This document shows, one piece after another, positions 1 to 64,000 of a DNA stretch of 64,000 nucleotides (positions are counted from its first letter, which is position 1; every line of letters starts with the position of its first letter). A program made the position numbers and the translations under genes. Under the pieces are notes generated by a model. That model worked only from the letters and a program-made list of their open reading frames with translations, did not search any database and was not told the origin of the DNA. The stretch lies in contig JAMNXP010000003.1 of NCBI GenBank assembly GCA_023653095.1, positions 39,503-103,502 of the forward strand, read 5' to 3'. The DNA comes from Bacteroidia bacterium (GTDB lineage: Bacteria > Bacteroidota > Bacteroidia > NS11-12g > UBA955).

Positions 1-843
1 TAAGAATATTGATTCTGCCTCTTGTCTCGTAAAATCTTCATAATCTCCAGGGTGATGTGTCTTCGACGCTAATACATGAGTAGCACTACATACACTATCT
101 ATCCAAGCATATGAACTTTGGGACATACTATTTAGCCAACCGAATGTTGATTCCAAAGGTTTTTGGTTTTTATTCTTTTTAAGATTTCGGTTTAATGCAT
201 CAAGTACATTTCTACAATGTGAAATACACTTATTATAATCTTTTTTATTGAAATAGTCTTCAGCTGTATCAAACTCTTTTTTTATTTTTTGATATTCATC
301 TGTTAATTGATTGTGCGTTTTCGGTATTTCAATAAGACGTATATTATTATAGCCTAAGCTTAGCATTAGGGACTCAACCCAAGTTGATTTGGGTATTTCA
401 ATTTCAATTTGAGAGTCTTGGTTTTGAAGATAATTGGATGACCACAATGTTACATCTGAATTTAAGACTATCCTATTCTTAAGTGCAATTAAAAATTTCA
501 TTTTGATCGTAAATCTCAAACTTGAATGACGTAATTTTTCAATTTGACTGATTACATCCTTAGTTAAATTAAATTTTAAATCTATTCTAAATTTTGAATC
601 ATCAAAATAAGAGTACCCTATATTCTTATTAAATTGAGAACATAACATTTGATTTTCGCCAAATAACAAAGTCGATTCAGAACCCAGAAAATCAATTGAC
701 ATATTTGCCTGTGGAAGTCGAAATTTAACATTAACTGGAATAGTTAAATAAGAATTCAATGCATCCGATGATGCAATAATTTCTTGTTCCTTAACTTCTA
801 TATCTTGAACTTTAGATATTATTGTAAATGAACCTTTACCCAT
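1..843 (-). CDS. hypothetical protein, 3' end cut by window edge (>=281 aa); C-terminal part faintly DUF4145-like (helical, Cys/Arg motif)
   Basis: Absent from the supplied ORF track because it is open at the window edge. I translated the reverse strand from the ATG at 843-841: MGKGSFTIISKVQDIEVKEQEIIASSDALNSYLTIPVNVKFRLPQANMSIDFLG...DYFNKKDYNKCISHCRNVLDALNRNLKK...THHPGDYEDFTRQEAESIFL. That gives 281 sense codons with no stop down to nt 1. The ATG overlaps the TAA of the upstream rhuM-like gene (TAATG). The region is very AT-rich. I recognise no family with confidence. Confidence 0.6.
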   Translation of the reverse strand, partial: MGKGSFTIISKVQDIEVKEQEIIASSDALNSYLTIPVNVKFRLPQANMSIDFLGSESTLLFGENQMLCSQFNKNIGYSYFDDSKFRIDLKFNLTKDVISQIEKLRHSSLRFTIKMKFLIALKNRIVLNSDVTLWSSNYLQNQDSQIEIEIPKSTWVESLMLSLGYNNIRLIEIPKTHNQLTDEYQKIKKEFDTAEDYFNKKDYNKCISHCRNVLDALNRNLKKNKNQKPLESTFGWLNSMSQSSYAWIDSVCSATHVLASKTHHPGDYEDFTRQEAESIFL

Positions 844-1886
844 TATTTTTTCTTCTTATTTGCAGGCGAATTGACATTTGATTCCTTCATTTTTTTGACT
901 TCGTTCTCAAAATCACTTACAAAGTTTTGATCTTGAGATACTCTAAATTTTTCAAACTCTTTCTCCGCTAATCTCATAGCCACATCATGACTTACTTTAC
1001 CTGCATCCCTGAGAATGTTATACTCATTAAATTGAAGGAAAGCATCTAAACGTGTAACCCAATCTGCCATTTTCATCGGGATCTGTCTTTCGGCTTGAAG
1101 TTCAGCAAAATCGAGGTACATGGTAACGATTCGTTCCAGTTCTTTGATTTCCTTTTCCTGTAGGTAATTTTTGGCTGTACCAATATCGGTTTTCAAGATT
1201 TTCCCGTTAGGGGCATTCTTCCATGTGGTTAAGCCCATGTTGGGCTGTGAGGCATCGGCTCGGTCTGCAATCAATTCGGCTGCTGTTTTGCCGGTAATGG
1301 CCCAATGCAGCTTGTTCTGAACCGTTTTAAAGAACTTTTGGGTTATTTCTGCATCCTTGTTATAGTCGATACTGCACTGCTCGTATATGTCGGTTATTTT
1401 GAGGTAGAAACGCCTTTCACTGGCTCTTATCTCCCGGATACGTTCCAAGAGTTCGTCAAAGTAGTCCTTGCCAAAGCGTTTTCCCTGTTTAAGCCTTTCA
1501 TCGTCCAGCACAAACCCCTTGATTATGAACTCCCTAAGGGTTTTAGTAGCCCAAATACGGAACTGGGTAGCCTGATGGCTGTTTACCCTGTAGCCCACGG
1601 CTATTATGGCATCCAGATTGTAAAACTCCACATTCCGCTTTACCATTCGGGTGCCTTCCTGCTGAACTGTTTCCAAAATGGAAATAGTTGCCTTTTCGAC
1701 TAATTCGCCTGTTTGGTAAATATTACTCAGGTGTTTGTTGATAGCAGGAACTTCCACACCAAAGAGTTCTGCCATCCGCTTTTGAGTAAGCCAAAAGGTT
1801 TCGTCATTAAAAATCACCTCAATTTTCACATCACCGGTGGGGGTGTTGTAAAAAATGATGTCGTTATGTTGTGGTGTATCACTCAT
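843..1886 (-). CDS. rhuM: RhuM-family protein (type I R-M-linked 'virulence protein RhuM')
   Basis: 347 aa. The N-terminal pattern IIFYNTPTGDVKIEVIFNDETFWLTQKRMAELFGV...NKHLSNIYQTGEL, then YNLDAIIAVGYRVNSHQATQFRIWATKTLREFIIKGFVLDDERLK, is the characteristic RhuM-family signature as I remember it. It lies 25 nt downstream of hsdR on the same strand. Confidence 0.8.
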   Translation of the reverse strand: MSDTPQHNDIIFYNTPTGDVKIEVIFNDETFWLTQKRMAELFGVEVPAINKHLSNIYQTGELVEKATISILETVQQEGTRMVKRNVEFYNLDAIIAVGYRVNSHQATQFRIWATKTLREFIIKGFVLDDERLKQGKRFGKDYFDELLERIREIRASERRFYLKITDIYEQCSIDYNKDAEITQKFFKTVQNKLHWAITGKTAAELIADRADASQPNMGLTTWKNAPNGKILKTDIGTAKNYLQEKEIKELERIVTMYLDFAELQAERQIPMKMADWVTRLDAFLQFNEYNILRDAGKVSHDVAMRLAEKEFEKFRVSQDQNFVSDFENEVKKMKESNVNSPANKKKK

Positions 1887-1911
1887 TTTAAATTACTTAT
1901 TTTTTTAACGC

Positions 1912-4900
1912 TTACTTATTGGCATTGAACTTCATAAAATCTCTCTGCATTATCTGGAACATGGTTCCGGCAAAGAAATCCCTGAACTCCTTGTTATCAT
2001 TATACTCCTTGAATACCTCGAAATTGGTCTCGATGTGGTCTATTAGTTTCCGCTTTAGTACATCTTCAAATGTAATCCTGGCATTTTGGGTGTCTGAGTG
2101 CTGGAAAGCATTAACAAACTCACTATCATTGGCTACATCTTGCATTAAATCTTCTGTCATTTTCTTCACCTTATCTTCATTGGTAAAGGCAGTACCAAAT
2201 CTGTCGTTAAATGCTTTTACAATGTTAGACAAATACTCCATTTCAGGCTCGGCAACTCCACCTCTCATCTCGGTGGGGATAGGTTTTAATTCATCACCCT
2301 GCTCAAGTGCAATATTGGTGGTTGCCTCTAATTGATATCGAAGGTTCTCCATGTCTATGTTATCCAAAATGCCTTGTGCTAAATCTTCCTCCTTCTGACG
2401 GCCTAACTTATTCTGTAAATGGTTTAAGAATAGGTATAGCCTTTCCAGATATGGGTTGATAAAAGGAACTATTTGAGCAAGGAAAACATAGAGACGAACA
2501 AACGTTTTGCATTTGGCACGGAAATCTTCTTGCTGTTCTTCGTTCAAGTGGCTTCTGAAAACTTCGGCAGCGGCATCCAAAATGCTGTGTAACTGATCAA
2601 CCGGAACATTGGCAATTAGGCGTTGTGAAAACTCCTGCACTTGTTCGGGTGTATAAACCTGAAAAGCATCTAAAGCCGATTGCAGGTCGAATAGTTTATT
2701 AGGGTCTGTTGCCTCACCCAAAATCGTGGTTTCGTAGAATGGGTCGAAAGACTTTTTGATGTCTTCTGCCTTGTTTGCAAAGTCTAATACGAATGTATCT
2801 GTTTTACCAGCCGTGGTTCTGTTCAGTCTTGAAAGGGTTTGAACAGCATTTACACCTCCCAATTTCTTATCAACATACATTGTATGTAATAGTGGCTGGT
2901 CGAACCCTGTTTGATATTTGTTGGCAACAATCAGAAAGCGATACTCTGATTTCTTAAACTCATCTGGTATTGCTGAACTTGAAAAGCCATTCAATGAGGC
3001 TTCGGTTTGCCCGCCTATTTCACCTGAAAATGCAACAATAGCTTTGAAAGGGTTTCCCGTATCTGTAAGATATCTATCGAATGCTTTTTTATACTTAACT
3101 GCATTTTTACGGCTGCTGGTAACCAGCATCGCTTTTGCCAAACCATTTATTTTTTTTCGCTTAATCACCGAATCCATGAAGTGTTCAATCATGATGGCAG
3201 TTTTCTTCTCAATAGCCAGGTCATGGCTTTCTACATAGATGCGTAGTTTCTTTTGTGCCTTTACTTTATCGAACAGTGGATCATCTTCAATGCGTTTGTA
3301 TAACCCATAAAAACTTTGGTAGGTAGTATAATTTTCCAGCACATCCCGAATGAAGTTTTCTTCAATGGCTTGCTTCATTGAGTATAAATGAAACGCCCTG
3401 AATTTTTCTTTACCGTTATCGTTAAACTTCTCACCAAACAATTCCAGTGTTTTGTTTTTAGGAGTGGCAGTAAAGGCGAAGTAGCTGGCATTGGTCAGCA
3501 TCTTCCTACCTTTTACAATATCTACCACCAAATCTTCAGAAGTAAGTTCATCATACTGGTCTTTGTCCACAAAAATGTAATCATCACCATCCACTTGTAC
3601 TTTTTCAAAATCTTTGGCCAGGGTTTCATTGAGCTTACCAGCAGTATTACCACTTTGGCTACTATGTGCTTCATCAATGATGACAGCAAACTTGTTGCCC
3701 GGCAACTCTCCAATTTCATTAACGATGTAGGGAAACTTCTGAATAGTCGTAATAATTATCTTCTTGCCTTCTTCTAAGGCAGTTTTTAGCTGCTTACTAC
3801 CTTCGGTAATGGCTTCTACAACTCCTTTTACCTGCTCAAATTGTTTGATGTTATTCCGTATCTGAGCATCCAGTACTTTGCGGTCGGTAACTACAATGAC
3901 CGTATCAAATACAGTATTGGTATTTGAGTTATCAAATAAACCTACTAACTGGTGAGCCAGCCAGCTGATTGAGTTACTCTTACCTGAACCAGCGGAATGT
4001 TGAATAAGATATCTGCGGCCAGCCCCATTTAGTTTTGCATTTTGCAACAGACTGTTTACTGCTAACAACTGGTGATAACGAGGAAATATGAGTTTCTTGA
4101 CTTTCTCCTTTTTGATTTTACCATCAGGCAATATCTTCTCTACTTCCTCTTCAAACAACTGCACATAATTCTGAATGATATTGGTTATGCTGTCTTTAGT
4201 CAATATTTCCTTCCACAAGTAGTCAGTTTTAATGCCCGATGAATTGGGGGGATTACCTGCTCCATTATTATGTCCTTTATTGAAGGGCAGAAAATATGTG
4301 CTGCCATTTTTTAAGTGAGTGGTCATCCAAACCTGCTCTGTATCTACGGCAAAGTGCACCATGCATCTGCCGAGGCGAAACAGTTCTTCTTTGCTATCTC
4401 TGGTTGTTTTGTATTGTTTGATAGCATCTTTTACATTCTGCTTGGTAAGCTCATTTTTTAATTCAAAAGTGATGATGGGTAAGCCATTGATGAAAATAAC
4501 CATATCGAGGCTATTTTCATTTTGTGTGCTGTAATGCACCTGTCGGATTACAGAGAATATATTCTTATTGTAAAGTTCAGTGTCTTGCTGGTTGAGGTTA
4601 GAAACGGGTTTATCATAAAACAATTTCAGCTTTATATTATTGTCAGTAATTCCTTTACGCAAAACCTCGATAATGCCCAGCAATTTGATTTGACTATTGA
4701 GGCGGTACAACACTTTAATTCTGTAATTGCTGCCATGGATGGCCTGCAATTTTTGAACTGCTTTCTCCTGTGTTGCTTCAAAAAAACCGAAAAGCATTTC
4801 TTCATCGACACACTCTACACGATTGTACTGGGCATGATGGCGAAGTTGAAATGAATTACCGGCAATCGTATCGCAGAGATACGCTGCAATAAGCGCTTCT

Positions 4901-4929
4901 AATCCTTTTTCTGATGTATCTGTTTTCAT
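1912..4929 (-). CDS. hsdR: type I restriction endonuclease subunit R
   Basis: 1005 aa. PD-(D/E)xK-like segment DMVIFINGLPIITFELKN. SF2 helicase motifs HSAGSGKSNS (Walker A), VIIDEAHSSQSG (DEAH), FAFTATP and QTGFDQP. Same strand and operon as hsdM/hsdS. Confidence 0.9.
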   Translation of the reverse strand: MKTDTSEKGLEALIAAYLCDTIAGNSFQLRHHAQYNRVECVDEEMLFGFFEATQEKAVQKLQAIHGSNYRIKVLYRLNSQIKLLGIIEVLRKGITDNNIKLKLFYDKPVSNLNQQDTELYNKNIFSVIRQVHYSTQNENSLDMVIFINGLPIITFELKNELTKQNVKDAIKQYKTTRDSKEELFRLGRCMVHFAVDTEQVWMTTHLKNGSTYFLPFNKGHNNGAGNPPNSSGIKTDYLWKEILTKDSITNIIQNYVQLFEEEVEKILPDGKIKKEKVKKLIFPRYHQLLAVNSLLQNAKLNGAGRRYLIQHSAGSGKSNSISWLAHQLVGLFDNSNTNTVFDTVIVVTDRKVLDAQIRNNIKQFEQVKGVVEAITEGSKQLKTALEEGKKIIITTIQKFPYIVNEIGELPGNKFAVIIDEAHSSQSGNTAGKLNETLAKDFEKVQVDGDDYIFVDKDQYDELTSEDLVVDIVKGRKMLTNASYFAFTATPKNKTLELFGEKFNDNGKEKFRAFHLYSMKQAIEENFIRDVLENYTTYQSFYGLYKRIEDDPLFDKVKAQKKLRIYVESHDLAIEKKTAIMIEHFMDSVIKRKKINGLAKAMLVTSSRKNAVKYKKAFDRYLTDTGNPFKAIVAFSGEIGGQTEASLNGFSSSAIPDEFKKSEYRFLIVANKYQTGFDQPLLHTMYVDKKLGGVNAVQTLSRLNRTTAGKTDTFVLDFANKAEDIKKSFDPFYETTILGEATDPNKLFDLQSALDAFQVYTPEQVQEFSQRLIANVPVDQLHSILDAAAEVFRSHLNEEQQEDFRAKCKTFVRLYVFLAQIVPFINPYLERLYLFLNHLQNKLGRQKEEDLAQGILDNIDMENLRYQLEATTNIALEQGDELKPIPTEMRGGVAEPEMEYLSNIVKAFNDRFGTAFTNEDKVKKMTEDLMQDVANDSEFVNAFQHSDTQNARITFEDVLKRKLIDHIETNFEVFKEYNDNKEFRDFFAGTMFQIMQRDFMKFNANK

Positions 4930-4932
4930 TAC

Positions 4933-7680
4933 TTAAAAGTCATATTTTGTTTTACGCATCTCAAAGGCAATAACACCACCTTCCATAATGTCTTTTACTT
5001 GCAATTTGATTTCATCCTTATCAATTGAACCACTACCAATAATCTCACCTGCGGATTTATCAGAATTATGGTCAAATGTTAGGATTAACTCTGCATCACC
5101 ATTTACTGCAATATTTGCATTATGACTACTGAATATGAGCTGTCGCTTATGTTTAGCCGAAACAATATTCTCGGTTATCTGGTGAATAACTTTGTTATCA
5201 AGATCATCCTCAGGCTGGTCAATAATTAAGGGGCCAAATTCCTGATTTAACAGTATCGTTAGGATTGAACCAGCTTGCTGACCATAAGAGGCATCTTCAA
5301 ACGGAATTTTATTTGAAGGGTCTTTACAATAAAGAAGTTTTAAATCATAAGTAGGAAGTTCCAACGCAAAGTCAATTATGTCTGATGTATTCAGACTTTC
5401 ATTAATTCTTTCAAAATCAGTTTCAAGAAGTGAGGCATTTTGCAAGCCATACTCTGAAATTATGTTTTCGATTTTTAGATTTTCAGTTTGAGCCTTGTAA
5501 ATTGAGAACCACAACTTCAACAGTTCTTTATAGGTATTTTCTCCCTTTAAGAGAGTCTGGAAAAACGATTGTGTCCTTGCTGGCTGGCCTTTACTTCCAG
5601 TAACTTTAGCTAAGAAATCTTTAATAATATGCTCTATATCATCTAACGGTGTTAACTCAATTTCAAGAGAACCTTCGCTTTTACTGCATATTTCAGATAC
5701 TGCACTGTTAATTAAAGTGTGCAAACTTATATTTAATTGATGCCTCTGGTAAAACAGCTTCTGCAAATTCCGTCTAACACCCTTTTCAGATTCCAAAGTT
5801 TCAAGTATCCTGTTCCTATCCTCAATCAAAACAGCCAAACGTTTTCTGAGTTCTTCAAGTTCCTTTATTATCTGCTCAAACTTTGTCTGTCTGCCTTTTG
5901 CTTCAACATACTCAGCATCATGTATACCATGCAAATCAGTTAATAGGGTCTTATCAGCAACTAAATCTGAAGAACTTGTCTTGCTTCGTGCATCCTCCAA
6001 TGCGGCTTTTATATTTTTAACTATCTCGTCATGGCTGGCAGCAAACTTTTTAATCTCCGCTATATTCTTCACATTATTTGCATCAAATTGTAACCCGTTG
6101 AAATTTCCATTTGTAAGGATATTACCTATCTGATTAAAGAGTGCTGCAATCTGAGCTTCAGAAGATTTTATTATCAATTTTTCGTTAGCAACAAGACTAT
6201 TGTTTTTGATTATTGTTTGGTCGCCTGAAGGAACATCAGACAATTGCTCATTCAAGGAATTAATTTGTTCCTCAATTGATTCAATTTGTGTCCTTAAATC
6301 TTCTGACGATTTTAGATTAGAAAGATAGGTTTCATAAGAAGCAGCTACTTCCTTAATCCTGTTGCCATTTTCGTTGATCTGTCTTTTTATTGATTCAACA
6401 CCACTATTTACAGCATTCTCAATGATCCTTGTAAGTTGTACCGTCTTGTCTTTCTCATGTTTACTAAGTTCTTTTTGTGCAAATGAATCTGCACGAATAA
6501 TTGAAACAACATTTTGACTATTGGTTGGCTGCCAGTCTTCATTGCCAATCTTTATTTTGTAAGAATTAATTGACCGCCTGATGATATGGGTGGTACCAGT
6601 TTTAATAATTACAACTTCAACGCTACCCGTGCCCAGTGTATTACTAATAAACGTCTCAAGGTCTGCTTTCTTCTCCTCATTACTGTCTTTACCCAAAGCC
6701 CATGAAATATATTGGAGCAAAGAAGACTTTCCTGTTCCTCTACCTCCAATACACACATTAAACTGAGGGTTAAATTTAATTTCTAAGTCTTTCAAGAAGC
6801 TGCTGCCCGATATTATCACTTCACTAATTCTGGTGGATGGTAACTTTGGCTCTTCCTGTAAAATTCTGGACTTTTTTGCCAGGCAGGCTTGCCGTAAACC
6901 TTCTGCAGTTGGTGTTGACCATTTTACCCAGGTGGCAGAAAAACCTAAATGTTCAAATGTATCTGTTCTATTGTCTGATGTTTGAAAAAAACCAATTGAT
7001 CTGTTTCCATAAGCAGGAACTTTACCTTCAATGATATTATTCCATCCTTCCTTCTTTTTGTGCTTTACATAAAGTTCCCTGTCTAAATAGCCACCCACGA
7101 AAATCCCTTTGGCATATTCGTTATAAAAGTTTTCACGGAAAATTGAATCACTTCCACCGTCTTTGATATTCGGAAACACTATAAAGCGACCTTTGAGGTC
7201 TTTTACACCGTTTAGAGCATCATAGACATCATTGATGCTTTTAAACGACAGCCTATTAGTTTGCCCTGTTTTTGACTCTGATTTACTTGTGTAACCTGAA
7301 ATTCCAAGTGCGGTATAGATTTTTATTCTCGTTTCATCATCTATTACTAAATCAGCGTCAAAAATCAAAAGAGCCTGACAGGGAACATCAAGCGTCAATT
7401 CCATTCCCGGGAAGACAACTATTCGTTCATGCTCAGGTATTGGATGTCCATGTACGTCCTTATCATTATTGCTAGCTTCTTTGATGTAATTGTAAAAACA
7501 CAAATCGTGGTGATCTGTAATTGCTACCGCATCAATTCTTTTTTCTCTACAAGCCTTAATAAACCGCTCTGAATAAGCAATTCTTTCGGCATCAGAAACA
7601 TAAGCCTGCCCAGAGAACTGAAGGTCTCTCGGGGTGTGAACCTGAAAGTCACATTTATAATATCTTGCACCTTTGTCCAT
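4933..7680 (-). CDS. PHP-domain phosphoesterase fused to an SMC/Rad50-like ABC ATPase (TrlF/Ppl-like)
   Basis: 915 aa. PHP motifs at the N-terminus: CDFQVHTPRD, AVAITDHHD, FPGMELT. Walker A GGRGTGKSSLL (aa ~312-321). A long helical, coiled-coil-like middle (aa ~420-760). Signature-like SYGQQAG, Walker B LIIDQPEDDLD (aa ~818-828) and H-loop FSSHNANI. The start abuts the hsdS stop (7680/7681) and the stop is 3 nt from the hsdR start. Confidence 0.75.
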   Translation of the reverse strand: MDKGARYYKCDFQVHTPRDLQFSGQAYVSDAERIAYSERFIKACREKRIDAVAITDHHDLCFYNYIKEASNNDKDVHGHPIPEHERIVVFPGMELTLDVPCQALLIFDADLVIDDETRIKIYTALGISGYTSKSESKTGQTNRLSFKSINDVYDALNGVKDLKGRFIVFPNIKDGGSDSIFRENFYNEYAKGIFVGGYLDRELYVKHKKKEGWNNIIEGKVPAYGNRSIGFFQTSDNRTDTFEHLGFSATWVKWSTPTAEGLRQACLAKKSRILQEEPKLPSTRISEVIISGSSFLKDLEIKFNPQFNVCIGGRGTGKSSLLQYISWALGKDSNEEKKADLETFISNTLGTGSVEVVIIKTGTTHIIRRSINSYKIKIGNEDWQPTNSQNVVSIIRADSFAQKELSKHEKDKTVQLTRIIENAVNSGVESIKRQINENGNRIKEVAASYETYLSNLKSSEDLRTQIESIEEQINSLNEQLSDVPSGDQTIIKNNSLVANEKLIIKSSEAQIAALFNQIGNILTNGNFNGLQFDANNVKNIAEIKKFAASHDEIVKNIKAALEDARSKTSSSDLVADKTLLTDLHGIHDAEYVEAKGRQTKFEQIIKELEELRKRLAVLIEDRNRILETLESEKGVRRNLQKLFYQRHQLNISLHTLINSAVSEICSKSEGSLEIELTPLDDIEHIIKDFLAKVTGSKGQPARTQSFFQTLLKGENTYKELLKLWFSIYKAQTENLKIENIISEYGLQNASLLETDFERINESLNTSDIIDFALELPTYDLKLLYCKDPSNKIPFEDASYGQQAGSILTILLNQEFGPLIIDQPEDDLDNKVIHQITENIVSAKHKRQLIFSSHNANIAVNGDAELILTFDHNSDKSAGEIIGSGSIDKDEIKLQVKDIMEGGVIAFEMRKTKYDF

Positions 7681-8985
7681 TTAAACTGTTTTTCTTTTTC
7701 CCATCACCGCTTCGGCTATCATCGCTTCTTTATGTTCTCTGATTAATTCAATTTCACGTTCGGCTTTAGCTATTGCTGTGTCTATGGAGGCGGTTTCGGT
7801 TCTTATGTGTGATACAATTATTTTTTGTTCATCGATTGGTGGAATTGTCAAAAATATTTTTCGAAAATCACCTTTACCTATGTTTGGCTGACCAGTCTCT
7901 CGAACATGATAATTGATTTGTTTTTGAATAAATGGGGAACTCAATTGTAAATACAAATAATCCTTGTCGAGTTCTTCTGGCTCTAATGGGATGAAATTAC
8001 CAACACGGTAATTTTGCAATAGAATTTCATCCTTAATATCTGCACGGATAATCTTTCCAATTGTCCCACCTGTAAGAGCCATTAAAATGTCACCTTCATT
8101 TATAATTATGTCACGAAACTCATCTATTCTACTTTCATCAATTGTATTAGCTTTCGTCAAGTCCAAATAACCATTGGGATTGAGCTGAGTTATCTTAACA
8201 ATTTTGACACCTTCATCTGTAAAGTCATAATCTCTAAACTGAAATCCATGCCTTAGAAAAACGTATTTGTTGAACTTTTCAATTTTATAGTGAATGGGAA
8301 ACTTTTCAGCAAAAGGAATTTCAGAGTTTTTAAATGATACTTTATCATTCAAGCCATTTGTTATGATTTTGTAAATCATTGAAAACTTCTGCTCCTTCAA
8401 CAGCTCTATAAACCGTTGTTTCTTTTCAATAAAGCGGTTTACCTTTTCCTCTTGTGCTTTGATGTATTGCACAATTTCGTCTTGCTCGGTTTTGGGCGGC
8501 ACTAAGGCAAAAATGCTGAAAAACTTATCGGAGTATAGTCGTAAACGGCTGTCAATAATACCAGTGCTGTGTCTTCGGAACTCAGCTTTAAATAATGCGG
8601 TAGTAAACAAATAGCCAAAATATTCCGGGTTATTGTCACCCTTCACACGATACACACAATAGGCAGGGCTGGTAATTCCGTTGTGTGGCGAAATGCCCAT
8701 ACTCCCATTCCACGCCAGCATAATGTTTACTACCAAATCACCCGTTTCTACCATCTTATAACCTACAAGGCTTTCGGCATTGGTTAAATGCTCATCATCA
8801 CTTTCCAGACTTTCTCTCTTGAGGGTAACTCCAGTATAATGTGAAACAGAAAGTAGTTCTTCACTACCTGTTTCACTTCGGTTATCTACCTCCTGAAACA
8901 GATTTTTAATGCGAAGCACCTGCCAGTGTGAGGGGAAATCACCCAGCCAAGCTATCTTTTTTTTGTTTACTGCCGCTGCTGTCAT
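7681..8985 (-). CDS. hsdS: type I restriction-modification specificity subunit S
   Basis: 434 aa with two target-recognition halves. Each half is followed by a conserved helical spacer (..EQDEIVQYIKAQEEKVNRFIEKKQRFIELLKEQK.. and ..DEQKIIVSHIRTETASIDTAIAKAEREIELIREHKEAMI..), which is typical of HsdS. Confidence 0.85.
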   Translation of the reverse strand: MTAAAVNKKKIAWLGDFPSHWQVLRIKNLFQEVDNRSETGSEELLSVSHYTGVTLKRESLESDDEHLTNAESLVGYKMVETGDLVVNIMLAWNGSMGISPHNGITSPAYCVYRVKGDNNPEYFGYLFTTALFKAEFRRHSTGIIDSRLRLYSDKFFSIFALVPPKTEQDEIVQYIKAQEEKVNRFIEKKQRFIELLKEQKFSMIYKIITNGLNDKVSFKNSEIPFAEKFPIHYKIEKFNKYVFLRHGFQFRDYDFTDEGVKIVKITQLNPNGYLDLTKANTIDESRIDEFRDIIINEGDILMALTGGTIGKIIRADIKDEILLQNYRVGNFIPLEPEELDKDYLYLQLSSPFIQKQINYHVRETGQPNIGKGDFRKIFLTIPPIDEQKIIVSHIRTETASIDTAIAKAEREIELIREHKEAMIAEAVMGKRKTV

Positions 8986-8990
8986 AACTT

Positions 8991-9704
8991 CTAAATTGTA
9001 TCAACGGGATCGTCTTGATTTCGGTGAATAGGATTGTTATTAACATTAAAGCATTCTTTTGATGCCTTAAATTGTTTTACTAATGCAGCTCTTACCTCTG
9101 GCATTGCATTGAATACATTGTACCACACACTCCAGAATCCTGAATCACCTGCCTGACCAATAATTCCGTTTAAAGTTGCTTGTCGTGGCACACTTGTATA
9201 TTCGGCATACCTTTCTAAAGCCTGACTAATTGCCTTTAATCTGTATTCAAATCTAGTATCAACACCACCAGAACTGTTTACTTTTTTGTCTAAACCATAC
9301 AAGGCTATTGTTGCATTAGCTTTAACTGGCTGATTCGCTGTTAATTTAGAAGAAGGCACCAAAACTCCCGATAGGTGCTCAAAAACAATTAAAGTATTTT
9401 GTTTATGAGGCCAGTAATAGTTGTGCAGTTTTATATCTAGATTACCCTTAGTGCTATTACAATAGTGACAAATTAATAACAAATTGCTCCATTCATTTCG
9501 AAGGTTTTCATACTTATTTTTATTTCCATAACACTCTTTCGGTTTAATATGCTCAACAGCTGGAACATTCAAAATTGGCATTTCACAAAAATGGCAGTAA
9601 CGACAGGTCTGCCTTATCAAGTATGGCTTTGCCTCACCCCAGTGATCGAATTGAATTTTTTTTCCTGCTTTATTTACAGGTTGTTTTTTAGTAATTGGCC
9701 TCAT
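8991..9704 (-). CDS. HNH endonuclease, PtuB/TIGR02646-like
   Basis: 237 aa. Cys-rich HNH core CRYCHFCE...VEHIKPK...NLLLICHYCNSTKGN. Its start overlaps the stop of the upstream ATPase by 4 nt (ATGA). Confidence 0.7.
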   Translation of the reverse strand: MRPITKKQPVNKAGKKIQFDHWGEAKPYLIRQTCRYCHFCEMPILNVPAVEHIKPKECYGNKNKYENLRNEWSNLLLICHYCNSTKGNLDIKLHNYYWPHKQNTLIVFEHLSGVLVPSSKLTANQPVKANATIALYGLDKKVNSSGGVDTRFEYRLKAISQALERYAEYTSVPRQATLNGIIGQAGDSGFWSVWYNVFNAMPEVRAALVKQFKASKECFNVNNNPIHRNQDDPVDTI

Positions 9705-11029
9705 TTCTCATTAACCTTTTTTACTTCCAAATATGCTTTATAAACAGGATCTGTTGTGTCCTGAACAAGTATTCCATCGACTATTTGTTTTAGTACTAAA
9801 TAGTCGTTTTGGCCAATCTCACCAGGTTTCTTTGCTAATTGCTCAAGAACACGTAAAGCTATCATATGCCTGTCTTGAAAATCATCGCTATTAATATTCT
9901 TAACTCCCATAATATCAGTAGCGACTTTGTTAAGTGGTTGATCAACAGGGTTAATATCAGGATGCAATTCGTCAAGATTAATTAATTCTTCCTGTTTCAA
10001 ACTCTGAACAATAAAAGGTGAATGAGTTGTTACTACAAACTGCATTTTAGGGAAAGTCGCTTTCAAATCTTTAATAACATGCCGCTGCCATGTGGGATGC
10101 AAATGCATGTCTAATTCATCAATCAAAACCACGCCAGGGCTTTTCACAACTGCATCATAACCCAACTTTCCATTCAACATGATGCAGCGGTAAGCAATTT
10201 CTGCCACCATGTTCAACATAGCCTTCATACCATCGCTTAGCATAGAGGCAATCTTTCTTTCAACCGGCTGCCCGTCATTAAAATCTACCAATACTTCAAA
10301 CTCATCATACTTTGAGTTGTATTCGATTTCTTTTATGTAGGGTATGGCGGTTGTAATGGCATCATACATAGCTTGTATTGTGCCCTCAAATTCTACTTCA
10401 TCTTTTACCTTCTTTTCGTAACTGTATAGCCATTCATACACACCTGTGAAATCAACACTATCTCCTAGTGCAGTGTAATACCCTTTCTCCAAACGAGACA
10501 TCCTACGCCACTTTTTATCAACCCTTCTTACCTGTGCATTGGTTCGATTAATATAGAAATTAGCTAATACTGGATATAGCACATTCTTTTTAGTTGAATG
10601 ATTGTCAAACAAATAATTAGCATAGCGAATAATGTCAGCAGAATGCTCTTTTTTATGAGTAGTGGCATTACTTGGGAGATAGTGTCTTTCCCAACGAAAC
10701 GGTTCTGGTATTTCATCAACTACATCGTTATGATACCATTTAGCGGCAACAATTAAAGACGGATTTTCTTTGTTGGGCAGATAGTCTTTTCTTTCGGGGT
10801 AATATTTTACAAACCGTTCTCCTTTCTTAAACTGCCTTCTGTAAATATAGTTTGCAGGCAATGTAGGCATAGATTGTAAGAAAGCACCTAAACCCACTTG
10901 CAATGCATTGAGCAAGGTTGATTTACCAAGTCCATTATTACCTATGGCCACAGTAAACCTCTCCTTGAACTCGAAAGACTTTTCTTCAAAGCCCTTAAAG
11001 TTTTTTAAGTGTATGTGTGTTATCAGCAT
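9701..11029 (-). CDS. ABC-type AAA ATPase, PtuA-like (AAA_15/21-like)
   Basis: 442 aa. N-terminal LKNFKGF, Walker A GNNGLGKSTLLNAL, Walker B VVLIDELDMHLHP and VVTTHSPFIV. One nt separates it from the hsdM stop. Confidence 0.7.
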   Translation of the reverse strand: MLITHIHLKNFKGFEEKSFEFKERFTVAIGNNGLGKSTLLNALQVGLGAFLQSMPTLPANYIYRRQFKKGERFVKYYPERKDYLPNKENPSLIVAAKWYHNDVVDEIPEPFRWERHYLPSNATTHKKEHSADIIRYANYLFDNHSTKKNVLYPVLANFYINRTNAQVRRVDKKWRRMSRLEKGYYTALGDSVDFTGVYEWLYSYEKKVKDEVEFEGTIQAMYDAITTAIPYIKEIEYNSKYDEFEVLVDFNDGQPVERKIASMLSDGMKAMLNMVAEIAYRCIMLNGKLGYDAVVKSPGVVLIDELDMHLHPTWQRHVIKDLKATFPKMQFVVTTHSPFIVQSLKQEELINLDELHPDINPVDQPLNKVATDIMGVKNINSDDFQDRHMIALRVLEQLAKKPGEIGQNDYLVLKQIVDGILVQDTTDPVYKAYLEVKKVNEK

Positions 11030-11030
11030 C

Positions 11031-12815
11031 TTATTCGATTATTTCTTTTAATAGCCCCTCTGTTTCTTCCTCAATAGCCAGAATATCTTTTGCGATTTCA
11101 TCTAAAGGTCTTGGGGGCTGGTGTTTATAGAAGTATTTAGCAAAATTGATTTCATAACCCACCTTGTTATCCTTTTCATCCCACCATGCATCAGGAGCAA
11201 AAGGCAATACTTCTCTTTCAAAAAATTCCTGAATGTCTTCTTTTAAAGGAATGTTCTCTGTGTCCTTCAATTTGCTATCTGCCTTTGGCTTTCCTTTACT
11301 TGCATAAATGATATTGCCGTTTTCATCTCTTTCCGGACGGTTCACATTAATTTGTGTGTAGCCAAAATCCTCGTTATCGAAAATTTTACTGTATTCATTT
11401 TCCTCAAAGTCGAGGTACATTTTTTCAATTACCGGTATATGACTTTCTGAAAATTCAACCCTCTTTTTGCCCAAAGGCTTCCGCATTTTAGTGTAGAACT
11501 TTTCAGATGTAGCATTAATCAGCTGAACCTTTCCTATACGGTGTTTTGCCTTTCTATTGGTGATTATGAAAATGTAAGTGGGAATACCCGTATTGTAGAA
11601 CATATCATTAGGCAATGCTATGATGGCTTCCAATAAATCATTTGAAATGATATGCTTTCTGATTTCGCTTTCGCCTTGTCCTGCATCACCAGTAAATAAG
11701 GCTGAACCATTGTGAACTGAAGCAATACGACTGCCGAGTTCGGTATCCTTCATTTTACTGAGCATGTGTAATACAAACATCAACTGACCATCATTAACCC
11801 GACTGGTTACAGCTTCATTCTTATAGCAGCCATTCAGGATAAAACGCTTATCAATGATCTTTCCTTTTTCGCCCACTCCTAGGGCTTTCTTATCGGGAGC
11901 CCACGTTTTGCCATAAGGCGGGTTTGTGAGCATGAAATCGAACTTCAAATCAGAAGGAAAACCGTATGTACTTAATGTACTGCCATAGGCAATTTTGTTT
12001 GGGTCTTCCCCTTTTATCAGCATATCGCTTTTGCAGGTAGCGTATATAAAGGGAGTGCTTTCCTGACCGTATAAATGAACTGTTGCGTTACTTCTAATTG
12101 GACCTTCAGGATTCAACATGAAGTTCTTTGCGATTGTGAGCATACCACCAGAACCAACGCAAGGGTCGTAAAGCAAATATGTACCTTGTTTGATTTGATC
12201 TTTTACGGGAACAAAAACAAGATGCGTCATTAAATCGATGATTTCCCTTGGTGTAAAGTGTTCTCCGGCTTCTTCGTTATTTTCTTCATTAAAACGCCTT
12301 ACTAAATCTTCATAAACATAACCCATAGCTAATGGGGGTAGCTTATCTGGATGTAGTTCAACTTTGGGAGAACAAAACTTTTCGATTAAAGAGAATAGAA
12401 TTTGAGCTTCTTCAAGTGTTTCTATTTCATTTCTGAACTTAAACTTATTGATAATGTCCTGTACATTATCTGAAAAGCCGTTGAGGTAGTTTTCAAAATT
12501 AGAACGCAAGTTTTTTGGATCTTGCATTAACTTCTTTAATGTAAATGGCGAGGTGTTATAAAAGGCCAGTCCTGAACCATGCTTGCTGTTCGTTAACAAT
12601 GAATCAAGATTTTGCAGCTTGTCCTTATACTCCGAAAATGTTTTAAGAACCTGGTCTTTCGTTGGCTCTAATAGTAAGTCTAATCTGCGAATAACAATCA
12701 TTGGCAGAATAACATCTTTGTATTTACCCTTCTGATAGGTATTAACTAAAACATCATCAGCAACCGTCCAGAGAAAGTTAATAATTGGTTGAAGTGATTG
12801 TGTATTTAAAGCCAT
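11031..12815 (-). CDS. hsdM: type I R-M N6-adenine DNA methyltransferase subunit M
   Basis: 594 aa. SAM-binding motif DPCVGSGGML and catalytic motif LTNPPYGKTW (NPPY). Confidence 0.9.
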   Translation of the reverse strand: MALNTQSLQPIINFLWTVADDVLVNTYQKGKYKDVILPMIVIRRLDLLLEPTKDQVLKTFSEYKDKLQNLDSLLTNSKHGSGLAFYNTSPFTLKKLMQDPKNLRSNFENYLNGFSDNVQDIINKFKFRNEIETLEEAQILFSLIEKFCSPKVELHPDKLPPLAMGYVYEDLVRRFNEENNEEAGEHFTPREIIDLMTHLVFVPVKDQIKQGTYLLYDPCVGSGGMLTIAKNFMLNPEGPIRSNATVHLYGQESTPFIYATCKSDMLIKGEDPNKIAYGSTLSTYGFPSDLKFDFMLTNPPYGKTWAPDKKALGVGEKGKIIDKRFILNGCYKNEAVTSRVNDGQLMFVLHMLSKMKDTELGSRIASVHNGSALFTGDAGQGESEIRKHIISNDLLEAIIALPNDMFYNTGIPTYIFIITNRKAKHRIGKVQLINATSEKFYTKMRKPLGKKRVEFSESHIPVIEKMYLDFEENEYSKIFDNEDFGYTQINVNRPERDENGNIIYASKGKPKADSKLKDTENIPLKEDIQEFFEREVLPFAPDAWWDEKDNKVGYEINFAKYFYKHQPPRPLDEIAKDILAIEEETEGLLKEIIE

Positions 12816-12818
12816 GAG

Positions 12819-13130
12819 TTATTTATTTCTTTTGTTTCTTTTATTCGATTTCAATGTTTCTTGAGCAGCATCCATTGCCTTTAGTGCAACATCTTCATCC
12901 TTGACCACTTCATACAACTGATCGGCTAACCAAAGCACAAGCAATTCGTTGGAATCTGCTTTCAGTATTTCAGCCAATACCGGAATCTGATCCCTTTTAA
13001 GTAGTCTGCTCCCTTTTTCAATTTTACTCAGTTGGGCCGTATCCATTTCAAGAAATGGTGCTACCTGCCGCAAATACAAGTTTTGCTTCTCTCTGAGCTC
13101 CCTGACCCTCTCACCAAATTGACTTTTCAT
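12819..13130 (-). CDS. XRE-family HTH transcriptional regulator (candidate controller of the R-M operon)
   Basis: 103 aa. FGERVRELREKQNLYLRQVAPFLEMDTAQLSKIEKGSR fits the HTH_3/XRE pattern. It is the first gene of the operon, 3 nt upstream of hsdM. Confidence 0.75.
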   Translation of the reverse strand: MKSQFGERVRELREKQNLYLRQVAPFLEMDTAQLSKIEKGSRLLKRDQIPVLAEILKADSNELLVLWLADQLYEVVKDEDVALKAMDAAQETLKSNKRNKRNK

Positions 13131-13151
13131 CGTTTTAATATTGACTTGTCA

Positions 13152-13167
13152 TATATTGGCAAATATA
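13152..13167 (-). promoter_or_regulatory. candidate promoter -7 box plus overlapping palindromic operator for the XRE/R-M operon
   Basis: The minus strand reads ..ATTGCTAAAAAGCTAATTTTTTTGGTATATTTGCCAATATATGAC..N..ATG. TATATTTG (13167-13160) matches the Bacteroidota -7 consensus TAnnTTTG, and its 3' end is ~29 nt from the ATG. A TTG lies ~21 nt upstream of it. The perfect inverted repeat TATATT-N4-AATATA (13152-13167) overlaps the box. Confidence 0.35.
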
Positions 13168-13255
13168 CCAAAAAAATTAGCTTTTTAGCAATAATTTTGT
13201 CCATTTTAGACTTCTAAATAATTTTTGATCACACAAAAAGTAATTCCACAGTAAA

Positions 13256-13284
13256 TCCCACGGAACTTTCTGCATTCCATGGGA
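13256..13284 (-). terminator. candidate hairpin terminator/insulator between island maintenance genes and the defence operon
   Basis: tcccacggaa-ctttctgca-ttccatggga forms a 10-bp stem with one mismatch and a 9-nt loop. On the minus strand it is followed by TTTACTG. It lies 15 nt downstream of the stop at 13299. The T-tract is weak. Confidence 0.35.
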
Positions 13285-13298
13285 TTCTTGTGGTAAAA

Positions 13299-14045
13299 TC
13301 AACTGAAAAAATCGGAATCTCCGAGATTATCTAGGAATTCTATGGAATCATCATCGTATGCGTAGGAAACCATGAATTCATCTTCATCCTCGTCATCATC
13401 TACGTTGTCATTTGCGGTATCGAGGGCTTTGTTAAACATGTCCATGAGCGATTTGAAATAATAATGCCCTAGATGAGAATCGGTATCAATACCATAGACT
13501 GCCATGTGCTCTTGGACTTGCTCCCAAAGTTTGCTTAGCGTCTTGTAGCTGCGTTTGAAGGCTGCCAGATCCATTTCAATTTCTTCGTAATCAAACTCAG
13601 ACAGTAACGCACGTTCTTTCTCAATCCATACTTTTAGGCCATGGTTGATTTTGCGTTCTTCAATTTGCTGTTGACGTGCAATGGCGTCCTTTTCCAAATG
13701 CTTCAGCTCTAACTCTCGCTTGCGGAGTTCAAGCTCTTTGTCCTGTTGTGCAAGCTTGCGCAATTCGAGCTCGTGCTCCAATTGCAATTTCTTCAAAGCG
13801 ATTTCACGCTCTAATCGGTTGAGGTCGTTGTGGTTTTCCATTTTATTATAGTTTTTAGTTTGATGATTGGGCATGTTGGCTTTGGCAATAAGGTCAATGG
13901 GCAAGGAATTGCCTCCATTGCCTGATTGGCCATTAAGCCAACGAAATACCTGGCTCTTGCTTACATTGAGCTCAGAAGCAATTTGCCTTATGCTGTAGCC
14001 CTTCTTTTGTAGCTCTTGGGCTTGGTGTATTAAATTTTGATTCAT
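13299..14045 (-). CDS. HTH domain / coiled-coil protein of the integrative element
   Basis: 248 aa. N-terminal HTH (KGYSIRQIASELNVSKSQVFRWLNG), a Glu/Lys/Leu-rich coiled coil with near-repeats (LELRKLAQQDKELELRKRELELKHLEK) and an acidic tail. Confidence 0.5.
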   Translation of the reverse strand: MNQNLIHQAQELQKKGYSIRQIASELNVSKSQVFRWLNGQSGNGGNSLPIDLIAKANMPNHQTKNYNKMENHNDLNRLEREIALKKLQLEHELELRKLAQQDKELELRKRELELKHLEKDAIARQQQIEERKINHGLKVWIEKERALLSEFDYEEIEMDLAAFKRSYKTLSKLWEQVQEHMAVYGIDTDSHLGHYYFKSLMDMFNKALDTANDNVDDDEDEDEFMVSYAYDDDSIEFLDNLGDSDFFS

Positions 14046-14071
14046 GGTTATTAATTGGTTTACTCATATAC

Positions 14072-15466
14072 TCAATTGCTCATTGGCTCATCGTCACAAT
14101 TCTGAGCACCTTTTTTCTGATACTTTCCATGACCAATGCGTTCAAAGGCATCACTAGACAAATACCTGGTGAGGGTTGCTAATGATATTTCTAAACCCTC
14201 CCCGATTTCATTGGCTTCTTTCCTGGTAAAAGTATCGGGGAGCATTTCAATCATAAACTGGAGTTTTCGGTATTTGATAATATCGTTATTCACCCCCGGC
14301 ATTTCTGCCATGTGTTTAGCACTGTTGCTTATTAAATGCTTTGCTAAACTCATTGCCACATTGAAATCGGACTGGTTTAATTGAATGGAGTGTGAGGGAT
14401 TTACTCTTTGATCAATAAACAATCTCAGACATGACAACACCATTGTAATGCGATAGCAAATCAGTCCTGTGCGATGCAAGGATGCCAAAATTCGATCACC
14501 TGTATCATTAAAATAAGATTCTAACAATGCCGCAAACTTGTTTTGAAATTCTACCTGTAATGACTTCTCAAGATGACACTCTAAAGGTGTCCCAAGCCTG
14601 TTTAATAACTCGTAAAGGATAAATATCTGCTGTCCCAATTGCATGAATTCCTGTCCCGGTATTGTCCCACGGCGCTCAAACACATCCCTGAATTTTGGGA
14701 CACTACGCATGGAATAGTACATGAAACGACTAAATAATCCATTCTCTGCATCAGGAATCAATCGTTTCAACTGTCCTTGTGTCCCGGTAAGAAAAACTGT
14801 GAGCTTGGGCGATTCCAAAGAAATATATTCCTTGTTTGTCTTGCGCTGAATCTCCACCGTTTCATGATGAAACGCACACCGTAAAACATCACTAAAATTT
14901 CCCCAATCTTGCGATAATGAATTACTCAGCGTATCGGCCTCTGTGCTAAATAATATTCCAGCCCCGTTATTCTCAGATAACGTATGAAGAAATGAGCTGG
15001 CGCTATTATTGGCAGGAATCAATAACATTTTACAAGGTGGCGGTGGCACAAATCCTTCCTGAGTATCCTTTTCCTTTCTCTTGGCACTCATTTTCAATTC
15101 ATATTCCTGCTGTAGAATTTTAGATTCATCTCGCTTGGCTTTATGAATCGGCGCAGCTAAATACCGGACAAAATTCAGAATGCCTTTTCCTGCACCTGCG
15201 GGCGCATCAATAAAGGCGAATAAATTTGGGTACACTATGCGATTATCATAAATGCCATAAACATTGGGCAAGCATCCCGATAGTATGGTAATCGCTCCTA
15301 ATAGAATTACATCACGCTCTTGTTTATTAGATGCTACAATAAAAAGAGGCTGTAAACACTCAGGAATCATTTCAAATACGGAATCATCGAAATTCAATTC
15401 CGTATCTTCAGCTGCACCAGGAACCCAAAAAATTTCTTCTGTTTGTGGTTCTTGCTTTGAGTTCAT
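14072..15466 (-). CDS. DUF3987-like protein (P-loop, integrative-element replication/maintenance)
   Basis: 464 aa with the P-loop-like motif IDAPAGAGKGIL. Its position after int/xis genes is typical of DUF3987 proteins of Bacteroidota integrative elements. This assignment is from memory. It has a 4-nt overlap with the upstream HTH gene. Confidence 0.55.
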   Translation of the reverse strand: MNSKQEPQTEEIFWVPGAAEDTELNFDDSVFEMIPECLQPLFIVASNKQERDVILLGAITILSGCLPNVYGIYDNRIVYPNLFAFIDAPAGAGKGILNFVRYLAAPIHKAKRDESKILQQEYELKMSAKRKEKDTQEGFVPPPPCKMLLIPANNSASSFLHTLSENNGAGILFSTEADTLSNSLSQDWGNFSDVLRCAFHHETVEIQRKTNKEYISLESPKLTVFLTGTQGQLKRLIPDAENGLFSRFMYYSMRSVPKFRDVFERRGTIPGQEFMQLGQQIFILYELLNRLGTPLECHLEKSLQVEFQNKFAALLESYFNDTGDRILASLHRTGLICYRITMVLSCLRLFIDQRVNPSHSIQLNQSDFNVAMSLAKHLISNSAKHMAEMPGVNNDIIKYRKLQFMIEMLPDTFTRKEANEIGEGLEISLATLTRYLSSDAFERIGHGKYQKKGAQNCDDEPMSN

Positions 15467-15813
15467 CGTCTGATTGGATTTTGACGAACGTAGCTCCTAG
15501 CATCTTTTTCGATTTTGCTTATCTGTTCATGTTTACCTGAATTTAACCATTCCTGCAGATCACCCTTTCGAAATAGAATCTTCTTTCCATTCTTGAAGAA
15601 CGGAATTTTTCTTCTACTCGTCATCGAGTACAAGGTCTGTTTGGCAATGTGCAGAAACTCTGCAGCCTGATCGGCGTTGAGCACTTCTGCTTTCTGATTG
15701 TTCTCGGCCAGTTCTGTAACGGCCGTTTCTTGATGCTGTTCTAATGCGGTCTGAACAGCTTCATTCACCAACTCCGTGATGAATGCTTGTAGGTGAGTAA
15801 TACTTTCTTTCAT
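15463..15813 (-). CDS. excisionase-family HTH DNA-binding protein
   Basis: 116 aa. LNADQAAEFLHIAKQTLYSMTSRRKIPFFKNGKKILFRKGDLQEWL is the MerR/AlpA-type excisionase pattern. Confidence 0.65.
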   Translation of the reverse strand: MKESITHLQAFITELVNEAVQTALEQHQETAVTELAENNQKAEVLNADQAAEFLHIAKQTLYSMTSRRKIPFFKNGKKILFRKGDLQEWLNSGKHEQISKIEKDARSYVRQNPIRR

Positions 15814-15839
15814 ATTTGAAACATTTACTCACCATGCAT

Positions 15840-15847
15840 CAAAAATA
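15840..15847 (-). promoter_or_regulatory. candidate -7 promoter box for the xis-like/DUF3987 genes
   Basis: The minus strand reads TATTTTTG (TAnnTTTG consensus), 27 nt upstream of the ATG at 15813. Confidence 0.3.
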
Positions 15848-16067
15848 AAACCGTGCCAAGCGCTGTGGTTTCCTTTTTTTATTTATCGATGTTTAGAGGG
15901 TTCGAGTTGCTCTGGAATTCAGTCTCATAGTGTGTCAGACTGTGTCAAAAGCAGTCCATATCCGTCTACTTTTGCGCAGATGTTTTTTCAAGTACGCAAA
16001 TTCAAGAAAGCAATTTTTTGCTCCGTATCATACTGACATTCAGCCAATTTGTCACTGCCATAAATCG

Positions 16068-17210
16068 CTATTGTTGTTCATTCTTGTCAGGTTTGATACC
16101 CAATTGAATACTCTGCATCGCTTTGGTTTTCGTTGTATCCATCACCTTACCATAAATCTGTGTGGTATGAATATGTTTGTGTCCTAAGAGTTTTGAAACG
16201 GTATAGATATCAGTTCCTTCCGCTAGTTGTAACGTAGCAAATGTGTGTCGGAAATTATGAAAGGTAATCTTCTTACGAATACCAGCCTTTTGCAACCACC
16301 GATTCAAATTCGCATAGTCGCGTTGGAAATTGTAATCACCGAATATGCGTTCTGCATTCTCTTCATAATGGCCCAACAAACTCAATGCTTCATCAGATAT
16401 AGGCAGTGTCTCCATGCCTTTTGTTTTACTCTGTGTAAAGCGAATGAAATAGCCTAAGTTTTCGGAGTGTTGTATTTGTTCACCTCGAAGTTTCACCACA
16501 TCCCCCAAACGTAAACCTGTGAGAGCAGAAAACATACAAGTACGTTTCATCAAATCAGAATCAACAGGTGTATTGTAAAGTTTTATCAATTCTTCTTTGG
16601 TTAAAAACTCTCTATAAGTTTCCGGTTGTTGAATGCCTTTCACGGCATCAAAAGGATTACTAATCATATGACCATATACCATTGATTCCCGAACCGTTGC
16701 TCTGAGCTTGTTGAAATATGTGTAACACGAATTTTGAGAGATACGCATTTTGGGTGAATTGATACGCGTAGCTTTTTTCTCTAAAAACTCTTTGTACTCA
16801 TTGATGAACTGTGGAGTGATGTCGCCGAAATTACATTGACCCTTACAAAACTGAACAAAGGTTTTATATGATGCAACCCAACCACCATGTGTATTGGGAT
16901 TGCCAATCCATTTGTTCATTTGCTTTTCATAGAATGGCAGGAAGTCATCAAACTGTGAACTACGTTTGATACCGAACTTCCCTGCTAAGCGATCCAGTTG
17001 ACGATTGGCAGCAATAGATCGAGCCAAGGTTTCAATATCTCGGTTGTGACGTTTCTCCATCTCATCCCTCGGGGGACTGTAGAGATACATATTGAGGTAT
17101 TCCCACCGGGTTAATTTGCCACTTTCGGGATGGATAATTGGTGGGCAGTGATCTAGGTAAAGGCTGATCCGGCCTGTCTTTAAAAGACGCTTTCGAAGTG
17201 TAACTCTCAT
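16068..17210 (-). CDS. tyrosine-type site-specific recombinase/integrase
   Basis: 380 aa. C-terminal catalytic motifs LTGLRLGDV (Arg), HNFRHTFATLQL (H-x-x-R) and LLGHKHIHTTQIYGKV (His...Tyr). Confidence 0.9.
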   Translation of the reverse strand: MRVTLRKRLLKTGRISLYLDHCPPIIHPESGKLTRWEYLNMYLYSPPRDEMEKRHNRDIETLARSIAANRQLDRLAGKFGIKRSSQFDDFLPFYEKQMNKWIGNPNTHGGWVASYKTFVQFCKGQCNFGDITPQFINEYKEFLEKKATRINSPKMRISQNSCYTYFNKLRATVRESMVYGHMISNPFDAVKGIQQPETYREFLTKEELIKLYNTPVDSDLMKRTCMFSALTGLRLGDVVKLRGEQIQHSENLGYFIRFTQSKTKGMETLPISDEALSLLGHYEENAERIFGDYNFQRDYANLNRWLQKAGIRKKITFHNFRHTFATLQLAEGTDIYTVSKLLGHKHIHTTQIYGKVMDTTKTKAMQSIQLGIKPDKNEQQ

Positions 17211-17212
17211 AA

Positions 17213-17578
17213 CTATTTGGATTTTATAATTTTATCTAATTCATCACGCAGGATTAAACGCCTCGTTCCAATAGAAAAGGTTCGGATTTTATTGGCTTTA
17301 ATCATTCTTGCAACTGTCCACCGGGAGATTCCGAGCAACAAACTCACCTCATTTACGCTCAAAACCTCCCTGGCTTGAATCATCACTACAGGGGCAGTTA
17401 ATTGACTTTTTACAAGTGTCTTATCTTGGAGTAATTTCTCCTGTCTTTTGTTCTCTTTATAAGCCCTGGAGCCACATTTGTGAGAGCAGTACAAAGTGGT
17501 ACTTTTCCTTGCCAAGAACGCTTCTTGGCAGAAAACACAGATTTTTGGATATGGGTGTTTACTAGCAGTCATTGTCAT
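17213..17578 (-). CDS. zinc-ribbon + excisionase-type HTH protein (start moved to internal ATG)
   Basis: The track ORF extends to 17779, but that N-terminal extension is hydrophobic junk crossing the mnmE terminator. From the MTMTASK start, a Cys4 cluster (CVFCQ...CSHKCG) is followed by LSVNEVSLLLGISRWTVARMIKANKIRTFSIGTRRLILRDELDK (excisionase HTH). It lies 2 nt upstream of the integrase. Confidence 0.6.
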   Translation of the reverse strand: MTMTASKHPYPKICVFCQEAFLARKSTTLYCSHKCGSRAYKENKRQEKLLQDKTLVKSQLTAPVVMIQAREVLSVNEVSLLLGISRWTVARMIKANKIRTFSIGTRRLILRDELDKIIKSK

Positions 17579-17761
17579 TTCGCCGTTATGTAGCAGCATG
17601 GTGCACGGTGGTGCAGCATGGTGCAGGGTGTAGCAATTTTTTTTGTTACGTTCTAAATTTGTTGCTGGCATGTTGTTCAAAATATCTGGTGTACAGATGA
17701 GCAACAAAAGTGATGCAAAACACCAAAAATGACGAAAAATGACCGTTGGTCTAAAAACGCG

Positions 17762-17786
17762 AAAACCCTTGACTATCAAGGGTTTT
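17762..17786 (-). terminator. rho-independent terminator of mnmE
   Basis: AAAACCCTTG-actat-CAAGGGTTTT is a perfect 10-bp stem, 43 nt downstream of the mnmE stop. On the minus strand it is followed by CGCGTTTTTAG. Confidence 0.6.
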
Positions 17787-17828
17787 ATTTATCTTTTGTT
17801 GTTTTTGTTTATCGTTGATTATCGGCGT

Positions 17829-19193
17829 TTATTTACCGATGCAAAACCTACTAAAAATATTGCCTAAAATCTCCTCAGTGTCAATATCACCGGTGATGGA
17901 TGATAAGGCACGCATACCAGATCGGAGGTGGAATGAGAGCAAATCTCCTGTCATACACATAGATATGCCTGACAAGAGCTGAACTAACTCATCGCTGCAA
18001 ATGCCTAAGGCGTGTGCGTGGCGAGCATTGGTGACAATGGTCTCACCCTCAAAAGAGCGCAATTCAGCGGTGAACCGATTGCGCAACTCAACCGTTAAAT
18101 CTAAAACCTGTTGTCGGTCACGAGCAATCACCATCAAGATGTCCGAATGAACCTCTTTGTACGCATTTAAGTCCCCCGAAAAAACATCCAACTTGTTGGC
18201 TACTGCCCAAATTCGACTCGATTTTTGGCTCAACAATTGGATATCACTGCGGAATTCATCCACGCTCAAACTCGATGGATCAAACAAATACAGCGTGGCT
18301 CCGCCGGCTTCAATGTGCTTGAAAGTTCTATTAATACCCTCGCGCTCAATGGCATCGGTGGCCTCGCGAATACCCGCGGTGTCAACCAAGCGAATGCGCA
18401 CATCTCCAAGGTTCATGACTTCCTCAATGGCATCTCGAGTGGTGCCTTCAATGTCACTTACAATGGCTCGATCTTCGTTTAGAAAGGCGTTGAACAAAGT
18501 GCTTTTTCCGGCGTTGGGACGACCAGCCAAGACCAACGCAAAACCTTTTTTTAGGGCGTTTCCGTAGGCAAAAGAATCTTTTAAATGATCTACCTTACCC
18601 TTCAATTGCTGCACCAAATTCACGAGTTCTGACCTAGACGCAAATTCAACATCTTCCTCGCCAAAATCAAGTTCCAACTCTATGAGAGACACAAAATGCA
18701 ACAAACGATCGCGTAAATCGGCGATGTCTTTTGAAAATCCACCCCTAAGTTGTTTGAGTGCCTGCTCATGGGCAAACTTGTGCTCAGCTGCAATGACATC
18801 GGCCACAGCTTCGGCTTGGGCCAAATCAAGCTTGCCATTCAGGAAGGCTCTCTGGGTAAATTCACCGGGTTCAGCCATCCTCACACCGCCTTTCAAAAGT
18901 GCTTTCAACAATCGCTGCGCAATATAATCACTACCGTGGTAGGCAATTTCTAAAGTATCTTGACCGGTATAGCTTTTAATCCCCCGAAAAACAGTAATCA
19001 AACACTCATCAATGAGTCCATCGGCATCGAAAATCCGTCTTAAAACTGCTGAATGAGAGTTGACATCTGCCAGCGATTTTCGCAAAAATTGATCAACAAT
19101 ATTTATGCAATTTTCGCCAGAGACCCTGATTAAACCAACAGCTCCCAATCCGTTTGGGGTGGCAATGGCAGCTATGGGTTCGTGTTGGTTCAT
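17829..19193 (-). CDS. mnmE: tRNA uridine-5-carboxymethylaminomethyl modification GTPase MnmE
   Basis: Start set at MNQHEPIAAIATP. G-domain motifs GRPNAGKST and DTAGIRE, and the C-terminal FCIGK signature. Confidence 0.9.
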   Translation of the reverse strand: MNQHEPIAAIATPNGLGAVGLIRVSGENCINIVDQFLRKSLADVNSHSAVLRRIFDADGLIDECLITVFRGIKSYTGQDTLEIAYHGSDYIAQRLLKALLKGGVRMAEPGEFTQRAFLNGKLDLAQAEAVADVIAAEHKFAHEQALKQLRGGFSKDIADLRDRLLHFVSLIELELDFGEEDVEFASRSELVNLVQQLKGKVDHLKDSFAYGNALKKGFALVLAGRPNAGKSTLFNAFLNEDRAIVSDIEGTTRDAIEEVMNLGDVRIRLVDTAGIREATDAIEREGINRTFKHIEAGGATLYLFDPSSLSVDEFRSDIQLLSQKSSRIWAVANKLDVFSGDLNAYKEVHSDILMVIARDRQQVLDLTVELRNRFTAELRSFEGETIVTNARHAHALGICSDELVQLLSGISMCMTGDLLSFHLRSGMRALSSITGDIDTEEILGNIFSRFCIGK

Positions 19194-19232
19194 ATTGCAA
19201 AAATACAAGGAAAATATTACTAACTTAGCCGC

Positions 19233-20897
19233 ATGCTCACCGATATTGAAATTGCGCAACAGGCCCAGTTAAAGCCCATTGCTGACATTGCCCGTGAAAT
19301 TGGAATTGGCCATGAATCGTTGGACCCGTATGGAAAATACAAGGCAAAAATTGAATTCAATCAAAATGCAGATCGCCGCGCTCTAAGTAAACTCATTTTA
19401 GTGACTGCCACCACTCCCAACAAGAGCGGAAGCGGTAAGACTACTACTTCTGTGGCTTTGACGCAGGGCTTACAGAAAATAGGAAAAAAGGCCATTGTTG
19501 CTCTTAGGGAGCCTTCTTTGGGACCCTGTTTCGGGATGAAAGGCGGTGCCGCAGGCGGCGGATATTCGCAAGTACTTCCCATGGAAGACATCAACCTGCA
19601 TTTTACAGGCGATTTTCACGCCATTACAGCCGCAAACAACACCCTTGCGGCACTAGTTGACAACTATCAGTATAATCACCGCGGAAAACCCACCCAATTG
19701 AAATCCGTTTTGTGGCGCCGCGTTCTCGATGTCAATGACCGCTCTCTGCGCAACATCAACACCGGTCTCGGCGGAAGCGCGAACGGCATTCCTCAAGAAA
19801 CTGGATTTGACATCACCCCTGCCAGCGAAATCATGGCCATTCTTTGTCTCTCAACATCTTTTGACGACCTTAAGCGCCGCTTGGGACAGATTCTTTTGGG
19901 TTATACTTTCGAGGGACATGCATTCCGCGTAGCTGATTTAGGGGCTGTTGGTGCATTGGCCATACTACTAAAAGACGCTATAAAGCCCAATTTGGTACAA
20001 ACCTTGGAAGGTGGAGCGGCATTCATCCATGGAGGTCCGTTCGCGAACATTGCACACGGATGCAACAGCATCATGGCCACATACGCCGCCTTGGAACACG
20101 GCGAATATGCCATCACCGAAGCCGGATTTGGGAGTGACCTCGGAGCTGAGAAATTTCTCAATATTAAATGTCGTGCAGCAGGTATCACACCAAAAGCCAC
20201 CGTATTGGTAACCACCACTCAAAGTTTAAAACTCCACGGCATGGTTCCTGAAATAGAAATCAAACTTCCTAACAAAGAAGGACTTTCAAAAGGATTGCTC
20301 AATTTGCAACGTCACATTGAAAACCTTCAAAATTTTGGGCAATCGGTCATCGTTGCGCTTAACCAATTCCACTTTGACACCGAAGAAGAACTTCAAATGG
20401 TTGAAGACTTCTGCAATCAATTAGGTGCAGCATTTGCAAGAAATCAAGGGTTCGCCAAAGGAGGTGACGGTGCCGTTGAATTGGCTAAAAAAGTAGTTGA
20501 AACTATAGAAAAGAATCCTTCAAAACCCATTCAACACACCTACGAACTTTCTCAGTCAGTTGAAGAAAAGCTCACCAACATCGTTCAAAAGGTATACGGA
20601 GGCGCCAAAGTCATTCTTGGCGAAAAAGCACTATCCAGCATGAAACAAATCAAAGAACTAGGAGCCGACCAATGGCCAGTATGCATTGCCAAGACTCAAT
20701 TTTCCTTCACAGGTAACGCCAAAAAAGTGGGCGTTGAAAAAGATTTCACCATTACCATTGACAACCTAATTATCAACGCCGGTGCAGAGTTCATTGTTGC
20801 TGTTGCTGGAAGCATCATGCGTATGCCTGGCTTACCCAAAGACCCAGCCGCAATGGGAATGGATATCAATGATGGCGTGATTACGGGGTTGTCTTAA
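19233..20897 (+). CDS. fhs: formate--tetrahydrofolate ligase
   Basis: 554 aa. MLTDIEIAQQAQLKPI.., the nucleotide-binding loop TPNKSGSGKTTT, and full-length resemblance to Fhs. Confidence 0.95.
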   Translation: MLTDIEIAQQAQLKPIADIAREIGIGHESLDPYGKYKAKIEFNQNADRRALSKLILVTATTPNKSGSGKTTTSVALTQGLQKIGKKAIVALREPSLGPCFGMKGGAAGGGYSQVLPMEDINLHFTGDFHAITAANNTLAALVDNYQYNHRGKPTQLKSVLWRRVLDVNDRSLRNINTGLGGSANGIPQETGFDITPASEIMAILCLSTSFDDLKRRLGQILLGYTFEGHAFRVADLGAVGALAILLKDAIKPNLVQTLEGGAAFIHGGPFANIAHGCNSIMATYAALEHGEYAITEAGFGSDLGAEKFLNIKCRAAGITPKATVLVTTTQSLKLHGMVPEIEIKLPNKEGLSKGLLNLQRHIENLQNFGQSVIVALNQFHFDTEEELQMVEDFCNQLGAAFARNQGFAKGGDGAVELAKKVVETIEKNPSKPIQHTYELSQSVEEKLTNIVQKVYGGAKVILGEKALSSMKQIKELGADQWPVCIAKTQFSFTGNAKKVGVEKDFTITIDNLIINAGAEFIVAVAGSIMRMPGLPKDPAAMGMDINDGVITGLS

Positions 20898-20900
20898 GAC

Positions 20901-21026
20901 GGCAATCAGCGGTCAGCTATCAGCGGTCAGCGGTCAGCGGTCAGCCGTCAGCCGTCAGCAATCGGCGGTCAGCCGTCAGCCAAGGACCAAGGACCAAAGA
21001 CCAAAGACCAAAATCCAAAATTAAAT
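20901..21026. repeat. heptanucleotide tandem array A (18 in-phase 7-mers)
   Basis: ggcaatc agcggtc agctatc agcggtc agcggtc agcggtc agccgtc agccgtc agcaatc ggcggtc agccgtc agccaag gaccaag gaccaaa gaccaaa gaccaaa atccaaa attaaat. The array starts 3 nt after the fhs stop. Confidence 0.95.
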
Positions 21027-21029
21027 CCT

Positions 21030-21065
21030 AAAAAAAAGCCCGGTGAAATTCACCGGGCTTTTTCA
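21030..21065. terminator. bidirectional rho-independent terminator (fhs / giant T9SS gene)
   Basis: A-run, then GCCCGGTGA-aat-TCACCGGGC, then a T-run. It sits between the convergent gene ends at 20897 and 21069. Confidence 0.8.
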
Positions 21066-21068
21066 GTA

Positions 21069-24000
21069 TTAATTAGGTCTAATCAAGTTGACCGAACCAT
21101 TCACACGATTGATCTTCTCCTTACCCTTGAATCGATATTCTAACTGGTAGAAATACGTTCCAGAAGGCGCATCTGGACCATCATTGTTAATTTGTCCGTT
21201 CCACTTAACCTTTGGATCTTCGCTCTTGAACACACGCTCACCCCAACGGTTAAATATGCGAATCTCGAAGTGATCATGTCCTTGCAATGGCACATCGAAG
21301 TAATCATTTTTACCGTCCTGGTTACCAGGTGTAAAAACGTTGGCTAAATAAATAAATAGGTCAACTACCACTGGTTTACATATTGTGTCCTCGCAGCCTG
21401 TTGAACTCTTGGCGATCAAACAAACCCAATAAGTATTTGAACTATCGTAAGACCATGTAACCTTTGCATCATTAGACTTCAAGTTTTCTAAGAATGTCTT
21501 CGGGAAAGAATTCGCTATATCATTCTGATGACCAAAACCCCATCTAAACTCAACTCCATTTACGTCTTTTTTAGTAAATACAAAATCTGGCTTATTTGAT
21601 GAATCGATATCAAAATCTGCAAATACCGAGTCAACCAAGAAGGTCAAGCTATCCATGTCTGATGGACACCAAGGACGTGGATGTTGCGGGTCGTAGTCTG
21701 CATAGTGATAAACAGTATACGTACCTGGATCATCAAACACTCTCGCATATCGCTTTGATCCAGTAGTGACCGTATCAGTAACGTATGTGCCTAACTTCTT
21801 GCTGTAATGAACAAACTTCCATTTGTAAACTTTGAGAATGGTGTCTGAATTATCTATGAAGATATTCGAATCACCAGGACAAATAGATGCTTTCAAGATA
21901 CTACCTCTGACAGAGTCCCTCGGAAGAACCAAAACTTGGAACTTCTGTTGGAAAGAATTAGTATCTGGATAAACGGCTGGACAATATCTGTAGGTATTTG
22001 GAGGCAAGAATAAGGTATCATACTGCTGCAAGTAGATTTCGTACAACCCAGCTTTGTTATACGTATGCCAAACTTTATTCTCGGTAGTATCATTCTTGAT
22101 GTTGCCATCGCCAAAGTACCAAGTCCAAACCGCACCATTAGTTGCTGAATCTGACAAGTTGCTAAATTCTATCGAATCTCCTACACAGATAGTTACAAAG
22201 TTTCCAGCTTTGGTGGTGTACTCGAACTTAGGACGGGGACCAGGAATTTTCACCCAACGAGAGAACGTATCTGAACAACCTTGATCGGTAAACAATACAT
22301 ATTGAATCTTAAACCAACCATTTCTGGTGTATTTATGACCTATACGTGGAGGCAATCCTTCACCGTTGAACTTCAATCTTTCATAATAATTATTGTAACC
22401 ATCTCCCCAATCAATGTACCATTTATTGATGAAGTCACAAGACATTGGAGTAGCACCAGTACAGTTCTTCATTGCCCAACTGCATGGATCATGCAAGATT
22501 GAACTATCAAAGAATTCGATGGTAGTATTACAACTTGGAACTTCAAGATTCAATCCGAATTTCACATCCAAACGGGTAACATACAAACGTTTAGTCATGG
22601 TATCCTTACAACCAGTGGAGTCACCTGCAATATTTCTGAAGGTGTAAACACCTGAGTCATTCTTGTAGTACAAATCACTACCTCCACCCAATTGAATGTA
22701 AGGATTGTTGGTTGTACCCACAGAGGTACCACCGTAAGGAGAACCTCCGAATATGGTCACTTTGTTGTTTGTATCATCATCAGCTTTGCTCCAATCCCAA
22801 CGAGTTCTTGGCTCTAGATTTTTACCGTAACGATTTGCATCTTTCCAATAATCATATTGAGTTGGATTTTCTAAAGGATTGGGATTCCAATAGTAATTCC
22901 AATCCCACTGACCGTTGTTCTGCGGATCTACATTGAAATAGCGATAATCAGGCGCAAATACTAGACTTTCACCCTGATCTTGACAAACAATAGAATCTGT
23001 AAACTTATCTTGAATCATCGCGAAACCCACAATAATCGGTTGTCCCCAGATAGCTTCACATTTTCCGTTGTTTGAAGTCATGCTCAAACTCATGATGTGG
23101 AAACCAGAATATTCAGGAACAAAACGATAAGCGGCAATTTTCTTCTTAGTTGCAGGATTAGTCCATGAGTCAATTGGAGTTATGCAAGAATCTCTATGAT
23201 GTAAAATAAAGGTTGAATCAGGATCTGGCACATAGTAGTATCTAATATCTTTACCGAATCCAGTGGTATCAATACATCCATAAGCACCTGTTTTGGGTTG
23301 ACCAATTACCCCTGTATCGTTCCAAATCATTTTAAAGATTTGGGCATCGGTTAAAGAGAAAGGATCAAACCCACGATCTTCCAATTTCTTCTTAATGTTA
23401 TCCCAAACTTTGGATACATCAGCAGCCATAGTATATTTTCTGATTTCAGCAGTAATAATAGTATCAGGTCCGTCATACACTTTTGCTTGTCCATCAAACC
23501 AATCATTTGAACATGCACCTTGATAAGGTCTTTCACGACCTCTAGTTTGAACAACATAATTATAGATATAATTCTTGTTTTGACCAGGTACATCTTTCTG
23601 ATAGTGGAAATAATCTTCTTGAATGAATGAATTCCAGCTTCTTGCATAGTACGGGCCCGCATCACCGGTAGACAACATCCATCTCATTGATTTCAAGTCG
23701 CGAGTATTGGTCTTGTTTGCTGCAATTTCGCGAACAATGATCTCATCCCACTTACAAATCTTACGGAAACCACTAAGCCCAGGAACTGGCTTAACAATTT
23801 CAGAAGCAGGGTCAATCAGAGGGAAGCAAGCAAACTTGTCGTAATAATGAGTATCTTGACACAAAGGGCGTTTTCCGTTGTTTCCGTTCCACTTAGTCCA
23901 CAGTGTCGCACCAGGAACTTTTTGAATTCCATTACCTACAATAATTCCCACAGTCACACATTGAGTCTTGGTATTACAAACACCTGATGCTGGGTACTGC

Positions 24001-26639
24001 CAAGAGAATCTGCTTGGTACACTACCACTCGCATTGTAAGCAGTATTCCACCATGGAGCTGGAGGATTCAACGGACGCATACCGGGATTCAATCCCGCTA
24101 ATGGCACCCAACCGTTGGGGTTACAGAAAGTATCGTAATTGATTTGAACTTCGGAGAATGAACATCCTGGCTTCAAGTCACTCAATATAAAGGTCACCCC
24201 ATAGTTAGGATTGGCAGCACCTAGACATTCTACCGCATCTTTGATCAATCCGCTACCAACACCTCCTGCATTTGCATGCAATAATGCCAATTGTTTAACA
24301 GCCTCACTCTCACATTTTAATACATGACAGGTATCCTTGTGAGTCAGTTTCACGTTGTTACATGCAGGAATACGAGAATAATACAACTCACGGAATCGGT
24401 TGTAGTTAATGAAGTAATCGAAACCAGCCTTACCCTGAGGTATGCGCTTAAATGAATCAATGATATTTAAGTTCTCACCTTTTGCCCATCTGATTTTCAT
24501 CAAATTTCTTGGTAAGGTATCACGTCTGAGATATAGTGTAAATAAATATTCGAAACTATCTGTTTTACTTTTTAATAATATATTCTGTTTCGGGCTCAGT
24601 AAAGTATCTCTTGGACCCACTAACATCTGTTCAGCACCTTTGGTACCAACATATATGGTATCCTTAGCGCCTAATCGAACTTTGATGTAGTCTTCCATGT
24701 AGCGCTCGGCTGGACCAAATACTTTTTTCTCCAATCTCCAGATAGGTTTTACAGAAGCACCACTTGCATTATACGAGAATGTGTCTTTTTCCCATCTTCC
24801 AATCCATTTTCCCGTGTTTACATCAAAAAAGAAAGTATCATTCCAATACGGAGGAATGGCCATCAATGAATCAAAATATACATAAAATACGGAGTCTGCG
24901 AAAACAGGCACCCTTTTACACAATCCGTTGCTATCTATGAAAATTGCATCTTCCATTGGACTTCTCTTGAAGTCTGACAACATCACCAAGTCCCAAGAAC
25001 GATAGTAATGAAAAGGAATAGAATCGTGTGAGAAAGCACAGTTAACGGTTACGTTCTTGTTTTTCACTACATCTGTAGTACATTTCGAACCGAAATTATC
25101 TCCAAAATCCCATAAACGAACCACACACGTTTTCTCACGTTTCAATGGGTCATTTCCACCGGCTGGAGTTGCTCCTCCCGATGGAACATAAACAGTAGAA
25201 TCTCCTCTAGTATTTCTCTCCTTTCTTACAGGAGGCTGCCAAATTTGAATGGGTTTTTTAGTGGCGTTATTCCATTGGAAGGTATGTCCTAATGCAGTGG
25301 TACCATTTTTGTAGAAAGTACTATCATCATCAGTGAAGTCCTTATCATTATGGTAGAATGTAGAATAGTTTCTAAATCCTACAGTATCCATCACATCTTT
25401 CGGGCACTGGTACACCTGCCAATCAGGGATACGATCACCCCTAATATCTATGGTTGAACTTGGACCTAAAATGATGATGGTATCATAAACTTCTCTGTCA
25501 CCACAAATTGGGTGCTTATATTGCAACTTAACTAAGAATGGGCCAAGGCCTGTAAAATCATGACTTGGAGACCAAGTTCTATTGTTAAAGTTTTGAGGAC
25601 CTGAATTCGGGTCACCGAACGTCCACAACAAACCACTCGCTCCTGAAGGAACAATATTGGTTCTGAAATCAATGGTTGGCTCAGAAATACAAGTACTATC
25701 CTTGCTTGCTAAAATGATTACATTCGAAGCAAAAACGGTTGCTGTAGCAGTCATTGTAAATGAATCCTTACAACCGTCTTTGGTTCTGATAATCAACTTA
25801 GAATTATAAACGCCTTGTCCATAAAAAGTTTTCTTTAAATCTGGGCCCCATGTTTTGGAAGTAATATTGGGATCAGCTTCCATCCACGTTGTTCCATCAC
25901 CCCAATACCACCAAATTGAATCAACCGCATTTACTCCTATACGAGACACATTTTTCACCAAAGCAGTGACAGAGTCACACTGAATAGGCTTATTACTGGT
26001 AAATGCCGCTCCAATTTTCTCTCGCACAAAAACTGCTCCAACCAGATTCTGTGTATCGGTACATCCATTTTTATCTACGGCCTCTACAAACAGATCAAAA
26101 GGCCCTCCACGAACATCTTTGATTGAAAAGCAAATCTTATTCGGCAGAACAGAAGGAGGGAAATCATAATCAAACAACTGTCCATCAGAAACCAAATATT
26201 GCGTTCGAATAACTGGCGAACCACTGGGTGTTTCAGTACTATCTATGAAACAGAATAAGTTGTTCTGAAAACACTGACTATCCAGAGTAACTATATTCAT
26301 CTTAATTTTTGGTTTCTCTTTGATCACCAAATTCACCGTGCTAGTACATTGCTGACCGTTTGACAAAGTGGTAATGTAAGTTGCCTTTGCATTACCTGCC
26401 TTCGCAAATGCAAACGTAGCATTCTGAGGACCGTTGTTGGTGAAGTCTGTACCACCATCATTGAATGTCCATTTGTGATTGCTACCTTGAGCACTTCCCA
26501 AGAAAGTAATTGGCGCACCTACGCACAAACTACCATCAAAAGTAATGTTACAGGTTTGAGCTGTCAGTTGAAACACTGAAAAAACCGACACAACGAAAAG
26601 TGCCAGCCAGCCTTTCAGATTTGAGGAAAATCCTTTCAT
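21069..26639 (-). CDS. giant secreted PKD-repeat protein with T9SS type-B (gliding-motility-associated) C-terminal domain
   Basis: Start set at MKGFSSNLKGWLALFVVSVFSVFQLTAQT (signal peptide). Recurring PKD-like W-x-F/W-G-D-G motifs: WTFNDGG, WYWGDGTTW, WTFGDPNSG, WDFGDNFG, DWGDGYNN, WYFGDGNI. The C-terminus NVFTPGNQDGKNDYFDV...IFNRWGERVF...WNGQ...GTYFYQL is the type-B CTD pattern. Confidence 0.8.
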   Translation of the reverse strand: MKGFSSNLKGWLALFVVSVFSVFQLTAQTCNITFDGSLCVGAPITFLGSAQGSNHKWTFNDGGTDFTNNGPQNATFAFAKAGNAKATYITTLSNGQQCTSTVNLVIKEKPKIKMNIVTLDSQCFQNNLFCFIDSTETPSGSPVIRTQYLVSDGQLFDYDFPPSVLPNKICFSIKDVRGGPFDLFVEAVDKNGCTDTQNLVGAVFVREKIGAAFTSNKPIQCDSVTALVKNVSRIGVNAVDSIWWYWGDGTTWMEADPNITSKTWGPDLKKTFYGQGVYNSKLIIRTKDGCKDSFTMTATATVFASNVIILASKDSTCISEPTIDFRTNIVPSGASGLLWTFGDPNSGPQNFNNRTWSPSHDFTGLGPFLVKLQYKHPICGDREVYDTIIILGPSSTIDIRGDRIPDWQVYQCPKDVMDTVGFRNYSTFYHNDKDFTDDDSTFYKNGTTALGHTFQWNNATKKPIQIWQPPVRKERNTRGDSTVYVPSGGATPAGGNDPLKREKTCVVRLWDFGDNFGSKCTTDVVKNKNVTVNCAFSHDSIPFHYYRSWDLVMLSDFKRSPMEDAIFIDSNGLCKRVPVFADSVFYVYFDSLMAIPPYWNDTFFFDVNTGKWIGRWEKDTFSYNASGASVKPIWRLEKKVFGPAERYMEDYIKVRLGAKDTIYVGTKGAEQMLVGPRDTLLSPKQNILLKSKTDSFEYLFTLYLRRDTLPRNLMKIRWAKGENLNIIDSFKRIPQGKAGFDYFINYNRFRELYYSRIPACNNVKLTHKDTCHVLKCESEAVKQLALLHANAGGVGSGLIKDAVECLGAANPNYGVTFILSDLKPGCSFSEVQINYDTFCNPNGWVPLAGLNPGMRPLNPPAPWWNTAYNASGSVPSRFSWQYPASGVCNTKTQCVTVGIIVGNGIQKVPGATLWTKWNGNNGKRPLCQDTHYYDKFACFPLIDPASEIVKPVPGLSGFRKICKWDEIIVREIAANKTNTRDLKSMRWMLSTGDAGPYYARSWNSFIQEDYFHYQKDVPGQNKNYIYNYVVQTRGRERPYQGACSNDWFDGQAKVYDGPDTIITAEIRKYTMAADVSKVWDNIKKKLEDRGFDPFSLTDAQIFKMIWNDTGVIGQPKTGAYGCIDTTGFGKDIRYYYVPDPDSTFILHHRDSCITPIDSWTNPATKKKIAAYRFVPEYSGFHIMSLSMTSNNGKCEAIWGQPIIVGFAMIQDKFTDSIVCQDQGESLVFAPDYRYFNVDPQNNGQWDWNYYWNPNPLENPTQYDYWKDANRYGKNLEPRTRWDWSKADDDTNNKVTIFGGSPYGGTSVGTTNNPYIQLGGGSDLYYKNDSGVYTFRNIAGDSTGCKDTMTKRLYVTRLDVKFGLNLEVPSCNTTIEFFDSSILHDPCSWAMKNCTGATPMSCDFINKWYIDWGDGYNNYYERLKFNGEGLPPRIGHKYTRNGWFKIQYVLFTDQGCSDTFSRWVKIPGPRPKFEYTTKAGNFVTICVGDSIEFSNLSDSATNGAVWTWYFGDGNIKNDTTENKVWHTYNKAGLYEIYLQQYDTLFLPPNTYRYCPAVYPDTNSFQQKFQVLVLPRDSVRGSILKASICPGDSNIFIDNSDTILKVYKWKFVHYSKKLGTYVTDTVTTGSKRYARVFDDPGTYTVYHYADYDPQHPRPWCPSDMDSLTFLVDSVFADFDIDSSNKPDFVFTKKDVNGVEFRWGFGHQNDIANSFPKTFLENLKSNDAKVTWSYDSSNTYWVCLIAKSSTGCEDTICKPVVVDLFIYLANVFTPGNQDGKNDYFDVPLQGHDHFEIRIFNRWGERVFKSEDPKVKWNGQINNDGPDAPSGTYFYQLEYRFKGKEKINRVNGSVNLIRPN

Positions 26640-26741
26640 AATTGAACGTTTTTCTACTAAATTGTCAAAAATAAACGATTTGCGTCGGAAACCCAAAGGC
26701 CAGACGTCGTTTGTTACTGTATATTTACTCATTTTCATGTT

Positions 26742-27593
26742 TTATCTAATTAAATTTAACACCCATTGGTCACCTTCCGACACTTGTGTCTTGGTATTTT
26801 TGGTCTTCAAAATCACCCGGTAAGATCCAGGCGAACAAGGTATACCTAAGTGATCTCCCGCCCACTTTCGGTTCTTATCGGTAGTCCCAAAAACCTTCAT
26901 CCCCGCTCTATTTAACACCATCAACTCAACAAATTCAGCCGTATTCAATTCCACAAAGAACGAGTCATTAATGCCGTCACCATTAGGTGTAAACACATTG
27001 GGTTTAATATCATTTTGGGCATTCATTTGTTCAGGCAAACCAAAGGTTTGAACTTCCATTTCATCATCCCCTGCCTCCTCTATTTTGACATTATTCGGAC
27101 TTTCGTTGCTTCTAAAGATTTGAACAATGGGACCCATATCTTCCATAGGTGGCCTCTCCACTTCAATCCTTTGATCTTCCGAAAGATCTGTCATTTCCAC
27201 TATCTGAGGATCACCAAAACTATACTTTTTCACAGTTGAATGTGACTCAATGATCATTGAGTCAGTAATCTTTGGTGCGCTTTTAATAACCTCAAGGGAA
27301 ATTTCTTTTTCTTCTTTCTGTTTTCCGGGGGATGTTTTGACCGGTTTCTGTTCATCATTTCCCAACCAAATCACACCGCCAATGGAAAGTCCTACAACCG
27401 CAGCCATACCCGCCACTTTCAAACCTATGGCACTACTCCAAACAGATGAAGCAGATTGACTCACAACCTGTTGTGAAGCACCCGAAGCCAAATTACTTTG
27501 AACCGCTTCCAACGAACCAGTTGGTGCGGGAACCTCGGCATTTCCTAATTTCAACCGAAATAATTCATCAATATGTTCCATGCCGTCAGTCAT
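26742..27593 (-). CDS. anti-sigma-like single-pass membrane protein ending in a T9SS type-B CTD
   Basis: 283 aa. Its start overlaps the ECF sigma stop by 8 nt (ATGACTGA). There is no N-terminal signal peptide but one TM segment (VAGMAAVVGLSIGGVIWLG, aa ~60-78). The C-terminus is PNVFTPNGDGINDSFFV...LNRAGMKVF...WAGD...GSYRVIL. Confidence 0.55.
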   Translation of the reverse strand: MTDGMEHIDELFRLKLGNAEVPAPTGSLEAVQSNLASGASQQVVSQSASSVWSSAIGLKVAGMAAVVGLSIGGVIWLGNDEQKPVKTSPGKQKEEKEISLEVIKSAPKITDSMIIESHSTVKKYSFGDPQIVEMTDLSEDQRIEVERPPMEDMGPIVQIFRSNESPNNVKIEEAGDDEMEVQTFGLPEQMNAQNDIKPNVFTPNGDGINDSFFVELNTAEFVELMVLNRAGMKVFGTTDKNRKWAGDHLGIPCSPGSYRVILKTKNTKTQVSEGDQWVLNLIR

Positions 27594-28122
27594 TCTTCAA
27601 TCGTTGTTGGAGCCATTTTCTGGCCTTAAAAAGTTGTGTTTTGCTGGTGCTTTCTGAAATCCCTAGGGTACCCGCAATTTCCTGATGTGAAAATCCTTCA
27701 ATTGCATACAAGTTAAAAACCGTTCTGTACCCAAGTGGAAGTTTGGACAATAAAACAAGCAAATCATTTGCTTGAAGTTGATCAGCTGCAGTATTGAATT
27801 GAACTTCTACAGATTCATTATCTTCTAAATCATCAAAAAGTTTTGATTTATCTTTTCTAATAGCATCAAGGCATTGATTTACCGTAATACGTTTCAACCA
27901 TCCCTCAAAGGAGCCTTCAAACCTGAAATCAGGTAACTTCTGAAAAATGCGTATGAATGATTCTTGAAACATGTCTTTTGCCTGATCATCTGAGGAAGCG
28001 TAACGACAACAAATGGAAAAGAGTTTGGCTGAAAACAATTGATAAAGCTGAGTTTGCGCCGATGATACTCCATCGATACACCTCTTGATCAGCTCTTGTT
28101 CTTGTTCCGTACTCAATGTCAT
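27586..28122 (-). CDS. ECF-type RNA polymerase sigma-70 factor
   Basis: 178 aa. Region 2 (FQESFIRIFQKLPDF...WLKRITVNQCLDAIR) and region 4 HTH (EGFSHQEIAGTLGISESTSKTQLFKARKWL). Confidence 0.85.
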   Translation of the reverse strand: MTLSTEQEQELIKRCIDGVSSAQTQLYQLFSAKLFSICCRYASSDDQAKDMFQESFIRIFQKLPDFRFEGSFEGWLKRITVNQCLDAIRKDKSKLFDDLEDNESVEVQFNTAADQLQANDLLVLLSKLPLGYRTVFNLYAIEGFSHQEIAGTLGISESTSKTQLFKARKWLQQRLKND

Positions 28123-28190
28123 TTGATGAGTTCATTTCCTCAAATTTCCCTAAAGATGCGCATAAACTTCTCAAGGTTGTCTGAGACTGA

Positions 28191-29306
28191 TTAATTTTTT
28201 TTATCGAGCATTACTCTCGCTATTTTGAAAGTTGCATCTGTAAATAGAGCTTTCATATGGGCATTTCGTTCTACTTCAAAAAGACATTGTTCCACGACTT
28301 GGACCAATTTATCAATTTGATCTACCGAAAATTGCAATTTTGTAAAGCTCTCCACAAATTCACCCTCCCTGCCAGTCCATGTATTCAATTCGGGCACATG
28401 AGCTACTACTAAAACAGATCGCATCAAGGCCAAACCGTAAGACAAAAACGCTTTAATACCTTCTTTTCCTAATGTAGCCAATTCATCAGTCCATGCATTT
28501 GCTTCAGCAGGTTTCACCCGGTAGCACATACCCATCCAGTTTCTCCACATCTCAAAGTAAGGACTTTCAACACCTTGCATTAAATCAATTGCCACTCTAA
28601 AATCACCATCTGCCATCAACGCAATTCGGGTTGACTGATCTTCACTCAATTGAAATTCAGCCACCAAATGATCTCTCAACTCCCCCATTTCTATAGGTGG
28701 AATTCTCACTGACTGAGTACGCGACAATATTGTCCCCAAAACCTTCTCAGAACTTTCCGCAACCAATAAGAAAAGGGTATTCACTGGAGGCTCCTCAATA
28801 ATTTTTAACAAGGTATTCCCCACATCTCCTAGAAACTCTGGAAGCCACAAAATCAACACTTTGTACTCTGACTCAAAAGCCATTAAAGACAAACTCTTGA
28901 TGATGTCTCTGCATTCTGCAATGGGTATATTTCCTTGCTTTTTCTCAGCGCCAAGATCTCTCATCCAAGAATTGTAATCAATATACGGATTGGATAAAAA
29001 CGATTTTCGCCAAGTCTCTAAATTTTCTGATGCTATTTTACCTTTATCAGCTGAAAACGGAAAACTAAAATGCAAATCGGGGTGTGCCAGCGTTTCATAC
29101 TTTCGGCATGAACTGCACTCCCCACAAGAATCATGATCTAGTCTATTTTTACAAGAAATAAATTGAGCATAAGCAACAGCCAACGGCAAGGCACCATGTC
29201 CTGATTTCCCCAAAAACAATTGAGCATGAGGAATTCTTCCAGCAATCACATTGCCTCTTAACTTATCTTTCAAAGTTCTGTGCCCTATGATTTGGGAAAA
29301 CTTCAA
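28191..29306 (-). CDS. holB: DNA polymerase III delta' subunit-like clamp-loader protein
   Basis: 371 aa. HAQLFLGKSGHGALPLAVAYAQFISC, Zn-module Cys cluster CGECSSCRK, LKIIEEPP and SRTQ. Confidence 0.7.
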   Translation of the reverse strand: MKFSQIIGHRTLKDKLRGNVIAGRIPHAQLFLGKSGHGALPLAVAYAQFISCKNRLDHDSCGECSSCRKYETLAHPDLHFSFPFSADKGKIASENLETWRKSFLSNPYIDYNSWMRDLGAEKKQGNIPIAECRDIIKSLSLMAFESEYKVLILWLPEFLGDVGNTLLKIIEEPPVNTLFLLVAESSEKVLGTILSRTQSVRIPPIEMGELRDHLVAEFQLSEDQSTRIALMADGDFRVAIDLMQGVESPYFEMWRNWMGMCYRVKPAEANAWTDELATLGKEGIKAFLSYGLALMRSVLVVAHVPELNTWTGREGEFVESFTKLQFSVDQIDKLVQVVEQCLFEVERNAHMKALFTDATFKIARVMLDKKN

Positions 29307-29315
29307 GTAATAAAC

Positions 29316-29708
29316 TTATAAAAAGCGTCTAATATCTTCTGCTATTTGACTCAATTCCTCTGTGGTTGGCTTCAATTTTGGACGAGTGAAGTTGATATCT
29401 TCCACTTCATTCAACGGCATCAAATGAACATGTGCATGTGGAACCTCCAATCCAATAACTGCAACACCTACCCTTTTGCAAGAAATGGCCTGTTTCACGG
29501 CATTGGCAACTGGTTGAGTAAATGCCCACAATGCTGACAATTCAGAAGGAGATAGGTCATAAATATAATCAACCTCCTTCTTGGGAATGCACAATACATG
29601 TCCCAAAACCAGTGGCATGATATCTAAGAAGGCAAGATGATGTTCATCTTCATAGATTTTATGACAGGGTATTTCACCTGAAACAATTTTTGAGAAGATG
29701 GTACTCAT
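29316..29708 (-). CDS. HIT-family (histidine triad) protein
   Basis: 130 aa with the HAHVHLMP histidine triad. Confidence 0.85.
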   Translation of the reverse strand: MSTIFSKIVSGEIPCHKIYEDEHHLAFLDIMPLVLGHVLCIPKKEVDYIYDLSPSELSALWAFTQPVANAVKQAISCKRVGVAVIGLEVPHAHVHLMPLNEVEDINFTRPKLKPTTEELSQIAEDIRRFL

Positions 29709-29717
29709 AATTTTAAT

Positions 29718-30191
29718 TTAAATAGAGATGTCTAAAACTTCCAATCTCACAATACCCGCTGGCACTTGAATCTCAACAATATCTCCTTTTGCCTTTCCTA
29801 GTAGTCCAGACCCAATAGCACTTTTTACAGAGATTTTATTCTCCTTCAAATTGGCTTCAGTTTCTGATACTAACTGATAAACAGCCTCTTTACCCACATT
29901 GTGATTCTTAACTTTTACTTTACATAAAATGCTCACCTTATTCGTATTTAATTGAGAACTATCAATCACTCTAGCATTAGCAATTAAATGATCCATCTGA
30001 GCAATCTTATCTTCTAAGTGACCCTGCGCTTCTTTAGCAGCATCGTATTCTGCATTCTCAGATAAATCACCCTTATCTCTTGCTTCAGCGATAGCTTGAA
30101 TAATTCTAGGACGCTCAACGTGCTTTAAATTGCTCAATTCAGCCTTTAAAGCCTCTAATCCTTCACGTGTAAAATATTGTACGTCACTCAT
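29718..30191 (-). CDS. greA: transcription elongation factor GreA
   Basis: 157 aa with the GDLSENAEYDAAKE signature and a C-terminal FKBP-like domain. Confidence 0.9.
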   Translation of the reverse strand: MSDVQYFTREGLEALKAELSNLKHVERPRIIQAIAEARDKGDLSENAEYDAAKEAQGHLEDKIAQMDHLIANARVIDSSQLNTNKVSILCKVKVKNHNVGKEAVYQLVSETEANLKENKISVKSAIGSGLLGKAKGDIVEIQVPAGIVRLEVLDISI

Positions 30192-30221
30192 AACAAATCT
30201 TTTATTTCTATAGGTTTATTG

Positions 30222-30260
30222 AAAAAAAAAAGTTGCACCAACAATTTCTGCTGATGCAAC
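30222..30260 (-). terminator. rho-independent terminator after the PorV-like gene
   Basis: The minus strand reads GTTGCATCAGC-agaaatt-GTTGGTGCAAC followed by T10. Confidence 0.7.
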
Positions 30261-30283
30261 ATATTCAAATATAATTAAAAATC

Positions 30284-31408
30284 TTAATCTTCCGATCCTA
30301 ATCCAATACGAATTCCAAAAGAATGAACTCCGTTAAAAGGATTGGTTGCACGATAATTGTAATCTAAAGAAACCACATTCCCGTCTTTACCATGCCAATC
30401 ATAGCTTAAACCTGCAAATGGACCAGTAAAAGCTGAAGGACGCGTTTCCTCATCAAAGATGCCCTCTTGGTAGCAATATCCACCTCTCAGCATGATCATA
30501 TCTTTATATGCATACTCCAAAGAAACGGTTGTTTGATTGGTAGTAAAAGAGTGATTGGTAAAAGCAAAACCTACGGTCAAACGATTATCATACAAACCTT
30601 GCACCTTATCTAAACGCAAATCATAAGACGCTGCAATATTCAATAATGCAGGCAACTTCACTACGTCAGTTTTTACTTGCAACGTTTTCTCGAAAGTTCC
30701 ATTTTGCAAAGTAGCTTTATAACTCAAACCGTCTCCACTATAGCTCATATCAGGACCAATGTTCTTAACTGATACACCAAATTTAAAATCATTTCTTTTC
30801 AATTTCGATGCATTTGCAAACAAGGTGGTGCTATATTGAACTCCAGCATCCAAGGCCAAACCTGAAGCGCTAGCATCAGGAATTCCTTCAGACACCATAC
30901 GTGCAGTAATACCAGCCGAAATGCTGTTACTAAAGCTCTTTCCATAGGAAACGCCAATATTGGTTATATTCACTCGGTAAGTACCAATTCCGCCGTAAGG
31001 ATTGTCTTCGGTTGTTATTTGGATGGGTTGTACACCAAACTGCATTACTTGAACCCCTAAAGTCCCTGCGGTTCCGTCTTCTCCCATCTTAACGGCAAAA
31101 CCAAGGTTGTTAATGCCTATTCCAGAACCCATTAACCACTCTGTTCTTGCAAAAACCAATTCTGTCTTGTTGGTCATCCGATCCAAACCGCCCACGTTCA
31201 TGAACATAGCTTCTGAACCTCTAACTCCACCTGCACCTGACCAACCTAAACCACCAGAACGTGCCCAACCATTAATGGTCAATTGCATTGCTCCCGCTTG
31301 TCCTTGTCTTTCAGGGTTTCCAGCAAAAGCTGAAGTAGCCATCAATCCCAAGCAAAGAGCAGATAAACCAGACTTTATATGTGTTTTGTTAAATTTCATT
31401 TTTATCAA
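30284..31408 (-). CDS. outer-membrane beta-barrel protein, PorV/PorQ-family-like
   Basis: 374 aa (the start could instead be the MKF.. ATG at 31399). Signal peptide, then the Gly/Ala-rich motif GQAGAMQLTINGWARSGGLGWSGAGGVRGSEAMFMNVGGL, which resembles the PorV/PorQ N-terminal signature. Alternating beta-strand pattern to the C-terminus (..HSFGIRIGLGSED). Confidence 0.45.
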   Translation of the reverse strand: MIKMKFNKTHIKSGLSALCLGLMATSAFAGNPERQGQAGAMQLTINGWARSGGLGWSGAGGVRGSEAMFMNVGGLDRMTNKTELVFARTEWLMGSGIGINNLGFAVKMGEDGTAGTLGVQVMQFGVQPIQITTEDNPYGGIGTYRVNITNIGVSYGKSFSNSISAGITARMVSEGIPDASASGLALDAGVQYSTTLFANASKLKRNDFKFGVSVKNIGPDMSYSGDGLSYKATLQNGTFEKTLQVKTDVVKLPALLNIAASYDLRLDKVQGLYDNRLTVGFAFTNHSFTTNQTTVSLEYAYKDMIMLRGGYCYQEGIFDEETRPSAFTGPFAGLSYDWHGKDGNVVSLDYNYRATNPFNGVHSFGIRIGLGSED

Positions 31409-31426
31409 TCTTAATCTTTAAAACTA

Positions 31427-34400
31427 TTAATACGAATCCAAGTCTATGGCATGCATAATACCGTACCAACGAACTACTTTTTCACCTAAACGAGGCGCTT
31501 TTACGTGTATTAAATACAGACCGCTCGCAATAGGTACGTTATTCTGATTCTTCAAATCCCACTCAAAATAGGTACTCTCATCGGCTTTTTTAATCTTACG
31601 AATAGTATTACCCGCCATGTCAAAAATAGTGATGGTACACTCTGGTGGAAGATTGGTAATCTTAACACGTGAATCAATTGGACTGTTCTCGTATTTACTA
31701 TAGCCTCTGTAAGGGTTAGGAACAACGTTCACCATATCCAAATTCTTAGTTCCAATATTATCTGAAACCTTTGGCGCTATTTCAGCACCATCGAATTCGT
31801 ACATCGGACGGTCATTATTTCTGGTATCACCCGTATTAAAGGTAGTATAAGCCTTTGAAACTCTCACATTAATGGTAACTTCAGTTGGAGGTATACCGTC
31901 TTTCATGGTAAAACCAGGTGCCAAATAAGTAGGAATTACCCAGTTTACTTGAGACAATAAACGAACCTTTTCAGTATTTACAGGGTTACCACCGGCGGTA
32001 GTAGACTGCAATCCCTTACGGAAACGATCAAAGTAAGTATCTTCTGGACCGTAGTATCTTTCACCAATCACGTTTCTAGTGATACCATGTCTACCCGCAC
32101 CAAAAATATAAATGAAATGCTTACCACCTACTGCAGGGTAATTACCATTGTCATTGTATACCGTTGATGTTGGATTCCAAATCATGTCACGGCCATTCTC
32201 ACCAGGCAGATAACTATCTTCACCAAAACCAATATTCAAACGTTCACCAGTCTCAAGGTTAATAGCATAACCAGGGAACCAACTCAAACCTTGACTTCCT
32301 GCTTCATCGGCAAAGTTTTGATCTTTAGATGTACCCCAACGCATATTGAACTTAGACATGTTGCCTTCAGTTCCGCTCTTAACCTCATCATCAGCCATCT
32401 CCATTACAACAGCACGAGTCCATTTTGACTTATCAGGAGTAATTACCAATTGGAAGCTATTCAATTCAGCCAAAGGATTCTGCAACCAAGTGGTGTTACC
32501 ACTCCATGCAAAACCATAAGTATTCTGACCAGTTGTTGCACTGTATTTTTCACGCGCAGTTAAACCATAAGGAGCAATTCTACCATTCCAAATACGCTCG
32601 TATGCTTGACCTGGATCTAAAGGATTTCCATCAGAAGCTAAGAAATCAGAGGTGTAACCATTGAAAGTACCTCCTCTTCCAGCATTACCTGATCTTATCC
32701 AGTTGTTAAATCCTTGAGACGCATCATTATCAACTACTGCCGTTAACCACTGCTTACCGTTATCTTGCCATTTTACATCCCAATTAATAAAGGAGTTGGT
32801 TGGATCTGCAGTTGCATTTTCAGCTGGATTATAAACCTGATTGATTTCAACACTCAGTCCCCAATCAGCCAAAGTTTGTTTAGTAGCATTATTCTTTCCG
32901 GGGCGACCTTGAATGGTTTCAAATCGAGTTCCAATAGTAGTATCTGAGAAAATAGTATCGTTTCCATTAACTGAGTCTCTCTTCACTAGGAACCAACCGG
33001 TATTTCTAGTCATTGAATCACGTAAACCTGTATTGTTTGAAGGTGTACGCTCTTTCAATACCAATTCAAACTTAGCATTTGGCACTTTCAATGGGTCAAT
33101 AACCTTTATATTCACAGGTCCTGCGCCACCAACATATTTAGGCTTAGCAGAAAATCCAGTTCTTAATATATCTGAAACTGTTTCCTCAGTAAACTCCAAA
33201 GACATTCCGCCATTTCCACGTCCGCTGATTCTGGTCAAACTTGGACCTGAACCGTATGAACTCTGCAATTCAGTTCCAAAGTTTTCTGGTTCTGTAGCAT
33301 GAGGGGTGGCACGATATACTTTGATATTTCTTCTACCAGCAAGGAATTGGTTAGGATCAATTTGCAATGTGTCATCTGACAAAATTGCATAACTCAATAC
33401 CATATAATAGTAGTTTCTAAAATCAATCAATGAGGTGTTCGCGTTAGTCGCAAATAAATCATTCTTGATGCTAAACGAGTGTTGTACACCTTTATCAGAA
33501 CCATCTACCTTCTCAACTGGAACCATTTGTGATAACTTAGGATCAAATACCTTGTTGATGATTTGTCCGCGGTTATTTTTCATATCACACTGGTACAACA
33601 AACGTGCCTTATCAATATTATCCAAATCACCAGTATTTACAGTTGCATCTTTCAACTGATAAACCAAGTAACCCTCAAATTTATAGGTCAATTCTTTGTT
33701 GTTTGCATCCTTATATTTCTCGGTGTAGTTCTCAACTTTATCTGAATTGGTATTCAAAAATTTCAAAACCAATTCTTCACGCAATTCTTGAATTTCAATA
33801 TCAGGTGCATTCGGACCATCCAAAATCTTAAAGTTGTTATTGAACAAGGTCTGTGCTTTGTCAGAAGCCAATTTCAACAACTGCAACGAACCTGCAGCAC
33901 CTTGACAAGGTGCACCAGCTCCACCACTCGTAGTTCTAGCCCATACAACACCAACGGTGATTCTTTGAACCTGTCCGGGACGTAAAATGAATGGACCAGT
34001 AGATTGCAAGAAACGACGGTCAGCAGGACGGTTACCCGCGCTCTTCTCATCCCAACATTCACCGGGGAAATCTGGATCGGTTCCGCCAGAGAACATGTAA
34101 TTTGTCTGACGAGTTCCACCAAAACCATTACCACCGAAGGTCACGTTTTGACCTTGCTTCCATTTACCTCTAAGATAGTTATAAAAGGTATTGGCATTAT
34201 TTCCATCAGGATTTCCAGAAACTGGATCGGGGCTATTGTTGTAATACATGAAGTGACTCATACCCATCTGTTTACCAGCTGTATCGGTTGGTCCTTCAAA
34301 ATAGTCAACACCAATGGTTGGTGGATTTAATCCGTAACCCAAAACTCCTTCATCATCATCATCACCATTGAAGCAATAACCTAAAGACCGCCCAACATCG

Positions 34401-35320
34401 CAACCTACATAGTCGTCAGCGTAGTTACCCAAATCGGCATCTACCCATTGCCCCATGTAACAATCATTCACCGTAGTGAAACCACGGTTGATGATTTTGG
34501 TGGTGTAAAAGGTCATATTATTTACCTCATCATTGGTTGCAAACGCAAAAGCAGTAGTTTGACACTCAATACCAATGGGTTGACCAGTAGATTCAGAATG
34601 AATATTTCCTTTGTCATTGTAAACCCACCAAATGAACATATCGGGTTGTCTATCAACTCCATTTTCTACGTTAGGCCTGCGTTCGTCCAATACAGGGTGT
34701 TCTCCGTCAAATGGGTTGTAAACTCCGTCATTGTTCACAACCTTATAAGGTGCTAAATAATCAGACTCTGCTCCTAGTTTAACAGAACGATCACTTCCTC
34801 CTGGCCATTCTCTGATTCCTACACTGATGTTAGTATACTTTGAATTCTCGAAGTCTTCCAATTCATCACGAGTCACCTTCCACATTCGGTCATAAGTCTT
34901 ACAACGCAATGGATCAGTTGATGCAGTGGTAGTATCTAATGGTCCTGGCCAAAAATCAAAACCATTTTGACGATATGTCATTGCGGCTAATTTTAAGTTA
35001 CCACCGTTGTCTTTACCTCCAATCCAAATAGCACCCGCAAATAAAGAATGTTTTCTTACGGCATTAGGGTCATTTACTTTGGGTACTTCGTATTTTGGAT
35101 TGTTTACATCCCACCACATATCTCCACCGTTCAACAGCTTTGTACGAACGTTATTGATATCTAAGTCAGCCGACTGCGAAGCGGGCTCACAAGTGTTCGC
35201 CAATGAACCAGCGCGTTTGCTCACTTTAAGTGTAGTACGACCATTGATGTTTTCAATGGGTCTAGCCAAAACCTGCGAAGCAATCGCAAATCCTAATGCT
35301 ATAATTCCAAATTTTTTCAT
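31427..35320 (-). CDS. large secreted protein with T9SS type-A C-terminal sorting domain
   Basis: 1297 aa. Signal peptide MKKFGIIALGFAIASQVLA. The C-terminal ~90 aa (VNVVPNPYRG...ITIFDMAGNTIRKI...WDLKNQNNVPIASGLYLIHV) fit the Por_Secre_tail pattern. Confidence 0.7.
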   Translation of the reverse strand: MKKFGIIALGFAIASQVLARPIENINGRTTLKVSKRAGSLANTCEPASQSADLDINNVRTKLLNGGDMWWDVNNPKYEVPKVNDPNAVRKHSLFAGAIWIGGKDNGGNLKLAAMTYRQNGFDFWPGPLDTTTASTDPLRCKTYDRMWKVTRDELEDFENSKYTNISVGIREWPGGSDRSVKLGAESDYLAPYKVVNNDGVYNPFDGEHPVLDERRPNVENGVDRQPDMFIWWVYNDKGNIHSESTGQPIGIECQTTAFAFATNDEVNNMTFYTTKIINRGFTTVNDCYMGQWVDADLGNYADDYVGCDVGRSLGYCFNGDDDDEGVLGYGLNPPTIGVDYFEGPTDTAGKQMGMSHFMYYNNSPDPVSGNPDGNNANTFYNYLRGKWKQGQNVTFGGNGFGGTRQTNYMFSGGTDPDFPGECWDEKSAGNRPADRRFLQSTGPFILRPGQVQRITVGVVWARTTSGGAGAPCQGAAGSLQLLKLASDKAQTLFNNNFKILDGPNAPDIEIQELREELVLKFLNTNSDKVENYTEKYKDANNKELTYKFEGYLVYQLKDATVNTGDLDNIDKARLLYQCDMKNNRGQIINKVFDPKLSQMVPVEKVDGSDKGVQHSFSIKNDLFATNANTSLIDFRNYYYMVLSYAILSDDTLQIDPNQFLAGRRNIKVYRATPHATEPENFGTELQSSYGSGPSLTRISGRGNGGMSLEFTEETVSDILRTGFSAKPKYVGGAGPVNIKVIDPLKVPNAKFELVLKERTPSNNTGLRDSMTRNTGWFLVKRDSVNGNDTIFSDTTIGTRFETIQGRPGKNNATKQTLADWGLSVEINQVYNPAENATADPTNSFINWDVKWQDNGKQWLTAVVDNDASQGFNNWIRSGNAGRGGTFNGYTSDFLASDGNPLDPGQAYERIWNGRIAPYGLTAREKYSATTGQNTYGFAWSGNTTWLQNPLAELNSFQLVITPDKSKWTRAVVMEMADDEVKSGTEGNMSKFNMRWGTSKDQNFADEAGSQGLSWFPGYAINLETGERLNIGFGEDSYLPGENGRDMIWNPTSTVYNDNGNYPAVGGKHFIYIFGAGRHGITRNVIGERYYGPEDTYFDRFRKGLQSTTAGGNPVNTEKVRLLSQVNWVIPTYLAPGFTMKDGIPPTEVTINVRVSKAYTTFNTGDTRNNDRPMYEFDGAEIAPKVSDNIGTKNLDMVNVVPNPYRGYSKYENSPIDSRVKITNLPPECTITIFDMAGNTIRKIKKADESTYFEWDLKNQNNVPIASGLYLIHVKAPRLGEKVVRWYGIMHAIDLDSY

Positions 35321-35344
35321 TTTCTAATTTCCCTTTCCAAAATA

Positions 35345-38300
35345 TTAATTCAAGCTAAAACGCACACCCAAACGAATGGTTCTTGGAGCATTCCAGTTAC
35401 CCGTTTGAGAATTTAACAACAAACGATACAAATCAGTGTAAGACTGTGCATCAATCTGTGTTTTGATCAACAATTGTCCTTGAGGTGAAGTCAAGAATCC
35501 ATCATCGTTGGGTTGACCTGTGTAAGGGAACACACCCAACACATTCCATGTATTCAAAACGTTGTTCACCCACAAGAATGCAGTAAATCTCAAAGGATTC
35601 TTCGCATCTCCGCGGTTCAACTGAAACGCTTTAGAAATATTGATGTCAAAGTTATACTGCCAAGGCAATCTCGCACCAAATGGAACACCTTTGATCTGAG
35701 CACGATCAACCGCTCCAATCTGCACTGGACGATTGGTTGGTGTGTATGGACCTCCGCTGTAAGTGTTTCCAATAACGTTGAAACTGGTAAACTTGAAAAT
35801 CTCTTTTCCAAATACCACTGGACCCTTATACAAATTCTTTTTGTTCAGGTCTCTTCCTCCGCCCCATTCCCAGGTGGCACTCACTTTTAAGTTATGACGA
35901 ATGTCTAATTCACCTAATGGAATGACGTTTCTTAAGTTTGGTTGATTACTTTGAATTAGAGTCTGCTGAGAACTAATGTTAGATCCAGTACCATCAGCAA
36001 ATTGCAACATGTAACTCGCTGATAAGCTCAAAGGACCAATATCTCTGATACTGAAATTACCTCTGAAACCAGTGATGGTAGCGAAGTCAATGTTACGGTA
36101 AGTGATGTAGGTTACTGGATAACCTTGGTTGATTTGATACAAACCAAAATCGTTTCTGATTTCAGAATAAGAAGCACTCAACTCTAAACCTTTATCGCCC
36201 TTGCGACCAAAGATTTGCTTGTATCCCACTTCATAGTCGGTCTTCAAACGAGAGTTCAAAGAACCGTTTGCCAAAGTAGAACCTTGTCTGAATCTCAAAT
36301 AATAAATATCGTCAATTGACACAAACGAACCTGCTGCATTAGGGCGTTGCGCTAAGATATCATAGCTAACATAGAACGTTTTCTTTCTGGGTTCCAAGGG
36401 GAAAGAGAACCAGATACGTGGCAACAAATTCACTGCTGGAGTATAGTCAACAAAAGTCTTGTCTGTTACCTCCTGCTTGTTGTAATCTACCAAGTAAGGC
36501 GCAATTCTACCGTTTGAAGTTTGGTTGGCCAACAATTCTGGATTCTTCAATTCAGAACCATCAGCATTGTACCAACGATCACCCTCTCTGTAACCAATGA
36601 TTTTGGTTGGTGACTGCATGTCATTTACGTAAACGTATGCATCTTCAGAAATGTTGGTCGGATGATCAATAGTCAAACCGTTGATGTTTGAAACCTCTGC
36701 AGCCGTTCTGATAGGATACAAACTGTAAGGGTCTTTCAACACTATTTGGTTTGCGTCGTAACGCTCCATACGAAGTCCCACACGGAAAATCAAATCCTTA
36801 AACTGGAATTGGTCTTGCAACCAAGCAGCAATGTAGATAGGTTGAAAAGCACCAATGGTTCTTCTGTCAGGATCATTTAAGAATTGGTTGATAGATGGCT
36901 TACCCCTAACAATATTCCCAAGGTGATCGTATCCAAAGTAGTTCACATATCCGTTACCGTTATTCAACAACTCGTTGGCATTGAAGTCTTTGATGTCAAA
37001 GTCTCCAGGCTGGTAACTATTCACATTGATGAACGTTTGCTCATTCACTAAGTTACCATAGACATCTCTTGCACCTTGAGAAATCAAACGATTTCTGAAC
37101 GCTCTATCGAAATGAGATTGCTCGGCATAGTTTACCAATCTATTGTAACGTACAGTATCTGTGAAAACACCGTTTTCATCATAGGACAAAATAGGATTGT
37201 TAACATCCAATTCTGTAATGTGCTTGTTCATTAACTGACCCATCAAAATCCATAAACCGTTTGCGTTTAAGCTATAACCACGGTTGATGTTCTGCTCGTA
37301 GTAAAATCCAGCCTGTAAATCGTGAGGAGTTCTTTCGCGTCCACCCACTGTTTTAGGCTTCACTTGCATTTGTCCTAAAGCAAACAAAGAATATTTCTCA
37401 GTAGAGGATTTACCCCATCCACCCACAGATGTACCAGGAGTTGCCCATAGAGAATAAACGTTATTGGGTTGGTAACCGTTCAACAAACCTTGACCCATCA
37501 ATACTTGCAAGGGGTTGGTCAAATTAAACCCACGGTCTTGATAAAAATCAAATACATTCTGAGTATAATTGGCCCTTACAGGATTCAACTCACTTCTCTT
37601 AAATGTCAATAAAGTATCGGTATAACCTACATGTTCCCAGTAGTTTCTCAATTGAACAATATTTCCGTTTTGGTCTTGAACCACACGAGGCTCTTTATTT
37701 GGATTTTGCTGAGCATCATAATTTGAGTATGCAAAAAACTCAGTTGGGTAAGACTTAAATTCTCCAATGTAACCATAATCAAAGAAGTTTCGTCCATGCT
37801 CACGATGTTGGTTGGTAGACCAAGCATTTTGGTATTCAGCACGTATGGTGTAAAAAGCATTCTTGATAGTGCTCTCTTTGTTTACTTTAAATTCTTGTCT
37901 GAATTGCAAATATGAGCGGAAGGTATGGTTATCACTGGTTCCATTTTCGTTGTAGTTCATGATAGAATTGGTCGCATTTCTACCACCGCCATAAAAGTAA
38001 CTCGCAAAACCAGTCAAATTGATGTATTTATTGGGATTAAACTCCAACTTACCTATAAAGTTACCATTGTATTGTTGTGATGTTGGACGTGCAGCCAATA
38101 AATCAAAATCAGATTCCTTTAAATAAGATGCGGCATGCACAAACCCATTTGGAGTGAAAACCAAGGGATTCTTTTCAATCTCAGCAAGTTTTTCCTCTTT
38201 CAATATATATACACCCGTTCTCGTTGGACCAGGATCAGCATAGTAACCCACGTTACCGTTCAAGGTAAAGCCCAATTTCACTAAAGACTCAGTTTTACCA

Positions 38301-39097
38301 GAAAGGTTCTTTTTGCGCTGCACCCACAATGGACCAGACACAAATCCTTCGACAGTATTATACCCATAAGGATCCAAACCAGTAGAGGTAATTCCTTCAA
38401 AAATAGTAATGAACTTTTCAGTCGCACTTTTAGAAGTGTACGAAAACGCACCTCCTGTTAAGTCACCATACATGGCAGGAATACCGCCAATGTTCACTGA
38501 CAACTGGTCAACTCCCAAATTGGGAACGGCTCCACTACCTATGACACGCATACCATCAACGAATGTTCCGTTACCATCAGCACGTGTACCACGAACCGAA
38601 ATACCTTGACGTGATTCAATGATTGCAGAGTTGGTAGCAGTCAAAGCTCCAATACCACGACGACCACTATTGATCATGGCCTTACCGGAAACGTTGGCCT
38701 CGTTCTTCTCTAACTGAATAACACTTCCTTTAGAACGTGTTACAATATTTACTACAGACATTGAGGTTGTCATTGAAACCTTCAATGGCTCATTCAATCC
38801 CCCAGTCAACTCAACATCTTTGAACGTCTGTGTTGAGAAACCATTTTTTGAAATCTCCACTCTGTAAGATCCTGGATTCAAGGTTTGGAAGATAGCATTA
38901 CCATCGCTATCGGTTGTGTCTGATGCCTTCTCAATGTCGTTCAAAAACATTTTCACTTCCACCCCACTCAACGACTTTCCATCACCATCTTGCGTTTTTA
39001 CGCGGAAGTCAGCATAGTTTGTCTGCCCAAATGCGGTTGTGAAACCCATCAACAACACCGAAAACAATAACAATTTCAGTAGTTTATCCTTCATCAT
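35345..39097 (-). CDS. TonB-dependent-receptor-like giant OM barrel with N-terminal carboxypeptidase-regulatory-like domain
   Basis: Start set at MMKDKLLKLLLFSVLLMGF (signal peptide). A CarboxypepD_reg-like segment (FRVKTQDGDGKSLSGVEVKMF...DSDGNAIFQTLNPGSYRVEISKNGF), a plug-like region, and a long barrel ending in ..TIRLGVRFSLN. Confidence 0.65.
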   Translation of the reverse strand: MMKDKLLKLLLFSVLLMGFTTAFGQTNYADFRVKTQDGDGKSLSGVEVKMFLNDIEKASDTTDSDGNAIFQTLNPGSYRVEISKNGFSTQTFKDVELTGGLNEPLKVSMTTSMSVVNIVTRSKGSVIQLEKNEANVSGKAMINSGRRGIGALTATNSAIIESRQGISVRGTRADGNGTFVDGMRVIGSGAVPNLGVDQLSVNIGGIPAMYGDLTGGAFSYTSKSATEKFITIFEGITSTGLDPYGYNTVEGFVSGPLWVQRKKNLSGKTESLVKLGFTLNGNVGYYADPGPTRTGVYILKEEKLAEIEKNPLVFTPNGFVHAASYLKESDFDLLAARPTSQQYNGNFIGKLEFNPNKYINLTGFASYFYGGGRNATNSIMNYNENGTSDNHTFRSYLQFRQEFKVNKESTIKNAFYTIRAEYQNAWSTNQHREHGRNFFDYGYIGEFKSYPTEFFAYSNYDAQQNPNKEPRVVQDQNGNIVQLRNYWEHVGYTDTLLTFKRSELNPVRANYTQNVFDFYQDRGFNLTNPLQVLMGQGLLNGYQPNNVYSLWATPGTSVGGWGKSSTEKYSLFALGQMQVKPKTVGGRERTPHDLQAGFYYEQNINRGYSLNANGLWILMGQLMNKHITELDVNNPILSYDENGVFTDTVRYNRLVNYAEQSHFDRAFRNRLISQGARDVYGNLVNEQTFINVNSYQPGDFDIKDFNANELLNNGNGYVNYFGYDHLGNIVRGKPSINQFLNDPDRRTIGAFQPIYIAAWLQDQFQFKDLIFRVGLRMERYDANQIVLKDPYSLYPIRTAAEVSNINGLTIDHPTNISEDAYVYVNDMQSPTKIIGYREGDRWYNADGSELKNPELLANQTSNGRIAPYLVDYNKQEVTDKTFVDYTPAVNLLPRIWFSFPLEPRKKTFYVSYDILAQRPNAAGSFVSIDDIYYLRFRQGSTLANGSLNSRLKTDYEVGYKQIFGRKGDKGLELSASYSEIRNDFGLYQINQGYPVTYITYRNIDFATITGFRGNFSIRDIGPLSLSASYMLQFADGTGSNISSQQTLIQSNQPNLRNVIPLGELDIRHNLKVSATWEWGGGRDLNKKNLYKGPVVFGKEIFKFTSFNVIGNTYSGGPYTPTNRPVQIGAVDRAQIKGVPFGARLPWQYNFDINISKAFQLNRGDAKNPLRFTAFLWVNNVLNTWNVLGVFPYTGQPNDDGFLTSPQGQLLIKTQIDAQSYTDLYRLLLNSQTGNWNAPRTIRLGVRFSLN

Positions 39098-39264
39098 ATC
39101 AATTAATTCAACTGTTTGCATTACTCGTGTTTAAAAAGTTACAACACTTTCACGGTTTAATCGGCAAGTTTATCGAAAAATCAAGGATTTATCAAGTTTA
39201 TTTTGATGTACTTTTCTAGAAACGAAAAAATCAAAATTAAAAACTTGCTTATTAAATGTGTCAA

Positions 39265-40200
39265 TTAAATATCAGTCAATATTTTAGACAACAAAACATA
39301 CGAAATATTCTGATAGCTTTCTGCACTCCAACCAGCAACATGTGGCGAAAACATTACATTACAGTTTTTACTTAGTTGATGAAAATACTGTGACAATTCA
39401 TTGTCTGCCTTCAAGGGTGGCTCTTGGGGGTATACATCCAACAATAATCCACCTAATTTACCCGTTGCTAAAAACCCGTATATCGATTGAATATCAAACA
39501 CTTCACCTCTTGATGAATTGATTAATATTACACCTTCTTTACATCCCAAAATAAACTGTTGATCAACCCAATTTCGAGTTAAATCAGTTAGAGGAACATG
39601 GAATGAGATGACATCTGCATGACGAATCAAGTCTGACAATTCAGTCTCCCTAACATACTCATTTCCAAATCCTTTATTGAACCTGTCGTAGGCCAAAACA
39701 TTCACTTCAAAACCTCGCAATTTTCTTGCTATTGCAGAACCCGTATGACCGTAACCAATAATTCCTATCGTCTTGCCTTTCAACTCAAAACCACGGTGCC
39801 CTTCCCTATACCATTTACCAGAAACTACCGAATTGTGTGACAAGATCAATTTGTGTCTAAAGGCTAGTAACATCCCTATCACATGCTCTGCAACAGAATC
39901 GGCATTTGCACCGGCTGCATGAAACAATTTGATGCCTCTTTCACTAGCTGATTTTTCATCGATATTATCTACTCCAGCACCCGCTCTACCAACCCATTTC
40001 AAACTAGAAACTTGATTAAAAAATGAATCGCTTAAATACAGCTTACTTCGCACAATCAAGCCATCCACTTTTAATTCTGCACAACGCGCGCAAACATCAA
40101 TACTAAAAATTTCAGGTTCATAAAATACCTCATGTCCCGCAGCCGCAAGGCCACTTACCAACGATTCATAAACGTCATCGATGATAAGTACTCGAGCCAT
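39265..40200 (-). CDS. D-isomer-specific 2-hydroxyacid dehydrogenase (NAD-binding)
   Basis: 311 aa. GIIGYGHTGSAIARKL Rossmann motif, plus SRG and PHVAGWS motifs. Its ATG overlaps the accC stop (TAATG). Confidence 0.8.
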   Translation of the reverse strand: MARVLIIDDVYESLVSGLAAAGHEVFYEPEIFSIDVCARCAELKVDGLIVRSKLYLSDSFFNQVSSLKWVGRAGAGVDNIDEKSASERGIKLFHAAGANADSVAEHVIGMLLAFRHKLILSHNSVVSGKWYREGHRGFELKGKTIGIIGYGHTGSAIARKLRGFEVNVLAYDRFNKGFGNEYVRETELSDLIRHADVISFHVPLTDLTRNWVDQQFILGCKEGVILINSSRGEVFDIQSIYGFLATGKLGGLLLDVYPQEPPLKADNELSQYFHQLSKNCNVMFSPHVAGWSAESYQNISYVLLSKILTDI

Positions 40201-41765
40201 TATCTAAGATTTTTACGATTTCGTACCCAATCAGATGACCCATTCGTAACTCCAGATCCTGATCCTGATCCTGACCCACTTGCAGAAGTTGAACTTGAAT
40301 CAGCAATCGAACCAGAAGTCAAAGCATCCCCCGAAAGGGAAAAACCTTTTCTATTTTCCCAGAAATAAGCGGCAGCCGAGGTTAAATCCAACAAACCTTC
40401 GCCCACTAAACTGGCTTCGGCATCGGGTTGAAAATAATTCTGAATGAAATGCGTGTTAAAATCGCCCTCAATAAATTTGGGGTGATTCATCACAAATGTT
40501 CCAAACGGCAATGTAGTCTGAATTCCTGTAATGATATACTCTTCAATGGCGCGTTTCATTCTTTCAATGGCTTCTTGACGGGTGGGCGCCCAAACTACCA
40601 ACTTAGACAACATATTATCATAATAAATGGGAATCTCCAAGTGGGGCTCCATACAGTCATCAATACGAATTCCGGGACCTGCGGGAATCACATACGTTTT
40701 CACCGTACCTATATTGGGTAAAAATTGTTGGTATGGATCTTCGGCACACACCCTCAATTCTAAAGAATGTCCATTGATGGTCAAATCTTCTTGTTTAAAG
40801 GGCAATTTCTCGCCTTGGGCCACTTGAATTTGGAGCTTGACCAAATCCAAACCGGTGATCATTTCAGTAACGGGATGTTCCACTTGCAAGCGGGTGTTCA
40901 TTTCTAGGAAATAAAATTCTTCACCATCGCCCAATAGAAATTCAACGGTGCCCGCACCCGAATAATTGCACGCCTTTGCTACGTTTACTGCGGCATCACC
41001 CATTTTATGACGCATTTCATTAGTCAACACGGCACTTGGTGCCTCTTCAACTAACTTTTGGTGTCTCCGTTGGATGCTGCACTCTCTTTCAAATAAATGC
41101 ACCACATTACCGTGATTATCGGCTAATATTTGAAACTCAATATGCCTTGGATTACCAACATATTTTTCAATAAATACGCTGTCATCACCAAAGGCATTTC
41201 TCGCCTCATTCTGAGCGGTTACCAATGAAGACAAAAACTCACTTTCTTCGTAAACCACGCGCATTCCTTTTCCTCCACCTCCAGCAGAAGCTTTGATTAA
41301 CACCGGAAACCCAACCTTTATAGCCACTTGCAATGCCGCATCTACATCTTTAATAGCTTCGTTTATACCAGGAACCAAAGGAACGCCGTACTTCTCTACT
41401 GCCTGCTTAGACGCAATTTTACTGCCCATCATTTCCATAGCTTCGGCCGTGGGCCCAATTAAAATAAGTCCCTCTTCTTTCAATCTTCTAGCAAAAACAG
41501 CATTCTCCGATAAAAAACCATAACCCGGATGAACTGCTTGTACACCAGTTGATTTGCACAAATCAATGATGGTTTCCATTTTCAAATAGCTCTCGCTGCT
41601 GGGCCCAGCACCAATACAATAAGCTTCATCAGCAAAACGCACGTGCCTCGCCAATTGGTCTGCCTCACTGTAAACAGCCACTGTTTTAATACCCATTTCT
41701 TTGCAGGTACGCATCACTCTGAGAGCAATTTCGCCGCGATTCGCTATAAGAACTTTAGAAATCAT
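40200..41765 (-). CDS. accC: acetyl-CoA carboxylase biotin carboxylase subunit with unusual ~70-aa low-complexity C-terminal extension
   Basis: Start set at MISKVLIANRGEIALRVMRTCKEMGI. GGGGKGMRVV and EMNTRLQVEHPVTE motifs. The tail is ..SSSTSASGSGSGSGSGVTNGSSDWVRNRKNLR. Confidence 0.85.
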   Translation of the reverse strand: MISKVLIANRGEIALRVMRTCKEMGIKTVAVYSEADQLARHVRFADEAYCIGAGPSSESYLKMETIIDLCKSTGVQAVHPGYGFLSENAVFARRLKEEGLILIGPTAEAMEMMGSKIASKQAVEKYGVPLVPGINEAIKDVDAALQVAIKVGFPVLIKASAGGGGKGMRVVYEESEFLSSLVTAQNEARNAFGDDSVFIEKYVGNPRHIEFQILADNHGNVVHLFERECSIQRRHQKLVEEAPSAVLTNEMRHKMGDAAVNVAKACNYSGAGTVEFLLGDGEEFYFLEMNTRLQVEHPVTEMITGLDLVKLQIQVAQGEKLPFKQEDLTINGHSLELRVCAEDPYQQFLPNIGTVKTYVIPAGPGIRIDDCMEPHLEIPIYYDNMLSKLVVWAPTRQEAIERMKRAIEEYIITGIQTTLPFGTFVMNHPKFIEGDFNTHFIQNYFQPDAEASLVGEGLLDLTSAAAYFWENRKGFSLSGDALTSGSIADSSSTSASGSGSGSGSGVTNGSSDWVRNRKNLR

Positions 41766-41799
41766 AAAATATAGATTTACCTTCGCGAAGGTAATTAAG

Positions 41800-42459
41800 A
41801 TGAAGAGTATTGCCAAGGTATATTCGCTGATTCGATTTGAGCTAAAGCTCGACGCGAAAAAACCCGGAGTCATTGCCTCCGCAATACTTCAATTGTTCAT
41901 CACCGCCCTACTGAGCATGCTCAGCCAACCAAAAATCAATGCCTCCACTTGGAACACCCTATTTTGGATAACCCTTGTGCTTGGAAGCATTAACGCCGTC
42001 TCCAAAAACTTTACCCTTATTTCAAAAGGCCGTTGGCTATACTTAAACCAGCTTTCTGCGCCCCTTGAAATGCTATGGTCTAAAATCATTTACGGATGGT
42101 TGAACATGATTTTCCTTACCATCGTAAACATGCTCATGTTTGCCTTTTTCATGGGTGTTCCCGTTGAACACGTTCTCCCTTATACCCTATTATTGATCTT
42201 GGTTACCGGGGGAATTTCATCTGTTTTCACCTTCATCGGCGCAGTAGCTACCAAGGCAGAAGGCTCAGGATTTCTGGCACCCGTTTTGAGCCTGCCCATT
42301 GTTCTACCCTTTTTATTGGTGGGCATTAAAGCTTCTTCAAAAGCCTTTAACCCCATTTTGGTGAGCTCGTTCAATACAGATGCCTTACTAGTCTTTTCTC
42401 TTGACGTTCTGGTATTGGTATTGATCTCTGTATTGTTTACTTCCCTCTGGAAGGATTAG
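41800..42459 (+). CDS. multi-pass membrane protein, tentatively CcmB-like ABC permease
   Basis: Start set at MKSIAKVYSLIRFELKLD. It is ~219 aa with ~6 hydrophobic segments. The resemblance to heme exporter CcmB is from memory only, and no ccmA/ccmC genes are nearby. Confidence 0.35.
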   Translation: MKSIAKVYSLIRFELKLDAKKPGVIASAILQLFITALLSMLSQPKINASTWNTLFWITLVLGSINAVSKNFTLISKGRWLYLNQLSAPLEMLWSKIIYGWLNMIFLTIVNMLMFAFFMGVPVEHVLPYTLLLILVTGGISSVFTFIGAVATKAEGSGFLAPVLSLPIVLPFLLVGIKASSKAFNPILVSSFNTDALLVFSLDVLVLVLISVLFTSLWKD

Positions 42460-44563
42460 TTTTTTTCTTAGCATCTGAGCTAGCTGCTTTCTTCACCACC
42501 GGTTTTTCACCGTAACTGCACCACTGAAACAAAACTTCAGCAGCAACATCTAACGTGGCATCCGTTTTATAGCCTTTAAACCAAACCGTTCTTTGTGTGG
42601 TTTTAGTTGAATCGCCCGAAACTTCAGCCAAATCTGTAGGCAATGCATACAAAGTATCGCTCTTACCAACATATTTGTTGTCGCGGAAGGCCTTGTCTTG
42701 CTTTTTCAAGAACTCTTGTTGCTCCTTGTACGATGCCAAATCCAACTTATAAATAGTTGATTTTCTAGATTCGCCAATTTCTTTCGAACGCTTTTCAACC
42801 ACTTTAAAATATGGCTCCTTCGATACCATTTGCTTACCTACCGCTGCAGCTAATTTATATCTTTGGGTTTCATAATTGTCGTACTTAGCCGCCGGAATTT
42901 GATCAAAATCCAAATGAAAATCCAACTCCTTCTCACCTCTTTCCACCAAATCATAAGGATCAGGAACAATTACATCTGGAATTACACCGTGCAATTGGGT
43001 GGTACCGCCATTTATTCTGTAAAACTTCTGGATAGTCACTTTAACTTCGCCAAATCCACGAGGGAAAACCGCCGTTTTCTCTCCCCTTAGTGGTACCATT
43101 GTTTGAACTGTTCCTTTACCAAAGGTACTCTTGCTTCCAATAATCACAGCCCTTTTATAATCTTGCAAAGCTGCGGCCAAAATTTCTGACGCAGAAGCAC
43201 TGTAGGTATTCGTCAAAACCACTAAAGGACCTTTATACTGTTGATTAGGGTCTGGATCTTCGGCTTGTTGAATTCTTTCTTGAGGATCTTTGACTTGAAC
43301 CACTGGACCATTTTTAACGAACAGACCGCTCATTTCAATGGCATCTGCCAAACTTCCGCCACCGTTGTTTCTCAGATCCAAAACGATACCGTCTACATTC
43401 AACTTTTTCAATTTTTCGATCTCGTTATGAACATCTCCGGCACAATTTCTGCCTCTTCCACGAGCAGCAAAATCTGCATAAAAACTGGGCAATTGTATCA
43501 TACCAAACTTCTTAGATTGATATTCAAACACAAAACTACGTGCGTAACTTTCTTCTATAACTACTACATCTCTAATGATAGGGATGATTTTAATTTGTCC
43601 GTCTGGTTTTTTCACTGTCAATTTAACAACGGTACCTTTTTTACCTCTGATCAACTGAATGGCGTCATCTAACTTCATGTCAACCACATCAACAGCTTCT
43701 TCATCGGCTTGAGCCACCTTTAATATTAGGTCACCCGCCTTTAGATCACCCTGCTTATAGCTCGCTGAACCTGGAACAATTCGCTCCACTTTAATGTAGC
43801 CATCACGCTCACTCAAGGTTGCTCCAATTCCCTCCAATTTTCCTGTCATGGAAATATCAAAGTTGTCTTTATCTGCAGGTGGGAAATAATTGGTATGCGG
43901 ATCATAGATCTCTGCTAATGTGTTACCGTAAAAAGATATTTGATCTGCACGATCCATTTTTCTCCATCTTTTAAACCAATCTTGAACCAACTTTACTGTT
44001 TCATTTCTAGACTTCAACTCAAGGGTATCATAAGACTTCGTGGAATCATTTTCCATCTTGCGATACAAACGATCTACCGTTTGAAAACGCGACCATTTAG
44101 ACCATTTTTCTTTCAGTTCAGCATCCGTCTTTGACCAATTTTCCTCTTTCTCTTTCACTTCGTAACTTACCTTCTCTTGATAATTCAACGGCTTTGACAA
44201 ATCAGCAACCACCCATGGTTCAATTTGATCTAATCTCTTCATCATGACTGACCAAACAGTATCAAAGAAATCAAATCTTCCAGCAGAAATTTGATCGTCA
44301 ATGGATGTTTTGTAGACTTCAAAACGTTTGATGTCTTGTACGGTAAAAAACTGCTTATCTCCATCTACCCGATCAAGTACATTCTGGTACATCAACAACG
44401 AAAACTTATCATCCATCTTACGAGGCTGATAATGCTGACTATTTAAAGTGTAGACCAACCGCTTCAAAAGAGGTTCTTCGCCGTTAAAAGGTTTATTAGA
44501 ACAAAAGCTGAGTACAACAATCGTCGCCGCAATGCTGCTCAATGAAATCCACTTTCTCATCAT
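42437..44563 (-). CDS. carboxy-terminal processing (S41, tail-specific) peptidase
   Basis: 708 aa with a signal/lipobox-like N-terminus, a PDZ-like segment (GDLKAGDLILKV), LDLRNNGGGSL, and the catalytic region TNTYSASASEILA. Confidence 0.8.
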   Translation of the reverse strand: MMRKWISLSSIAATIVVLSFCSNKPFNGEEPLLKRLVYTLNSQHYQPRKMDDKFSLLMYQNVLDRVDGDKQFFTVQDIKRFEVYKTSIDDQISAGRFDFFDTVWSVMMKRLDQIEPWVVADLSKPLNYQEKVSYEVKEKEENWSKTDAELKEKWSKWSRFQTVDRLYRKMENDSTKSYDTLELKSRNETVKLVQDWFKRWRKMDRADQISFYGNTLAEIYDPHTNYFPPADKDNFDISMTGKLEGIGATLSERDGYIKVERIVPGSASYKQGDLKAGDLILKVAQADEEAVDVVDMKLDDAIQLIRGKKGTVVKLTVKKPDGQIKIIPIIRDVVVIEESYARSFVFEYQSKKFGMIQLPSFYADFAARGRGRNCAGDVHNEIEKLKKLNVDGIVLDLRNNGGGSLADAIEMSGLFVKNGPVVQVKDPQERIQQAEDPDPNQQYKGPLVVLTNTYSASASEILAAALQDYKRAVIIGSKSTFGKGTVQTMVPLRGEKTAVFPRGFGEVKVTIQKFYRINGGTTQLHGVIPDVIVPDPYDLVERGEKELDFHLDFDQIPAAKYDNYETQRYKLAAAVGKQMVSKEPYFKVVEKRSKEIGESRKSTIYKLDLASYKEQQEFLKKQDKAFRDNKYVGKSDTLYALPTDLAEVSGDSTKTTQRTVWFKGYKTDATLDVAAEVLFQWCSYGEKPVVKKAASSDAKKKTNPSRGK

Positions 44564-44566
44564 AAA

Positions 44567-46393
44567 TTATTTCGCATCAAATCTTTGCAATCCCAAAGTA
44601 TTAATTCCCTGATCAAAAATCAAATCAACAGGAATATTTGCAGTACTCAATACTTGCAAATCTGTTTTCAAATCGGCTGGTACAATACCTCTATCAGCCA
44701 ACATTTTTTGTACCCCCGTTAAGTCACCATTGCCTTGCAGCTGTAAAAGTTCTGAAGCCAATTTCTCAATAGCCAACTTCATAGCATTTACGTCAACTTC
44801 GTAACCCTTGTTTGATTTTTTCACGCATCCGTTTCTCATGAGGGTATTGAAGGTGATCATGTTGGCTTTTCCGTGTGCACTTGACGCTCCAAATCTTACA
44901 GATCTGAAAACTGAAGCAACAAAAGTTACATAATAATCATCCAATTTTCCTGGCAATTCCCCTTTTTCAAATAGTTTGGTTACCATATACAACCCCAAAA
45001 CATCGGCTTTACACTCTTCAATAGCTGAATAAGTGGCACCCAATGCCTCTCTAACCGTTTTTTCTGGTTGATTTACCAAGTTCTTTACACCCAAACCGTG
45101 AGCGACTTCATGGAACATCACGTTATTGAAAAACGCATCAAACTTGATGTTCTTACGTTGATTTGCAACAATTAATTTCTCTGAAATAGGCACTACAATT
45201 TCTTCGAATTTGGCCTTCATAGTATTCTTTAATTGAGATCTACGCGTGCCAAAATATTGTTGTAAAACCTCATCATTAGGCAAGTTAACCGCAATGGTCT
45301 TACTTCCTGCATTGCAATCTCCACCGTAATACACTACATCAAAGACAGCCAGTGAACTCAATGGCTTGGAAGGTTTTTCTAACGGAGGATATCCAGGAAT
45401 TTCGATGACGTTTGGCCCTTGATTCATCATATCTTCACCGTTCTCATTTCCAGATGCAGCATTGGCACTTTTATCGTCTCCCAACAAAGGCTTGAACGGA
45501 GCATCAACAGGTAAACCTGCTTGAAGTTCAGGTAAATATCCAATGAGTCTATCCAATCTTGCGCCCCATTCGCGATCTCTAACCAATACGTAAGCCTCAA
45601 AAGAGGTCTTTGCACCAGCTAATTTATCTTCATAATTCTCAATGGGGCCAATAACAATATCCAAATGCGATTTCAACGCCAACCACTCAGCATCTGATCT
45701 AAGGTAATCATTCGTCATTACTGCCTGTGCACGACCCTTCAAATAAACTGCAAACGCAGAATCCTCTTTTTCAATGTACACAGCCGCTTTCTCCAATTCC
45801 TCCATGATTGCAATGCACTCTTTCTGATATTCAACACTGAAATCACCTATTTCAACTTCCTTTCCATTTTTTAATGGAAACTTTTCCATCGGAGGAGGCA
45901 TGTTTTGAGGATCTTTCTTCATCAATTCCTGCATTTCTTGCATGGTTCTAGCATTTTTAACCACGGTGTAAGGCGACAACACTCTAAACTTTACACCCTC
46001 ATCTACCTGAGAGACATCAAATCCCTCGGGATAAAAATTAACACCCACAGGTTTAACTCCCGCCCCTTTTAAAAACGGAGCATCATCATTGAGTCGGTCC
46101 CAAGGTCCATAATTAATCTCCATGAATTTCTTCAAATCGGGATCTTTAATTCCAGCCAAGGCTTTTGATTTTTCCATGTAAGTCTGCTTCCAAAAAACTT
46201 CATCTGCCTTTTGAGCGGCTCTGATTAGGTGAACCAAACATTTTTTCTCAGCCCAGGTCAAGAGATTGGTATCGGTTTCAAGTTTTATTTCCTTGTAAAC
46301 AGATAGTCTTTGTTTTAAGGGATAATCTTTCGCCACAGTTTGTGCACCAAGCGAAGCGGAAATCCCCATAAATATAACAGCAAGTATTCTCAT
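44567..46393 (-). CDS. secreted Zn-metallopeptidase, dipeptidyl-peptidase-3 (M49)-like
   Basis: 608 aa with a signal peptide. FHEVAHGLG followed by IEECKADVLG resembles the M49 HExxGH / EECRAE motif pair. Confidence 0.5.
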   Translation of the reverse strand: MRILAVIFMGISASLGAQTVAKDYPLKQRLSVYKEIKLETDTNLLTWAEKKCLVHLIRAAQKADEVFWKQTYMEKSKALAGIKDPDLKKFMEINYGPWDRLNDDAPFLKGAGVKPVGVNFYPEGFDVSQVDEGVKFRVLSPYTVVKNARTMQEMQELMKKDPQNMPPPMEKFPLKNGKEVEIGDFSVEYQKECIAIMEELEKAAVYIEKEDSAFAVYLKGRAQAVMTNDYLRSDAEWLALKSHLDIVIGPIENYEDKLAGAKTSFEAYVLVRDREWGARLDRLIGYLPELQAGLPVDAPFKPLLGDDKSANAASGNENGEDMMNQGPNVIEIPGYPPLEKPSKPLSSLAVFDVVYYGGDCNAGSKTIAVNLPNDEVLQQYFGTRRSQLKNTMKAKFEEIVVPISEKLIVANQRKNIKFDAFFNNVMFHEVAHGLGVKNLVNQPEKTVREALGATYSAIEECKADVLGLYMVTKLFEKGELPGKLDDYYVTFVASVFRSVRFGASSAHGKANMITFNTLMRNGCVKKSNKGYEVDVNAMKLAIEKLASELLQLQGNGDLTGVQKMLADRGIVPADLKTDLQVLSTANIPVDLIFDQGINTLGLQRFDAK

Positions 46394-46459
46394 TCTTTGA
46401 ATTTTTCGTAAATCACAAAGTTAACCGATGGGCGCATTAAAAAAAATCCATCCATTGAA

Positions 46460-47539
46460 TTGCTGAAAATTAACGATGAAAATATCAAACCGAACGATTT
46501 TCACCACAAGAAGACAAAAATAATTTGCAACTTCGCACCCTTGAAAAACGCTGCTCAACTTTCAGAAAACCTCCAAAACAAACTCTTCTCAGGCCTGTCA
46601 AATCAAGCCGGAAAAGTACAAGTAGGTGAGCATCAATATCCCATGAGTATCATGGAACTCAACCACCCCACCGGAAAATACGTCAACAAAATACTCATAT
46701 CCATTTTCAATGCATTTTCTAGAAAAGGGGTGATTCAAACCGTTGGAAATGCATGCGCACCCGGACTAATCTTTCCGGAGCTTGTGCCAAACGTCGGTAT
46801 CAATCAGTTTAATTCTGCCCAAAATAAATGCCCCATCATTTCAGTGAATATTCTCGGCTCTGAGCAATTCCCAGATTCTGTTACGGTTCAAGCTGAGCCT
46901 TTCATGGTGTTAAATCTCAATCCCCTTTGGACAAACACCAAAGAATATCTTGCAGAAATGAGTTCCAAATACAGAGTTCGAGCGCAAAAAGTGCTATCTG
47001 TAAGCGGTGAATTGACTAAAACCAAATTATCAGATTTACCTTCCAATGAATGGATTGCTCCATGTTCAGCTCTTCTTTATCAATCGCTGCAGGATAAAAC
47101 CATTGCTATCGGTAAAAATCTGGCTGATCTCCTGCATTGTTATGCAAAAAGCATAGGCACTAAATTCCATGTTTTCGGTTATCACCTTAACGGCGAATTG
47201 GTGGGTTTCATATCATGTATCACTGACGAAAACAACCTTTTTGCTATGCATTTAGGCATGAAAAAAGGTCTAAACGAAGACTTAAAATTGTATCAACGAA
47301 TGCTCTTCGATTTGGTTGAATTTGGAATTGAAAACCAAGCAGAAAGCATCAACTTCGGTAGAACCGGCACTGAAATCAAGAGCTGTTTAGGTGCTCAACC
47401 CGTTGAAAATTCTTTTGTGGTTTTCACCCGCTCTAAGTTCTTGCTGTCACTCTTTAGAATTTATTTAAAATACTTCCGAAGCTCAAAATCATACATCATT
47501 CGCGAACCGTTTAAGTCGAAATCCAAAGAATTGGTTTAA
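46460..47539 (+). CDS. hypothetical protein, possibly GNAT/FemAB-like acyltransferase (start uncertain; the track start is TTG)
   Basis: 359 aa from the TTG. The first in-frame ATG gives MSIMELNH.. (~298 aa). The C-terminal half (..FHVFGYHLNGELVGFISC...INFGRTGTEIKSCLGA) weakly resembles GNAT-fold proteins. Confidence 0.35.
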   Translation: MLKINDENIKPNDFHHKKTKIICNFAPLKNAAQLSENLQNKLFSGLSNQAGKVQVGEHQYPMSIMELNHPTGKYVNKILISIFNAFSRKGVIQTVGNACAPGLIFPELVPNVGINQFNSAQNKCPIISVNILGSEQFPDSVTVQAEPFMVLNLNPLWTNTKEYLAEMSSKYRVRAQKVLSVSGELTKTKLSDLPSNEWIAPCSALLYQSLQDKTIAIGKNLADLLHCYAKSIGTKFHVFGYHLNGELVGFISCITDENNLFAMHLGMKKGLNEDLKLYQRMLFDLVEFGIENQAESINFGRTGTEIKSCLGAQPVENSFVVFTRSKFLLSLFRIYLKYFRSSKSYIIREPFKSKSKELV

Positions 47540-47749
47540 ATTCGACCCATGAAGTGTTTACATTTTTGTGAGCATGCCTTATTTTCATTACAAGTCCATT
47601 TCTGTGATGATTCACCAAGACGGCATAAAATAATTGTGACCATAAAATCAATTATTTATTAACTGTTAACAATTGATTAACAACACAATATCATACATTT
47701 CAAACTTTAGTAATACCCAATTTTAAGTAGAGTGCTTTTTTCGAGGAGC

Positions 47750-48604
47750 ATGCAAAGCCCTCAAAGAAAAACTTTGGAAGTTTGCGTTTTAAGCGACCTT
47801 CACCTAGGAACATTCGGGTGTCACGCGCTCGAAATTGTTGACTATCTAAAATCAATACAACCAAAAATTCTCGTTCTCAACGGCGACATTATTGACATTT
47901 GGCAATTCCGTAAAAAGTACTTTCCCGCAGCACACATTCAAGTGATTCGAGAAGTGTTTAAACTCATGGAATTAGGAACCCATGTTTACTACATCACCGG
48001 AAACCACGACGAAGCCCTTCGCAAATACTCAGGCACAAAATTGGGAAATCTCACTCTCGACGATAAACTAGTTCTTGAACTTGACGGAAAAAAAACATGG
48101 ATCTTTCATGGTGATATATTCGATGCCACTACCAGAGGCAGTGCAAAAATCATTGCAAAACTCGGCGGACACGGTTATGATTTTCTTATCTGGTTAAATC
48201 ATGTGACCAACAAACTCATGACCGCACTTGGCTATGAAAAACGGAGCTTCTCCAAAAAAATAAAAAACAGTGTAAAACAAGCCGTCAAATGGATTGGTGA
48301 CTTTGAAGTCACCGCTGCTGATTTAGCCATTGAAAATGGTTTTGACTATGTGATCTGTGGTCACATCCACCAGCCCCAAAAAAGAATCATCACACAAAAT
48401 GGGAAATCAACAACTTACCTCAATAGTGGTGATTGGTTGGAAAATCTTACTGCGCTAGAATACCAGAAAGGACAGTGGGAAATTTACTACCATCAGCTCA
48501 ATGCAACCCAAAAAAGTTCAAGCGTAATTGAAAATTACAACACCTCAAAAGTACCCGATGTACTTACAGAACAAGTAGCATTCTGGATACAAAGTGCCCT
48601 CTAA
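47750..48604 (+). CDS. UDP-2,3-diacylglucosamine diphosphatase-like metallophosphoesterase
   Basis: Start set at the ATG (MQSPQRK). Calcineurin-like motifs LSDLHLG, NGDIID, GNHDE and GHIH. Confidence 0.7.
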   Translation: MQSPQRKTLEVCVLSDLHLGTFGCHALEIVDYLKSIQPKILVLNGDIIDIWQFRKKYFPAAHIQVIREVFKLMELGTHVYYITGNHDEALRKYSGTKLGNLTLDDKLVLELDGKKTWIFHGDIFDATTRGSAKIIAKLGGHGYDFLIWLNHVTNKLMTALGYEKRSFSKKIKNSVKQAVKWIGDFEVTAADLAIENGFDYVICGHIHQPQKRIITQNGKSTTYLNSGDWLENLTALEYQKGQWEIYYHQLNATQKSSSVIENYNTSKVPDVLTEQVAFWIQSAL

Positions 48605-48613
48605 TTACATCAC

Positions 48614-49612
48614 ATGAAAATCTTATATTGCATCCAAGCTACAGGGAACGGACATATTTCAAGAGCCATAGAATTACTCCCATACTTAATTAAAAACGCC
48701 CAAGTTGACGTTTTCTTGAGCGGTGCAAATTCATCTTTAAGACCTGATTTACCTATCAAATTCAGAAGTGACGGTTTGTCATTGTTTTATAAGCCAGAAG
48801 GAAATCTACATTGGTGGAAAATCATCAAACAAATCAACCCCTTTCGCTTGGTAAGAGACGCAATCAAATTACCTGTTAAAGAGTATGATCACGTTATTGT
48901 AGATTATGAATTCATTGGTGCTTTGGCTTGCAAACTCAGAGGGAAATCCTTTTTGCACATTGGCAATCAAGCCTCTTTTGCCTCTAAGTTGATTCCACGT
49001 CCCCCTAAAAGACATGCCGCCTCTGAATGGGTATTGAAAAATTATTGCGCATCAAAATTCAATATAGGTTATCACTATAACAGTTACGAAGATTGGATTT
49101 TACCACCCACCATCAAACAGCATTTTTGGGATGCTACAACCACACAGAATGAACATGTGACGGTCTATTTACCGCACATTTCAAAGCGCGAAATCAATCG
49201 TTATTTTTATGCCCTAAGAGGGGTTGAATTCCACATTTTCCATCCTGAAGTAAAAGAGTATGAAAAAGATTTTAACGTTCATTGGTTCCCCATCGATGGT
49301 GAAAAATTTGACCAAGATTTAATCACATCAAAAGGAGTGATCACTGCTGGTGGATTTCAAACAACTGCCGAGGCTTTGTTTCTGGGGAAGCCTTTACTTA
49401 TCATACCCATACCCAAACAGTACGAACAATGGTGCAACGCTGAAGCTCTTAAAGAGTTTGATGTTGAAGTCGTAGACACTCTGAACTTACACTTTGAGAA
49501 GACCTTTAGACGGTGGTTTAAAAAGTCCGAACCAGCTAAAACAAAACCTAAATTCATCAAGACCGAAGATATTGTAAATCGCATACTTGCAGAGTTGCAA
49601 AGCATGCCCTAA
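48614..49612 (+). CDS. glycosyltransferase-family protein (GT-B, TIGR00661-like)
   Basis: 332 aa. [18 protein letters not shown] at the N-terminus and the C-terminal [20 protein letters not shown] pattern. Confidence 0.5.
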
Positions 49613-49644
49613 ACCACGTATCTTTGCCCCAATTTTTCAAAGCC

Positions 49645-50754
49645 ATGATAATCGGGGTACCTAAAGAAATCAAGAACAACGAAAACCGCGTTGCAGTAAC
49701 TCCTGCTGGAGTAAGTGAATTTGTAAAACATGGACACAAAGTTTATGTTCAATCAACCGCCGGATTAGGCAGTGGTTTCTCTGACGAGGAATACACCAAC
49801 GCCGGGGCTAACCTACTCCCAACCATAGAGGAAGTATACGGCATCGCCGAAATGATTGTTAAGGTTAAAGAACCCATTGAATTGGAATATTCTTTAATGC
49901 GTGCCGGACAATTATTGTTCACGTATTTCCATTTCGCGTCTTACGAGCCTTTGACCCACGCAATGATCAAAAGCAGAGCTATCTGCTTGGCTTATGAAAC
50001 AGTTGAAGTGAACAGAACCTTACCCTTGTTGATTCCAATGAGTGAAGTTGCTGGTCGTATGAGTATCCAAGAAGGCGCAAAATACCTTGAAAAACCAATG
50101 GGCGGACGCGGTATCCTTTTGGGTGGCGTACCTGGTGTTAAACCTGCAAATGTGGTAGTTTTAGGTGGTGGTGTTGTTGGAACTCAAGCTGCTAAAATGG
50201 CCGCAGGCCTTGGCGCAGATGTAACCATCATGGACCTTAGCCTTAACCGTTTACGTCAACTTGACGATATCATGCCCGCTAACGTAAAGACTCAATACAG
50301 CAATGATTACAACATTCGCGAAGCGGTAAAAACCGCAGATCTAGTCATTGGTGGCGTATTGATTCCAGGTGCAAAAGCTCCAAAATTAATCACCAAAGAC
50401 ATGCTTTCAACCATGCGTCCTGGATCTGTCATTGTTGACGTTGCCATTGACCAAGGAGGATGCTTTGAAACCTCAAAACCAACCACTCACGCTGAACCAA
50501 CCTATGTGGTTGACGGTGTAGTTCACTACTGTGTAGCAAACATGCCTGGCGCAGTTCCATATACATCTACCCTTGCCCTAACAAACGCAACCCTTCCCTA
50601 CGCTATTCAATTGGCAAACAAAGGTTGGAAACAAGCTTGCGCTGACAGCGCTGACCTCCGCCTCGGACTCAACGTTGTTGAAGGCAAAGTAGTGTACGAA
50701 GGCGTTAGCCAAGCATTCAACCTTCCTTATACGCCTGTTAGCGAGGTGTTGTAA
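49645..50754 (+). CDS. ald: alanine dehydrogenase
   Basis: Start set at [26 protein letters not shown]-binding motif [15 protein letters not shown]. Confidence 0.9.
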
Positions 50755-50908
50755 TCAGCCGTCAGCGATTAACAGTCAGTCGTCAGCCGTAAGCTAATAG
50801 CCGTCGGCCGAAAGCCGTTATCCGTTAGCTGACCACCGATAACCGATAACCGATAACCGATCACCGATAACCGATAACCGATCACCGATAACCGATCACC
50901 GACCACCG
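50755..50908. repeat. heptanucleotide tandem array B (22 in-phase 7-mers)
   Basis: tcagccg tcagcga ttaacag tcagtcg tcagccg taagcta atagccg tcggccg aaagccg ttatccg ttagctg accaccg ataaccg ataaccg ataaccg atcaccg ataaccg ataaccg atcaccg ataaccg atcaccg accaccg. The array begins at the nt after the ald stop and ends 12 nt before the next ATG. Confidence 0.95.
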
Positions 50909-50920
50909 TTAACAAAACAA

Positions 50921-51685
50921 ATGCTTAACTCAAAAGTATACGGCGAACAGCATCATGAAACCGTGATCATTTTACACGGGGTATTTGGTATGCTCGATAA
51001 TTGGCATTTAACCGCTAAAGCCTTGTCCGAAAAATACAGGGTTATAACATACGATGCCCGTAATCACGGCAAATCATTTCATGATGCTGATTGCTCTTAT
51101 CAAGCAATGGCCAACGATTTGAACCAGCTGATGATTCAATTCAACATTGACGAAGCCTATATTTTGGCCCACTCAATGGGTGGAAAAACCGCTATGCTTT
51201 TCGCAGATCAACATCCCCAAAAAGTAAAAAAACTGTTGGTGGTTGACATTGCTCCCAAAGCCTATCACGCCGGACATCTTGAATACATTCAAGCATTTAA
51301 AAGCATAGACTTTAGCAAAATCCAATCTCGAAAAGAGGCCGATGATGCATTCCTGCCGTATGCTCCCATTATGGGAGTGAGACAATTTTTATTGAAAAAT
51401 CTGGAAGCTAAACCTGAAGGGGGCTACCAACTAAAAATCAATATTGTAGCCATTGAAAATCATTATTATGACATCATAGGCGGACTGAATTTTCAAAACA
51501 TTTTCGATAAAGAAACCCATTTTATTTTGGGAGAAAAAAGCGGGTATCTCAAAGAAACAGACAAACCCTTTATAGAAGAGCATTTTCCTCTTTCAAGATA
51601 CCACACCATCAGCAAGGCTGGGCATTGGGTACATGCTGACAATCCCGAAGAATTTCTGAAAGTAGTAAAAGAAATTATTAATTAA
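50921..51685 (+). CDS. alpha/beta-fold hydrolase
   Basis: 254 aa. HGVFGMLDNW oxyanion region, nucleophile elbow AHSMGGK and C-terminal GHWVH. Confidence 0.8.
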   Translation: MLNSKVYGEQHHETVIILHGVFGMLDNWHLTAKALSEKYRVITYDARNHGKSFHDADCSYQAMANDLNQLMIQFNIDEAYILAHSMGGKTAMLFADQHPQKVKKLLVVDIAPKAYHAGHLEYIQAFKSIDFSKIQSRKEADDAFLPYAPIMGVRQFLLKNLEAKPEGGYQLKINIVAIENHYYDIIGGLNFQNIFDKETHFILGEKSGYLKETDKPFIEEHFPLSRYHTISKAGHWVHADNPEEFLKVVKEIIN

Positions 51686-51696
51686 CTTCGCCTTTC

Positions 51697-52491
51697 ATGA
51701 AAAATGGGTGGCTTCTTATTCTCCTTCTGTCGAGCTTCATTAATTTGAAGGCCCAAAAGGATTTTACTTCAACTGCTGATTCTACCCGTAAGAAGGATGA
51801 AGAAAAAAGCTGGATTCTCATGCATGTGGCAGCAACCTACAGCGTGAACGCTGGTGACTGGGCCGATAGATATCCTGCTTACACCGCTTTGCCGCTCAGA
51901 TTGGAATATTACCACAAAAACAAATACACTCTTGGAGCAGATTTTAGTTTTTATCTCGGTTCGCAAGTAAACTCAGCCGGTATGTTCCCAGATATGACTG
52001 ATGAAGACGGCTCACTCAGAGACATTAATGGCTATCCGGCCGTGATCAGATATTACATGAGGGGTTGGTCTTCAAGAGCCTACGCTCTAAAAATCATTCC
52101 CTTGAATTACAATGCCGCCAAAGAAGCTCGTTGGTCATTGCAATTGGGAGGAGGTGTTGGATACACGAGGCATTACACCAAATTCAACTTCGATCTAGAC
52201 ATGGTTCCGCAATTGGAAGAGGAATATTTAGGGGGATATGACAGGCTCACGGCTGGCACTCAACTTTTTGAACAAATCAGATTTCAGTATTTAAACAATT
52301 CTATGGTTTCGCTTTCTGCGGGATTTGAATTCCTACAGGGTTTCACAAAACATCAACGGGCATACGACTTCACCACCCGAAGTCCTCAAAGCCAAGGCTA
52401 CTTTGATCTAGGTATTGGAGCCTTTATTGGTGTCATCATTCCTATAAAACTGGGGCAAATTTCTGCATCGGAAGAATACTACATAGATTAA
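51697..52491 (+). CDS. hypothetical secreted / outer-membrane protein
   Basis: 264 aa. Signal peptide MKNGWLLILLLSSFINLKAQ, with aromatic-rich beta-like segments. Confidence 0.4.
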   Translation: MKNGWLLILLLSSFINLKAQKDFTSTADSTRKKDEEKSWILMHVAATYSVNAGDWADRYPAYTALPLRLEYYHKNKYTLGADFSFYLGSQVNSAGMFPDMTDEDGSLRDINGYPAVIRYYMRGWSSRAYALKIIPLNYNAAKEARWSLQLGGGVGYTRHYTKFNFDLDMVPQLEEEYLGGYDRLTAGTQLFEQIRFQYLNNSMVSLSAGFEFLQGFTKHQRAYDFTTRSPQSQGYFDLGIGAFIGVIIPIKLGQISASEEYYID

Positions 52492-53769
52492 ATGATTCGG
52501 TGGATTTACAATATCCTCGCTCAGATAATTGATGCCGCTATCAATTTGGCCTCTTTGGCATTGCCAAAAACCAAACTTGCTAGAATGTTTAGGGGACGAA
52601 AATCCAGCTTGATTGACATTCAAAATATAGATTCCACCCAGCCCAGAATTTGGTTTCACGCCGCTTCTCTGGGCGAATTCGAAATGGCCCTTCCCTTGAT
52701 TCAGACCATGAATCAGGAATACCATTGTTGTATCACTTTTTTCTCGCCATCGGGGTTTGAAAACGCCAAGATTCCACAGAATTGTTCCAAATATTACATC
52801 CAAAACGACAGTCCCCAAAAGTCCAATCAGTGGCTAGACGAACTGAATCCCCAGGCGGTAATTTTTGTTAAATACGAATTTTGGATCAATCATATTCGGG
52901 CATTAAACAAAAGAAATATTCCTTTCTTTTATTGGAACATTCTTCTGAGAAAAAATCATTTTTTAGGTTCTTTCTGGGGACATGAATGGCGCTTAGAACT
53001 TAAAAATTGCAAAAAATTCTACGCCCAAAATTTGGAAACAGTGCAACTGCTGAAACAGTGGATCTCACCAAAAACCAACACTGAAATCTTGGGAGATGCC
53101 CGTTATTTAAGGGCTGCCCAACTTCGAAATTCGGTACTAGAAATTCCTGCAGCAATCTGGCAATTCTGCCAAAACTCCGATGTGCTCATTATTGGGTCTT
53201 GTTGGGATGAAGAAGTGCAAGTTCTAAAAGAAACGCTGTCTCAATTGGAGCATGCTGAGTCATTTAGATACATAGTTGCACCTCACGATTTGAGCGAAAC
53301 GCGCATCCAAAATATCATCTCAACGCTCTCTGGCACTGACAAACATATATTCAGATTTTCGGAAATCAAAGACTCTTCCGCGGTCAATGTCCCCCGAAAA
53401 GAAATAATTGAAATTGGCATTTTAGACTCCATGGGCTGGCTATCAAGGGTATATCATTGCTGTGATTTGGCCCTCGTTGGAGGAGCTTTTGGCGCGGGAC
53501 TTCACAACATTATTGAGGCACAAGCAGCGGGTTGTTTTGTTTTATTTGGACCCAAAACACAGAAGTTCCCAGAGGCACAACAATCTGTAGACGAGGGTGT
53601 GGCTTTGCAAGGAAGCTCGATCAATGAACTTGCTAAAAAACTACAAGACACCATGACGAGAAGTGATTTTCATGAATTGAGGCATCAAGTGAATGAATAT
53701 TTCAATAAAAACATTCCGGCAATCAGTCAGGTAAAAAATGAAATTACTGCTCACATACTGACAAAATGA
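52492..53769 (+). CDS. waaA: 3-deoxy-D-manno-octulosonic acid (Kdo) transferase
   Basis: 425 aa. The WFHAASLGEFEMALPLI motif is typical of KdtA/WaaA. There is a C-terminal GT-B half. Confidence 0.8.
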   Translation: MIRWIYNILAQIIDAAINLASLALPKTKLARMFRGRKSSLIDIQNIDSTQPRIWFHAASLGEFEMALPLIQTMNQEYHCCITFFSPSGFENAKIPQNCSKYYIQNDSPQKSNQWLDELNPQAVIFVKYEFWINHIRALNKRNIPFFYWNILLRKNHFLGSFWGHEWRLELKNCKKFYAQNLETVQLLKQWISPKTNTEILGDARYLRAAQLRNSVLEIPAAIWQFCQNSDVLIIGSCWDEEVQVLKETLSQLEHAESFRYIVAPHDLSETRIQNIISTLSGTDKHIFRFSEIKDSSAVNVPRKEIIEIGILDSMGWLSRVYHCCDLALVGGAFGAGLHNIIEAQAAGCFVLFGPKTQKFPEAQQSVDEGVALQGSSINELAKKLQDTMTRSDFHELRHQVNEYFNKNIPAISQVKNEITAHILTK

Positions 53770-53855
53770 CAAGACAAACTGCTAAAATTTCCGTTTTTAG
53801 CGATTGGCATAGAATTAGATAATTCTGCGGCATAGAACAAAACGTAAAAACTAAT

Positions 53856-54131
53856 ATGTCAGTTAACATTAAACCTTTGGCAGATCGCGTTCTGATAGAA
53901 CCGGTTGCCGCTGAGCAAACTACTGCGTCAGGTATTATTATCCCAGACACTGCAAAAGAAAAGCCACAAAGAGGTAAAGTAATTGCTGTAGGATCAGGCA
54001 AGCCCGATGAACCCATGACTGTTAAAGTTGGCGACACCGTTTTATACGGCAAGTATGCGGGTACTGAAATCAGCGTTGAAGGCAACGACTACCTCATCAT
54101 GAGAGAAACAGACATTTTGGCAATCATCTAA
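53856..54131 (+). CDS. groES: co-chaperonin GroES
   Basis: 91 aa. [12 protein letters not shown]...[23 protein letters not shown]. Confidence 0.95.
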
Positions 54132-54144
54132 TCAGAAAAAGTAA

Positions 54145-55791
<1,647 letters not shown>

Positions 55792-55814
55792 TCATCTGAA
55801 ATCAAACATTTCAA

Positions 55815-55845
55815 AGAGGCTGCCTTAAAAGGGCGGCCTCTTTTC
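55815..55845 (+). terminator. rho-independent terminator of groESL
   Basis: AGAGGCTGCC-ttaaaag-GGCGGCCTCT followed by TTTT, 24 nt after the groEL stop. Confidence 0.75.
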
Positions 55846-55889
55846 GTTTAACCACAAATTGAACCTATCTTTGCACAGTGCCAAGAACC

Positions 55890-56291
55890 ATGGGAATAGA
55901 CTTCGGGTTAAAAAGGACAGGAATAGCCATTACTGATCCGCTAAACCTCTTTGCTCAACCCCTCACAACCATAAGAACCGCTGATTTCCCCATCTGGTTT
56001 AAAGATTATCTCTTACAAGAACCCGTTGATTGTGTGGTTGTGGGTATGCCCATCAGACTCACAGGCGAAGACACACATTCCACTCAATCGGTGCGCGACT
56101 TCTTGCAATGGCTAAAAGAAAACTACCCACACTTGAAAATTGAAACCATTGATGAACGTTTCAGCAGCCACGAAGCTCAAAACCAAATCATTGCCATGGG
56201 TAAATCCAAAAAAGACCGAAGAGACAAAGGACTCATAGACACCGTTTCAGCAACCATCATTTTACAAACTCACCTCCAAAGAATATCATGA
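55890..56291 (+). CDS. ruvX: Holliday-junction-resolvase-like pre-16S rRNA nuclease RuvX/YqgF
   Basis: Start set at MGIDFGLKRTGIAITD (the track start is a GTG 12 nt upstream). Confidence 0.8.
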   Translation: MGIDFGLKRTGIAITDPLNLFAQPLTTIRTADFPIWFKDYLLQEPVDCVVVGMPIRLTGEDTHSTQSVRDFLQWLKENYPHLKIETIDERFSSHEAQNQIIAMGKSKKDRRDKGLIDTVSATIILQTHLQRIS

Positions 56292-56839
56292 TACTTCCAA
56301 TTTATGCCTACGGACAACCTGTTTTAAGAAAAAAGGCCGAAGAAATTGATTTTAACGACCCTGACCTAACCAAATTGATTTCAGACATGTTCGATACCAT
56401 GTATGACTCCAACGGCATTGGTTTGGCTGCTCCACAAATTGGAAAGTCTATCAGATTATTCATTGTTGACGGCTCTGAAATTGAAGATATTCAACCCGAA
56501 GGTTTCAAAGAAGTATTCATCAACCCCACCATTCTAGAAGAATTTGGAACCGAATGGGAATTTGAAGAAGGCTGTTTAAGCATTCCTGATGTCCGTGCCA
56601 ACGTTAAGCGCAAAGGCGAACTCAAAATTCATTATTGGGATGCTAATTTTCAAGAACATACCAAGTCATTTGATGGGATGGCCGCTAGAATCATCCAACA
56701 TGAATATGATCATATTGAAGGTATTTTATTCACCGATCGCATCAGTCCACTAAAAAGATCCATGCTCAAGCGAAAAATGGACGGTATCACGCGGGGAATT
56801 ACTCGCGCTGATTACAAAATGAAGTTTTATAAACGCTAA
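56288..56839 (+). CDS. def: peptide deformylase
   Basis: 183 aa with motifs GIGLAAPQIG, EGCLSIP and HEYDHIEG. 4-nt overlap with ruvX. Confidence 0.9.
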   Translation: MILPIYAYGQPVLRKKAEEIDFNDPDLTKLISDMFDTMYDSNGIGLAAPQIGKSIRLFIVDGSEIEDIQPEGFKEVFINPTILEEFGTEWEFEEGCLSIPDVRANVKRKGELKIHYWDANFQEHTKSFDGMAARIIQHEYDHIEGILFTDRISPLKRSMLKRKMDGITRGITRADYKMKFYKR

Positions 56840-56848
56840 ATTGCGCTA

Positions 56849-57706
56849 ATGATTCATTATTTGAGAATCATTCGCCCCATCAACCTCCTGCTGACCATCC
56901 TCACTCAGTGGCTTTTCTATTTTTCGGCCTCCCGCATCAATTCCGGACTAAGTCTCATTGACTTTTCCAATCTCCGCTTCCCCGAAAGCATCACTGCCAC
57001 TTTGGCCTGCGTTCTTGTTGCCGCCGGGGGATATGTAATCAATGACATCTTCGATGTAGAAACCGACAAAATCAATAGGCCTGGAAAGCGCATAGCCGTT
57101 GAAAGCACATCCGTGAAATCCATGAAAATGTATTATCTGATTCTCACATTCACCGGAATCAGTTTGGGCTTCATCACCGGACTTGGAATGGGCATTTTGT
57201 CAACCGTCATAGCCATTCTTCTCTATTTTTATTCCAGCGACTTTAAATCGGAATTCCTGATGGGAAACCTCCTCATTTCATTGATGGCAGGAATGGTGGT
57301 TTACATTGCCTCTAGAGGTGTTTTCTTGGTAAACAAAGCCTATTTCGCCGAATTCTCAAGCATAGCCTTCTTCATCACCTTCGCCCGCGAACTCATCAAA
57401 GACCTCGAAGACTACGCCGGCGATAAAGAACATGGCTATGAAACTTTCGCCATCAGCAGCGGACCTACTAAAACCAAAATACTTGCATCCATTTTCATAG
57501 TCTTCAGCTTGGCCCTCCTCTTCTTGGTTGGAGCCACCGGCAATCAACTAGAATATTGGATATTCCTCTTTGCAGTTCTCACACCCTTGCATTTATACCT
57601 CCTCTATAAAATCTACGCGGCTCTTGAAAAACCGCATTACAGCCACATTTCAAATTGGCTCAAATATTTGATGTTTATTGGCCTTCTGGCGAGTTTATTC
57701 AGTTAG
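56849..57706 (+). CDS. UbiA-family prenyltransferase
   Basis: 285 aa, polytopic. Asp-rich motif NDIFDVETDKINRP and a second motif DLEDYAGDKEHG. Confidence 0.75.
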   Translation: MIHYLRIIRPINLLLTILTQWLFYFSASRINSGLSLIDFSNLRFPESITATLACVLVAAGGYVINDIFDVETDKINRPGKRIAVESTSVKSMKMYYLILTFTGISLGFITGLGMGILSTVIAILLYFYSSDFKSEFLMGNLLISLMAGMVVYIASRGVFLVNKAYFAEFSSIAFFITFARELIKDLEDYAGDKEHGYETFAISSGPTKTKILASIFIVFSLALLFLVGATGNQLEYWIFLFAVLTPLHLYLLYKIYAALEKPHYSHISNWLKYLMFIGLLASLFS

Positions 57707-57923
57707 GATTTGGTCTTTGGTCTTTGGTCTTTGGTCTTTGGTCTTTGGTCCTTGGCTGGGAGCTGAACAGCTTTGCTGTTGCTTGGAGCCTTCGGCGCTG
57801 CTGAAAGCTGAAAGCTGTCCGCTGCCCGCTGTCCGCTGACGGCTGACGGCTGACGGCTGTCCGCTGACCGCTGACGGCTGACGGCTGATCACCGATCACC
57901 GATCACCGGTCACCGGTCACCAG
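57707..57923. repeat. heptanucleotide tandem array C (~31 in-phase 7-mers, composite)
   Basis: gatttgg (tctttgg)x5 tccttgg, then 7 degenerate units, then aagctga aagctgt ccgctgc ccgctgt ccgctga (cggctga)x2 cggctgt ccgctga ccgctga (cggctga)x2 (tcaccga)x2 (tcaccgg)x2 tcaccag. The array starts 1 nt after the UbiA-family stop. It runs into the last codons and the stop (57910-57912) of the convergent DUF3109 gene. Confidence 0.95.
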
Positions 57924-58494
57924 ATTTGCTATCCCACGCCTTACTAACCTCCTCCAATTCCTGATACCATTCAGCACCCATCTTGCGAATCAAGGGTTCT
58001 TTCAAGAATTCAAATACCCGCACGTTTAACTCTGATCCCGCTTTACATGCCGGGTTGCAAATGTCCCACTTGTGGTAATTTAAAGCCGTGTAATTTCCGT
58101 AACGCTTTGCCCTAATTGGGTATAAATGACAACTGATGGGCTTCTTGAAATCGGTTTCACCCGCTTCATAGGCCATCTCAAAACTGCATTTGGCAATGCC
58201 CTTGTCATCGTATTGCACAAAAACACACTCACCAGACTTTTGACACTCTGTAACCAATTCGCCGTCAGGGTCACGAGTGTGAAATCCTTTTTCTGCCAAG
58301 TATTCTAATGCGTCTGTGCGCATGTATTTCTTTACCCTAGGAAGTACCCGTTCTATGGTTTCAAGTTCTGCGTGGAGCAACGGAGCTCCAGCGTCACCTT
58401 CAATGCAACAAGCCCCTTTACACTGATCAAGTTGACAAACAAATTGCTTGTCTAAAATATCTTCTGAAAGGATGGCTTCGCCAACGATGATCAT
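57910..58494 (-). CDS. DUF3109-like Cys-rich protein
   Basis: 194 aa with Cys clusters ([32 protein letters not shown]). The family assignment is from memory. 4-nt overlap with purE. Confidence 0.55.
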
Positions 58495-59006
58495 GAATTT
58501 GGATTTAAGTACTTTTCAGGACCCAAATCTTCTAGACGCTTCGCTTTTTCAAGCACCTCTGATTCCATTTCTTTCTTGAAAGCAATCACCTGATCTGTAA
58601 TTTCCTCATCGTAAATACCTAAAATTTGAGCAGCTAGTATACCGGCGTTTCTAGCGCCGTTGATGGCTACCGTTGCAACGGGAACACCAGGAGGCATCTG
58701 CACTATAGAATACAAACTATCAATACCGCTCATGGTCTTTGATTGAACGGGAACACCAATAACTGGCAAATGGGTCATTGAAGCCACCATTCCTGGCAAA
58801 TGCGCAGCTCCCCCAGCTCCAGCTATGATCACACAAATGCCGCGATCTGCTGCATGCTCCGCATATTCAAATAGACGTTCAGGTGTTCTGTGTGCCGAAA
58901 CAATGGTGGTTTCGGTTTCAACTCCCATTTGATTTAAAATAGCGCTTGCTTCCTTCATTATTGGAAGATCACTATCAGAACCCATGATTATTCCTACTCT
59001 TATCAT
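58491..59006 (-). CDS. purE: 5-(carboxyamino)imidazole ribonucleotide mutase
   Basis: 171 aa. IIMGSDSD and [12 protein letters not shown] motifs. Confidence 0.9.
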
Positions 59007-59011
59007 TTTAA

Positions 59012-59740
59012 TTATTCTGTTGGATGTAATTTAAAACCCAAAAACGATATTCCAATATATGCAAAATAGAAAATGGCAAATCCGTAATTACCAAATACAA
59101 CGGCAAACACCACACCCAATACCAAAAGTAGGTATCTGTAAAGGTTTAATCCATCTGTTTTATTGAATTTTAAAGACAACATTGGATAATCACTAACCAT
59201 CATGTAACCTGCTATCAATGGCATATACAACCACACGTAAAAGTGATTCAACCAATCCAACTCAATAAACCCAAACTTAATGGCAGCAACACCTCCCAAA
59301 GAATGGTTGAACAAAGCCCATGAACCCAAAACCAAACCTGTCAAAGGCGTGGGGATTCCCATAAAATTGGTTTTTTGATTATCACTCACATTAAAAACAG
59401 CCAAACGATATGCTGCAGCTAATGGTATCAACATCCAAACATAAGAATTGATGCAAAAACCTGAAGGCGGACAAACACCACGCATCATCATGAAATGTCT
59501 CCAAATTAAGCCAGGTACAACGCCAAAAGATACAACGTCAGCTAGGCTATCGAGTTGTTTTCCCAATTCACCATCTACTCCTAAAGCACGAGCTGCCATT
59601 CCATCAAAAAAGTCTAAAATAGAGGCAATGACCATCAAAATAAAGGCAATCAAGGGTTGACCTTGCATAACAAACGTGATGGCCAACAATCCGCAGGCTA
59701 AATTGCCTAAGGTGATGAGGTTAGGAATAGACTGCTTCAT
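59012..59740 (-). CDS. pssA: CDP-alcohol phosphatidyltransferase, phosphatidylserine-synthase-like
   Basis: 242 aa, polytopic. [31 protein letters not shown] matches D-G-x2-A-R-x8-G-x3-D-x3-D. Confidence 0.75.
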
Positions 59741-59749
59741 ACTGCAAAA

Positions 59750-61663
59750 TTAGTCAAAAATATGCTGAACGTAGTTTACAGATACACCCCATGCATTCCA
59801 TTTATTGGCGGTCTTTGTGCTATCGAAAGGAATTTTAGTGCCTTGATAATACCAATTGGTTTGAGATAAGTCGCTCTGGTACTGGGCCCTAATTCCCAAA
59901 CTGGTCATATTGTCAATGTAGAAATTAAATCCAACAGCACCTCCTACGAGCATGCCAGGATCAACCACAATTGCATCCTTCAATTCATTGTTTAATAATA
60001 AAATACTCTTTGATTGAGATTCCATTTTTAGGCGATTTTCATTATAACCGGCAAATCCGACCAAATCAATTGAAAATCGGCCAAACTTCTTCTCAAAACC
60101 ACCTTGTAGCAAGAGATTCCAATTATTGTAATAAAAGGAAGCAATGGAATCACTGCTCTGATTGATTCGTCCATTTTGACCCTGTTCGGTTAAGGTATAA
60201 TTACCTGCCAAACCTATCTTCCAAAAACCATTGGTTGCCATGATTTCATGGTAAAAAAATTGTCTAGGTTTTGTATTGAAGCTTCGTCCATCCTGATTAA
60301 ACCACCCAGAAACTTGATCCATCTGCATGTTCAAAAGTCCCCAACCCGTCAAACCAATTTGCACACCCCAATCTGACTGGGTTAGTTTTTCAACTTCGTT
60401 GGCTGATTCTAATTCTTCGTTCAAGTCTTTCTGAAGCTTCGAATTGCGCTCAAAGTTTACCACAGCAAAATCATACTTTGTTTTAAGAGCATTTAACTGA
60501 CTTTCTTTGTCGTGGAGGTCATAAATTACAATCCCAGGTGTAAATGCCAACTTCATTTTACGAATTTCATCTTCCGCACCTTCGCCATACAATTGCTCAC
60601 TCCTGTCCCAATAAAAAATACCCATGCTCACTGTTTTCAAGATTGAATCTTGCATCTTCAATCGATTCATAACGCTGTTGAAATTGTACCAGCCGCAATC
60701 AACATCGCTTTGTGAGTTGGAGATATGGCAACGCCCAAATTGACCAAAGAACTTAGACTGAGGGTATTTTTCAAGTAATGCTCTCATTCGAGAATACATT
60801 TTCCCTTCGCGCCAATGCGATTGTTGAGCCGTTCTTCTCAAATCATTCCATTTAATTACTTCATCTAGACCCTCTTTGATCTCTAAAAATTCTGTATAAT
60901 CATCTTTTAGCCAAGCCCTATAATTATTCAAATCGCCAAAAATTGAATCATCTGTGATTAAGGTAGAAACATCTGTAGTACCTGCGCTAAAATCACCACC
61001 CGACTCTTCATCTTTTTCGATGGTGCCAATGGTATCAACCAACACTTCTTTTTGATATTCCTGAAGACTATTAGTGAAATTTCTAGTCACAATATTGCGA
61101 AACGCATACAATTTAGTCGCTAACTCCAACGGCAATCCGTACTTAGCTTCCATCTTTTGCAGAAAATCACTCATTCGCAAAGCAGATAAGTCGGAAAACC
61201 GTTCCACGTCTATTCCATGCACTCTAATTCTATCTTCCACGGGCAACTTCATGTTCCAATCGTGCAAAGAGTAGAATAATTTCATGTAAGCGGGAGATGA
61301 AATTCCCTGCAAGGCCTGCAATGCATATACGTCATCGTTGCAGATGTACTTTTGCAAATAATAGGCTCGAGCAGGACTCAACTCTATAATGTAATCACGA
61401 TAACCACAGTTTTCGTACAAGGCACGCATGAAAGAGTATTCCATCAAAGCATTCGCTTCTACTTCGGAGTGATTTTCACCGCTCATCACCACTCTACTGA
61501 CTTTCGCTTTTTCGTACATCATTTTCCATCCGTCGCCGGTAGCGAATGATGCAGTTTTCATATCCAGTGTTTTTTCCGGGGGAAGAACTTGCGCCTCCAA
61601 CCTTTGGAAACCAAGAAAACAACCTCCTAAACCAAAAACCAACGCAATTACATGAAATCTCAT
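59750..61663 (-). CDS. secreted protein: erythromycin-esterase/ChaN-like N-terminal domain + beta-barrel-like C-terminal half
   Basis: Start set at MRFHVIALVFGLGGCFLGF (signal peptide), an ATGA overlap with the upstream gene. SGENHSEVEANALMEYSFMRALYENCGYRDYIIELSPARAYYLQKYI resembles the EreA/ChaN/TIKI pattern. The C-terminus has alternating aromatic strands and ends ..VSVNYVQHIFD. Confidence 0.45.
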   Translation of the reverse strand: MRFHVIALVFGLGGCFLGFQRLEAQVLPPEKTLDMKTASFATGDGWKMMYEKAKVSRVVMSGENHSEVEANALMEYSFMRALYENCGYRDYIIELSPARAYYLQKYICNDDVYALQALQGISSPAYMKLFYSLHDWNMKLPVEDRIRVHGIDVERFSDLSALRMSDFLQKMEAKYGLPLELATKLYAFRNIVTRNFTNSLQEYQKEVLVDTIGTIEKDEESGGDFSAGTTDVSTLITDDSIFGDLNNYRAWLKDDYTEFLEIKEGLDEVIKWNDLRRTAQQSHWREGKMYSRMRALLEKYPQSKFFGQFGRCHISNSQSDVDCGWYNFNSVMNRLKMQDSILKTVSMGIFYWDRSEQLYGEGAEDEIRKMKLAFTPGIVIYDLHDKESQLNALKTKYDFAVVNFERNSKLQKDLNEELESANEVEKLTQSDWGVQIGLTGWGLLNMQMDQVSGWFNQDGRSFNTKPRQFFYHEIMATNGFWKIGLAGNYTLTEQGQNGRINQSSDSIASFYYNNWNLLLQGGFEKKFGRFSIDLVGFAGYNENRLKMESQSKSILLLNNELKDAIVVDPGMLVGGAVGFNFYIDNMTSLGIRAQYQSDLSQTNWYYQGTKIPFDSTKTANKWNAWGVSVNYVQHIFD

Positions 61664-63336
61664 TTTGAATTCCCTCCTTTCACCAATAAAATTCCAGCCG
61701 AAACACGGTAAAACCACCCTCGCTGATTCAAGGTTTCCGGAGCATTGACCCATTCCTTACCTGACTTAAATCGAGTGTCCGAAAAATCAAATTGATAACC
61801 AGCCAAACCTCTTATGTAGATCCGCCAAATCTGCACACTTGCATCCAAAGCGAGCTGATACGCAGAAAACGGATTGGTCACTTTATCCACTTTCATGAAC
61901 TCATACGGCAATCCTGCCGGCTTATTCAACGACTTTTGAGCAACAGTTACATTACCGAAAGCAAAACCTTGGTATACTCCAATTTGGATGGGTTTTTCAC
62001 GATTTGAACCCACGGTAAATCCCACCTGACCAACCCAATGACTCACGTTTTCATTGGAATTCAGAAACTTAATTTGAGTTGTAGCGGCATTGTTCACTTG
62101 AAATCCAAAATCGACCAAAGTCATTATGTTGGGTGAAAACCAATATTCCAATCCAAAGTTTGGGAGCCAACGGCCTTGATCTATGCCAGCATCATTCAAG
62201 GTGCCAATGGTTTGTCCCCAAGTGGGTCTCATGCTAAGAAAACTACCACCAAAACCCATACTCACCAACTCTGTATCATCAGAACTGTTAGACCCCTCAT
62301 CGTATTCGTCTTCCTCGTAGGCATAATCAACAGCAAAAGAAGTATCTATCTCCCAGCTTAATACCCATGAATTAGAATCAATAAGAATCTCTCGTTTGGA
62401 TATAGCAGGTTCAGAAGGATAAAATAACTTGAAGATCTTTTGGTAAGACAACACCTCAAAACCGGGTTTTTGAGCCGTAAATGTGTCAAAAAAATCTGTG
62501 TTTGAACTGATTAATATCACATCAGAACCTCGGTTCCGCCAAGATATCAAGTCTGAAACCAGGCGTTTTTTAGCCTCATAAAATCTTAATATACTCGTTG
62601 TATATTTATCTTCATCGGCACCCGATCTACCAATATGATTCAAAAGGTCTCTATATAAAATTGATGCGTACAAAGGCTGCAACCTTCTAAGCTCGGTCAT
62701 CCAATCAAAAGTGTCTATGGCTAATTGCCTGAGGGTATTGATCTGATCAAACGACACACTTAAGTCACTGTAGGGTTCTGCATCATCGCTTTCTTCATTC
62801 AATCCATTTTTTTCGTAATTCAAGTCAATATACCTGATCACTGATTTGATTGCTTGAACCCCAGCCAAGGTAGTATCTGCCCCAGATAATCCAGCATGAA
62901 GCAGTCTAAACTCTTGGCTAGCTGTTTTAATGCTTCTCTCTTGAGTGTCGTCAGGCATCAATATGATTTTTCTGTTACCCCGGTACATCTCTTTTTTTAC
63001 TCGGTACAAATCTTTCATCCAATCCCACAAGTCCTGGTTTTCAGGGTCGTAAAACGAAAGTCTCGGATTAATTTGGCCAGACAGCACATCATCTGAATCA
63101 TTTTTTTGAAGTACCTCATTGGCCCAAAAGGCAGACATAACGTCCAGGCGGCTGTAAACCACTACTGGAATTGTTGAAATGCTGTCTTTCCATAATTCAT
63201 TCAACACGGCAGAAACATTGGCCTTCGGGGAGCAATCTGTGCAATTGGGCTTTACAATTACCTGCTCAATTTTCTGGGCTTTTATTGAAGAGCCTATCCC
63301 CAAAAGAGCCAAAAGCAACATTCGAATCTTCATCAA
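61660..63336 (-). CDS. hypothetical secreted protein with beta-barrel-like C-terminal half
   Basis: 558 aa. Signal peptide MMKIRMLLLALLGIGSSIKAQ. No family recognised. 4-nt overlaps with both neighbouring genes. Confidence 0.45.
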   Translation of the reverse strand: MMKIRMLLLALLGIGSSIKAQKIEQVIVKPNCTDCSPKANVSAVLNELWKDSISTIPVVVYSRLDVMSAFWANEVLQKNDSDDVLSGQINPRLSFYDPENQDLWDWMKDLYRVKKEMYRGNRKIILMPDDTQERSIKTASQEFRLLHAGLSGADTTLAGVQAIKSVIRYIDLNYEKNGLNEESDDAEPYSDLSVSFDQINTLRQLAIDTFDWMTELRRLQPLYASILYRDLLNHIGRSGADEDKYTTSILRFYEAKKRLVSDLISWRNRGSDVILISSNTDFFDTFTAQKPGFEVLSYQKIFKLFYPSEPAISKREILIDSNSWVLSWEIDTSFAVDYAYEEDEYDEGSNSSDDTELVSMGFGGSFLSMRPTWGQTIGTLNDAGIDQGRWLPNFGLEYWFSPNIMTLVDFGFQVNNAATTQIKFLNSNENVSHWVGQVGFTVGSNREKPIQIGVYQGFAFGNVTVAQKSLNKPAGLPYEFMKVDKVTNPFSAYQLALDASVQIWRIYIRGLAGYQFDFSDTRFKSGKEWVNAPETLNQRGWFYRVSAGILLVKGGNSK

Positions 63337-64000
63337 ACTATATTTAGTACTTGTTCTTTAATCTGTTCTAACTTTTCTTTCATACCCACCACCGCTTGTT
63401 GCATGGGAAAGAAATTACTTTTAACACCCATCGTATTCATTTCTCTGCCCATTTCTTGGGATATAAAATTCAATTTTCGACCCTTGGGTTCTGACTTCAA
63501 TGATTGTTTAAAAAAATCAATGTGCTGTCCTAAACGCTGCTTCTCCTCGGCAATGTCATACTTATCTAAATAAATGAGAACCTCTTGTTCCAGTCTATTC
63601 TGATCAATGGCATCTTGAGAAATGTGTTCCAAAATATTCCCGTAAACCCTTTCTCTGATGGCCTCTCTTCGATCTCCCTCATAACCCTCTACCACAAAAA
63701 GATCAGACTCTATGGCGTTTAACAACTCGCCTAACTTCACCGCAGTTGCTTGTCCTTCGGTTTGCCTGAATTGATCCAATTCCAAGGCAGCGACTCTTGT
63801 TACATCTATAATACTCTGTTTGGTTTCTGAGGATATTTCTCTCTCCCCCATACTAATCAAATCAGGCAACTTCAAAATCTCACGCATTGGATCATGCAGC
63901 TCTACGCCCAATTCCGTTGATAAACTTTTAAGTGCTGTCAAGTAACTCTGTGCGGCATCAAAATTGATCACAATTTCTTGGTTCTCGCTGCTCGACTTCA
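63333..64000 (-). CDS. yicC: YicC/YloC-family protein (5' end outside window)
   Basis: The C-terminal signature NFISQEMGREMNTMGVKSN is YicC-like. The reading frame stays open beyond the first listed Met up to the window edge. Confidence 0.7.
   Translation of the reverse strand, partial: KSSSENQEIVINFDAAQSYLTALKSLSTELGVELHDPMREILKLPDLISMGEREISSETKQSIIDVTRVAALELDQFRQTEGQATAVKLGELLNAIESDLFVVEGYEGDRREAIRERVYGNILEHISQDAIDQNRLEQEVLIYLDKYDIAEEKQRLGQHIDFFKQSLKSEPKGRKLNFISQEMGREMNTMGVKSNFFPMQQAVVGMKEKLEQIKEQVLNIV

Follow-up and report, generated by a model that had tools for sequence, protein, structure and literature searches.

The 'embedded defence system' architecture, in which further anti-phage genes reside within another defence locus, is known (Payne et al. 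2024 bioRxiv; Anantharaman et al. 2013), and a comparable case is the E. coli island RptR-hsdM-hsdS-DarTG-hsdR, where RptR is reported to control the promoter 5' of the first gene. How tightly are such guests tied to their hosts? [quoted passage not shown] PrrC, on the other side, occurs almost only in type I loci (Payne et al. 2024 bioRxiv), Ocr, an anti-restriction protein, is sensed by other ABC-ATPase systems, and for embedded TgvAB of V. cholerae the native type I cluster raised protection 10-100-fold over that given by TgvAB alone, showing that context can matter. The locus described here, from an uncultured member of the Bacteroidota as judged by its housekeeping genes, follows the published pattern, matching the descriptions of 'guilt-by-embedding' and of multilevel defence; the choice posed by an earlier note on this DNA, between an integrated operon and a random island, is thus a false one.

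Gene content of the operon

The window, the whole stretch of 64,000 nt that was analysed, carries nine intact minus-strand ORFs reaching from 13130 to past nt 1:

12819..13130, minus strand: XRE-family HTH regulator, 103 aa, first gene (HTH_31, E 1.8e-10)
11031..12815, minus strand: hsdM, type I N6-adenine methyltransferase subunit, 594 aa (N6_Mtase 5e-54, HsdM_N 3e-23)
9701..11029, minus strand: ptuA, Septu ABC-type ATPase, 442 aa (PADLOC PDLC00267 3e-114, full length)
8991..9704, minus strand: ptuB, Septu HNH nuclease, 237 aa (PADLOC PDLC00315 4.5e-58), ATGA overlap with ptuA
7681..8985, minus strand: hsdS, specificity subunit, 434 aa, two target-recognition domains (PADLOC Specificity_I 2e-83, residues 10-430)
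4933..7680, minus strand: TrlF-family protein, 915 aa, in the hsdS-hsdR slot (NCBIfam NF045780, 473.8 bits, cutoff 350)
1912..4929, minus strand: hsdR, restriction/translocase subunit, 1005 aa (HSDR_N, SWI2_SNF2, ResIII, T1R_D3)
843..1886, minus strand: RhuM-family protein, 347 aa (PF13310 7e-117; PADLOC candidate PDC-S05 3e-158)
1..843, minus strand: ninth gene, reading frame running off nt 1 with 281 codons inside the window, ~298 aa when complete, TAATG overlap with rhuM

The junctions measure, in gene order, 3, 1, -4 (ATGA), 5, 0, 3 and 25 nt, followed by the TAATG overlap, and every spacing claimed earlier is recovered exactly from the ORF coordinates. Tight spacing is ordinary in bacterial operons, and it is therefore the content and order of the genes, not the spacing statistics, that is notable. 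The names given to these genes from the letters alone, a type I restriction-modification (R-M) system split by a Septu pair and a Ppl/TrlF-class PHP-ATPase and followed by RhuM, hold in domain searches: each of the eight named genes matches its assigned family in PADLOC, Pfam or NCBIfam, and the expected catalytic motifs are all readable in the translations. HsdM matches PADLOC MTase_I (PDLC03029) at 5e-235, with NPPYG and the AdoMet motif present, and HsdR retains the D..ELK nuclease, GSGKS and DEAH motifs, its match to TIGR00348 (3e-61, 207.7 bits) lying under the 284.55-bit cutoff; that of PtuB to TIGR02646 (29.7 bits) likewise falls under its cutoff of 52.15 bits. The XRE protein, with PADLOC matches to Control_protein (1.3e-5) and capH (2.8e-5) that are both weak, is likely an autorepressor or controller, and its gene lies immediately 5' of hsdM in 7 related loci too.

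The TrlF-family protein joins an N-terminal PHP phosphoesterase to an ABC/SMC-like ATPase with a coiled-coil insert, and an alignment shows that it retains all columns invariant in 27 TrlF homologues, including the PHP and the Walker A, Walker B and signature residues. Equivalence with Ppl itself was rejected (NF042955, only 180 bits versus a cutoff of 1000), although the protein is Ppl-like nonetheless. The product of the ninth gene and its closest homologue have no significant match in Pfam, PADLOC or NCBIfam, and members of its uncharacterised family of ~300 aa proteins (509 representative clusters) give weak matches only (best E 4e-4; DUF7014 in 4 of 44). The family fold (AF2 mean pLDDT 86.5) combines a beta-sandwich at the N-terminus with a four-helix bundle at the C-terminus. 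Close homologues always come after RhuM or a RhuM remnant, RhuM itself occupying the M-S or the S-R slot in other loci, and the ninth gene is a candidate defence gene.

Exchangeable slots

Are the inserted genes fixed components of this operon? Among 91 complete operons of the window's hsdM lineage, 71 contain embedded genes, 26 have both junctions occupied, and 143 of the 160 embedded genes point the same way as the operon. Clustering of the 184 embedded proteins gives 110 families, of which 79 have a single member. Sampling ten of the 110 identified Gabija GajA, HEC-09, GmrSD-like proteins (GmrSD/HEC-05/06), DarT, PDC-S02 (DUF1016), a PD-Lambda-3_B/Ymh protein, an SMC/LmuB-like ATPase and HATPase_c_4 proteins. 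In L086 (L numbers denote related loci), hsdM and hsdS adjoin, which places the ptuAB insert exactly at the hsdM-hsdS junction.

The exchange can be followed at the DNA level. Against Algoriphagus boritolerans (L161), the window is 98.1% identical over 9972-13167 and 98.5% over 1824-4930, with no DNA match over 4931-7689, which is exactly trlF and marks the boundary of its cassette, over 9012-9971 (the 3' end of ptuA plus ptuB), over 7788-8386 (a target-recognition domain of hsdS) or below 1824. Relatives with 98% identical hsdM and hsdR DNA carry another gene precisely at the place of trlF, and others of this backbone have no insert. Recombination has left a breakpoint within ptuA near 9972 (about residue 350): PtuA residues 1-350 are 93-100% identical to those of L161, L001 and L085, as against 17-27% for residues 361-442, and PtuB shares only 30-35% identity with the PtuB of backbones that match at 98% elsewhere. 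Similarly, HsdS keeps 87-100% identity to L161 over its first half, with a replaced second target-recognition domain. GC3 changes from module to module (0.21 to 0.46), and no flanking repeats are present at the cassettes, which speaks for exchange by homologous rather than site-specific recombination. Among relatives of the hsdM/hsdS/hsdR backbone, then, the inserts are swappable cassettes, as the synteny comparison proposed earlier was meant to reveal.

Promoter, operator and mobile context

The DNA 5' of the XRE gene contains three elements:

13242..13267, minus strand: terminator-like hairpin downstream of the preceding HTH_7 gene, with a stem of 10 pairs and a T-rich tail
13160..13167, minus strand: Bacteroidota-type -7 box TATATTTG (TAnnTTTG), 30 nt 5' of the XRE start codon
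13141..13152, minus strand: candidate XRE operator, dyad aTGAC-AA-GTCAA (TTGAC-AA-GTCAA in relatives), between the -7 box and the start codon

The hairpin, lying past the stop codon at 13299 and before the XRE promoter, would form the boundary between the preceding transcription unit and the defence operon. DNA homology to relatives starts at 13167, and the -7 box, the sole intergenic TAnnTTTG on the operon strand, is kept in L161, L162, L175 and L241, L184 having TTACATTTG. The dyad is conserved in L161, L162 and L184; in L175, L164 and L098 it reads TTGTC-AA-GACAA, with both arms changed and the recognition-helix region of XRE differing as well, and L241 has TGAC-TA-GTCA 3' of the same -7 box. 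The earlier proposal of a promoter and operator 5' of XRE is supported by this conservation and by the joint change of both arms, and a repressor bound at the candidate operator would overlap the transcription start.

An integrase/DUF3987 integrative element, which adjoins mnmE (17829-19259), carries the operon as cargo:

13299..17779, minus strand: integrative element backbone with HTH_7, DUF3987, excisionase-like HTH_17, tyrosine integrase and second HTH_17 proteins

The DUF3987-XRE-hsdM adjacency recurs in L001, L161, L162, L164, L175 and L184. GC is 0.35-0.42 in the element versus 0.45-0.46 in mnmE and FTHFS, and Cytophagales and Chitinophagales genomes contain DNA that is 90-98% identical to the operon.

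Coupling, independence or incidental packing?

We consider it probable, at roughly 70%, that the locus is a mobile multi-system defence operon, a type I R-M scaffold with exchangeable slots for self-contained cassettes. Could the modules instead be functionally coupled to the type I enzyme, either as sensors of HsdMS or of the methylation state, as suggested earlier, or as guards set off once R-M is inhibited by a phage anti-restriction protein, in the manner of PrrC, which is kept latent by EcoprrI? Abutting or translationally coupled genes make stoichiometric co-expression plausible, and PrrC, TgvAB and the Ocr-sensing systems are precedents. Moreover, TrlF often immediately follows restriction genes of several types (on plasmids it is located after Mod-Res or another REase), and the hsdS-trlF-hsdR order is kept in relatives from the Bacteroidota whose TrlF is as little as 49% identical, even in L006 beside a different type I family whose hsdM and hsdR are 24-26% identical to those of the window; such persistence could reflect more than hitch-hiking. 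However, relatives of TrlF in 80 species loci have no conserved neighbour, only 15 of these loci having type I-like genes within 10 kb and 65 lacking them, and the gene immediately 5' varies among ResIII, Methylase_S, SIR2, TIR, BrxL, a type II REase and Shedu. Together with the autonomy of Septu, the near-identical backbones bearing different cassettes or none, and the 110 unrelated families in the same two slots, which a permissive insertion site fits better than a specific partnership, this distribution argues against integration with HsdMS, and we regard coupling as unlikely; it suggests instead that the modules act independently.

We rate as unlikely, too, an ordinary defence island, with incidental packing, internal promoters, separate regulation and an XRE protein that controls only itself and hsdM. 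The earlier claim that internal promoters have no room stands for the intergenic DNA but not for the coding sequence, which holds six coding-strand TAnnTTTG (12501, 9255, 7856, 6961, 5729 and 2074), one of them 176 nt 5' of trlF and one 188 nt 5' of rhuM, and some modules may therefore have their own promoters. Cassettes of different origin and differing GC3 could carry promoters in, and no XRE homologue is detectable 5' of hsdM in several 88-90% identical hsdM backbones (e.g. L081, L083, L163, L165). Nevertheless, seven TAnnTTTG in 13.3 kb look unremarkable for AT-rich DNA (about the chance number by a by-hand estimate), and the full TTTG-N17-23-TAnnTTTG pattern has no match within the operon. 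Terminator-like hairpins are not enriched (13 versus 9.3 +/- 3.1 in shuffles), and the coding-strand ones between operon genes are all inside coding sequence. ATGA and TAATG overlaps and junctions of -4 to 5 nt are what co-translated operon genes usually show, and the control reported for RptR, exerted 5' of the first gene, provides a parallel; co-transcription of all genes from one XRE-controlled promoter is probable. That some inserted genes are decaying passengers without current function is very unlikely: gene breakage is seen in relatives, where hsdS is split in L161, hsdR is fragmented in L166 and RhuM is reduced to remnants of 77-104 aa in L245 and L246, but the nine ORFs of the window are full length with intact catalytic motifs, and each protein matches its family profile end to end.

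A probable scaffold for defence cassettes

The variety of slot occupants, the near-identical backbones with different cassettes and the lack of a conserved TrlF neighbour thus favour, on comparative grounds, a reading in which the type I genes form a scaffold whose exchangeable slots take up autonomous defence cassettes. While the layout is a published one, the co-varying XRE operator, the co-swapped PtuA C-terminal extension and PtuB, and the RhuM-linked ninth gene may be new points. According to this model, HsdM2S would methylate host DNA and HsdR2M2S restrict unmethylated DNA, PtuA-PtuB would form an ATPase-HNH complex nicking DNA once triggered, TrlF, as a Ppl-related PHP protein with an SMC-like ABC ATPase, most likely binds and processes nucleic acid autonomously, and RhuM is predicted to be an effector of toxin type. 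Transcription of all genes probably starts at the Bacteroidota-type promoter 5' of XRE, which an XRE dimer is predicted to repress via the dyad over the transcription start, and this repression would limit expression upon entry into a new host. The M-S junction, the S-R junction and the 3' end of the operon would serve as exchange points for anti-phage cassettes, replaced presumably via homologous recombination in the conserved flanking R-M genes, and the operon as a whole would move between Bacteroidota orders on its integrase/DUF3987 element.

Composition of the operon

An ORF scan recovered exactly the ORFs and junctions of the tight nine-gene, minus-strand map drawn up in the earlier note, and each of its gene assignments is backed by profile searches (Pfam, PADLOC, NCBIfam).

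Genes of the operon, in operon order
12819-13130, minus strand: XRE-type HTH regulator, 103 aa (profile match)
11031-12815, minus strand: hsdM, 594 aa (profile matches)
9701-11029, minus strand: ptuA (Septu), 442 aa (PADLOC 3e-114, full length)
8991-9704, minus strand: ptuB (Septu), 237 aa (PADLOC 4.5e-58, HNH)
7681-8985, minus strand: hsdS, 434 aa (full-length match, two target-recognition domains)
4933-7680, minus strand: trlF, 915 aa, PHP plus ABC-ATPase (NCBIfam NF045780)
1912-4929, minus strand: hsdR, 1005 aa (profile matches)
843-1886, minus strand: rhuM, 347 aa (Pfam 7e-117; PADLOC candidate PDC-S05)
1-843, minus strand: ninth gene, reading frame open at nt 1 (ORF scan)

The junctions measure, in gene order, 3, 1, -4, 5, 0, 3 and 25 nt, followed by a TAATG overlap, and the translations and an alignment of TrlF show all genes intact and their catalytic motifs in place. 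The domain content of HsdM, HsdS and HsdR predicts a type I R-M system: HsdM combines an N6-adenine methyltransferase domain (PF02384, 5.4e-54; PADLOC MTase_I, 4.9e-235) bearing the NPPYG motif with the HsdM N-terminal domain (PF12161, 2.6e-23); HsdS matches Specificity_I across residues 10-430 of 434 (PDLC03105, 2e-83) as well as Methylase_S (7.7e-17); and HsdR contains HSDR_N (2.8e-20), SWI2_SNF2 (2.1e-28) and T1R_D3-like (2.1e-13) domains, with a match to TIGR00348 (3.3e-61) that at 207.7 bits stays under the 284.55-bit cutoff. A full-length PtuA with an adjacent, co-oriented PtuB makes up a predicted Septu defence pair. PtuA (PDLC00267, residues 1-440) has the Walker A, Walker B and signature motifs, and its 179 bits against the retron-type equivalog NF041760 (cutoff 500) are what is expected of a stand-alone Septu; PtuB (PDLC00315, residues 1-228) adjoins ptuA in the same orientation with the 4-nt overlap. 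TrlF scores 473.8 bits against the NF045780 equivalog cutoff of 350 over residues 3-913, and its PHP metal-site, Walker A, signature, Walker B and H-loop residues are all invariant. It falls outside Ppl proper, with 180.1 bits to NF042955 against a cutoff of 1000 and a PADLOC Ppl match (1.2e-45) spanning only residues 242-909, and a sequence search found no relative in the PDB. RhuM matches Virulence_RhuM with 389.6 bits against a gathering score of 33.7 and PDC-S05 with 3.4e-158.

Putative control of the operon

The -7 box TATATTTG (13167-13160) is the sole intergenic TAnnTTTG on the operon strand, and next comes the dyad aTGAC-AA-GTCAA (13152-13141). Relatives retain both elements, and in three loci with a diverged XRE protein (L175, L164 and L098; L-numbers denote related loci) the dyad reads TTGTC-AA-GACAA, with both arms changed; in another locus, L241, it is TGAC-TA-GTCA. 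No match to the full Bacteroidota promoter pattern, TTTG-N17-23-TAnnTTTG, occurs in 1-13300, the region upstream of XRE included, so that the promoter assignment depends on the -7 box and on its being conserved. A sigma-70 scan, which is uninformative for this phylum, returned 31 sites against 41.8 expected. A terminator-like hairpin (13267-13242) lies between the operon and the gene upstream of it; terminator-like sites within the operon show no enrichment, and all of them fall inside coding sequence. The genes also contain six TAnnTTTG matches, owing to which internal promoters are possible.

We infer that the XRE protein would repress the operon and that the genes would be co-transcribed, a view supported by the analogous RptR-controlled type I/DarTG2 island described below. 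The match of the XRE protein to the PADLOC Control_protein models is weak (E 1.3e-5). In type II systems the gene of the C protein usually stands before that of the endonuclease only, and its product makes restriction lag behind methylation. As with these C proteins, a small HTH protein is encoded first and a GAC...GTC-type dyad lies at its own promoter, but the XRE gene of the window, unlike theirs, precedes the methyltransferase gene hsdM and all the other genes. The pair of XRE and operator, with its changes on both arms of the dyad, could serve as a portable switch for Bacteroidota defence operons.

Exchange of cassettes in two slots

Are the genes lodged between hsdM, hsdS and hsdR fixed components of the operon or exchangeable cargo? 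For this comparison, ORFs were called in 160 related loci from an HsdM search and labelled with profiles grown from the window proteins. Among the 91 loci having M, S and R genes, 71 hold at least one embedded gene (at least 100 aa) at the hsdM-hsdS junction (M-S slot) or the hsdS-hsdR junction (S-R slot); both slots are occupied in 26 and neither in 20, and 143 of 160 embedded genes in these loci run in operon orientation. The embedded proteins, 184 in all, group into 110 families, of which 79 have a single member. Annotated occupants (ten representatives) include Gabija GajA, HEC-09, DarT, PDC-S02 (DUF1016/YhcG) and a PD-Lambda-3_B/Ymh protein, together with GmrSD-like HEC-05/06 (three representatives), an SMC-like ATPase and a HATPase_c_4 protein. 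The backbones closest to that of the window differ in what their slots hold, and the synteny comparison proposed in the earlier note thus shows the inserts to be swappable cassettes.

Layout of operon backbones with HsdM identity of at least 87%
Window: M-S slot, PtuA/PtuB; S-R slot, TrlF; after hsdR, RhuM and the ninth gene
L162/L001 (Sphingobacteriia MAG) and L002 (Sediminibacterium): M-S slot, PtuA with a different PtuB; S-R slot, TrlF; after hsdR, RhuM
L161 (Algoriphagus boritolerans): M-S slot, PtuA with PtuB of the L162/L001/L002 kind; S-R slot, 967-aa SMC/LmuB-like ATPase; after hsdR, 219-aa ORF, not RhuM
L081: M-S slot, HEC-09 NYN protein; S-R slot, 968-aa ATPase; contig stops at hsdR
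L083: M-S slot, empty; S-R slot, Gabija GajA with a 592-aa partner; after hsdR, other ORFs, not RhuM
L164, L165: M-S slot, empty; S-R slot, three other genes; after hsdR, other ORFs, not RhuM
L003: M-S slot, 279-aa gene; S-R slot, TrlF; after hsdR, 1992-aa ORF, not RhuM
L086: M-S slot, empty; S-R slot, TrlF; after hsdR, 117-aa ORF, not RhuM

A comparison at the DNA level with L161, the Algoriphagus locus, places the boundaries of the exchanged segments.

Segments of the operon (minus strand) compared with L161
9972-13167: promoter, XRE, hsdM and first ~350 ptuA codons; 98.1% identical
9012-9971: ptuA 3' end and ptuB; no match
8387-9011: first part of hsdS; 93.3% identical
7788-8386: hsdS target-recognition domain; no match
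7690-7787: hsdS end; 88.8% identical
4931-7689: trlF to within a few bases; no match
1824-4930: hsdR plus ~60 nt at the start of rhuM; 98.5% identical
Below 1824: remainder of rhuM and the ninth gene; no match

Since hsdM and hsdS adjoin in L086, the ptuAB insert matches that junction precisely. The modules also vary in GC3: 0.36 in the N-terminal part of PtuA, 0.22 in its C-terminal part, 0.28 in PtuB, 0.31 in TrlF, 0.41 in HsdR, 0.46 in RhuM and 0.21 in the ninth gene. No integron- or transposon-like repeats flank the cassettes, around which only short repeats at chance level were found, and the simplest mechanism would be a swap of cassettes by homologous recombination within the conserved hsd genes. 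The hsdS gene of L161 (13838-15093, in a 98%-identical backbone) is called as two ORFs of 257 and 119 aa and may be disrupted or phase-variable.

One of these breakpoints is intragenic. Over residues 1-350 the window PtuA is 93-100% identical to PtuA of three related loci (L161, L001 and L085), over residues 361-442 it is only 17-27% identical, and PtuB reaches 30-35%; thus at about residue 350 the C-terminal ~90 residues of PtuA (9701-9971) and the whole of PtuB (8991-9704) were replaced jointly, with GC3 falling from 0.36 to 0.22-0.28 over the breakpoint. [quoted passage not shown] The joint replacement of precisely these parts suggests that the exchanged unit is an interaction module and the window pair a natural chimera, and it points to selection on the PtuA-PtuB interface.

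Autonomous modules or partners of the type I enzyme?

According to the earlier note, the accessory modules are integrated with the type I enzyme and might use HsdMS or its methylation as a sensor. Gene distribution does not support such a role. TrlF belongs to a large family, with 2387 proteins at E ≤ 1e-10 among the scored candidates and 405 matches in one-genome-per-species contigs, and the best 80 loci, drawn from at least ten phyla, have no conserved neighbour family. Type I-like genes lie within 10 kb of TrlF in only 15 of these 80 loci, and in only 4 does it stand between hsdS and hsdR. The gene directly upstream of TrlF, in 32 loci, is ResIII (3), Methylase_S (2), SIR2 (2), TIR (2) or, once each, BrxL, R.HinP1I, BsuBI/PstI, Eco57I, Shedu SduA, Vsr and NYN, and on plasmids TrlF comes after a Mod-Res pair in pMI3 and after another restriction endonuclease in pAt12D13a. 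This diversity marks TrlF as a promiscuous module of a single gene with a tendency to lie 3' of other defence systems; on its distribution it is rejected as an obligate, PrrC-like type I partner and as a dedicated partner of HsdMS. A reservation is that, within Bacteroidota, the order hsdS-trlF-hsdR is kept down to 49% TrlF identity, next to a different type I family (in L006, a locus of this order, hsdM is 26% and hsdR 24% identical). RhuM is found in the M-S slot of three loci (L006, L106, L111) and in the S-R slot of three others (L160, L169, L174). The occurrence of Septu outside host systems is taken from the literature (bioRxiv 10.1101/2024.01.29.577857). With TrlF residing also outside type I loci and RhuM in varied slots, the embedded genes would appear to be autonomous, and we consider a sensor role for HsdMS improbable.

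Could the modules nonetheless be wired to the host enzyme in another way? It is conceivable, though again unlikely, that at least one of them (TrlF, PtuAB, or RhuM with the ninth gene) guards the type I enzyme. Such a guard would be dormant as long as HsdMSR is functional and become active once a phage anti-restriction protein disables it; if so, the operon would be a wired two-tier circuit rather than a set of parallel systems. Separately, the ninth gene could encode a new defence protein or a partner of RhuM.

The name TrlF derives from the temperature-restriction locus trlR-trlF-trlG of Photorhabdus (bioRxiv 10.1101/2020.06.02.129163), from which the window operon departs in having trlF without trlG or trlR. 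TrlG (AlbA_2 plus HATPase_c_4) was considered as a partner and rejected, as no TrlG-like ORF lies next to any of the 80 TrlF relatives or in the window. TrlG-type HATPase_c_4 proteins are nonetheless the largest embedded family of the hsdM lineage, with 9 members, 7 of them in the S-R slot (e.g. L093, L100, L113, L170). This domain is shared with Photorhabdus TrlG, and in the loci examined HATPase_c_4 occupants never occur together with TrlF.

The ninth gene

The window protein has no match in Pfam, PADLOC or NCBIfam, and 44 members of its family gave only weak matches to Pfam and PADLOC, e.g. DUF7014 in 4 of the 44. Close homologues form only nine clusters, each of about 297-300 aa, and a profile search extends them to an unannotated ~300-aa family of 509 representative clusters. 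Close members are always preceded by RhuM or a RhuM remnant: in L241 the homologue lies behind a RhuM that is 94% identical, as the last gene of another R-M-like operon, in L245 and L246 fragments of RhuM precede it, and in L243 it comes after a RhuM C-terminus at the contig end; the other 240 loci contain no homologue. Distant members occur on their own in defence islands, surrounded by SIR2, Fic, HEPN/MNT, ABC-3C, DUF1016 and Mrr genes. AF2 modelling, which gave a pLDDT of 64.6 at first and 86.5 with a deeper alignment, predicts a beta-sandwich over residues 1-150 and a four-helix bundle over residues 183-297, for which Foldseek returned generic beta-sandwich matches only (TM-scores 0.2-0.3) in PDB and BFVD. 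R105, S153, W155, C210, R211, H263 and H264 are invariant in the family. We regard the ninth gene as a candidate defence gene and its family as a reasonable candidate for functional work.

The L241 operon (2053-10903) is itself unusual: behind an XRE protein 66% identical to that of the window, with the same -7 box and a GAC..GTC palindrome, it encodes a 755-aa HSDR_N_2 + N6_Mtase fusion, an S subunit, a 540-aa ABC ATPase and, in the HsdR position, a 450-aa FokI-cleavage-domain protein, then RhuM and the ninth-gene homologue.

The operon as cargo of an integrative element

Five same-strand genes lie directly upstream of the operon, encoding HTH_7, DUF3987, an excisionase-like HTH_17, a tyrosine integrase and a second HTH_17 protein, and beyond them follow housekeeping genes, mnmE and then that of formate-tetrahydrofolate ligase.

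Upstream features
13299-17779, minus strand: integrative-element backbone (tyrosine integrase, two HTH_17, DUF3987, HTH_7), adjoining mnmE
17829-19259: mnmE, housekeeping neighbour of the element

GC is 0.35-0.42 over the element and 0.45-0.46 in the two housekeeping genes; together with the element genes, this contrast argues that the operon is cargo of an integrative element, the second end of which falls beyond nt 1. The mnmE start (TTG, 19259) and the divergent ligase start (ATG, 19233) overlap by 27 nt (19233-19259), and the called mnmE start is probably over-extended. The T9SS CHU_C proteins and the ligase identities (94% to one freshwater MAG, at most 82% to anything else) identify the host as an uncultured Bacteroidota. 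The region 21069-28122, where a 1889-aa type IX secretion substrate with PKD/CHU_C domains is encoded along with another CHU_C protein and an ECF sigma factor, fits such a host.

Near-identical operon backbones occur in Cytophagales, Chitinophagales and the lineage of the window, on elements whose integrases are only 49% and DUF3987 proteins only 34% identical, which implies that the operon was exchanged between diverged elements. Megablast found no match to it on plasmids. The DUF3987-XRE-hsdM adjacency is seen again in several Bacteroidota.

Relation to known systems and significance

Several studies have already established that type I R-M loci can harbour embedded defence genes. The 'guilt-by-embedding' survey covered BREX, DISARM, type I R-M and Hma hosts, and its authors state that the PADLOC PDC models derive from proteins lodged within BREX, DISARM or type I R-M systems (Payne, Hughes, Fineran, Jackson; bioRxiv 10.1101/2024.01.29.577857). 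The window operon resembles the loci of that survey in carrying foreign defence genes between host-system core genes in the same orientation, and in the kind of occupants (Septu, Ppl-type ABC ATPases, GmrSD-like genes and many unknowns, RhuM being PDC-S05); it differs in having occupants at both internal junctions and at the 3' end of a single operon, and an XRE regulator at the head. Base-level breakpoints between near-identical backbones, as given here, are not described in the survey.

In the island of enteropathogenic E. coli (rptR-hsdM-hsdS-darT-darG-hsdR; Zhang et al., NAR 2025, PMC12255303), a small regulator likewise comes first, a second defence system sits between hsdS and hsdR, and a palindromic operator overlaps the promoter. 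RptR, however, is a novel four-helix protein with a 6-bp TAGCTA palindrome, whereas the window regulator is an XRE-type HTH protein with a 5+5 bp dyad, and host phylum and cassettes are different. Extra nuclease or ATPase genes between hsd genes, as a second layer of protection, are also shared with the type I-embedded TgvAB of Vibrio cholerae VPI-2 (PMC11411939), PrrC in EcoprrI and the Rlo genes of Campylobacter type I loci, although PrrC is nearly exclusive to type I loci and functionally tied to them, whereas TrlF and Septu are found mostly elsewhere. The multilevel defence loci proposed in 2013, which join R-M to PrrC-like ABC ATPases and to a RhuM or DOC toxin (Anantharaman et al. 2013, PMC3710099), embody the same idea of R-M, an ABC-ATPase effector and RhuM acting on different targets, but there the ABC-ATPase proteins go with HEPN domains and in the window with HNH (in trans) and PHP domains. 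Finally, Ppl (Gao et al. 2020) and the TRL TrlF have PHP and an ABC-type ATPase in one ~900-aa polypeptide, as does the window TrlF; Ppl is a single-gene anti-phage system, and the window protein is below its equivalog cutoff and lacks TrlG and TrlR.

The locus is thus a clear, doubly filled example of embedding on a mobile element, useful as an example and resource rather than as a new concept, and it shows cassette exchange at base resolution within a type I operon moving between Bacteroidota orders.

Follow-up and report, generated by a model that had tools for sequence, protein, structure and literature searches.

RhuM genes are among the commonest genes nested within type I restriction-modification (R-M) loci and defence islands. 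In PADLOC, RhuM constitutes the single-gene candidate system PDC-S05, and one cloned PDC-S05 representative bearing the RhuM domain was reported to lower the plating of T7 and T5 ~1000-fold (preprint, bioRxiv 10.1101/2024.09.26.614923); RhuM has been proposed as a toxin domain (PMC3710099). A second point of comparison is DUF4145, a HEPN family that occurs in R-M contexts and is an active RNase in RAZR (PD-T7-4), a single-gene abortive-infection protein that joins an N-terminal zinc finger to a C-terminal DUF4145/HEPN RNase.

The locus described here lies at one end of a 64,000-nucleotide stretch of Bacteroidia bacterium DNA (hereafter the window), in which rhuM is followed by a gene of no recognised family, here called gene X. 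Both genes belong to one operon on the minus strand, hsdM-ptuA-ptuB-hsdS-ppl-hsdR-rhuM-X, of which X is the eighth and last gene. The upstream operon genes (1912..12815), identified from the ORF list, Pfam, and PADLOC, are co-directional and tightly packed, with intergenic spacing that ranges from overlaps up to 25 nt: hsdM (11031-12815), PtuA (9701-11029), PtuB (8991-9704), hsdS (7681-8985), a Ppl-like PHP+AAA gene (4933-7680), and hsdR (1912-4929). The operon is situated on an integrase-bearing island adjoining mnmE. No att-like direct repeat of at least 13 nt was found between the 3' region of mnmE and the 10 kb flanking the window on its left, scans for sigma-70 promoters and terminators gave results at or below shuffle expectation, and neither rhuM nor X has a second copy within the window.

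The rhuM gene (843..1886, minus strand) encodes 347 aa plus a stop and specifies a full RhuM protein, which matches PF13310 over residues 66-320 (E 6.9e-117, Pfam) and PDC-S05 models with E values down to 3.4e-158, the latter for PDLC04871 over residues 7-339 (PADLOC). No exact match to this protein is on record. An earlier note on this DNA had treated RhuM as lacking a defined function, a view that the report of an anti-phage PDC-S05 representative has made outdated (bioRxiv 10.1101/2024.09.26.614923).

At the junction of the two genes (841..862, minus strand), the plus-strand letters 841-845 read CATTA, i.e., TAATG on the minus strand, and the rhuM stop TAA (845-843) overlaps the ATG of gene X (843-841). 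From this ATG the minus-strand frame continues from 843 to 1 as 281 codons with 0 stops, and the five alternative frames across this 843-nt interval contain 18-37 stops each. Given the composition of the minus strand, the probability of 281 open codons arising by chance is ~9e-12, and the longest open run in 1000 shuffles was 156 codons. The G+C content is 29.3% in the gene X ORF, 41.7% in rhuM, and 40.1% in the window. These results bear out the earlier note, which had described rhuM as ending in TAATG and opening a further ORF from 843 to 1: the junction and frame were reproduced exactly, its hand counts of G+C were exact (11/60 at 541-600, 22/60 at 1-60, and 38/60 at 19501-19560), and the gene is indeed missing from the ORF list because its frame runs off the window.

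Gene X could be completed from a public contig (L037) that is identical to window positions 1-1410 with 0 mismatches and that extends the frame 20 codons past the window to a TAA, placing the stop 63 nt outside window base 1; the full-length protein (P0281), recovered via the 90%-identity cluster of P0001, has 301 aa, of which codons 1-281 occupy 1..843 (minus strand) as the terminal cistron of the defence operon. The possibility that the frame might be interrupted just beyond the window, leaving a pseudogene, was thus not borne out. The nine close homologues of X are all 296-300 aa long, and dN/dS values of 0.11-0.29 in all pairs point to purifying selection on X in all lineages. X is a real, intact, cytoplasmic protein and the product of a genuine, selected gene, for which the earlier note had likewise recognised no family. 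A search of RNA runs matched one metatranscriptome with 5% of words only and so supplied no evidence of transcription.

X had no match in Pfam, NCBIfam, PADLOC, or PHROGs. In PADLOC v2.0 it matched 0 families, and its 127 relatives produced isolated matches only (E ≥ 0.0017), which does not place X among the known anti-phage proteins of that collection. A phage-encoded family was also ruled against, given that no relatives were found on IMG/VR contigs, that the best PHROGs match had an E value of 0.036, and that a BFVD fold search returned nothing meaningful. The NCBIfam model STM4504/CBY_0614 matched 5 of the 127 relatives weakly (best E 4e-4), and no useful literature was found for this link. 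The family itself is large, comprising 509 representative clusters at E ≤ 1e-3, of which 162 pass E ≤ 1e-10, nearly all full length, with members of ~300 aa; six of the seven genome records in which it occurs are labelled Bacteroidota. Profile searches of genome collections used a 26-sequence X alignment, and a homologous-protein search with a broad X alignment added little (12 matches).

An AlphaFold2 model of X built with 127 sequences (pLDDT 88.6, pTM 0.73) predicts two domains, an Ig-like beta-sandwich followed by a four-helix bundle, which would be common to all members of the family. The N-terminal domain (~aa 1-165; 349..843, minus strand) is modelled as a beta-sandwich with two short helices (block pLDDT 93-98) and carries the family-conserved residues E102 (538-540), R105 (529-531), and S153 (385-387), as well as W155 (379-381), which is invariant across the family. 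The C-terminal domain (aa 178 to the window edge; 1..312, minus strand) is modelled as a bundle of four long, antiparallel helices (182-199, 203-226, 232-261, and 273-297), in which C210-R211 (211-216), H263-H264 (52-57), and R273 (25-27) are near-invariant among the 127 sequences and D202-Y203 (235-240) is also conserved; the loop with H263-H264 has a model pLDDT below 50. The stretch DYFNKKDYNKCISHCRNVLDALNRNL, which the earlier note had quoted as a helical C-terminal stretch, corresponds to residues 196-221 of 301, the first helical hairpin of this domain, and is not the end of the protein. The structure search that had been called for yielded no name for X: two Foldseek searches of the PDB gave weak, generic Ig-like, LEA-2, ApaG, and TMEM106B-lumenal beta-sandwich matches with TM-scores of at most 0.49, the BFVD matches were likewise weak and generic beta-sandwiches, and nothing was found in the PDB or BFVD for the helical domain or whole protein. 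A sequence-profile search of the PDB returned TPR repeats only, for one TPR-like hairpin. The beta-sandwich may be a binding or sensing module, and helix topology suggests a putative functional site at the end of the bundle where D202/Y203, C210/R211, H263/H264, and R273 converge, which could be a metal-binding or catalytic Cys/His/Arg site.

The association of X with rhuM differs between close and distant relatives. All close relatives (≥ 54% identity) sit 3' of rhuM or a rhuM remnant and share its A-rich TAATG junction. They do so in six or more different, unrelated neighbourhoods, which indicates that the pair moves as a cassette; distant relatives (28-41% identity) occupy ten different contexts with rhuM in none. 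The co-occurrence check proposed for the two families was hence positive in the close clade and negative beyond it. The rhuM core in turn occurs without X in many metagenome runs. X is intact beside two independently truncated rhuM genes, one deleted N-terminally so that only the 3' part is left as a 77-aa remnant (L005), the other deleted C-terminally (L008). These two cases are single metagenome assemblies, and the decay of rhuM in them may be recent. The junction sequence ...AAGAA(A/G)AAAAATAATGGG is kept in every close locus, and in L008, where the rhuM core is lost, GAAATAATGG is retained.

Identity and G+C along rhuM-X form a mosaic in sliding analysis. RhuM identity is 83-93% where that of X is 70-76%, and the ordering between loci is incongruent, which indicates that the partners have been reshuffled. 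The 3' part of rhuM (aa 263-347; 846..1100, minus strand), as judged by tblastn and by sliding identity and G+C, travels with X, i.e., the C-terminal 60-85 aa of RhuM accompany it, and along 846..1100 G+C drops from ~0.46 to ~0.3. A rhuM contig from an ant metagenome is 96.6% identical to window positions 1030-1871 (29 differences in 842 nt) and diverges past 1030. The assembly of the source metagenome is interrupted within rhuM, where depth is doubled.

Several of the distant X genes lie beside conflict genes, namely an AAA+S8 peptidase pair (L016), ApeA-HEPN (L020), HEPN-NTase, SIR2/PDDEXK/Fic, PLD, and integrase; other neighbours are a 1042-aa protein (L027) and a 259-aa protein (L038), and two homologues are found among housekeeping-like genes (L019, L021). 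About six of the ten contexts fit a defence association for the wider family, an anecdotal tally that carries no background statistic.

We tentatively favour, a little short of an even call, a reading in which X acts as an autonomous accessory to defence islands, was captured 3' of rhuM, and may cooperate with RhuM. In one clade of the X family, the gene would have been captured directly 3' of rhuM and would be translated by coupling via the TAATG overlap; coupling is supported by the conserved junction, and the A-rich Lys codons that close rhuM, standing immediately 5' of the X start, probably double as its leader. A cassette of the rhuM 3' end plus X could then have spread between islands by recombination inside the conserved rhuM core. 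The protein itself might sense through its N-terminal part and use its helical C-terminal part as the effector, a layout comparable to that of RAZR and similar single-gene abortive-infection proteins.

The alternative that survives best, although we consider it rather unlikely, is that, within the close clade, the two genes constitute a genuine functional module in which X regulates or neutralises RhuM or gives it trigger specificity, e.g., by binding the C-terminal tail of RhuM, and in which coupled translation would fix the RhuM:X stoichiometry. The 1-nt overlap and junction kept in all close loci, the retention of the pair or a remnant across the unrelated neighbourhoods, the C-terminal RhuM segment that travels with X, and the proposal of RhuM as a toxin domain (PMC3710099) are what such a module would draw on, and selection for a functional pair might be what has kept the rhuM linkage unbroken over 54%-95% identity and across six or more neighbourhoods. 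Against these stand the widespread rhuM core without X, the reported defence by one cloned PDC-S05 RhuM-domain candidate, X relatives at 28-41% identity that are never with rhuM, the persistence of X beside rhuM genes truncated at either end, the incongruent identities of the reshuffled partners, and the failure to find any DNA-binding or antitoxin-like domain in X. The earlier note had suggested a two-gene module such as a sensor/effector or toxin/antitoxin-like pair; the coupling and the close-clade cassette partly support this suggestion, whereas an obligate pair is not supported, since each family occurs without the other, and the same distributional evidence speaks against X as an obligate RhuM antitoxin or sensor.

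A broader possibility, which we regard as improbable, is that the X family represents an undescribed modular defence class in which a beta-sandwich sensor is combined with a helical effector or switch domain of a new Cys/Arg/His type. Its members might, on an equally speculative footing, act alone in single-gene abortive infection or as a plug-in beside varied effectors, for which RhuM, the AAA+S8 peptidase pair, ApeA-HEPN, and the 1042-aa and 259-aa proteins would be long-shot partner candidates.

It is quite unlikely that X carries a divergent RNase of the HEPN/DUF4145 type as its C-terminal domain and is itself an abortive-infection RNase, even though its modelled up-down four-helix bundle, its conserved Arg and His residues, and the R-M contexts and RNase activity known for DUF4145 would suit such a protein. 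The resemblance to DUF4145 to which the earlier note had pointed was not confirmed: the window X and its nine close relatives have no match to DUF4145 (PF13643) at E ≤ 10, nor do the window X and close relatives match HEPN at that threshold, and sub-threshold Pfam matches are confined to 5 of the 127 relatives for DUF4145 (best E 0.01), 7 for HEPN (PF05168; best E 2.2e-5), and 9 for DUF7014. An hhalign comparison of the C-terminal domain (127 sequences) with ~100 proteins of one HEPN subfamily (NTase-HEPN) gave a probability of 1.9% over 34 columns covering only the first X hairpin, a region that also matches TPR, and HMM searches between X and HEPN in both directions were not significant (E ≥ 0.07). 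A conserved Rx4-6H motif is absent from the X family, none of whose Arg residues has a conserved His 4-6 positions further on; the conserved pattern is instead C210-R211 and H263-H264-x8-R273. Among the Foldseek matches listed, which were dominated by the N-terminal domain, there was no HEPN structure. The resemblance of the hairpin to TPR explains the weak HEPN and DUF matches and does not itself indicate a function. Passenger cargo from outside defence (e.g., structural or regulatory), carried along by rhuM recombination, appears just as doubtful, for despite the homologues amid housekeeping genes, the lack of any matched enzymatic or defence family, and the lower G+C and mosaicism of the cassette, X is under purifying selection in all lineages, recurs in integrative elements and beside conflict genes, and is joined to a defence operon by precise, conserved translational coupling.

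On the favoured reading of X as a captured accessory gene, the locus illustrates an exchange of defence cargo in which the conserved rhuM core would serve as a recombination anchor onto which variable 3' cassettes are swapped. As a conserved, translationally coupled neighbour of rhuM from an unnamed family of at least 500 clusters, X offers a concrete experimental handle, alone or with RhuM, and the near-invariant W155, C210, R211, H263, H264, and R273 are obvious targets for mutagenesis. Should the modular-class reading be true, X would be the first experimental handle on the triggering of RhuM loci; should it prove inert or have nothing to do with defence, all that would remain is a hypothetical, unannotated gene at an island's end.

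Compared with known systems, X may resemble RAZR in placing a small, non-enzymatic N-terminal module before a helical C-terminal domain in which Arg and His are conserved, as predicted by the model, and it too is set in a defence island; however, the N-terminal module is a beta-sandwich in X and a zinc ribbon in RAZR, and X has neither a significant DUF4145/HEPN match nor the Rx4-6H motif. The segment at ~190-225 (AE.YF..GDYdkAv.hCR.aLe) fits the consensus of TPR-like hairpins (TPR_1, DUF3856; PDB 2hr2, designed CTPR), but X has one hairpin inside a four-helix bundle and no repeat array. With type II toxin-antitoxin systems the locus shares two adjacent, overlapping, and probably co-transcribed genes, the overlap being short and TAATG being kept in relatives, along with an upstream gene proposed as a toxin domain; it differs in that the distributions of rhuM and X are independent, X outliving the loss of rhuM and rhuM existing without X, and in that X has no antitoxin-type DNA-binding domain. 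Also close is PDC-S05/RhuM (PF13310): the window RhuM is full-length and, as is classic for RhuM, is placed after hsdR within an operon of type I R-M genes. X itself shares no similarity with RhuM. By definition PDC-S05 comprises one gene; in the present locus, as in eight other protein clusters, an additional gene from a family without a name is translationally coupled to the 3' end of rhuM.

The gene coupled to rhuM, here called X, is encoded on the minus strand from position 843 to the first base of the window, where it runs off, and for this reason it is absent from the ORF listing. The rhuM gene itself (843-1886, minus strand) encodes a 347-aa product that matched PF13310 with an E-value of 6.9e-117 and PDC-S05, a RhuM-type single-gene candidate defence system in PADLOC, with E-values down to 3.4e-158. 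Plus-strand positions 841-845 read CATTA, i.e., TAATG on the coding strand, so the stop codon of rhuM overlaps the following ATG by one base. The ensuing frame (843 to 1) holds 281 codons and zero stops, the remaining five frames hold 18-37 stops each, the probability of such an open run given the strand composition is ~9e-12, and 1000 shuffles produced open runs of up to 156 codons. These results bear out the earlier note, which had described the TAATG overlap and the stop-free frame to the window edge, and whose three hand counts of G+C were all exact; G+C content is 29.3% in the X ORF, 41.7% in rhuM, and 40.1% in the window. The concern that X might be a pseudogene interrupted just beyond the edge is contradicted by L037, a public contig that is the reverse complement of window positions 1-1410 with 0 mismatches and on which the frame runs through 20 further codons (...VVLGLINFIAHEREKYELFL) and closes with a TAA 63 nt outside the window. 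This contig is the source of the full-length protein P0281 (301 aa), the second member of the best match's 90%-identity cluster, whose residues 1-281 are the window translation of X. A convergent 191-aa ORF ends 12 nt past the X stop, and X is thus the last gene of its operon. The nine homologous clusters (54-95% identity) are all 296-300 aa in length, and seven orthologues compared in pairs give dN/dS of 0.11-0.29; X is a real, complete gene under purifying selection.

Every gene in window positions 1-12815 lies on the minus strand, and from hsdM (11031-12815) through PtuA (9701-11029) and PtuB (8991-9704) of Septu, hsdS (7681-8985), a gene for a Ppl-like PHP+AAA protein (4933-7680), hsdR (1912-4929), and rhuM to X (1-843), neighbours overlap or stand at most 25 nt apart. 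The Septu pair and the Ppl-like gene are nested among hsdM, hsdS, and hsdR in this single co-directional operon. Upstream are genes for an HTH protein (13299-14045), a DUF3987 protein (14072-15466), and a tyrosine integrase with an Arm-DNA-bind_5 domain (16068-17210), followed by mnmE (17829-19259). This setting marks the operon as cargo carried by an integrative island adjoining mnmE. Comparison of the mnmE 3' region with the 10 kb to the left of the window turned up no att-like direct repeat of at least 13 nt. Past X, in the DNA left of window base 1 (L037 1486-4240), are the convergent 191-aa ORF, which matches DUF6088 weakly, a 195-aa ORF without assignment, and a HipBA-like toxin-antitoxin module (HipA_C, Couple_hipA, and HTH), so that the variable island extends past the window edge.

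RhuM has been proposed as a toxin domain that works with R-M systems and is frequently fused to DOC (PMC3710099), is enriched beside invertible hsdS genes (PMC9881135), and is common to islands inserted at trmE/mnmE (PMC7449626); one cloned PDC-S05 representative with a Virulence_RhuM domain was reported to lower plating in E. coli B, ~1000-fold for T7 and T5 and ~10-fold for T4 (bioRxiv 10.1101/2024.09.26.614923). Among the close relatives of X (at least 54% identity), rhuM or a piece of it lies directly upstream in every one. It is full length in the window, where hsdR precedes the pair, behind an MTase-S-AAA-FokI-like nuclease system (loci L001, L015, and L023), behind mnmE (L006, where the pair follows it directly, and L022), and in L014, where the upstream 115 nt of contig carry no gene. 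In L009-L013 the contig ends within rhuM and a convergent Abi_alpha gene lies downstream; in L005, behind a BpuSI-like gene, Dcm, and GmrSD, rhuM is reduced to aa 263-342; and in L008, behind AbiEi_2, a 104-aa ORF corresponds to RhuM aa 1-90 at 57% identity. The rhuM/X junction AAGAAAAAGAAATAATGGG is kept in all close loci, so that the Lys-rich RhuM tail doubles as an A-rich stretch before the X start. Translation initiation in Bacteroidota prefers A-rich leaders over Shine-Dalgarno sites. X is coupled to rhuM in translation, and the two are co-transferred inside one clade.

Two loci vary this arrangement. In L014 (1140-1170) the A-rich tract at the rhuM end is one base shorter, giving the RhuM tail ...KKRRNNG and an overlap of 8 nt versus 1 nt. 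In L008 (1770-2084) the RhuM N-terminal ORF stands alone, without a Pfam match, 50 nt before an intact X homologue; PADLOC includes PDC-S05 models of 80-110 aa, and this domain may therefore be a protein by itself.

The pair is mosaic in G+C (~0.46 in the rhuM core versus ~0.28 in X) and likewise in identity: between loci, RhuM is 83-93% identical where X is 70-76%, with incongruent ordering (L001 versus window, RhuM 91.9% and X 69.8%; L006 versus window, 84.4% and 74.4%). Of 20 indexed public runs, 17 contain only about one quarter of the window 1-1886 words and the other three more (0.43-0.99); in one run, an ant metagenome, a 1200-nt contig lacking X matches window 1030-1871 at 96.6% identity and diverges beyond it. 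The rhuM core (1030-1871) appears to act as a recombination anchor that is widely shared. In the groundwater metagenome from which the window derives, the assembly breaks at a 44-nt link contig (1381-1424) whose depth is 121.8, about twice the ~65 alongside, and this suggests a second copy.

Next to distant relatives of X (28-41% identity), rhuM occurred in 0 of 10 contexts, many of which are conflict or mobile-element settings by a raw, unnormalised tally. The neighbours include a convergent hsdR fragment (L017), a divergent HEPN-NTase and a Ser/Thr kinase (L018), a response regulator and era (L019), and SIR2, PDDEXK, Fic, and type IV coupling proteins (L030). Beyond the close clade, the X and rhuM families are independent. 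Same-strand genes stand 6-32 nt from the homologue on four contigs: an AAA ATPase and an S8 peptidase in L016 (2503-6915; likewise L032), the homologue starting 18 nt past the peptidase gene; a 1042-aa ORF without a Pfam match, 6 nt upstream, in L027 (39-4076); ApeA-HEPN, 32 nt downstream, in L020 (6001-8210), which has a DUF4209 protein upstream; and a 259-aa ORF of no named family, 7 nt downstream, in L038 (2939-4643), near a tyrosine integrase. On two unrelated contigs, DUF4236 proteins are encoded convergently downstream of the homologue (L021 7686-8258, with BatD and TPR proteins; L034 6714-8099, with RmuC and PLD proteins), an association that may be recurrent.

We tentatively infer that X, captured behind rhuM, is an accessory gene of defence islands with an autonomous role. 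The two-gene module suggested in the earlier note stands as regards a coupled, co-transferred X gene but not as regards obligate pairing: that X is an obligate partner of RhuM seems unlikely given the rhuM-free distant contexts and an intact X next to a truncated rhuM.

X had zero matches in Pfam, PADLOC, NCBIfam, and PHROGs. When 1.84 billion cluster representatives were searched with a family profile, 509 proteins passed E<=1e-3 and 162 of them E<=1e-10; almost all have 290-320 aa and align over their full length, and the family is thus real and without a database name. Six of seven genome records holding it are labelled Bacteroidota, and no relatives were found on viral contigs. An AlphaFold2 model built on a 127-sequence alignment (pLDDT 88.6, pTM 0.73) comprises a beta-sandwich (residues 2-150) with helices 95-104 and 152-163 on its flanks, then a linker, and four long helices (182-199, 203-226, 232-261, and 273-297). 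X belongs to a sizeable, unnamed two-domain family. Foldseek searches of PDB and BFVD gave the N-terminal domain only weak, generic Ig-like matches (TM-score <=0.49; Af_0446, the TMEM106B lumenal domain, LEA-2, ApaG). Family-conserved residues are E102, R105, S153, W155 (invariant), E172, P174, A194, D202, Y203, C210, R211, W236, H263, H264, and R273; the up-down topology predicts that D202/Y203, C210/R211, H263/H264, and R273 share one end of the bundle, although model confidence is lowest in the H263-H264 loop. On this predicted fold, the beta-sandwich might act as a binder and the bundle end might form a Cys/Arg/His site; that the family consists of modular sensor/effector proteins plugging into different effectors is a doubtful reading.

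The C-terminal stretch of X had been likened to DUF4145, a HEPN family that occurs in R-M contexts (PMC3710099) and is an active RNase in RAZR (PMC13017515). That hint was not confirmed. The window protein had zero matches to DUF4145 or HEPN at E<=10, and the 127 relatives gave weak matches to PF05168 in seven (best E 2.2e-5), DUF4145 in five (best E 0.01), DUF7014 in nine, DUF3856 in eight, and TPR_1 in 32. A PDB profile search returned TPR hairpins only, at residues 190-230; hhalign of the C-terminal domain against ~100 NTase-HEPN proteins gave a probability of 1.9%, limited to the TPR-matching hairpin; HMM searches between this domain and HEPN were non-significant in both directions; and the Rx4-6H motif is conserved nowhere in the family. 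The resemblance is a lead rather than membership or an established mechanism, and an HEPN-like RNase is an improbable identity for X. Neutral carriage as cargo is also improbable for a gene with these dN/dS values. The locus as a whole is of the RhuM/PDC-S05 kind and carries, in addition, a coupled gene from an undescribed family.

What the first reader, a model, noticed from the sequence alone, without database searches (positions are those of the whole stretch)
4933..7680. PHP phosphoesterase fused to an SMC/Rad50-like ATPase, wedged between hsdS and hsdR
Seen in the sequence: the 915-aa protein has N-terminal PHP metal-binding motifs (CDFQVHTPRD, AVAITDHHD, FPGMELT). It then has a split ABC head (Walker A GGRGTGKS at aa ~312; SYGQQAG, LIIDQPEDDLD and FSSHNAN at aa ~805-850). 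The two head halves are separated by a helical stretch of more than 300 aa. The gene abuts hsdS with zero spacer.

Established knowledge: this layout (nuclease/phosphoesterase plus a Rad50/SbcC-type head with a coiled coil) mimics a single-chain SbcCD/Mre11-Rad50. As I recall, PHP+ATPase single-gene defence candidates were named Ppl, and NCBI uses the name 'TrlF family AAA-like ATPase' for type I R-M-linked proteins. The mechanism is not established to my knowledge.

Inference: the protein could be a DNA-end or stalled-translocation sensor whose PHP domain degrades DNA or nucleotides after HsdR action.
Basis: partly seen in the sequence, partly recalled or inferred. Interest (0 to 1): 0.75.

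Follow-up and report, generated by a model that had tools for sequence, protein, structure and literature searches.

The report
TrlF PHP–SMC-like ATPase inside type I R-M operon
The gene is a real, intact member of the already-named but untested TrlF family (a PHP phosphoesterase fused to an SMC/Rad50-like ATPase, sister to the anti-phage protein Ppl), and it sits in a known insertion hotspot between hsdS and hsdR, most likely as a self-contained second defence layer rather than a part of the restriction enzyme.

Summary
It abuts hsdS with no spacer and hsdR with 3 nt.

Family: it passes NCBIfam's TrlF model over its full length (474 bits, cut-off 350). It fails the Ppl model (180 bits, cut-off 1000).

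Structure: AlphaFold plus Foldseek give a PHP fold for aa 1-275, nearest to EndoQ and the PolC and Pol III PHP domains. The rest is an SMC/Rad50/JetC-type ABC head split by a coiled coil of about 255 aa with no zinc hook.

Two refinements:
- Only 5 of the 9 canonical PHP metal ligands survive. Q13, Q102, N171 and R238 replace histidines, and these replacements are conserved.
- Walker B reads DQPE, with Gln where the catalytic Glu normally sits. Ppl shares this.

dN/dS is 0.05-0.12 in every domain.

"TrlF" comes from the Photorhabdus "temperature restriction locus", not from type I R-M linkage.

Context: relatives at 75-96% identity keep hsdS-TrlF-hsdR. Relatives at 64-72% stand alone in other defence islands. 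Only 9 of 80 diverse genomic loci have type I genes nearby. The hsdS/hsdR junction is a published hotspot (DarTG2, TgvAB, TrlG+TrlF).

Verdict: a new member of a known kind, probably an autonomous Ppl-like nuclease. Coupling to HsdR is unproven.

The parts
4933..7680 (-). TrlF-family gene (915 aa + stop): PHP phosphoesterase fused to an SMC/Rad50-like ABC ATPase
   Evidence: ORF list and translation. NCBIfam NF045780 TrlF_fam_ATP scores 473.8 bits against a cut-off of 350, covering aa 3-913. The AF2 model has mean pLDDT 87.
6856..7680 (-). PHP domain, aa 1-275. Ligand positions are Q13, H15, D19, H57, E94, Q102, N171, D236, R238.
   Evidence: The domain model has pLDDT 94. The best Foldseek PDB match is EndoQ 5zb8 (E 5.8e-8, TM 0.57), followed by PolC, BAD_1165, Pol III alpha and RNase AM PHP domains. 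Pfam PHP scores only 17.9 bits, below its cut-off of 26.4. Ligand columns were mapped against Ppl and other TrlFs.
6451..6834 (-). ABC head, N-terminal lobe, aa 283-410, with Walker A GGRGTGKS (312-319) and the likely Q-loop Q402
   Evidence: Pfam AAA_23 scores 40.6 bits, above its cut-off of 27. Foldseek matches SMC, Rad50, JetC, LmuB and RecN heads at E about 1e-9. K318 and Q402 are invariant.
5680..6450 (-). Antiparallel coiled coil, aa 411-667. Helices run 425-479 and 485-524 up, and 540-567, 571-631 and 635-667 down. The apex is at about 525-539 and has no CxxC hook.
   Evidence: AF2 secondary structure. The stretch contains a single Cys and no CxxC (sequence).
5344..5679 (-). Mostly helical insert between the coiled coil and the C-terminal head lobe, aa 668-779
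   Evidence: AF2 model. Its function was not assigned.
4936..5343 (-). ABC head, C-terminal lobe, aa 780-915, with signature SYGQQ (798-802), Walker B IIDQPE (819-824, Gln at the catalytic-Glu position), the D-loop and H-loop H853
   Evidence: Sequence. D821, Q822, P823, E824 and H853 are invariant. Q822 aligns with the E-to-Q position of a cohesin Smc3 EQ-mutant chain.
7681..8985 (-). hsdS (434 aa), immediately upstream with a 0-nt spacer
   Evidence: Pfam Methylase_S and PADLOC Specificity_I at 279 bits. Junction sequence.
1912..4929 (-). hsdR (1005 aa), immediately downstream with a 3-nt spacer. The nuclease D..ExK motif and the DEAH box are present.
   Evidence: Pfam HSDR_N, ResIII, SWI2_SNF2 and T1R_D3-like. 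Alignment to EcoR124I HsdR. Junction sequence.
11031..12815 (-). hsdM (594 aa), same operon
   Evidence: Pfam HsdM_N and N6_Mtase; PADLOC MTase_I at 780 bits.
12819..13130 (-). XRE-type HTH gene (103 aa), the first gene of the operon and its likely regulator. It is conserved at this position in relatives.
   Evidence: Pfam HTH_31, HTH_19 and HTH_3. The same gene precedes hsdM in L085 and L086.
8991..11029 (-). Septu-like ptuA (9701-11029) and ptuB (8991-9704) cassette in the second variable slot, between hsdM and hsdS. Listed as context; it is not part of TrlF.
   Evidence: PADLOC PtuA at 380 bits and PtuB at 195 bits. In relatives this slot holds a Bro-N gene or nothing.

Best explanation
The gene encodes a TrlF-family protein. 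This is a single polypeptide in which an N-terminal PHP phosphoesterase is fused to an SMC/Rad50-type ABC NTPase whose two head lobes are separated by a coiled coil of about 255 aa.

Most likely it is a self-contained defence effector of the same mechanistic class as its sister family Ppl. In that model, two copies engage through their heads when nucleotide is bound. The head and coiled-coil module recognises a nucleic-acid feature, probably free DNA ends or ssDNA. The PHP domain then cleaves phosphodiester bonds. Nucleotide occupancy acts as a brake rather than as fuel, which would fit the invariant Gln at the Walker B catalytic position.

The gene sits between hsdS and hsdR because that junction is a recurrent recombination hotspot for defence cargo. 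It is co-transcribed with the type I system under the operon's HTH regulator. The integrative element at mnmE therefore delivers several defence layers at once: type I R-M, Septu-like PtuAB, TrlF and RhuM. DNA ends made by HsdR may add substrate, but the protein does not need HsdR.

Shown here: gene integrity, family membership, both folds, motif states, purifying selection and the distribution of genomic contexts.
Inferred: a defence role, nuclease chemistry, NTP-gated regulation and independence from HsdR.
For: Family and folds:
- Full-length TrlF HMM match above the curated cut-off.
- The ATPase and coiled-coil part is homologous to Ppl (E 5.6e-53, aa 241-909; PADLOC Ppl 154 bits).
- PHP fold with nucleic-acid-acting PHP enzymes as the nearest structures.
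- SMC, Rad50, JetC, LmuB and RecN heads as the nearest structures for the remainder.

Motifs and selection:
- Walker A, Q-loop, signature, Walker B Asp and H-loop are invariant. The DQPE motif is shared with Ppl.
- dN/dS is 0.05-0.12 in all five segments.
- In distant relatives the PHP domain is the best-conserved part, about 50% identity against about 36% overall.

Autonomy:
- Relatives of the same length at 72%, 70% and 64% identity lie outside any R-M locus, next to HD-CE/HATPase_c_3, an integrase, and type II R-M plus TIR genes.
- Of 80 diverse genomic loci, only 9 have two or more type I subunits nearby, and 9 have TrlG. Other neighbours are pAgo, SIR2, type III and IIG R-M, DRT and T4SS coupling proteins.
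- 1140 plasmids carry a match, and 823 of them are conjugative.
- In one relative hsdR lies in three reading frames while TrlF is intact.

Hotspot:
- DarTG2, and a pair of 'RNA-binding protein + AAA-like ATPase' genes, are reported embedded between hsdS and hsdR.
- Embedding in type I R-M systems is widespread.

Ppl activity: reviewed, with the primary reference.
Against: - No TrlF has been tested for phage defence in any paper I could find. In Photorhabdus the role of trlF was left open.
- In this clade 4 of the 9 canonical PHP ligands are replaced: Q13, Q102, N171 and R238. Nuclease activity cannot simply be carried over from Ppl, which has the canonical set.
- Pfam PHP is below threshold.
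- The tight packing (0 and 3 nt) argues that the link to the type I system may be more than accidental. So does repeated, independent embedding in the same slot of unrelated type I systems: L091, where HsdR is only 23% identical, and the Klebsiella plasmid arrangement R-TrlF-TrlG-S-AAA-M.
- A nearly identical recombination tract spans the TrlF/hsdR junction in a relative.
Confidence: 0.6

Rival explanations
1. Restriction-coupled processor. TrlF acts downstream of the type I enzyme. HsdR translocation and cleavage produce DNA ends or stalled complexes. The SMC-like module recognises them, and the PHP domain degrades the DNA. A rare double-strand cut thereby becomes irreversible destruction, for example when a phage blocks RecBCD.
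For: - The spacers are 0 nt to hsdS and 3 nt to hsdR.
- The hsdS-TrlF-hsdR order is retained across relatives at 75-96% identity, with HsdM at 88% and HsdR at 82-87%.
- A TrlF at 57% identity occupies the same slot in an unrelated type I system, where HsdR is 23% identical.
- A TrlF at 22% identity lies between hsdR and hsdS on a Klebsiella plasmid.
- 9 of 80 diverse loci have type I genes on the same strand.
- Ppl is reported to be triggered by 3'-OH DNA ends.
Against: - About 90% of diverse TrlF loci lack type I genes nearby.
- Relatives at 64-72% identity and identical length are outside R-M loci, so no adaptor domain distinguishes the embedded copies.
- TrlF also follows type III-like mod/res genes and sits beside many other systems.
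- The slot hosts unrelated cargo.
- One relative has a frameshifted hsdR next to an intact TrlF.
Confidence: 0.17
2. PrrC-type guard of the restriction enzyme. TrlF is held inactive by binding the type I complex. It is unleashed when a phage anti-restriction protein disables that complex, and then it degrades nucleic acid as a back-up or abortive response.
For: - TrlF occupies the same position in the operon as prrC, between hsdS and hsdR. (The prr locus order is from my own knowledge. PrrC is noted as almost exclusively embedded in type I R-M systems.)
- Both proteins carry ABC-type NTPase domains.
- The packing is tight.
Against: - Unlike PrrC, TrlF is mostly found away from type I systems.
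- It has no similarity to the PrrC nuclease domain. No PrrC or RloC model was hit.
- There is no evidence of a physical interaction.
Confidence: 0.07
3. Not an anti-phage gene. TrlF serves the mobile element itself, for example in DNA-end processing or repair, plasmid competition or exclusion, or a conditional toxic function as in the Photorhabdus temperature-restriction operon. On this reading it is only a passenger in the R-M operon.
For: - The family is very common on conjugative plasmids: 823 of the 1140 plasmids with a match.
- It lies beside T4SS coupling-protein genes in 7 loci.
- It is rare in phage genomes: 7 of 50,697 records.
- The founding trl operon gives a growth phenotype, not a phage phenotype.
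- RefSeq attaches the GO term 'double-strand break repair' to one member.
Against: - The neighbours are overwhelmingly defence genes: R-M types I, II, III and IIG, pAgo, SIR2, Septu, DRT, TIR and RhuM/PDC-S05.
- The sister family Ppl is an experimentally shown anti-phage protein.
- In Photorhabdus the phenotype mapped to trlG, not trlF.
Confidence: 0.12
4. The PHP domain has lost catalysis. It serves only as a nucleotide- or DNA-binding sensor, and the protein acts as a clamp or regulator rather than as a nuclease.
For: - Four of nine canonical metal ligands are substituted (H to Q, Q, N and R) in this clade.
- Pfam PHP is below threshold.
- PHP domains of some Pol III alpha subunits are known to be inactive (established knowledge). 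They are among the structural matches.
Against: - The substituted positions are themselves nearly invariant: Q13 and Q102 in 112/112 close relatives and 63/67 and 59/67 diverse relatives, and R238 in 59/67 diverse relatives.
- Gln and Asn can still bind Mg or Mn.
- H15, D19, H57, E94 and D236 are retained.
- The PHP domain is the most conserved part of the protein at long range. Its dN/dS is 0.05-0.09.
Confidence: 0.04

Closest known systems
TrlF family AAA-like ATPase (NCBIfam NF045780), named after trlF of the Photorhabdus laumondii temperature restriction locus trlR-trlF-trlG
   Same: The whole protein matches above the curated cut-off. The architecture is the same: PHP, ABC head and coiled coil. 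Both have D-x-(R/K) in the last PHP motif and DQPE in Walker B.
   Different: - There is no TrlG (AlbA_2 + HATPase_c_4) partner anywhere in the window, and no 79-aa TrlR.
- This clade has Q-x-H, Q and N where the enterobacterial and Listeria TrlFs keep H-x-H, H and H.
- It is embedded in a Bacteroidota type I R-M operon.
- No experimental function is known for any TrlF.
Ppl (single-gene anti-phage protein of E. coli; NCBIfam NF042955, PADLOC Ppl)
   Same: The ATPase and coiled-coil region is homologous (aa 241-909, E 5.6e-53). Both have an N-terminal PHP domain. They share Walker A, signature, DQPEDDLD and H-loop motifs. Both are carried on mobile elements.
   Different: - The score is 180 bits against a cut-off of 1000, so this is not a Ppl equivalog.
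- The PHP domains barely align. Ppl keeps all canonical His and Asp ligands, including D-x-H, while this protein has Q13, Q102, N171 and R238.
- The Ppl mechanism is published: 3'-5' ssDNA exonuclease, NTP inhibition and 3'-OH end sensing. None of it has been tested for TrlF.
Mre11-Rad50 / SbcCD and SMC-like defence ATPases (JetC of Wadjet, LmuB of Lamassu)
   Same: An ABC head split by an antiparallel coiled coil. These are the top Foldseek matches at E about 1e-9. The logic of a nuclease joined to an end-sensing ATPase is the same.
   Different: - The nuclease is a PHP domain fused in cis. It is not a separate Mre11/SbcD calcineurin-like phosphoesterase or a Toprim or Cap4 effector.
- The coiled coil is short, about 100-125 residues per arm, with no CxxC zinc hook.
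- There is no kleisin or KITE partner.
- Walker B has Gln instead of the catalytic Glu.
Defence genes embedded between hsdS and hsdR of type I R-M operons (PrrC; DarTG2 in the EPEC RptR island; TgvAB in V. cholerae VPI-2; the 'RNA-binding protein + AAA-like ATPase' pair)
   Same: The insertion slot is the same and the gene is co-oriented within the operon behind a small HTH regulator. The pair reported in four gammaproteobacteria fits TrlG+TrlF by RefSeq product names, as in the Klebsiella plasmid locus.
   Different: - Here TrlF is alone, in Bacteroidota.
- A second slot, between hsdM and hsdS, is also occupied, by PtuAB.
- The regulator is a 103-aa XRE-type protein, not the 79-aa RptR. This was not compared directly.
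EndoQ and other nucleic-acid PHP enzymes (PolC and Pol III alpha PHP, RNase AM, TrpH-like)
   Same: These are the best structural neighbours of the N-terminal domain. EndoQ gives E 5.8e-8 and TM 0.57.
   Different: Sequence identity is only 10-17%. The ligand set differs. There is no EndoQ zinc-finger or C-terminal domain. The substrate is unknown.

Membership tests
TrlF family (NF045780) | Full-length match to the curated equivalog HMM at or above its cut-off | tested here: met
   473.8 bits against a cut-off of 350; aa 3-913 match profile positions 1-943 of 944.
TrlF family (NF045780) | N-terminal PHP-fold domain | tested here: met
   The domain model has pLDDT 94. Foldseek matches EndoQ, PolC, Pol III alpha, BAD_1165 and RNase AM PHP domains.
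TrlF family (NF045780) | ABC/SMC-type head (Walker A, Q-loop, signature, DQPE Walker B, H-loop) split by a coiled coil | tested here: met
   Motifs are present and invariant. Foldseek matches SMC, Rad50 and JetC heads. Coiled coil in the AF2 model.
TrlF family (NF045780) | Last PHP motif reads D-x-(R/K) rather than D-x-H. This is my own reading of the alignments, not a curated criterion. | tested here: met
   D236-N-R238 here. R in 59/67 diverse loci and 112/112 close relatives. K in enterobacterial and Listeria TrlFs. H in Ppl.
trl operon as first described (trlR-trlF-trlG) | Adjacent TrlG (AlbA_2 + HATPase_c_4) partner | tested here: not met
   A TrlG HMM finds nothing in the 64-kb window. 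TrlG is adjacent in only 9 of 80 diverse loci, so it does not define the protein family.
Ppl (NF042955) | Match to the curated equivalog HMM at or above its cut-off | tested here: not met
   180.1 bits against a cut-off of 1000. The best stretch covers only aa 241-909.
Ppl (NF042955) | Canonical PHP metal ligands (H-x-H, H, E, H, H, D-x-H) | tested here: not met
   E. coli Ppl has them all. This protein has Q13, Q102, N171 and R238 at four of those columns.
Ppl (NF042955) | ssDNA 3'-5' exonuclease activity inhibited by NTPs, and anti-phage protection | not testable with these tools
   The activity is described only in the literature on Ppl. It needs biochemistry and phage assays.
Mre11-Rad50 / SbcCD | Rad50-type ABC head with an antiparallel coiled coil | tested here: met
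   Foldseek matches 7zr1, 9q9h, 5dny and 3av0 among others. AF2 helices.
Mre11-Rad50 / SbcCD | CxxC zinc hook at the coiled-coil apex | tested here: not met
   aa 411-667 contain one Cys and no CxxC. The apex reads LTNGNFNGLQFDANNVKN.
Mre11-Rad50 / SbcCD | Mre11/SbcD calcineurin-like phosphoesterase as the nuclease | tested here: not met
   The nuclease candidate has a PHP fold. No Metallophos hit.
PrrC-type R-M-dependent guard | Located between hsdS and hsdR | tested here: met
PrrC-type R-M-dependent guard | Near-exclusive association with type I R-M operons | tested here: not met
   9 of 80 diverse loci. Close relatives stand outside R-M loci.
PrrC-type R-M-dependent guard | Physical silencing by the R-M complex and activation by anti-restriction factors | not testable with these tools
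   Needs pull-downs and phage genetics.

The most novel reading that the evidence does not exclude
TrlF copies embedded between hsdS and hsdR are functionally wired to type I restriction. On this reading the SMC-like module reads the DNA ends, or the collided or stalled HsdR motors, that restriction produces. The remodelled PHP site (Q/Q/N/R) then resects the DNA. This would give type I systems their own exonuclease, independent of RecBCD, and would explain why the same slot is colonised repeatedly in unrelated type I families across phyla.
Probability: 0.15. Interest if true: 0.7.

Novelty: new member of a known kind. Interest (0 to 1): 0.35.

Why it matters
TrlF is a large family with no tested function. 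It has 601 clusters at 50% identity with E<=1e-30, and 1.6% of the plasmids searched carry a match. It is the closest relative of Ppl.

This locus gives a clean natural setting for asking whether an SMC-like PHP enzyme acts alone or together with a type I restriction enzyme. In one co-oriented operon on an integrative element it combines the regulator, hsdM, Septu, hsdS, TrlF and hsdR.

Two features are concrete and testable. One is the conserved remodelling of the PHP metal site. The other is the family-wide DQPE Walker B, with Gln where ABC ATPases place the catalytic Glu. Both bear on how NTP sensing and nuclease gating work in this protein class.

If the protein is autonomous, as I expect, the finding is one more example of the known habit of embedding defence genes at the hsdS/hsdR junction.

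Tried and rejected
- A sequence search of the protein against PDB chains found only P-loop-level matches to SMC at E about 0.1.
- A profile search meant for the PHP domain alone used alignment A3, whose other rows are full-length. It therefore returned only SMC, Rad50 and coiled-coil hits and said nothing about the PHP domain.
- No Ppl or TrlF structure appeared among the Foldseek PDB matches. The primary Ppl paper is not in the held library.
- The sigma-70 promoter and terminator scan of the operon found no more sites than shuffled sequence: 33 against 39.7 and 12 against 8.2. The consensus also does not suit a Bacteroidota host, so it gave no information on internal promoters.
- No tRNA gene marks the island border.
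- The ungapped dN/dS comparison with L090 is invalid because indels in the coiled coil misalign it. Many dS values for the more distant pairs are saturated. Only the L085, L087 and L088 figures were used.
- I considered that TrlF might replace a defective HsdR nuclease. I rejected this because the D..ExK and DEAH motifs of HsdR are present.
- I considered filing the protein as Ppl. I rejected this on the HMM cut-off and the PHP ligand pattern.
I therefore could not measure the geometry of the predicted active site or the docking of the PHP domain on the head.

Full report
1. WHAT IS THERE

The window carries a co-oriented run of genes on the minus strand:
- XRE-type HTH gene, 12819-13130
- hsdM, 11031-12815
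- a Septu-like ptuA (9701-11029) and ptuB (8991-9704) pair
- hsdS, 7681-8985
- the 915-aa ORF of the finding, 4933-7680
- hsdR, 1912-4929
- a RhuM/PDC-S05 gene, 843-1886

The hsdS stop codon is followed directly by the ATG of the ORF. Three bases separate the ORF's stop codon from the hsdR start. HsdR looks complete. Its D..ExK nuclease motif aligns with the EcoR124I catalytic region, and it has a DEAH box. The ORF is therefore not standing in for a missing nuclease.

Further upstream lie DUF3987, two HTH_17 genes and a tyrosine integrase (16068-17210), next to mnmE (17829-19259). G+C rises from about 0.36-0.40 to about 0.45 beyond 17.5 kb. The operon is therefore cargo of an integrative element. 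Type IX secretion CHU_C proteins nearby point to a Bacteroidota host.

2. FAMILY

The protein matches NCBIfam NF045780, 'TrlF family AAA-like ATPase', end to end at 473.8 bits (cut-off 350). It scores only 180 bits against the Ppl model (cut-off 1000), and only over aa 241-909. It scores 145 bits against Spaf_1101 (cut-off 475). Pfam sees AAA_23 above threshold. SMC_N and PHP are below threshold.

The name TrlF comes from the 'temperature restriction locus' trlR-trlF-trlG of Photorhabdus laumondii. There, mutations in trlG (AlbA_2 + HATPase_c_4) relieve a growth-temperature limit, and the role of trlF was left open. The name has nothing to do with type I R-M linkage. I found no paper that tests a TrlF protein.

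The family is sizeable. There are 601 clusters at 50% identity with E<=1e-30. tblastn finds matches in 1140 of 72,556 plasmids, of which 823 are conjugative. It finds matches in only 7 of 50,697 phage records.

3. STRUCTURE

A full-length AlphaFold2 model (pLDDT 87, pTM 0.67) gives five segments:
- aa 1-275: an alpha/beta domain
- aa 283-410: an ABC head lobe
- aa 411-667: an antiparallel coiled coil
- aa 668-779: a mostly helical insert
- aa 780-915: the second head lobe

Foldseek against the PDB returns SMC, Rad50, JetC, LmuB, MukB and RecN heads at E about 1e-9.

The N-terminal domain was modelled separately (pLDDT 94). It matches the PHP-family endonuclease EndoQ best (E 5.8e-8, TM 0.57). 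Next come the PHP domains of PolC, BAD_1165, Pol III alpha and RNase AM. The PHP fold is confirmed, and its nearest neighbours act on nucleic acids. The coiled coil has no CxxC zinc hook.

4. ACTIVE SITES

I aligned the protein with E. coli Ppl (annotated plasmid copy) and with TrlFs from Shigella, Klebsiella, Listeria and Sphingobium plasmids. I then tabulated the ligand columns in 112 close and 67 diverse relatives.

PHP ligand patterns:
| Group | Pattern |
|---|---|
| Ppl | canonical: H-x-H, H, E, H, H, D-x-H |
| Enterobacterial and Listeria TrlFs | the same, except D-x-K |
| This protein and most environmental TrlFs | Q13-x-H15, D19, H57, E94, Q102, N171 (H in about 40%), D236-x-R238 |

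Five of the nine canonical ligands survive. Four are replaced, but the replacements are themselves almost invariant. That pattern points to a remodelled site rather than a decayed one.

In the ATPase, Walker A (K318), Q402, the signature S798-x-G-Q-Q, D821 and H853 are invariant. The residue after the Walker B Asp, normally the catalytic Glu, is Gln in 178 of 179 TrlF sequences and also in Ppl. It is followed by P823-E824. In a profile alignment this Gln falls on the E-to-Q position of a cohesin Smc3 EQ-mutant chain. My inference is that the head binds nucleotide and engages but hydrolyses slowly, unless E824 takes over. This would fit the reported role of NTPs as inhibitors of Ppl.

dN/dS against three relatives is 0.05-0.12 overall and below 0.2 in every segment. 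At long range the PHP domain is the best-conserved part: about 50% identity against about 36% for the whole protein.

5. GENOMIC CONTEXT OF RELATIVES

Close relatives:
| TrlF identity | Context |
|---|---|
| 96%, 82%, 75% | HTH-hsdM-(Bro-N or nothing)-hsdS-TrlF-hsdR, equally tight spacing |
| 86% | contig begins within hsdS, then TrlF and hsdR; hsdR lies in three reading frames while TrlF is intact |
| 72% | beside HD-CE/HATPase_c_3 genes, about 10 kb from mnmE |
| 70% | next to an integrase |
| 64% (Mucilaginibacter) | between a type II R-M system and a TIR/SEFIR gene |
| 57% | hsdS-TrlF-DUF3800-x-hsdR, in a type I system whose HsdR is only 23% identical to this one |

In the 96%, 82% and 75% loci HsdM is 88% and HsdR 82-87% identical to the window's, so they belong to one operon lineage. 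The 64-72% relatives are 915-916 aa, essentially the window's length. The 57% relative is an independent embedding in the same slot.

A Klebsiella plasmid carries HTH-hsdR-TrlF-TrlG-hsdS-AAA-hsdM with overlapping ORFs. Its TrlF is 22% identical. A Sphingobium plasmid has methyltransferase, DEAD-box helicase and TrlF in a row, which resembles a type III system.

Among 80 loci from species-representative genomes:
- 9 have two or more type I subunits on the same strand within five genes.
- 9 have TrlG.
- Other immediate neighbours include pAgo, SIR2-APAZ, type III and IIG R-M, DRT, T4SS coupling proteins and integrases.

TrlF is thus a mobile, mostly single-gene resident of defence islands. It has a recurrent but minority association with restriction systems.

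6. LITERATURE ON THE SLOT

In EPEC, DarTG2 is embedded between hsdS and hsdR behind a small repressor, RptR. [quoted passage not shown] Those are the RefSeq product names of TrlG and TrlF, as seen in the Klebsiella locus.

[quoted passage not shown] A survey found thousands of genes embedded in BREX, DISARM and type I R-M systems, and noted PrrC as almost exclusively embedded in type I systems. The embedding phenomenon is therefore known, including for this family.

7. MOSAICISM

Against the closest relative (L085), nucleotide identity varies along the block:
- 95-99% from about window 6800 to 4500, which covers TrlF aa 295-915 and the first 140 or so codons of hsdR
- 63-83% over the rest of hsdR
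- 80-92% over the PHP-coding part

dS is 0.51 in the PHP-coding part against 0.03-0.09 elsewhere. hsdS is only 55% identical. Homologous recombination between related operons therefore shuffles segments, and one recent tract crosses the TrlF/hsdR junction.

8. INTERPRETATION

Best explanation, about 0.6: an autonomous, Ppl-like defence effector lodged in a hotspot and co-expressed with the R-M system. The steps shown and the steps inferred are listed under the best explanation.

Rivals:
- a restriction-coupled end processor, about 0.17
- a PrrC-like guard, about 0.07
- a function that serves the mobile element rather than defence, about 0.12
- a catalytically dead PHP sensor, about 0.04

The strongest argument for coupling is the repeated use of the S/R slot in unrelated type I systems. 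The strongest arguments against are the many stand-alone relatives of identical architecture and the fact that the slot takes unrelated cargo.

9. VERDICT

The annotation 'TrlF family' is right. 'Ppl' is the sister family, not the family of this protein. The feature is a new member of a known kind. Two details are worth testing: the remodelled PHP site and DQPE in a solo, R-M-embedded Bacteroidota TrlF. Interest is moderate to low (0.35). It would rise if HsdR dependence were shown.

Noticed in passing
window 8991-11029 (-): A Septu-like pair sits between hsdM and hsdS: ptuA (442 aa, PADLOC 380 bits) and the HNH gene ptuB (237 aa, 195 bits). They overlap each other by 4 nt. In the closest relatives this slot holds a Bro-N gene (279 aa) or nothing. 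The operon therefore has two variable cargo slots, on either side of hsdS.
   Followed up: partly
window 843-1886 (-): A RhuM-family gene (Pfam 390 bits; PADLOC candidate PDC-S05, 525 bits) lies directly downstream of hsdR. In locus L038 a RhuM homologue lies between TrlF and hsdR.
   Followed up: no
window 13299-19259: This is the border of an integrative element. It holds an HTH_7-like gene, DUF3987 (14072-15466), HTH_17, a tyrosine integrase (16068-17210) and another HTH_17, followed by mnmE (17829-19259). G+C steps from about 0.38 to about 0.45 here. A relative at 72% identity (L083) also lies about 10 kb from mnmE, which suggests a shared integration hotspot. No tRNA gene is present.
   Followed up: partly
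window about 4500-6800 versus L085: A tract of 95-99% nucleotide identity covers the ATPase part of TrlF and the first 140 or so codons of hsdR. It is flanked by sequence at 63-92% identity. dS is 0.51 in the PHP-coding part against 0.03-0.09 elsewhere. This is a recent recombination tract that crosses the TrlF/hsdR junction.
   Followed up: partly
L087:3507-6513: In the relative with 86% TrlF identity, the hsdR homologue is spread over three reading frames, which means at least two frameshifts. The adjacent 2.7-kb TrlF gene is intact. This could be pseudogenisation, phase variation or assembly error.
   Followed up: partly
L096 (Klebsiella pneumoniae plasmid NZ_CP029723.1, 128724-139231): The locus reads HTH-hsdR-TrlF-TrlG('RNA-binding domain-containing protein')-hsdS-AAA ATPase-hsdM, with overlapping ORFs. 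It mirrors the window's layout: TrlF between S and R, and an ABC-type ATPase between S and M. It occurs in a different phylum, and its TrlF is 22% identical.
   Followed up: partly
window 4933-7680, aa 821-824, and all relatives: Walker B reads D-Q-P-E, with Gln at the usual catalytic-Glu position, in 178 of 179 TrlF sequences and in E. coli Ppl. This is a natural 'EQ' state across the whole TrlF/Ppl clade.
   Followed up: partly
L094 (Sphingobium plasmid pMI3) and L092 (Shigella plasmid): TrlF directly follows a methyltransferase and a DEAD-box helicase, a pair that looks like type III mod/res, with an 8-nt gap. On an IncF plasmid it sits near ccdAB and an S-4TM effector gene. The family is common on conjugative plasmids of Enterobacterales.
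   Followed up: no

Follow-up and report, generated by a model that had tools for sequence, protein, structure and literature searches.

The window, i.e., the whole stretch of 64,000 nucleotides that was analysed, carries on its plus strand an alanine dehydrogenase gene (ald) and an alpha/beta hydrolase gene (hyd), with orf264 and a kdtA-like glycosyltransferase gene downstream (Table 1). The listed ald reading frame begins at TTG 49624; judging from the sequence, this codon probably lies too far upstream and the likely true start is ATG 49645. The ald stop codon, TAA, occupies positions 50752-50754, and a spacer of 166 nt extends from it to the hyd ATG at 50921. Nearly all of this spacer is taken up by a tandem array of heptamers, here called array B, and two further arrays, A and C, lie elsewhere in the window. 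The gap between hyd and orf264 is 11 nt, and orf264 and kdtA abut. Such packing suggests that hyd, orf264 and kdtA belong to the same transcription unit. The genome that holds the window (G000) is assembled to 2.04 Mb in 14 contigs, with 40% GC and 75% completeness, and the closest relatives of its Ald protein are found in uncultured Bacteroidia/Bacteroidota MAGs.

Table 1. Position and basis of the features in the window
Feature	Position	Strand	Basis
Array A: TCAGCSG units, then CCAAAGA units	20906..21019	+	TRF, sequence
Candidate Bacteroidota -7 box TATCTTTG upstream of ald	49619..49626	+	motif match only
ald, alanine dehydrogenase	49624..50754	+	Pfam AlaDh_PNT_N, E 8e-46; AlaDh_PNT_C, E 7e-94
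Array B, first half: 11 degenerate TCAGCCG-type heptamers	50755..50831	+	sequence; TRF score 31
Array B, second half: 11 ACCACCG/ATAACCG/ATCACCG units (GATCACC family)	50832..50908	+	TRF score 116/130
Non-repeat A-rich leader TTAACAAAACAA, 12 nt, before hyd ATG	50909..50920	+	sequence; comparison with G013
hyd, alpha/beta hydrolase, 254 aa	50921..51685	+	Pfam Abhydrolase_1, E 8e-30
orf264 and kdtA-like glycosyltransferase, tightly packed	51697..53769	+	ORF layout, Pfam
Array C: TTTGGTC, GCTGACS and GATCACC blocks, between convergent genes	57709..57921	+	TRF, sequence

The array and its transcriptional setting

Array B consists of 22 in-phase heptamers (50755-50908) followed by 12 non-repeat, A-rich nucleotides. 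It starts at the first base 3' of the ald stop codon and ends 12 nt 5' of the hyd ATG. Units 1-11 read TCAGCCG, TCAGCGA, TTAACAG, TCAGTCG, TCAGCCG, TAAGCTA, ATAGCCG, TCGGCCG, AAAGCCG, TTATCCG and TTAGCTG; units 12-22 read ACCACCG, ATAACCG (three times), ATCACCG, ATAACCG (twice), ATCACCG, ATAACCG, ATCACCG and ACCACCG. CCG occupies unit positions 5-7 in 17 of the 22 units; counting CGA and CTG as well raises this to 19. The pattern CCG-N4-CCG-N4-CCG-N4-CCG has ten matches in the window, nine of which fall in array B (50801-50908), and none in 100 shuffles.

Taken alone, the first half is a weak repeat (TRF 50755-50794, 63% matches, score 31). It is accepted as part of the array because it keeps the phase of the second half and resembles the genome-wide TCAGCSG family. 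For the second half, TRF gives a period of 7 with 11.3 copies over 50835-50913 (87% matches, score 116), and a super-period of 21 nt fits the same stretch better (3.8 copies, 93%, score 130). On the mRNA strand this half is C/A-rich and adjoins the downstream start codon; on the minus strand it reads GGTTATC/GGTGATC, one mismatch away from a published heptamer type, GGGNATC. An earlier, sequence-only reading of the window had described 22 in-phase 7-mers that begin right after the ald stop and end 12 nt short of the ATG, with CCG (or CTG/CGA) at positions 5-7 of almost every unit and with TCAGCCG-type units akin to those of array A in the same orientation. These descriptions are borne out; array A does carry TCAGCGG/TCAGCCG units in that orientation. 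Its 'clean alternation' of ATAACCG and ATCACCG is approximately right; more exactly, the second half is the 21-nt higher-order repeat.

The array is real. A Logan search for contigs encoding Hyd or Ald gave two contigs, which come from run SRR23907157 and each end inside array B; the search with Ald taken from ATG 49645 found no contig. These independent short-read contigs agree letter for letter with the first 106 nt of the spacer and with its last 54 nt, and they break within the clean ATAACCG/ATCACCG core, so the exact copy number of the core comes from one assembly.

The predicted RNA fold of array B (-33.5 kcal/mol, against -31.2 +/- 3.6 in shuffles; z = -0.63) has no structure beyond chance, and no ORF in the ald-hyd spacer reaches 60 aa. 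The 12-nt leader TTAACAAAACAA that separates the array from hyd has a similar A-rich counterpart of 13 nt, TTAAACAAGACAA, in a sister genome (G013), and would act as the translation-initiation region. A CRISPR, a riboswitch and an sRNA were also considered for the array and were rejected, as it has neither spacers nor an Rfam match; across the whole window, Rfam gave no match at gathering score.

Upstream of ald, the box TATCTTTG lies 19 nt before ATG 49645, and a TTG at 49593 lies 23 nt before the box. Together, these motifs make a plausible Bacteroidota promoter of ald. Past this box, no other Bacteroidota -7 box (TAnnTTTG) is present on the plus strand between 49619 and 55866. A scan of the spacer (50755-50920) for sigma-70-like promoters found none, and a scan of the same positions for terminator-like elements (GC-rich hairpin with T-run) was likewise negative. 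The genes keep the order GT1-ald-hyd-orf264-kdtA throughout the genus and beyond it. Co-transcription of ald, hyd, orf264 and kdtA through array B would fit these observations best, because the spacer has neither a promoter nor a terminator, the gene order is conserved, ald and hyd overlap as TAATG in some relatives, and the downstream genes are tightly packed. An operon is nevertheless not guaranteed, since other relatives have a terminator between ald and hyd. The array had also been proposed to serve as a promoter or spacer element in which a change of unit number would alter spacing. This proposal is without support: no promoter elements lie within or flanking array B, and there are no flanking half-sites whose spacing could vary.

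A polar family of arrays in the genome

Array B is one of many. TRF on the whole of G000 returned 372 period-7 rows, far above every other period, which merge to 145-188 loci and cover about 17 kb of the 2.04 Mb. The dominant unit families, counted in TRF rows, are GATCACC (58), TCAGCCG/TCAGCGG (56) and CCAAAGA (45), together with AGAGTTT and CAGCTCT. Most arrays are intergenic, and many begin 0-10 nt downstream of a stop codon. According to crude longest-ORF gene calls, on which the polarity statistics below are based as well, 67 loci lie between tandem genes, 55 between convergent genes and 11 between divergent genes. Block copy numbers range from 2.6 to 41 across loci, with no visible preference for four units. 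The arrays are spread very unevenly: in contig C1 of G000, a stretch of about 280 kb (~48.4-330 kb) has no period-7 array with a score of 36 or more, whereas contigs such as C3 have one every ~4 kb. A canonical bidirectional terminator, distinct from the repeats, comes after array A (window 21027-21066) and is made up of an A-run, GCCCGGTGAAATTCACCGGGC and a T-run. The arrays are thus not terminator substitutes everywhere.

The arrays are strongly polar. Of 77 intergenic outer blocks, 76 have their G/T-rich strand directed away from the closest gene, whichever way that gene is oriented. Blocks of the two commonest families keep one orientation inside a locus: on the top strand, GGTGATC/TCTTTGG stands at the left edge and GATCACC/CCAAAGA at the right edge, and this is equally so for ++, -- and +- gene pairs. 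Plus-oriented GATCACC blocks fall in the right third of their locus in 35 of 37 cases; minus-oriented ones fall on the left (relative position below 0.4) in 28 of 30. A composite of the form [GGTGATC]n[TCAGCSG]n[CCAAAGA]n is found at 20 loci or more, in both orientations, and array C is this recurrent three-block composite in reverse orientation. Array B obeys the rule too, having its GATCACC-type block at the right edge in plus orientation. Its G-richer strand (CGGTGAT/CGGTTAT) is antisense and ends 12 nt upstream of the hyd ATG.

Two functional explanations were tried on the arrays as a class and rejected. The supply of stop codons was considered as the cause of polarity, since GGTGATC has TGA in all frames, but the stop-free TTTGGTC unit obeys the rule as well. 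A Rho-utilisation (rut) function, prompted by the C-rich, G-poor and unstructured second half of array B, is unlikely in general, because downstream of stop codons the strand of the arrays that enters the mRNA is the G/U-rich one.

The vocabulary of units is lineage-specific within the genus. Three consecutive GATCACC units, with at most two mismatches, match 336 times in G000, 289 times in G013, twice in G037 and not at all in the other 24 genus genomes. The matches are strand-balanced, as a symmetric polarity predicts. Many heptamer arrays also occur in another sister genome, G005, where they consist of different units and are again G-rich at the left and C-rich at the right. TRF found no heptamer arrays in two 20-kb samples of G018 and none in one 20-kb sample of a genome from outside the family. 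In G037 (L116, G037:C14:48792-52097), a fourth genus genome with heptamer arrays, yet another vocabulary, namely GTAGATG (18 copies), CGGGTAT, GGTTCCA and TACCCTC, surrounds a PF05635 gene.

The ald-hyd junction in the genus

Four states of the junction are found within the genus: an overlap, a terminator, a hairpin array and an unstructured array. Loci L002 and L087 have no array; there, the stop codon of ald and the start codon of hyd overlap as TAATG. L003 and L086, also free of an array, have a hairpin and T-run terminator between the two genes, and other genus members have ald-hyd spacers of 11-76 nt without heptamers.

Arrays stand at this site in close sisters of G000. The junction of G013, whose Ald is 99.2% identical at the amino acid level, has 17 in-phase units between near-identical flanks. 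The difference from the array of G000 is exactly five units, and the unit sequence is partly different. With GGTGATC units on the left and ACCACCG/ATCACCG units on the right, the G013 array gives a strong two-arm RNA hairpin; the spacer folds at -60.8 kcal/mol as against -34.6 +/- 3.6 in shuffles (z = -7.4). In G005 (Ald 96.5% identical), 385 nt of different heptamers lie between ald and hyd, comprising GGGTATC/GGGTACC (19 copies), GTCACYA (12) and CCAGGTA/CCATAGA (13), and this spacer is self-complementary (z = -4.3). Array length, whose comparison across isolates the sequence-only reading had put forward, is polymorphic among relatives (22 units in G000, 17 in G013, 385 nt in G005). While the flanking proteins of the array-bearing sister species are 96-99% identical, the sequence, length and structure of the array are all unconserved. 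Rewriting of the array between such flanks, with fold z-scores of -0.6, -7.4 and -4.3, argues for a lack of constraint and not for a tuned function.

In G005 (L083:2299-2345), the position of the G000 hyd start codon is taken by AGA, and in-frame ATGs are present only at 2308 and 2329, both within heptamer-derived sequence. Because the only in-frame ATGs are array-derived, the G005 array seems, from its sequence, to supply the hyd start codon together with a short N-terminal extension. At the other edge, Ald ends in ...SEVL* in array-bearing genomes and in ...SEVLN* in the TAATG-overlap relatives (window 50740-50754 compared with L002 1530-1546 and L087 1940-1955). The final ald codon and its stop may have given way to the array boundary.

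Related repeats and the interpretation of array B

Among known repeats, array B is closest to the GGGNATC type. Rehm et al. 2015 (PMC4692102) described GGGAATC heptamers in Xanthomonas and GGGGA(C/T)T heptamers in Nostoc PCC 7120, whose G-rich strand is sense within 50 bp after a stop codon and antisense within 50 bp before a start codon, for any ORF orientation. These heptamers are under-represented between divergent ORFs, occur singly or as inverted pairs, and are found at the same sites in sister species with differing lengths and sequences; they have no known function (PMC4692102). Their units contain a G-tract that could fold into a G-quadruplex, and four units are the preferred number. 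The arrays of G000 are likewise dispersed tandem heptamers over-represented in non-coding DNA, follow the same polarity rule, are scarce between divergent genes (11 loci, against 55 convergent and 67 tandem), and, at ald-hyd, recur at one site in sister species with variable length and sequence. The GGGTATC unit of the G005 junction is an exact GGGNATC and makes this the sole ald-hyd ortholog that fits the motif. The polarity rule is therefore already published, and what differs here is that units free of G-tracts obey it. The G000 units GGTGATC and GGTTATC lack the G3 tract, and since polarity holds without G-triplets, G-quadruplexes cannot be its reason. The G000 arrays differ further in showing no four-unit preference, in being mosaics of several unit families in recurrent order, and in their host, a small-genome uncultured member of the Bacteroidota.

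Other published heptamers fit less closely. MacGregor 2015 (PMC4679880) reported TAACTGA direct repeats in Beggiatoaceae, cyanobacteria and five Bacteroidetes, as well as long arrays and 'other heptamer direct repeats' in Gramella and Aequorivita that are absent at the same site in close relatives. As with these repeats, the heptamers of G000 are intergenic and close to start or stop codons. However, the TAACTGA unit itself is not used in G000, which has only TCAG-containing relatives of it, and the TAACTGA repeats mostly have 2-6 copies just upstream of starts in a single orientation, unlike the arrays described here. According to Mrazek et al. 2007, as relayed by PMC4679880, long simple sequence repeats (SSRs) with units of 5-11 nt are far longer than expected by chance, have heptanucleotides as their commonest class, and are proposed to arise by polymerase slippage. 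Long SSR is, however, a statistical category and not a system, and it leaves the shared vocabularies and the polarity of G000 unexplained.

Resemblance to REP/BIME elements is partial. The arrays of G000 are dispersed and 3' or intercistronic, and the G013 ortholog of array B is a long hairpin in an operon-like row of genes. Array B, on the other hand, does not fold into a hairpin (z = -0.63), tandem heptamers make up the arms in place of a fixed palindrome of ~35 nt, and the RAYT/Y1 transposase (PF01797) was not found in G000, G013 or G005. The STRR sequences of heterocystous cyanobacteria, associated with Mazel et al. 1990, are reportedly heptanucleotide tandem arrays with copies of the order of 100 dispersed through each genome. 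Their unit sets are lineage-specific and their function is unexplained. The STRR2 unit, which we take to be TTGGTCA, would be identical at six of seven positions to the TTGGTCT register of the G000 unit TTTGGTC. The 100 or more dispersed loci of G000 (145-188) recall the STRR, but the host is a member of the Bacteroidia/Bacteroidota and not a heterocystous cyanobacterium; to our knowledge, its units are not those of STRR1-3, and neither polarity nor a mosaic order has been described for the STRR.

Array B is probably a fast-evolving, non-coding heptanucleotide SSR array of the STRR / long-SSR kind, one of a genome-wide, lineage-specific, polar family, which is neutral or selfish, is co-transcribed with its neighbours and fills an intercistronic gap. 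On this account, arrays would have filled a formerly tiny ald-hyd junction in a recent subclade of the genus. Turnover would take place through the gain and loss of whole 7-nt units by slipped-strand mispairing, point mutation of units and re-expansion of variant units, and selection would exclude arrays from coding sequence and from the last ~12 nt before a start codon. An ald-hyd-orf264-kdtA mRNA would contain array B as an untranslated stretch between two cistrons. The main effect would be passive: in place of the translational coupling through TAATG, hyd would be initiated independently, on a leader that is C/A-rich, poor in G and unstructured. The five-unit difference between G000 and G013, the phase kept across degenerate units in both species and the 21-nt super-period fit such a combination of slippage, mutation and re-expansion, and slippage is accordingly put forward as the likely mechanism of change. 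The neutrality of array B is suggested by its lack of conservation, which is the one ground for it. Local slippage alone leaves the shared unit vocabularies, the three-block composite and the near-perfect polarity unexplained. An additional process, whether copying, homogenising or selective, must act on the arrays.

A less likely reading is that array B is the decayed, gene-less derivative of a transposase-free, hairpin-armed cassette that encloses a PF05635 gene. Such a cassette would have a G/T-rich 5' arm and a C/A-rich 3' arm in inverted arrangement, and solo arrays would be its MITE-like copies or footprints. At ald-hyd, G013 would retain both arms, and in G000 the left arm would be gone and the right arm would have grown. 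Indeed, the only intact PF05635 gene of G000 (C3:33767-34072) lies between CGGTGGT (11.6 copies) on its left and GATCACC (17.3 copies) on its right, the latter starting at the stop codon of the gene. Inverted bracketing, with the G/T-rich array to the left and the C/A-rich one to the right, is found in all five checked genomes with an intact gene (G000, G013, G005, G018 and G007), in each genome's own repeat vocabulary and whichever strand carries the gene, and G037 fits in part. Since the gene is bracketed by inverted arrays, solo arrays might be gene-less derivatives of the cassette, and the two-arm hairpin of the G013 spacer (z = -7.4) agrees with this.

Several observations nevertheless weigh against the derivation of array B from a cassette. 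Array B contains neither the gene nor a remnant of it. PF05635 is present in 18 of the 27 genus genomes, and array-poor genomes such as G018 are among them, so the gene does not account for the burst of solo arrays; its presence was also tried as a correlate of array richness and rejected on the same counts. Two-ended loci mostly have arms of different families (21 hetero, 6 homo), and arms of different families cannot pair. A truncated copy of the gene in G000 has no flanking arrays, and no transposase has been identified. A RAYT/Y1 transposase was rejected as the mobiliser, PF01797 being absent from the three array-rich genomes G000 (75% complete), G013 (93%) and G005 (99%). The bracketed gene of G000 (G000:C3:33582-34227; L111 1316-1961) encodes a 23S-rRNA-IVS/Avd-like four-helix bundle of 117 aa, and further bracketed loci in the genus are L113, L114, L117 and L119. 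The arrays at PF05635 have a period of 7 in G000, G013 and G005, and of 10 in G018 and G007. A wider form of the idea can be offered with equally low confidence: the arrays may be the arms or footprints of a cross-phylum, transposase-free, PF05635-linked cassette system of fixed chirality. Since polarity holds for units that cannot form G-quadruplexes, the published G-quadruplex rationale would be wrong, and a dedicated mechanism of array synthesis or spread, with polar growth against gene boundaries, would operate.

That the array is a cis-element, either a series of sites in a 7-nt register for a protein that binds single-stranded or duplex nucleic acid, or a selected, unstructured C/A-rich leader that sets hyd expression relative to that of ald, is unlikely. 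We know of no protein that binds the heptamers. Before start codons it is always the C/A-rich strand that enters the mRNA, and after stop codons the G/U-rich strand (also PMC4692102). The second half of array B, poor in G and free of structure, ends at a conserved A-rich leader of 12 nt. Regulatory roles have also been proposed for heptamer repeats at start codons in Beggiatoaceae (PMC4679880) and Nostoc (bioRxiv 10.1101/2022.06.06.494920). Yet the junction differs completely in sequence, length and structure among three sister species with near-identical flanks, in G013 a hairpin ties up the leader arm, and most of the genus has no array at ald-hyd at all. The neighbours are, moreover, ordinary housekeeping genes.

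A phase-variable promoter or spacer, in which the number of units would switch hyd on and off, is very improbable. The length of the tandem repeat does differ between relatives, and TTTTGAT heptad repeats are reported for the ctxAB promoter (bioRxiv 10.1101/2021.05.14.444153). No -33/-7 or -35/-10 elements, however, occur in or flanking array B, the ~150 similar arrays lie mostly at the 3' ends of genes, and the neighbouring genes are metabolic and do not encode surface proteins or antigens. In a contingency locus, the repeat stands within an ORF or between promoter elements; array B stands between a stop codon and a start codon, and being outside coding sequence, it cannot act as a frameshift switch.

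It is hardly credible that array B is an assembly artefact, i.e., a chimeric or collapsed join in the MAG: at least eight contig ends of the 14-contig assembly fall in heptamer arrays and the independent short-read assembly is broken inside array B, but both edges are reproduced exactly in the independent contigs, the orthologous array of G013 shares the right end and the flanks, and the uncertainty is limited to the copy number of the clean core. Contig ends of G000 that lie in arrays include C12:97939-98179, C13:13304-13442, C5:31291-31670, C7:121687-121904, C9:115544-115745, C4:152-205 and C8:348-543. The heptamer arrays are assembly breakpoints, and their copy numbers may be under-called. 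As they interrupt short-read assemblies, they are relevant to the quality of MAGs.

The gap between ald and the hydrolase gene is an instance of a genome-wide class of repeats and not a special regulatory device. In this small freshwater Bacteroidota genome, about 1% of the DNA consists of polar heptamer arrays. Their orientation rule is nearly free of exceptions for units that have no G-tracts, which argues against an explanation by G-quadruplexes. The four states of the junction within one genus provide a natural series in which the effects of arrays on operon expression can be tested.
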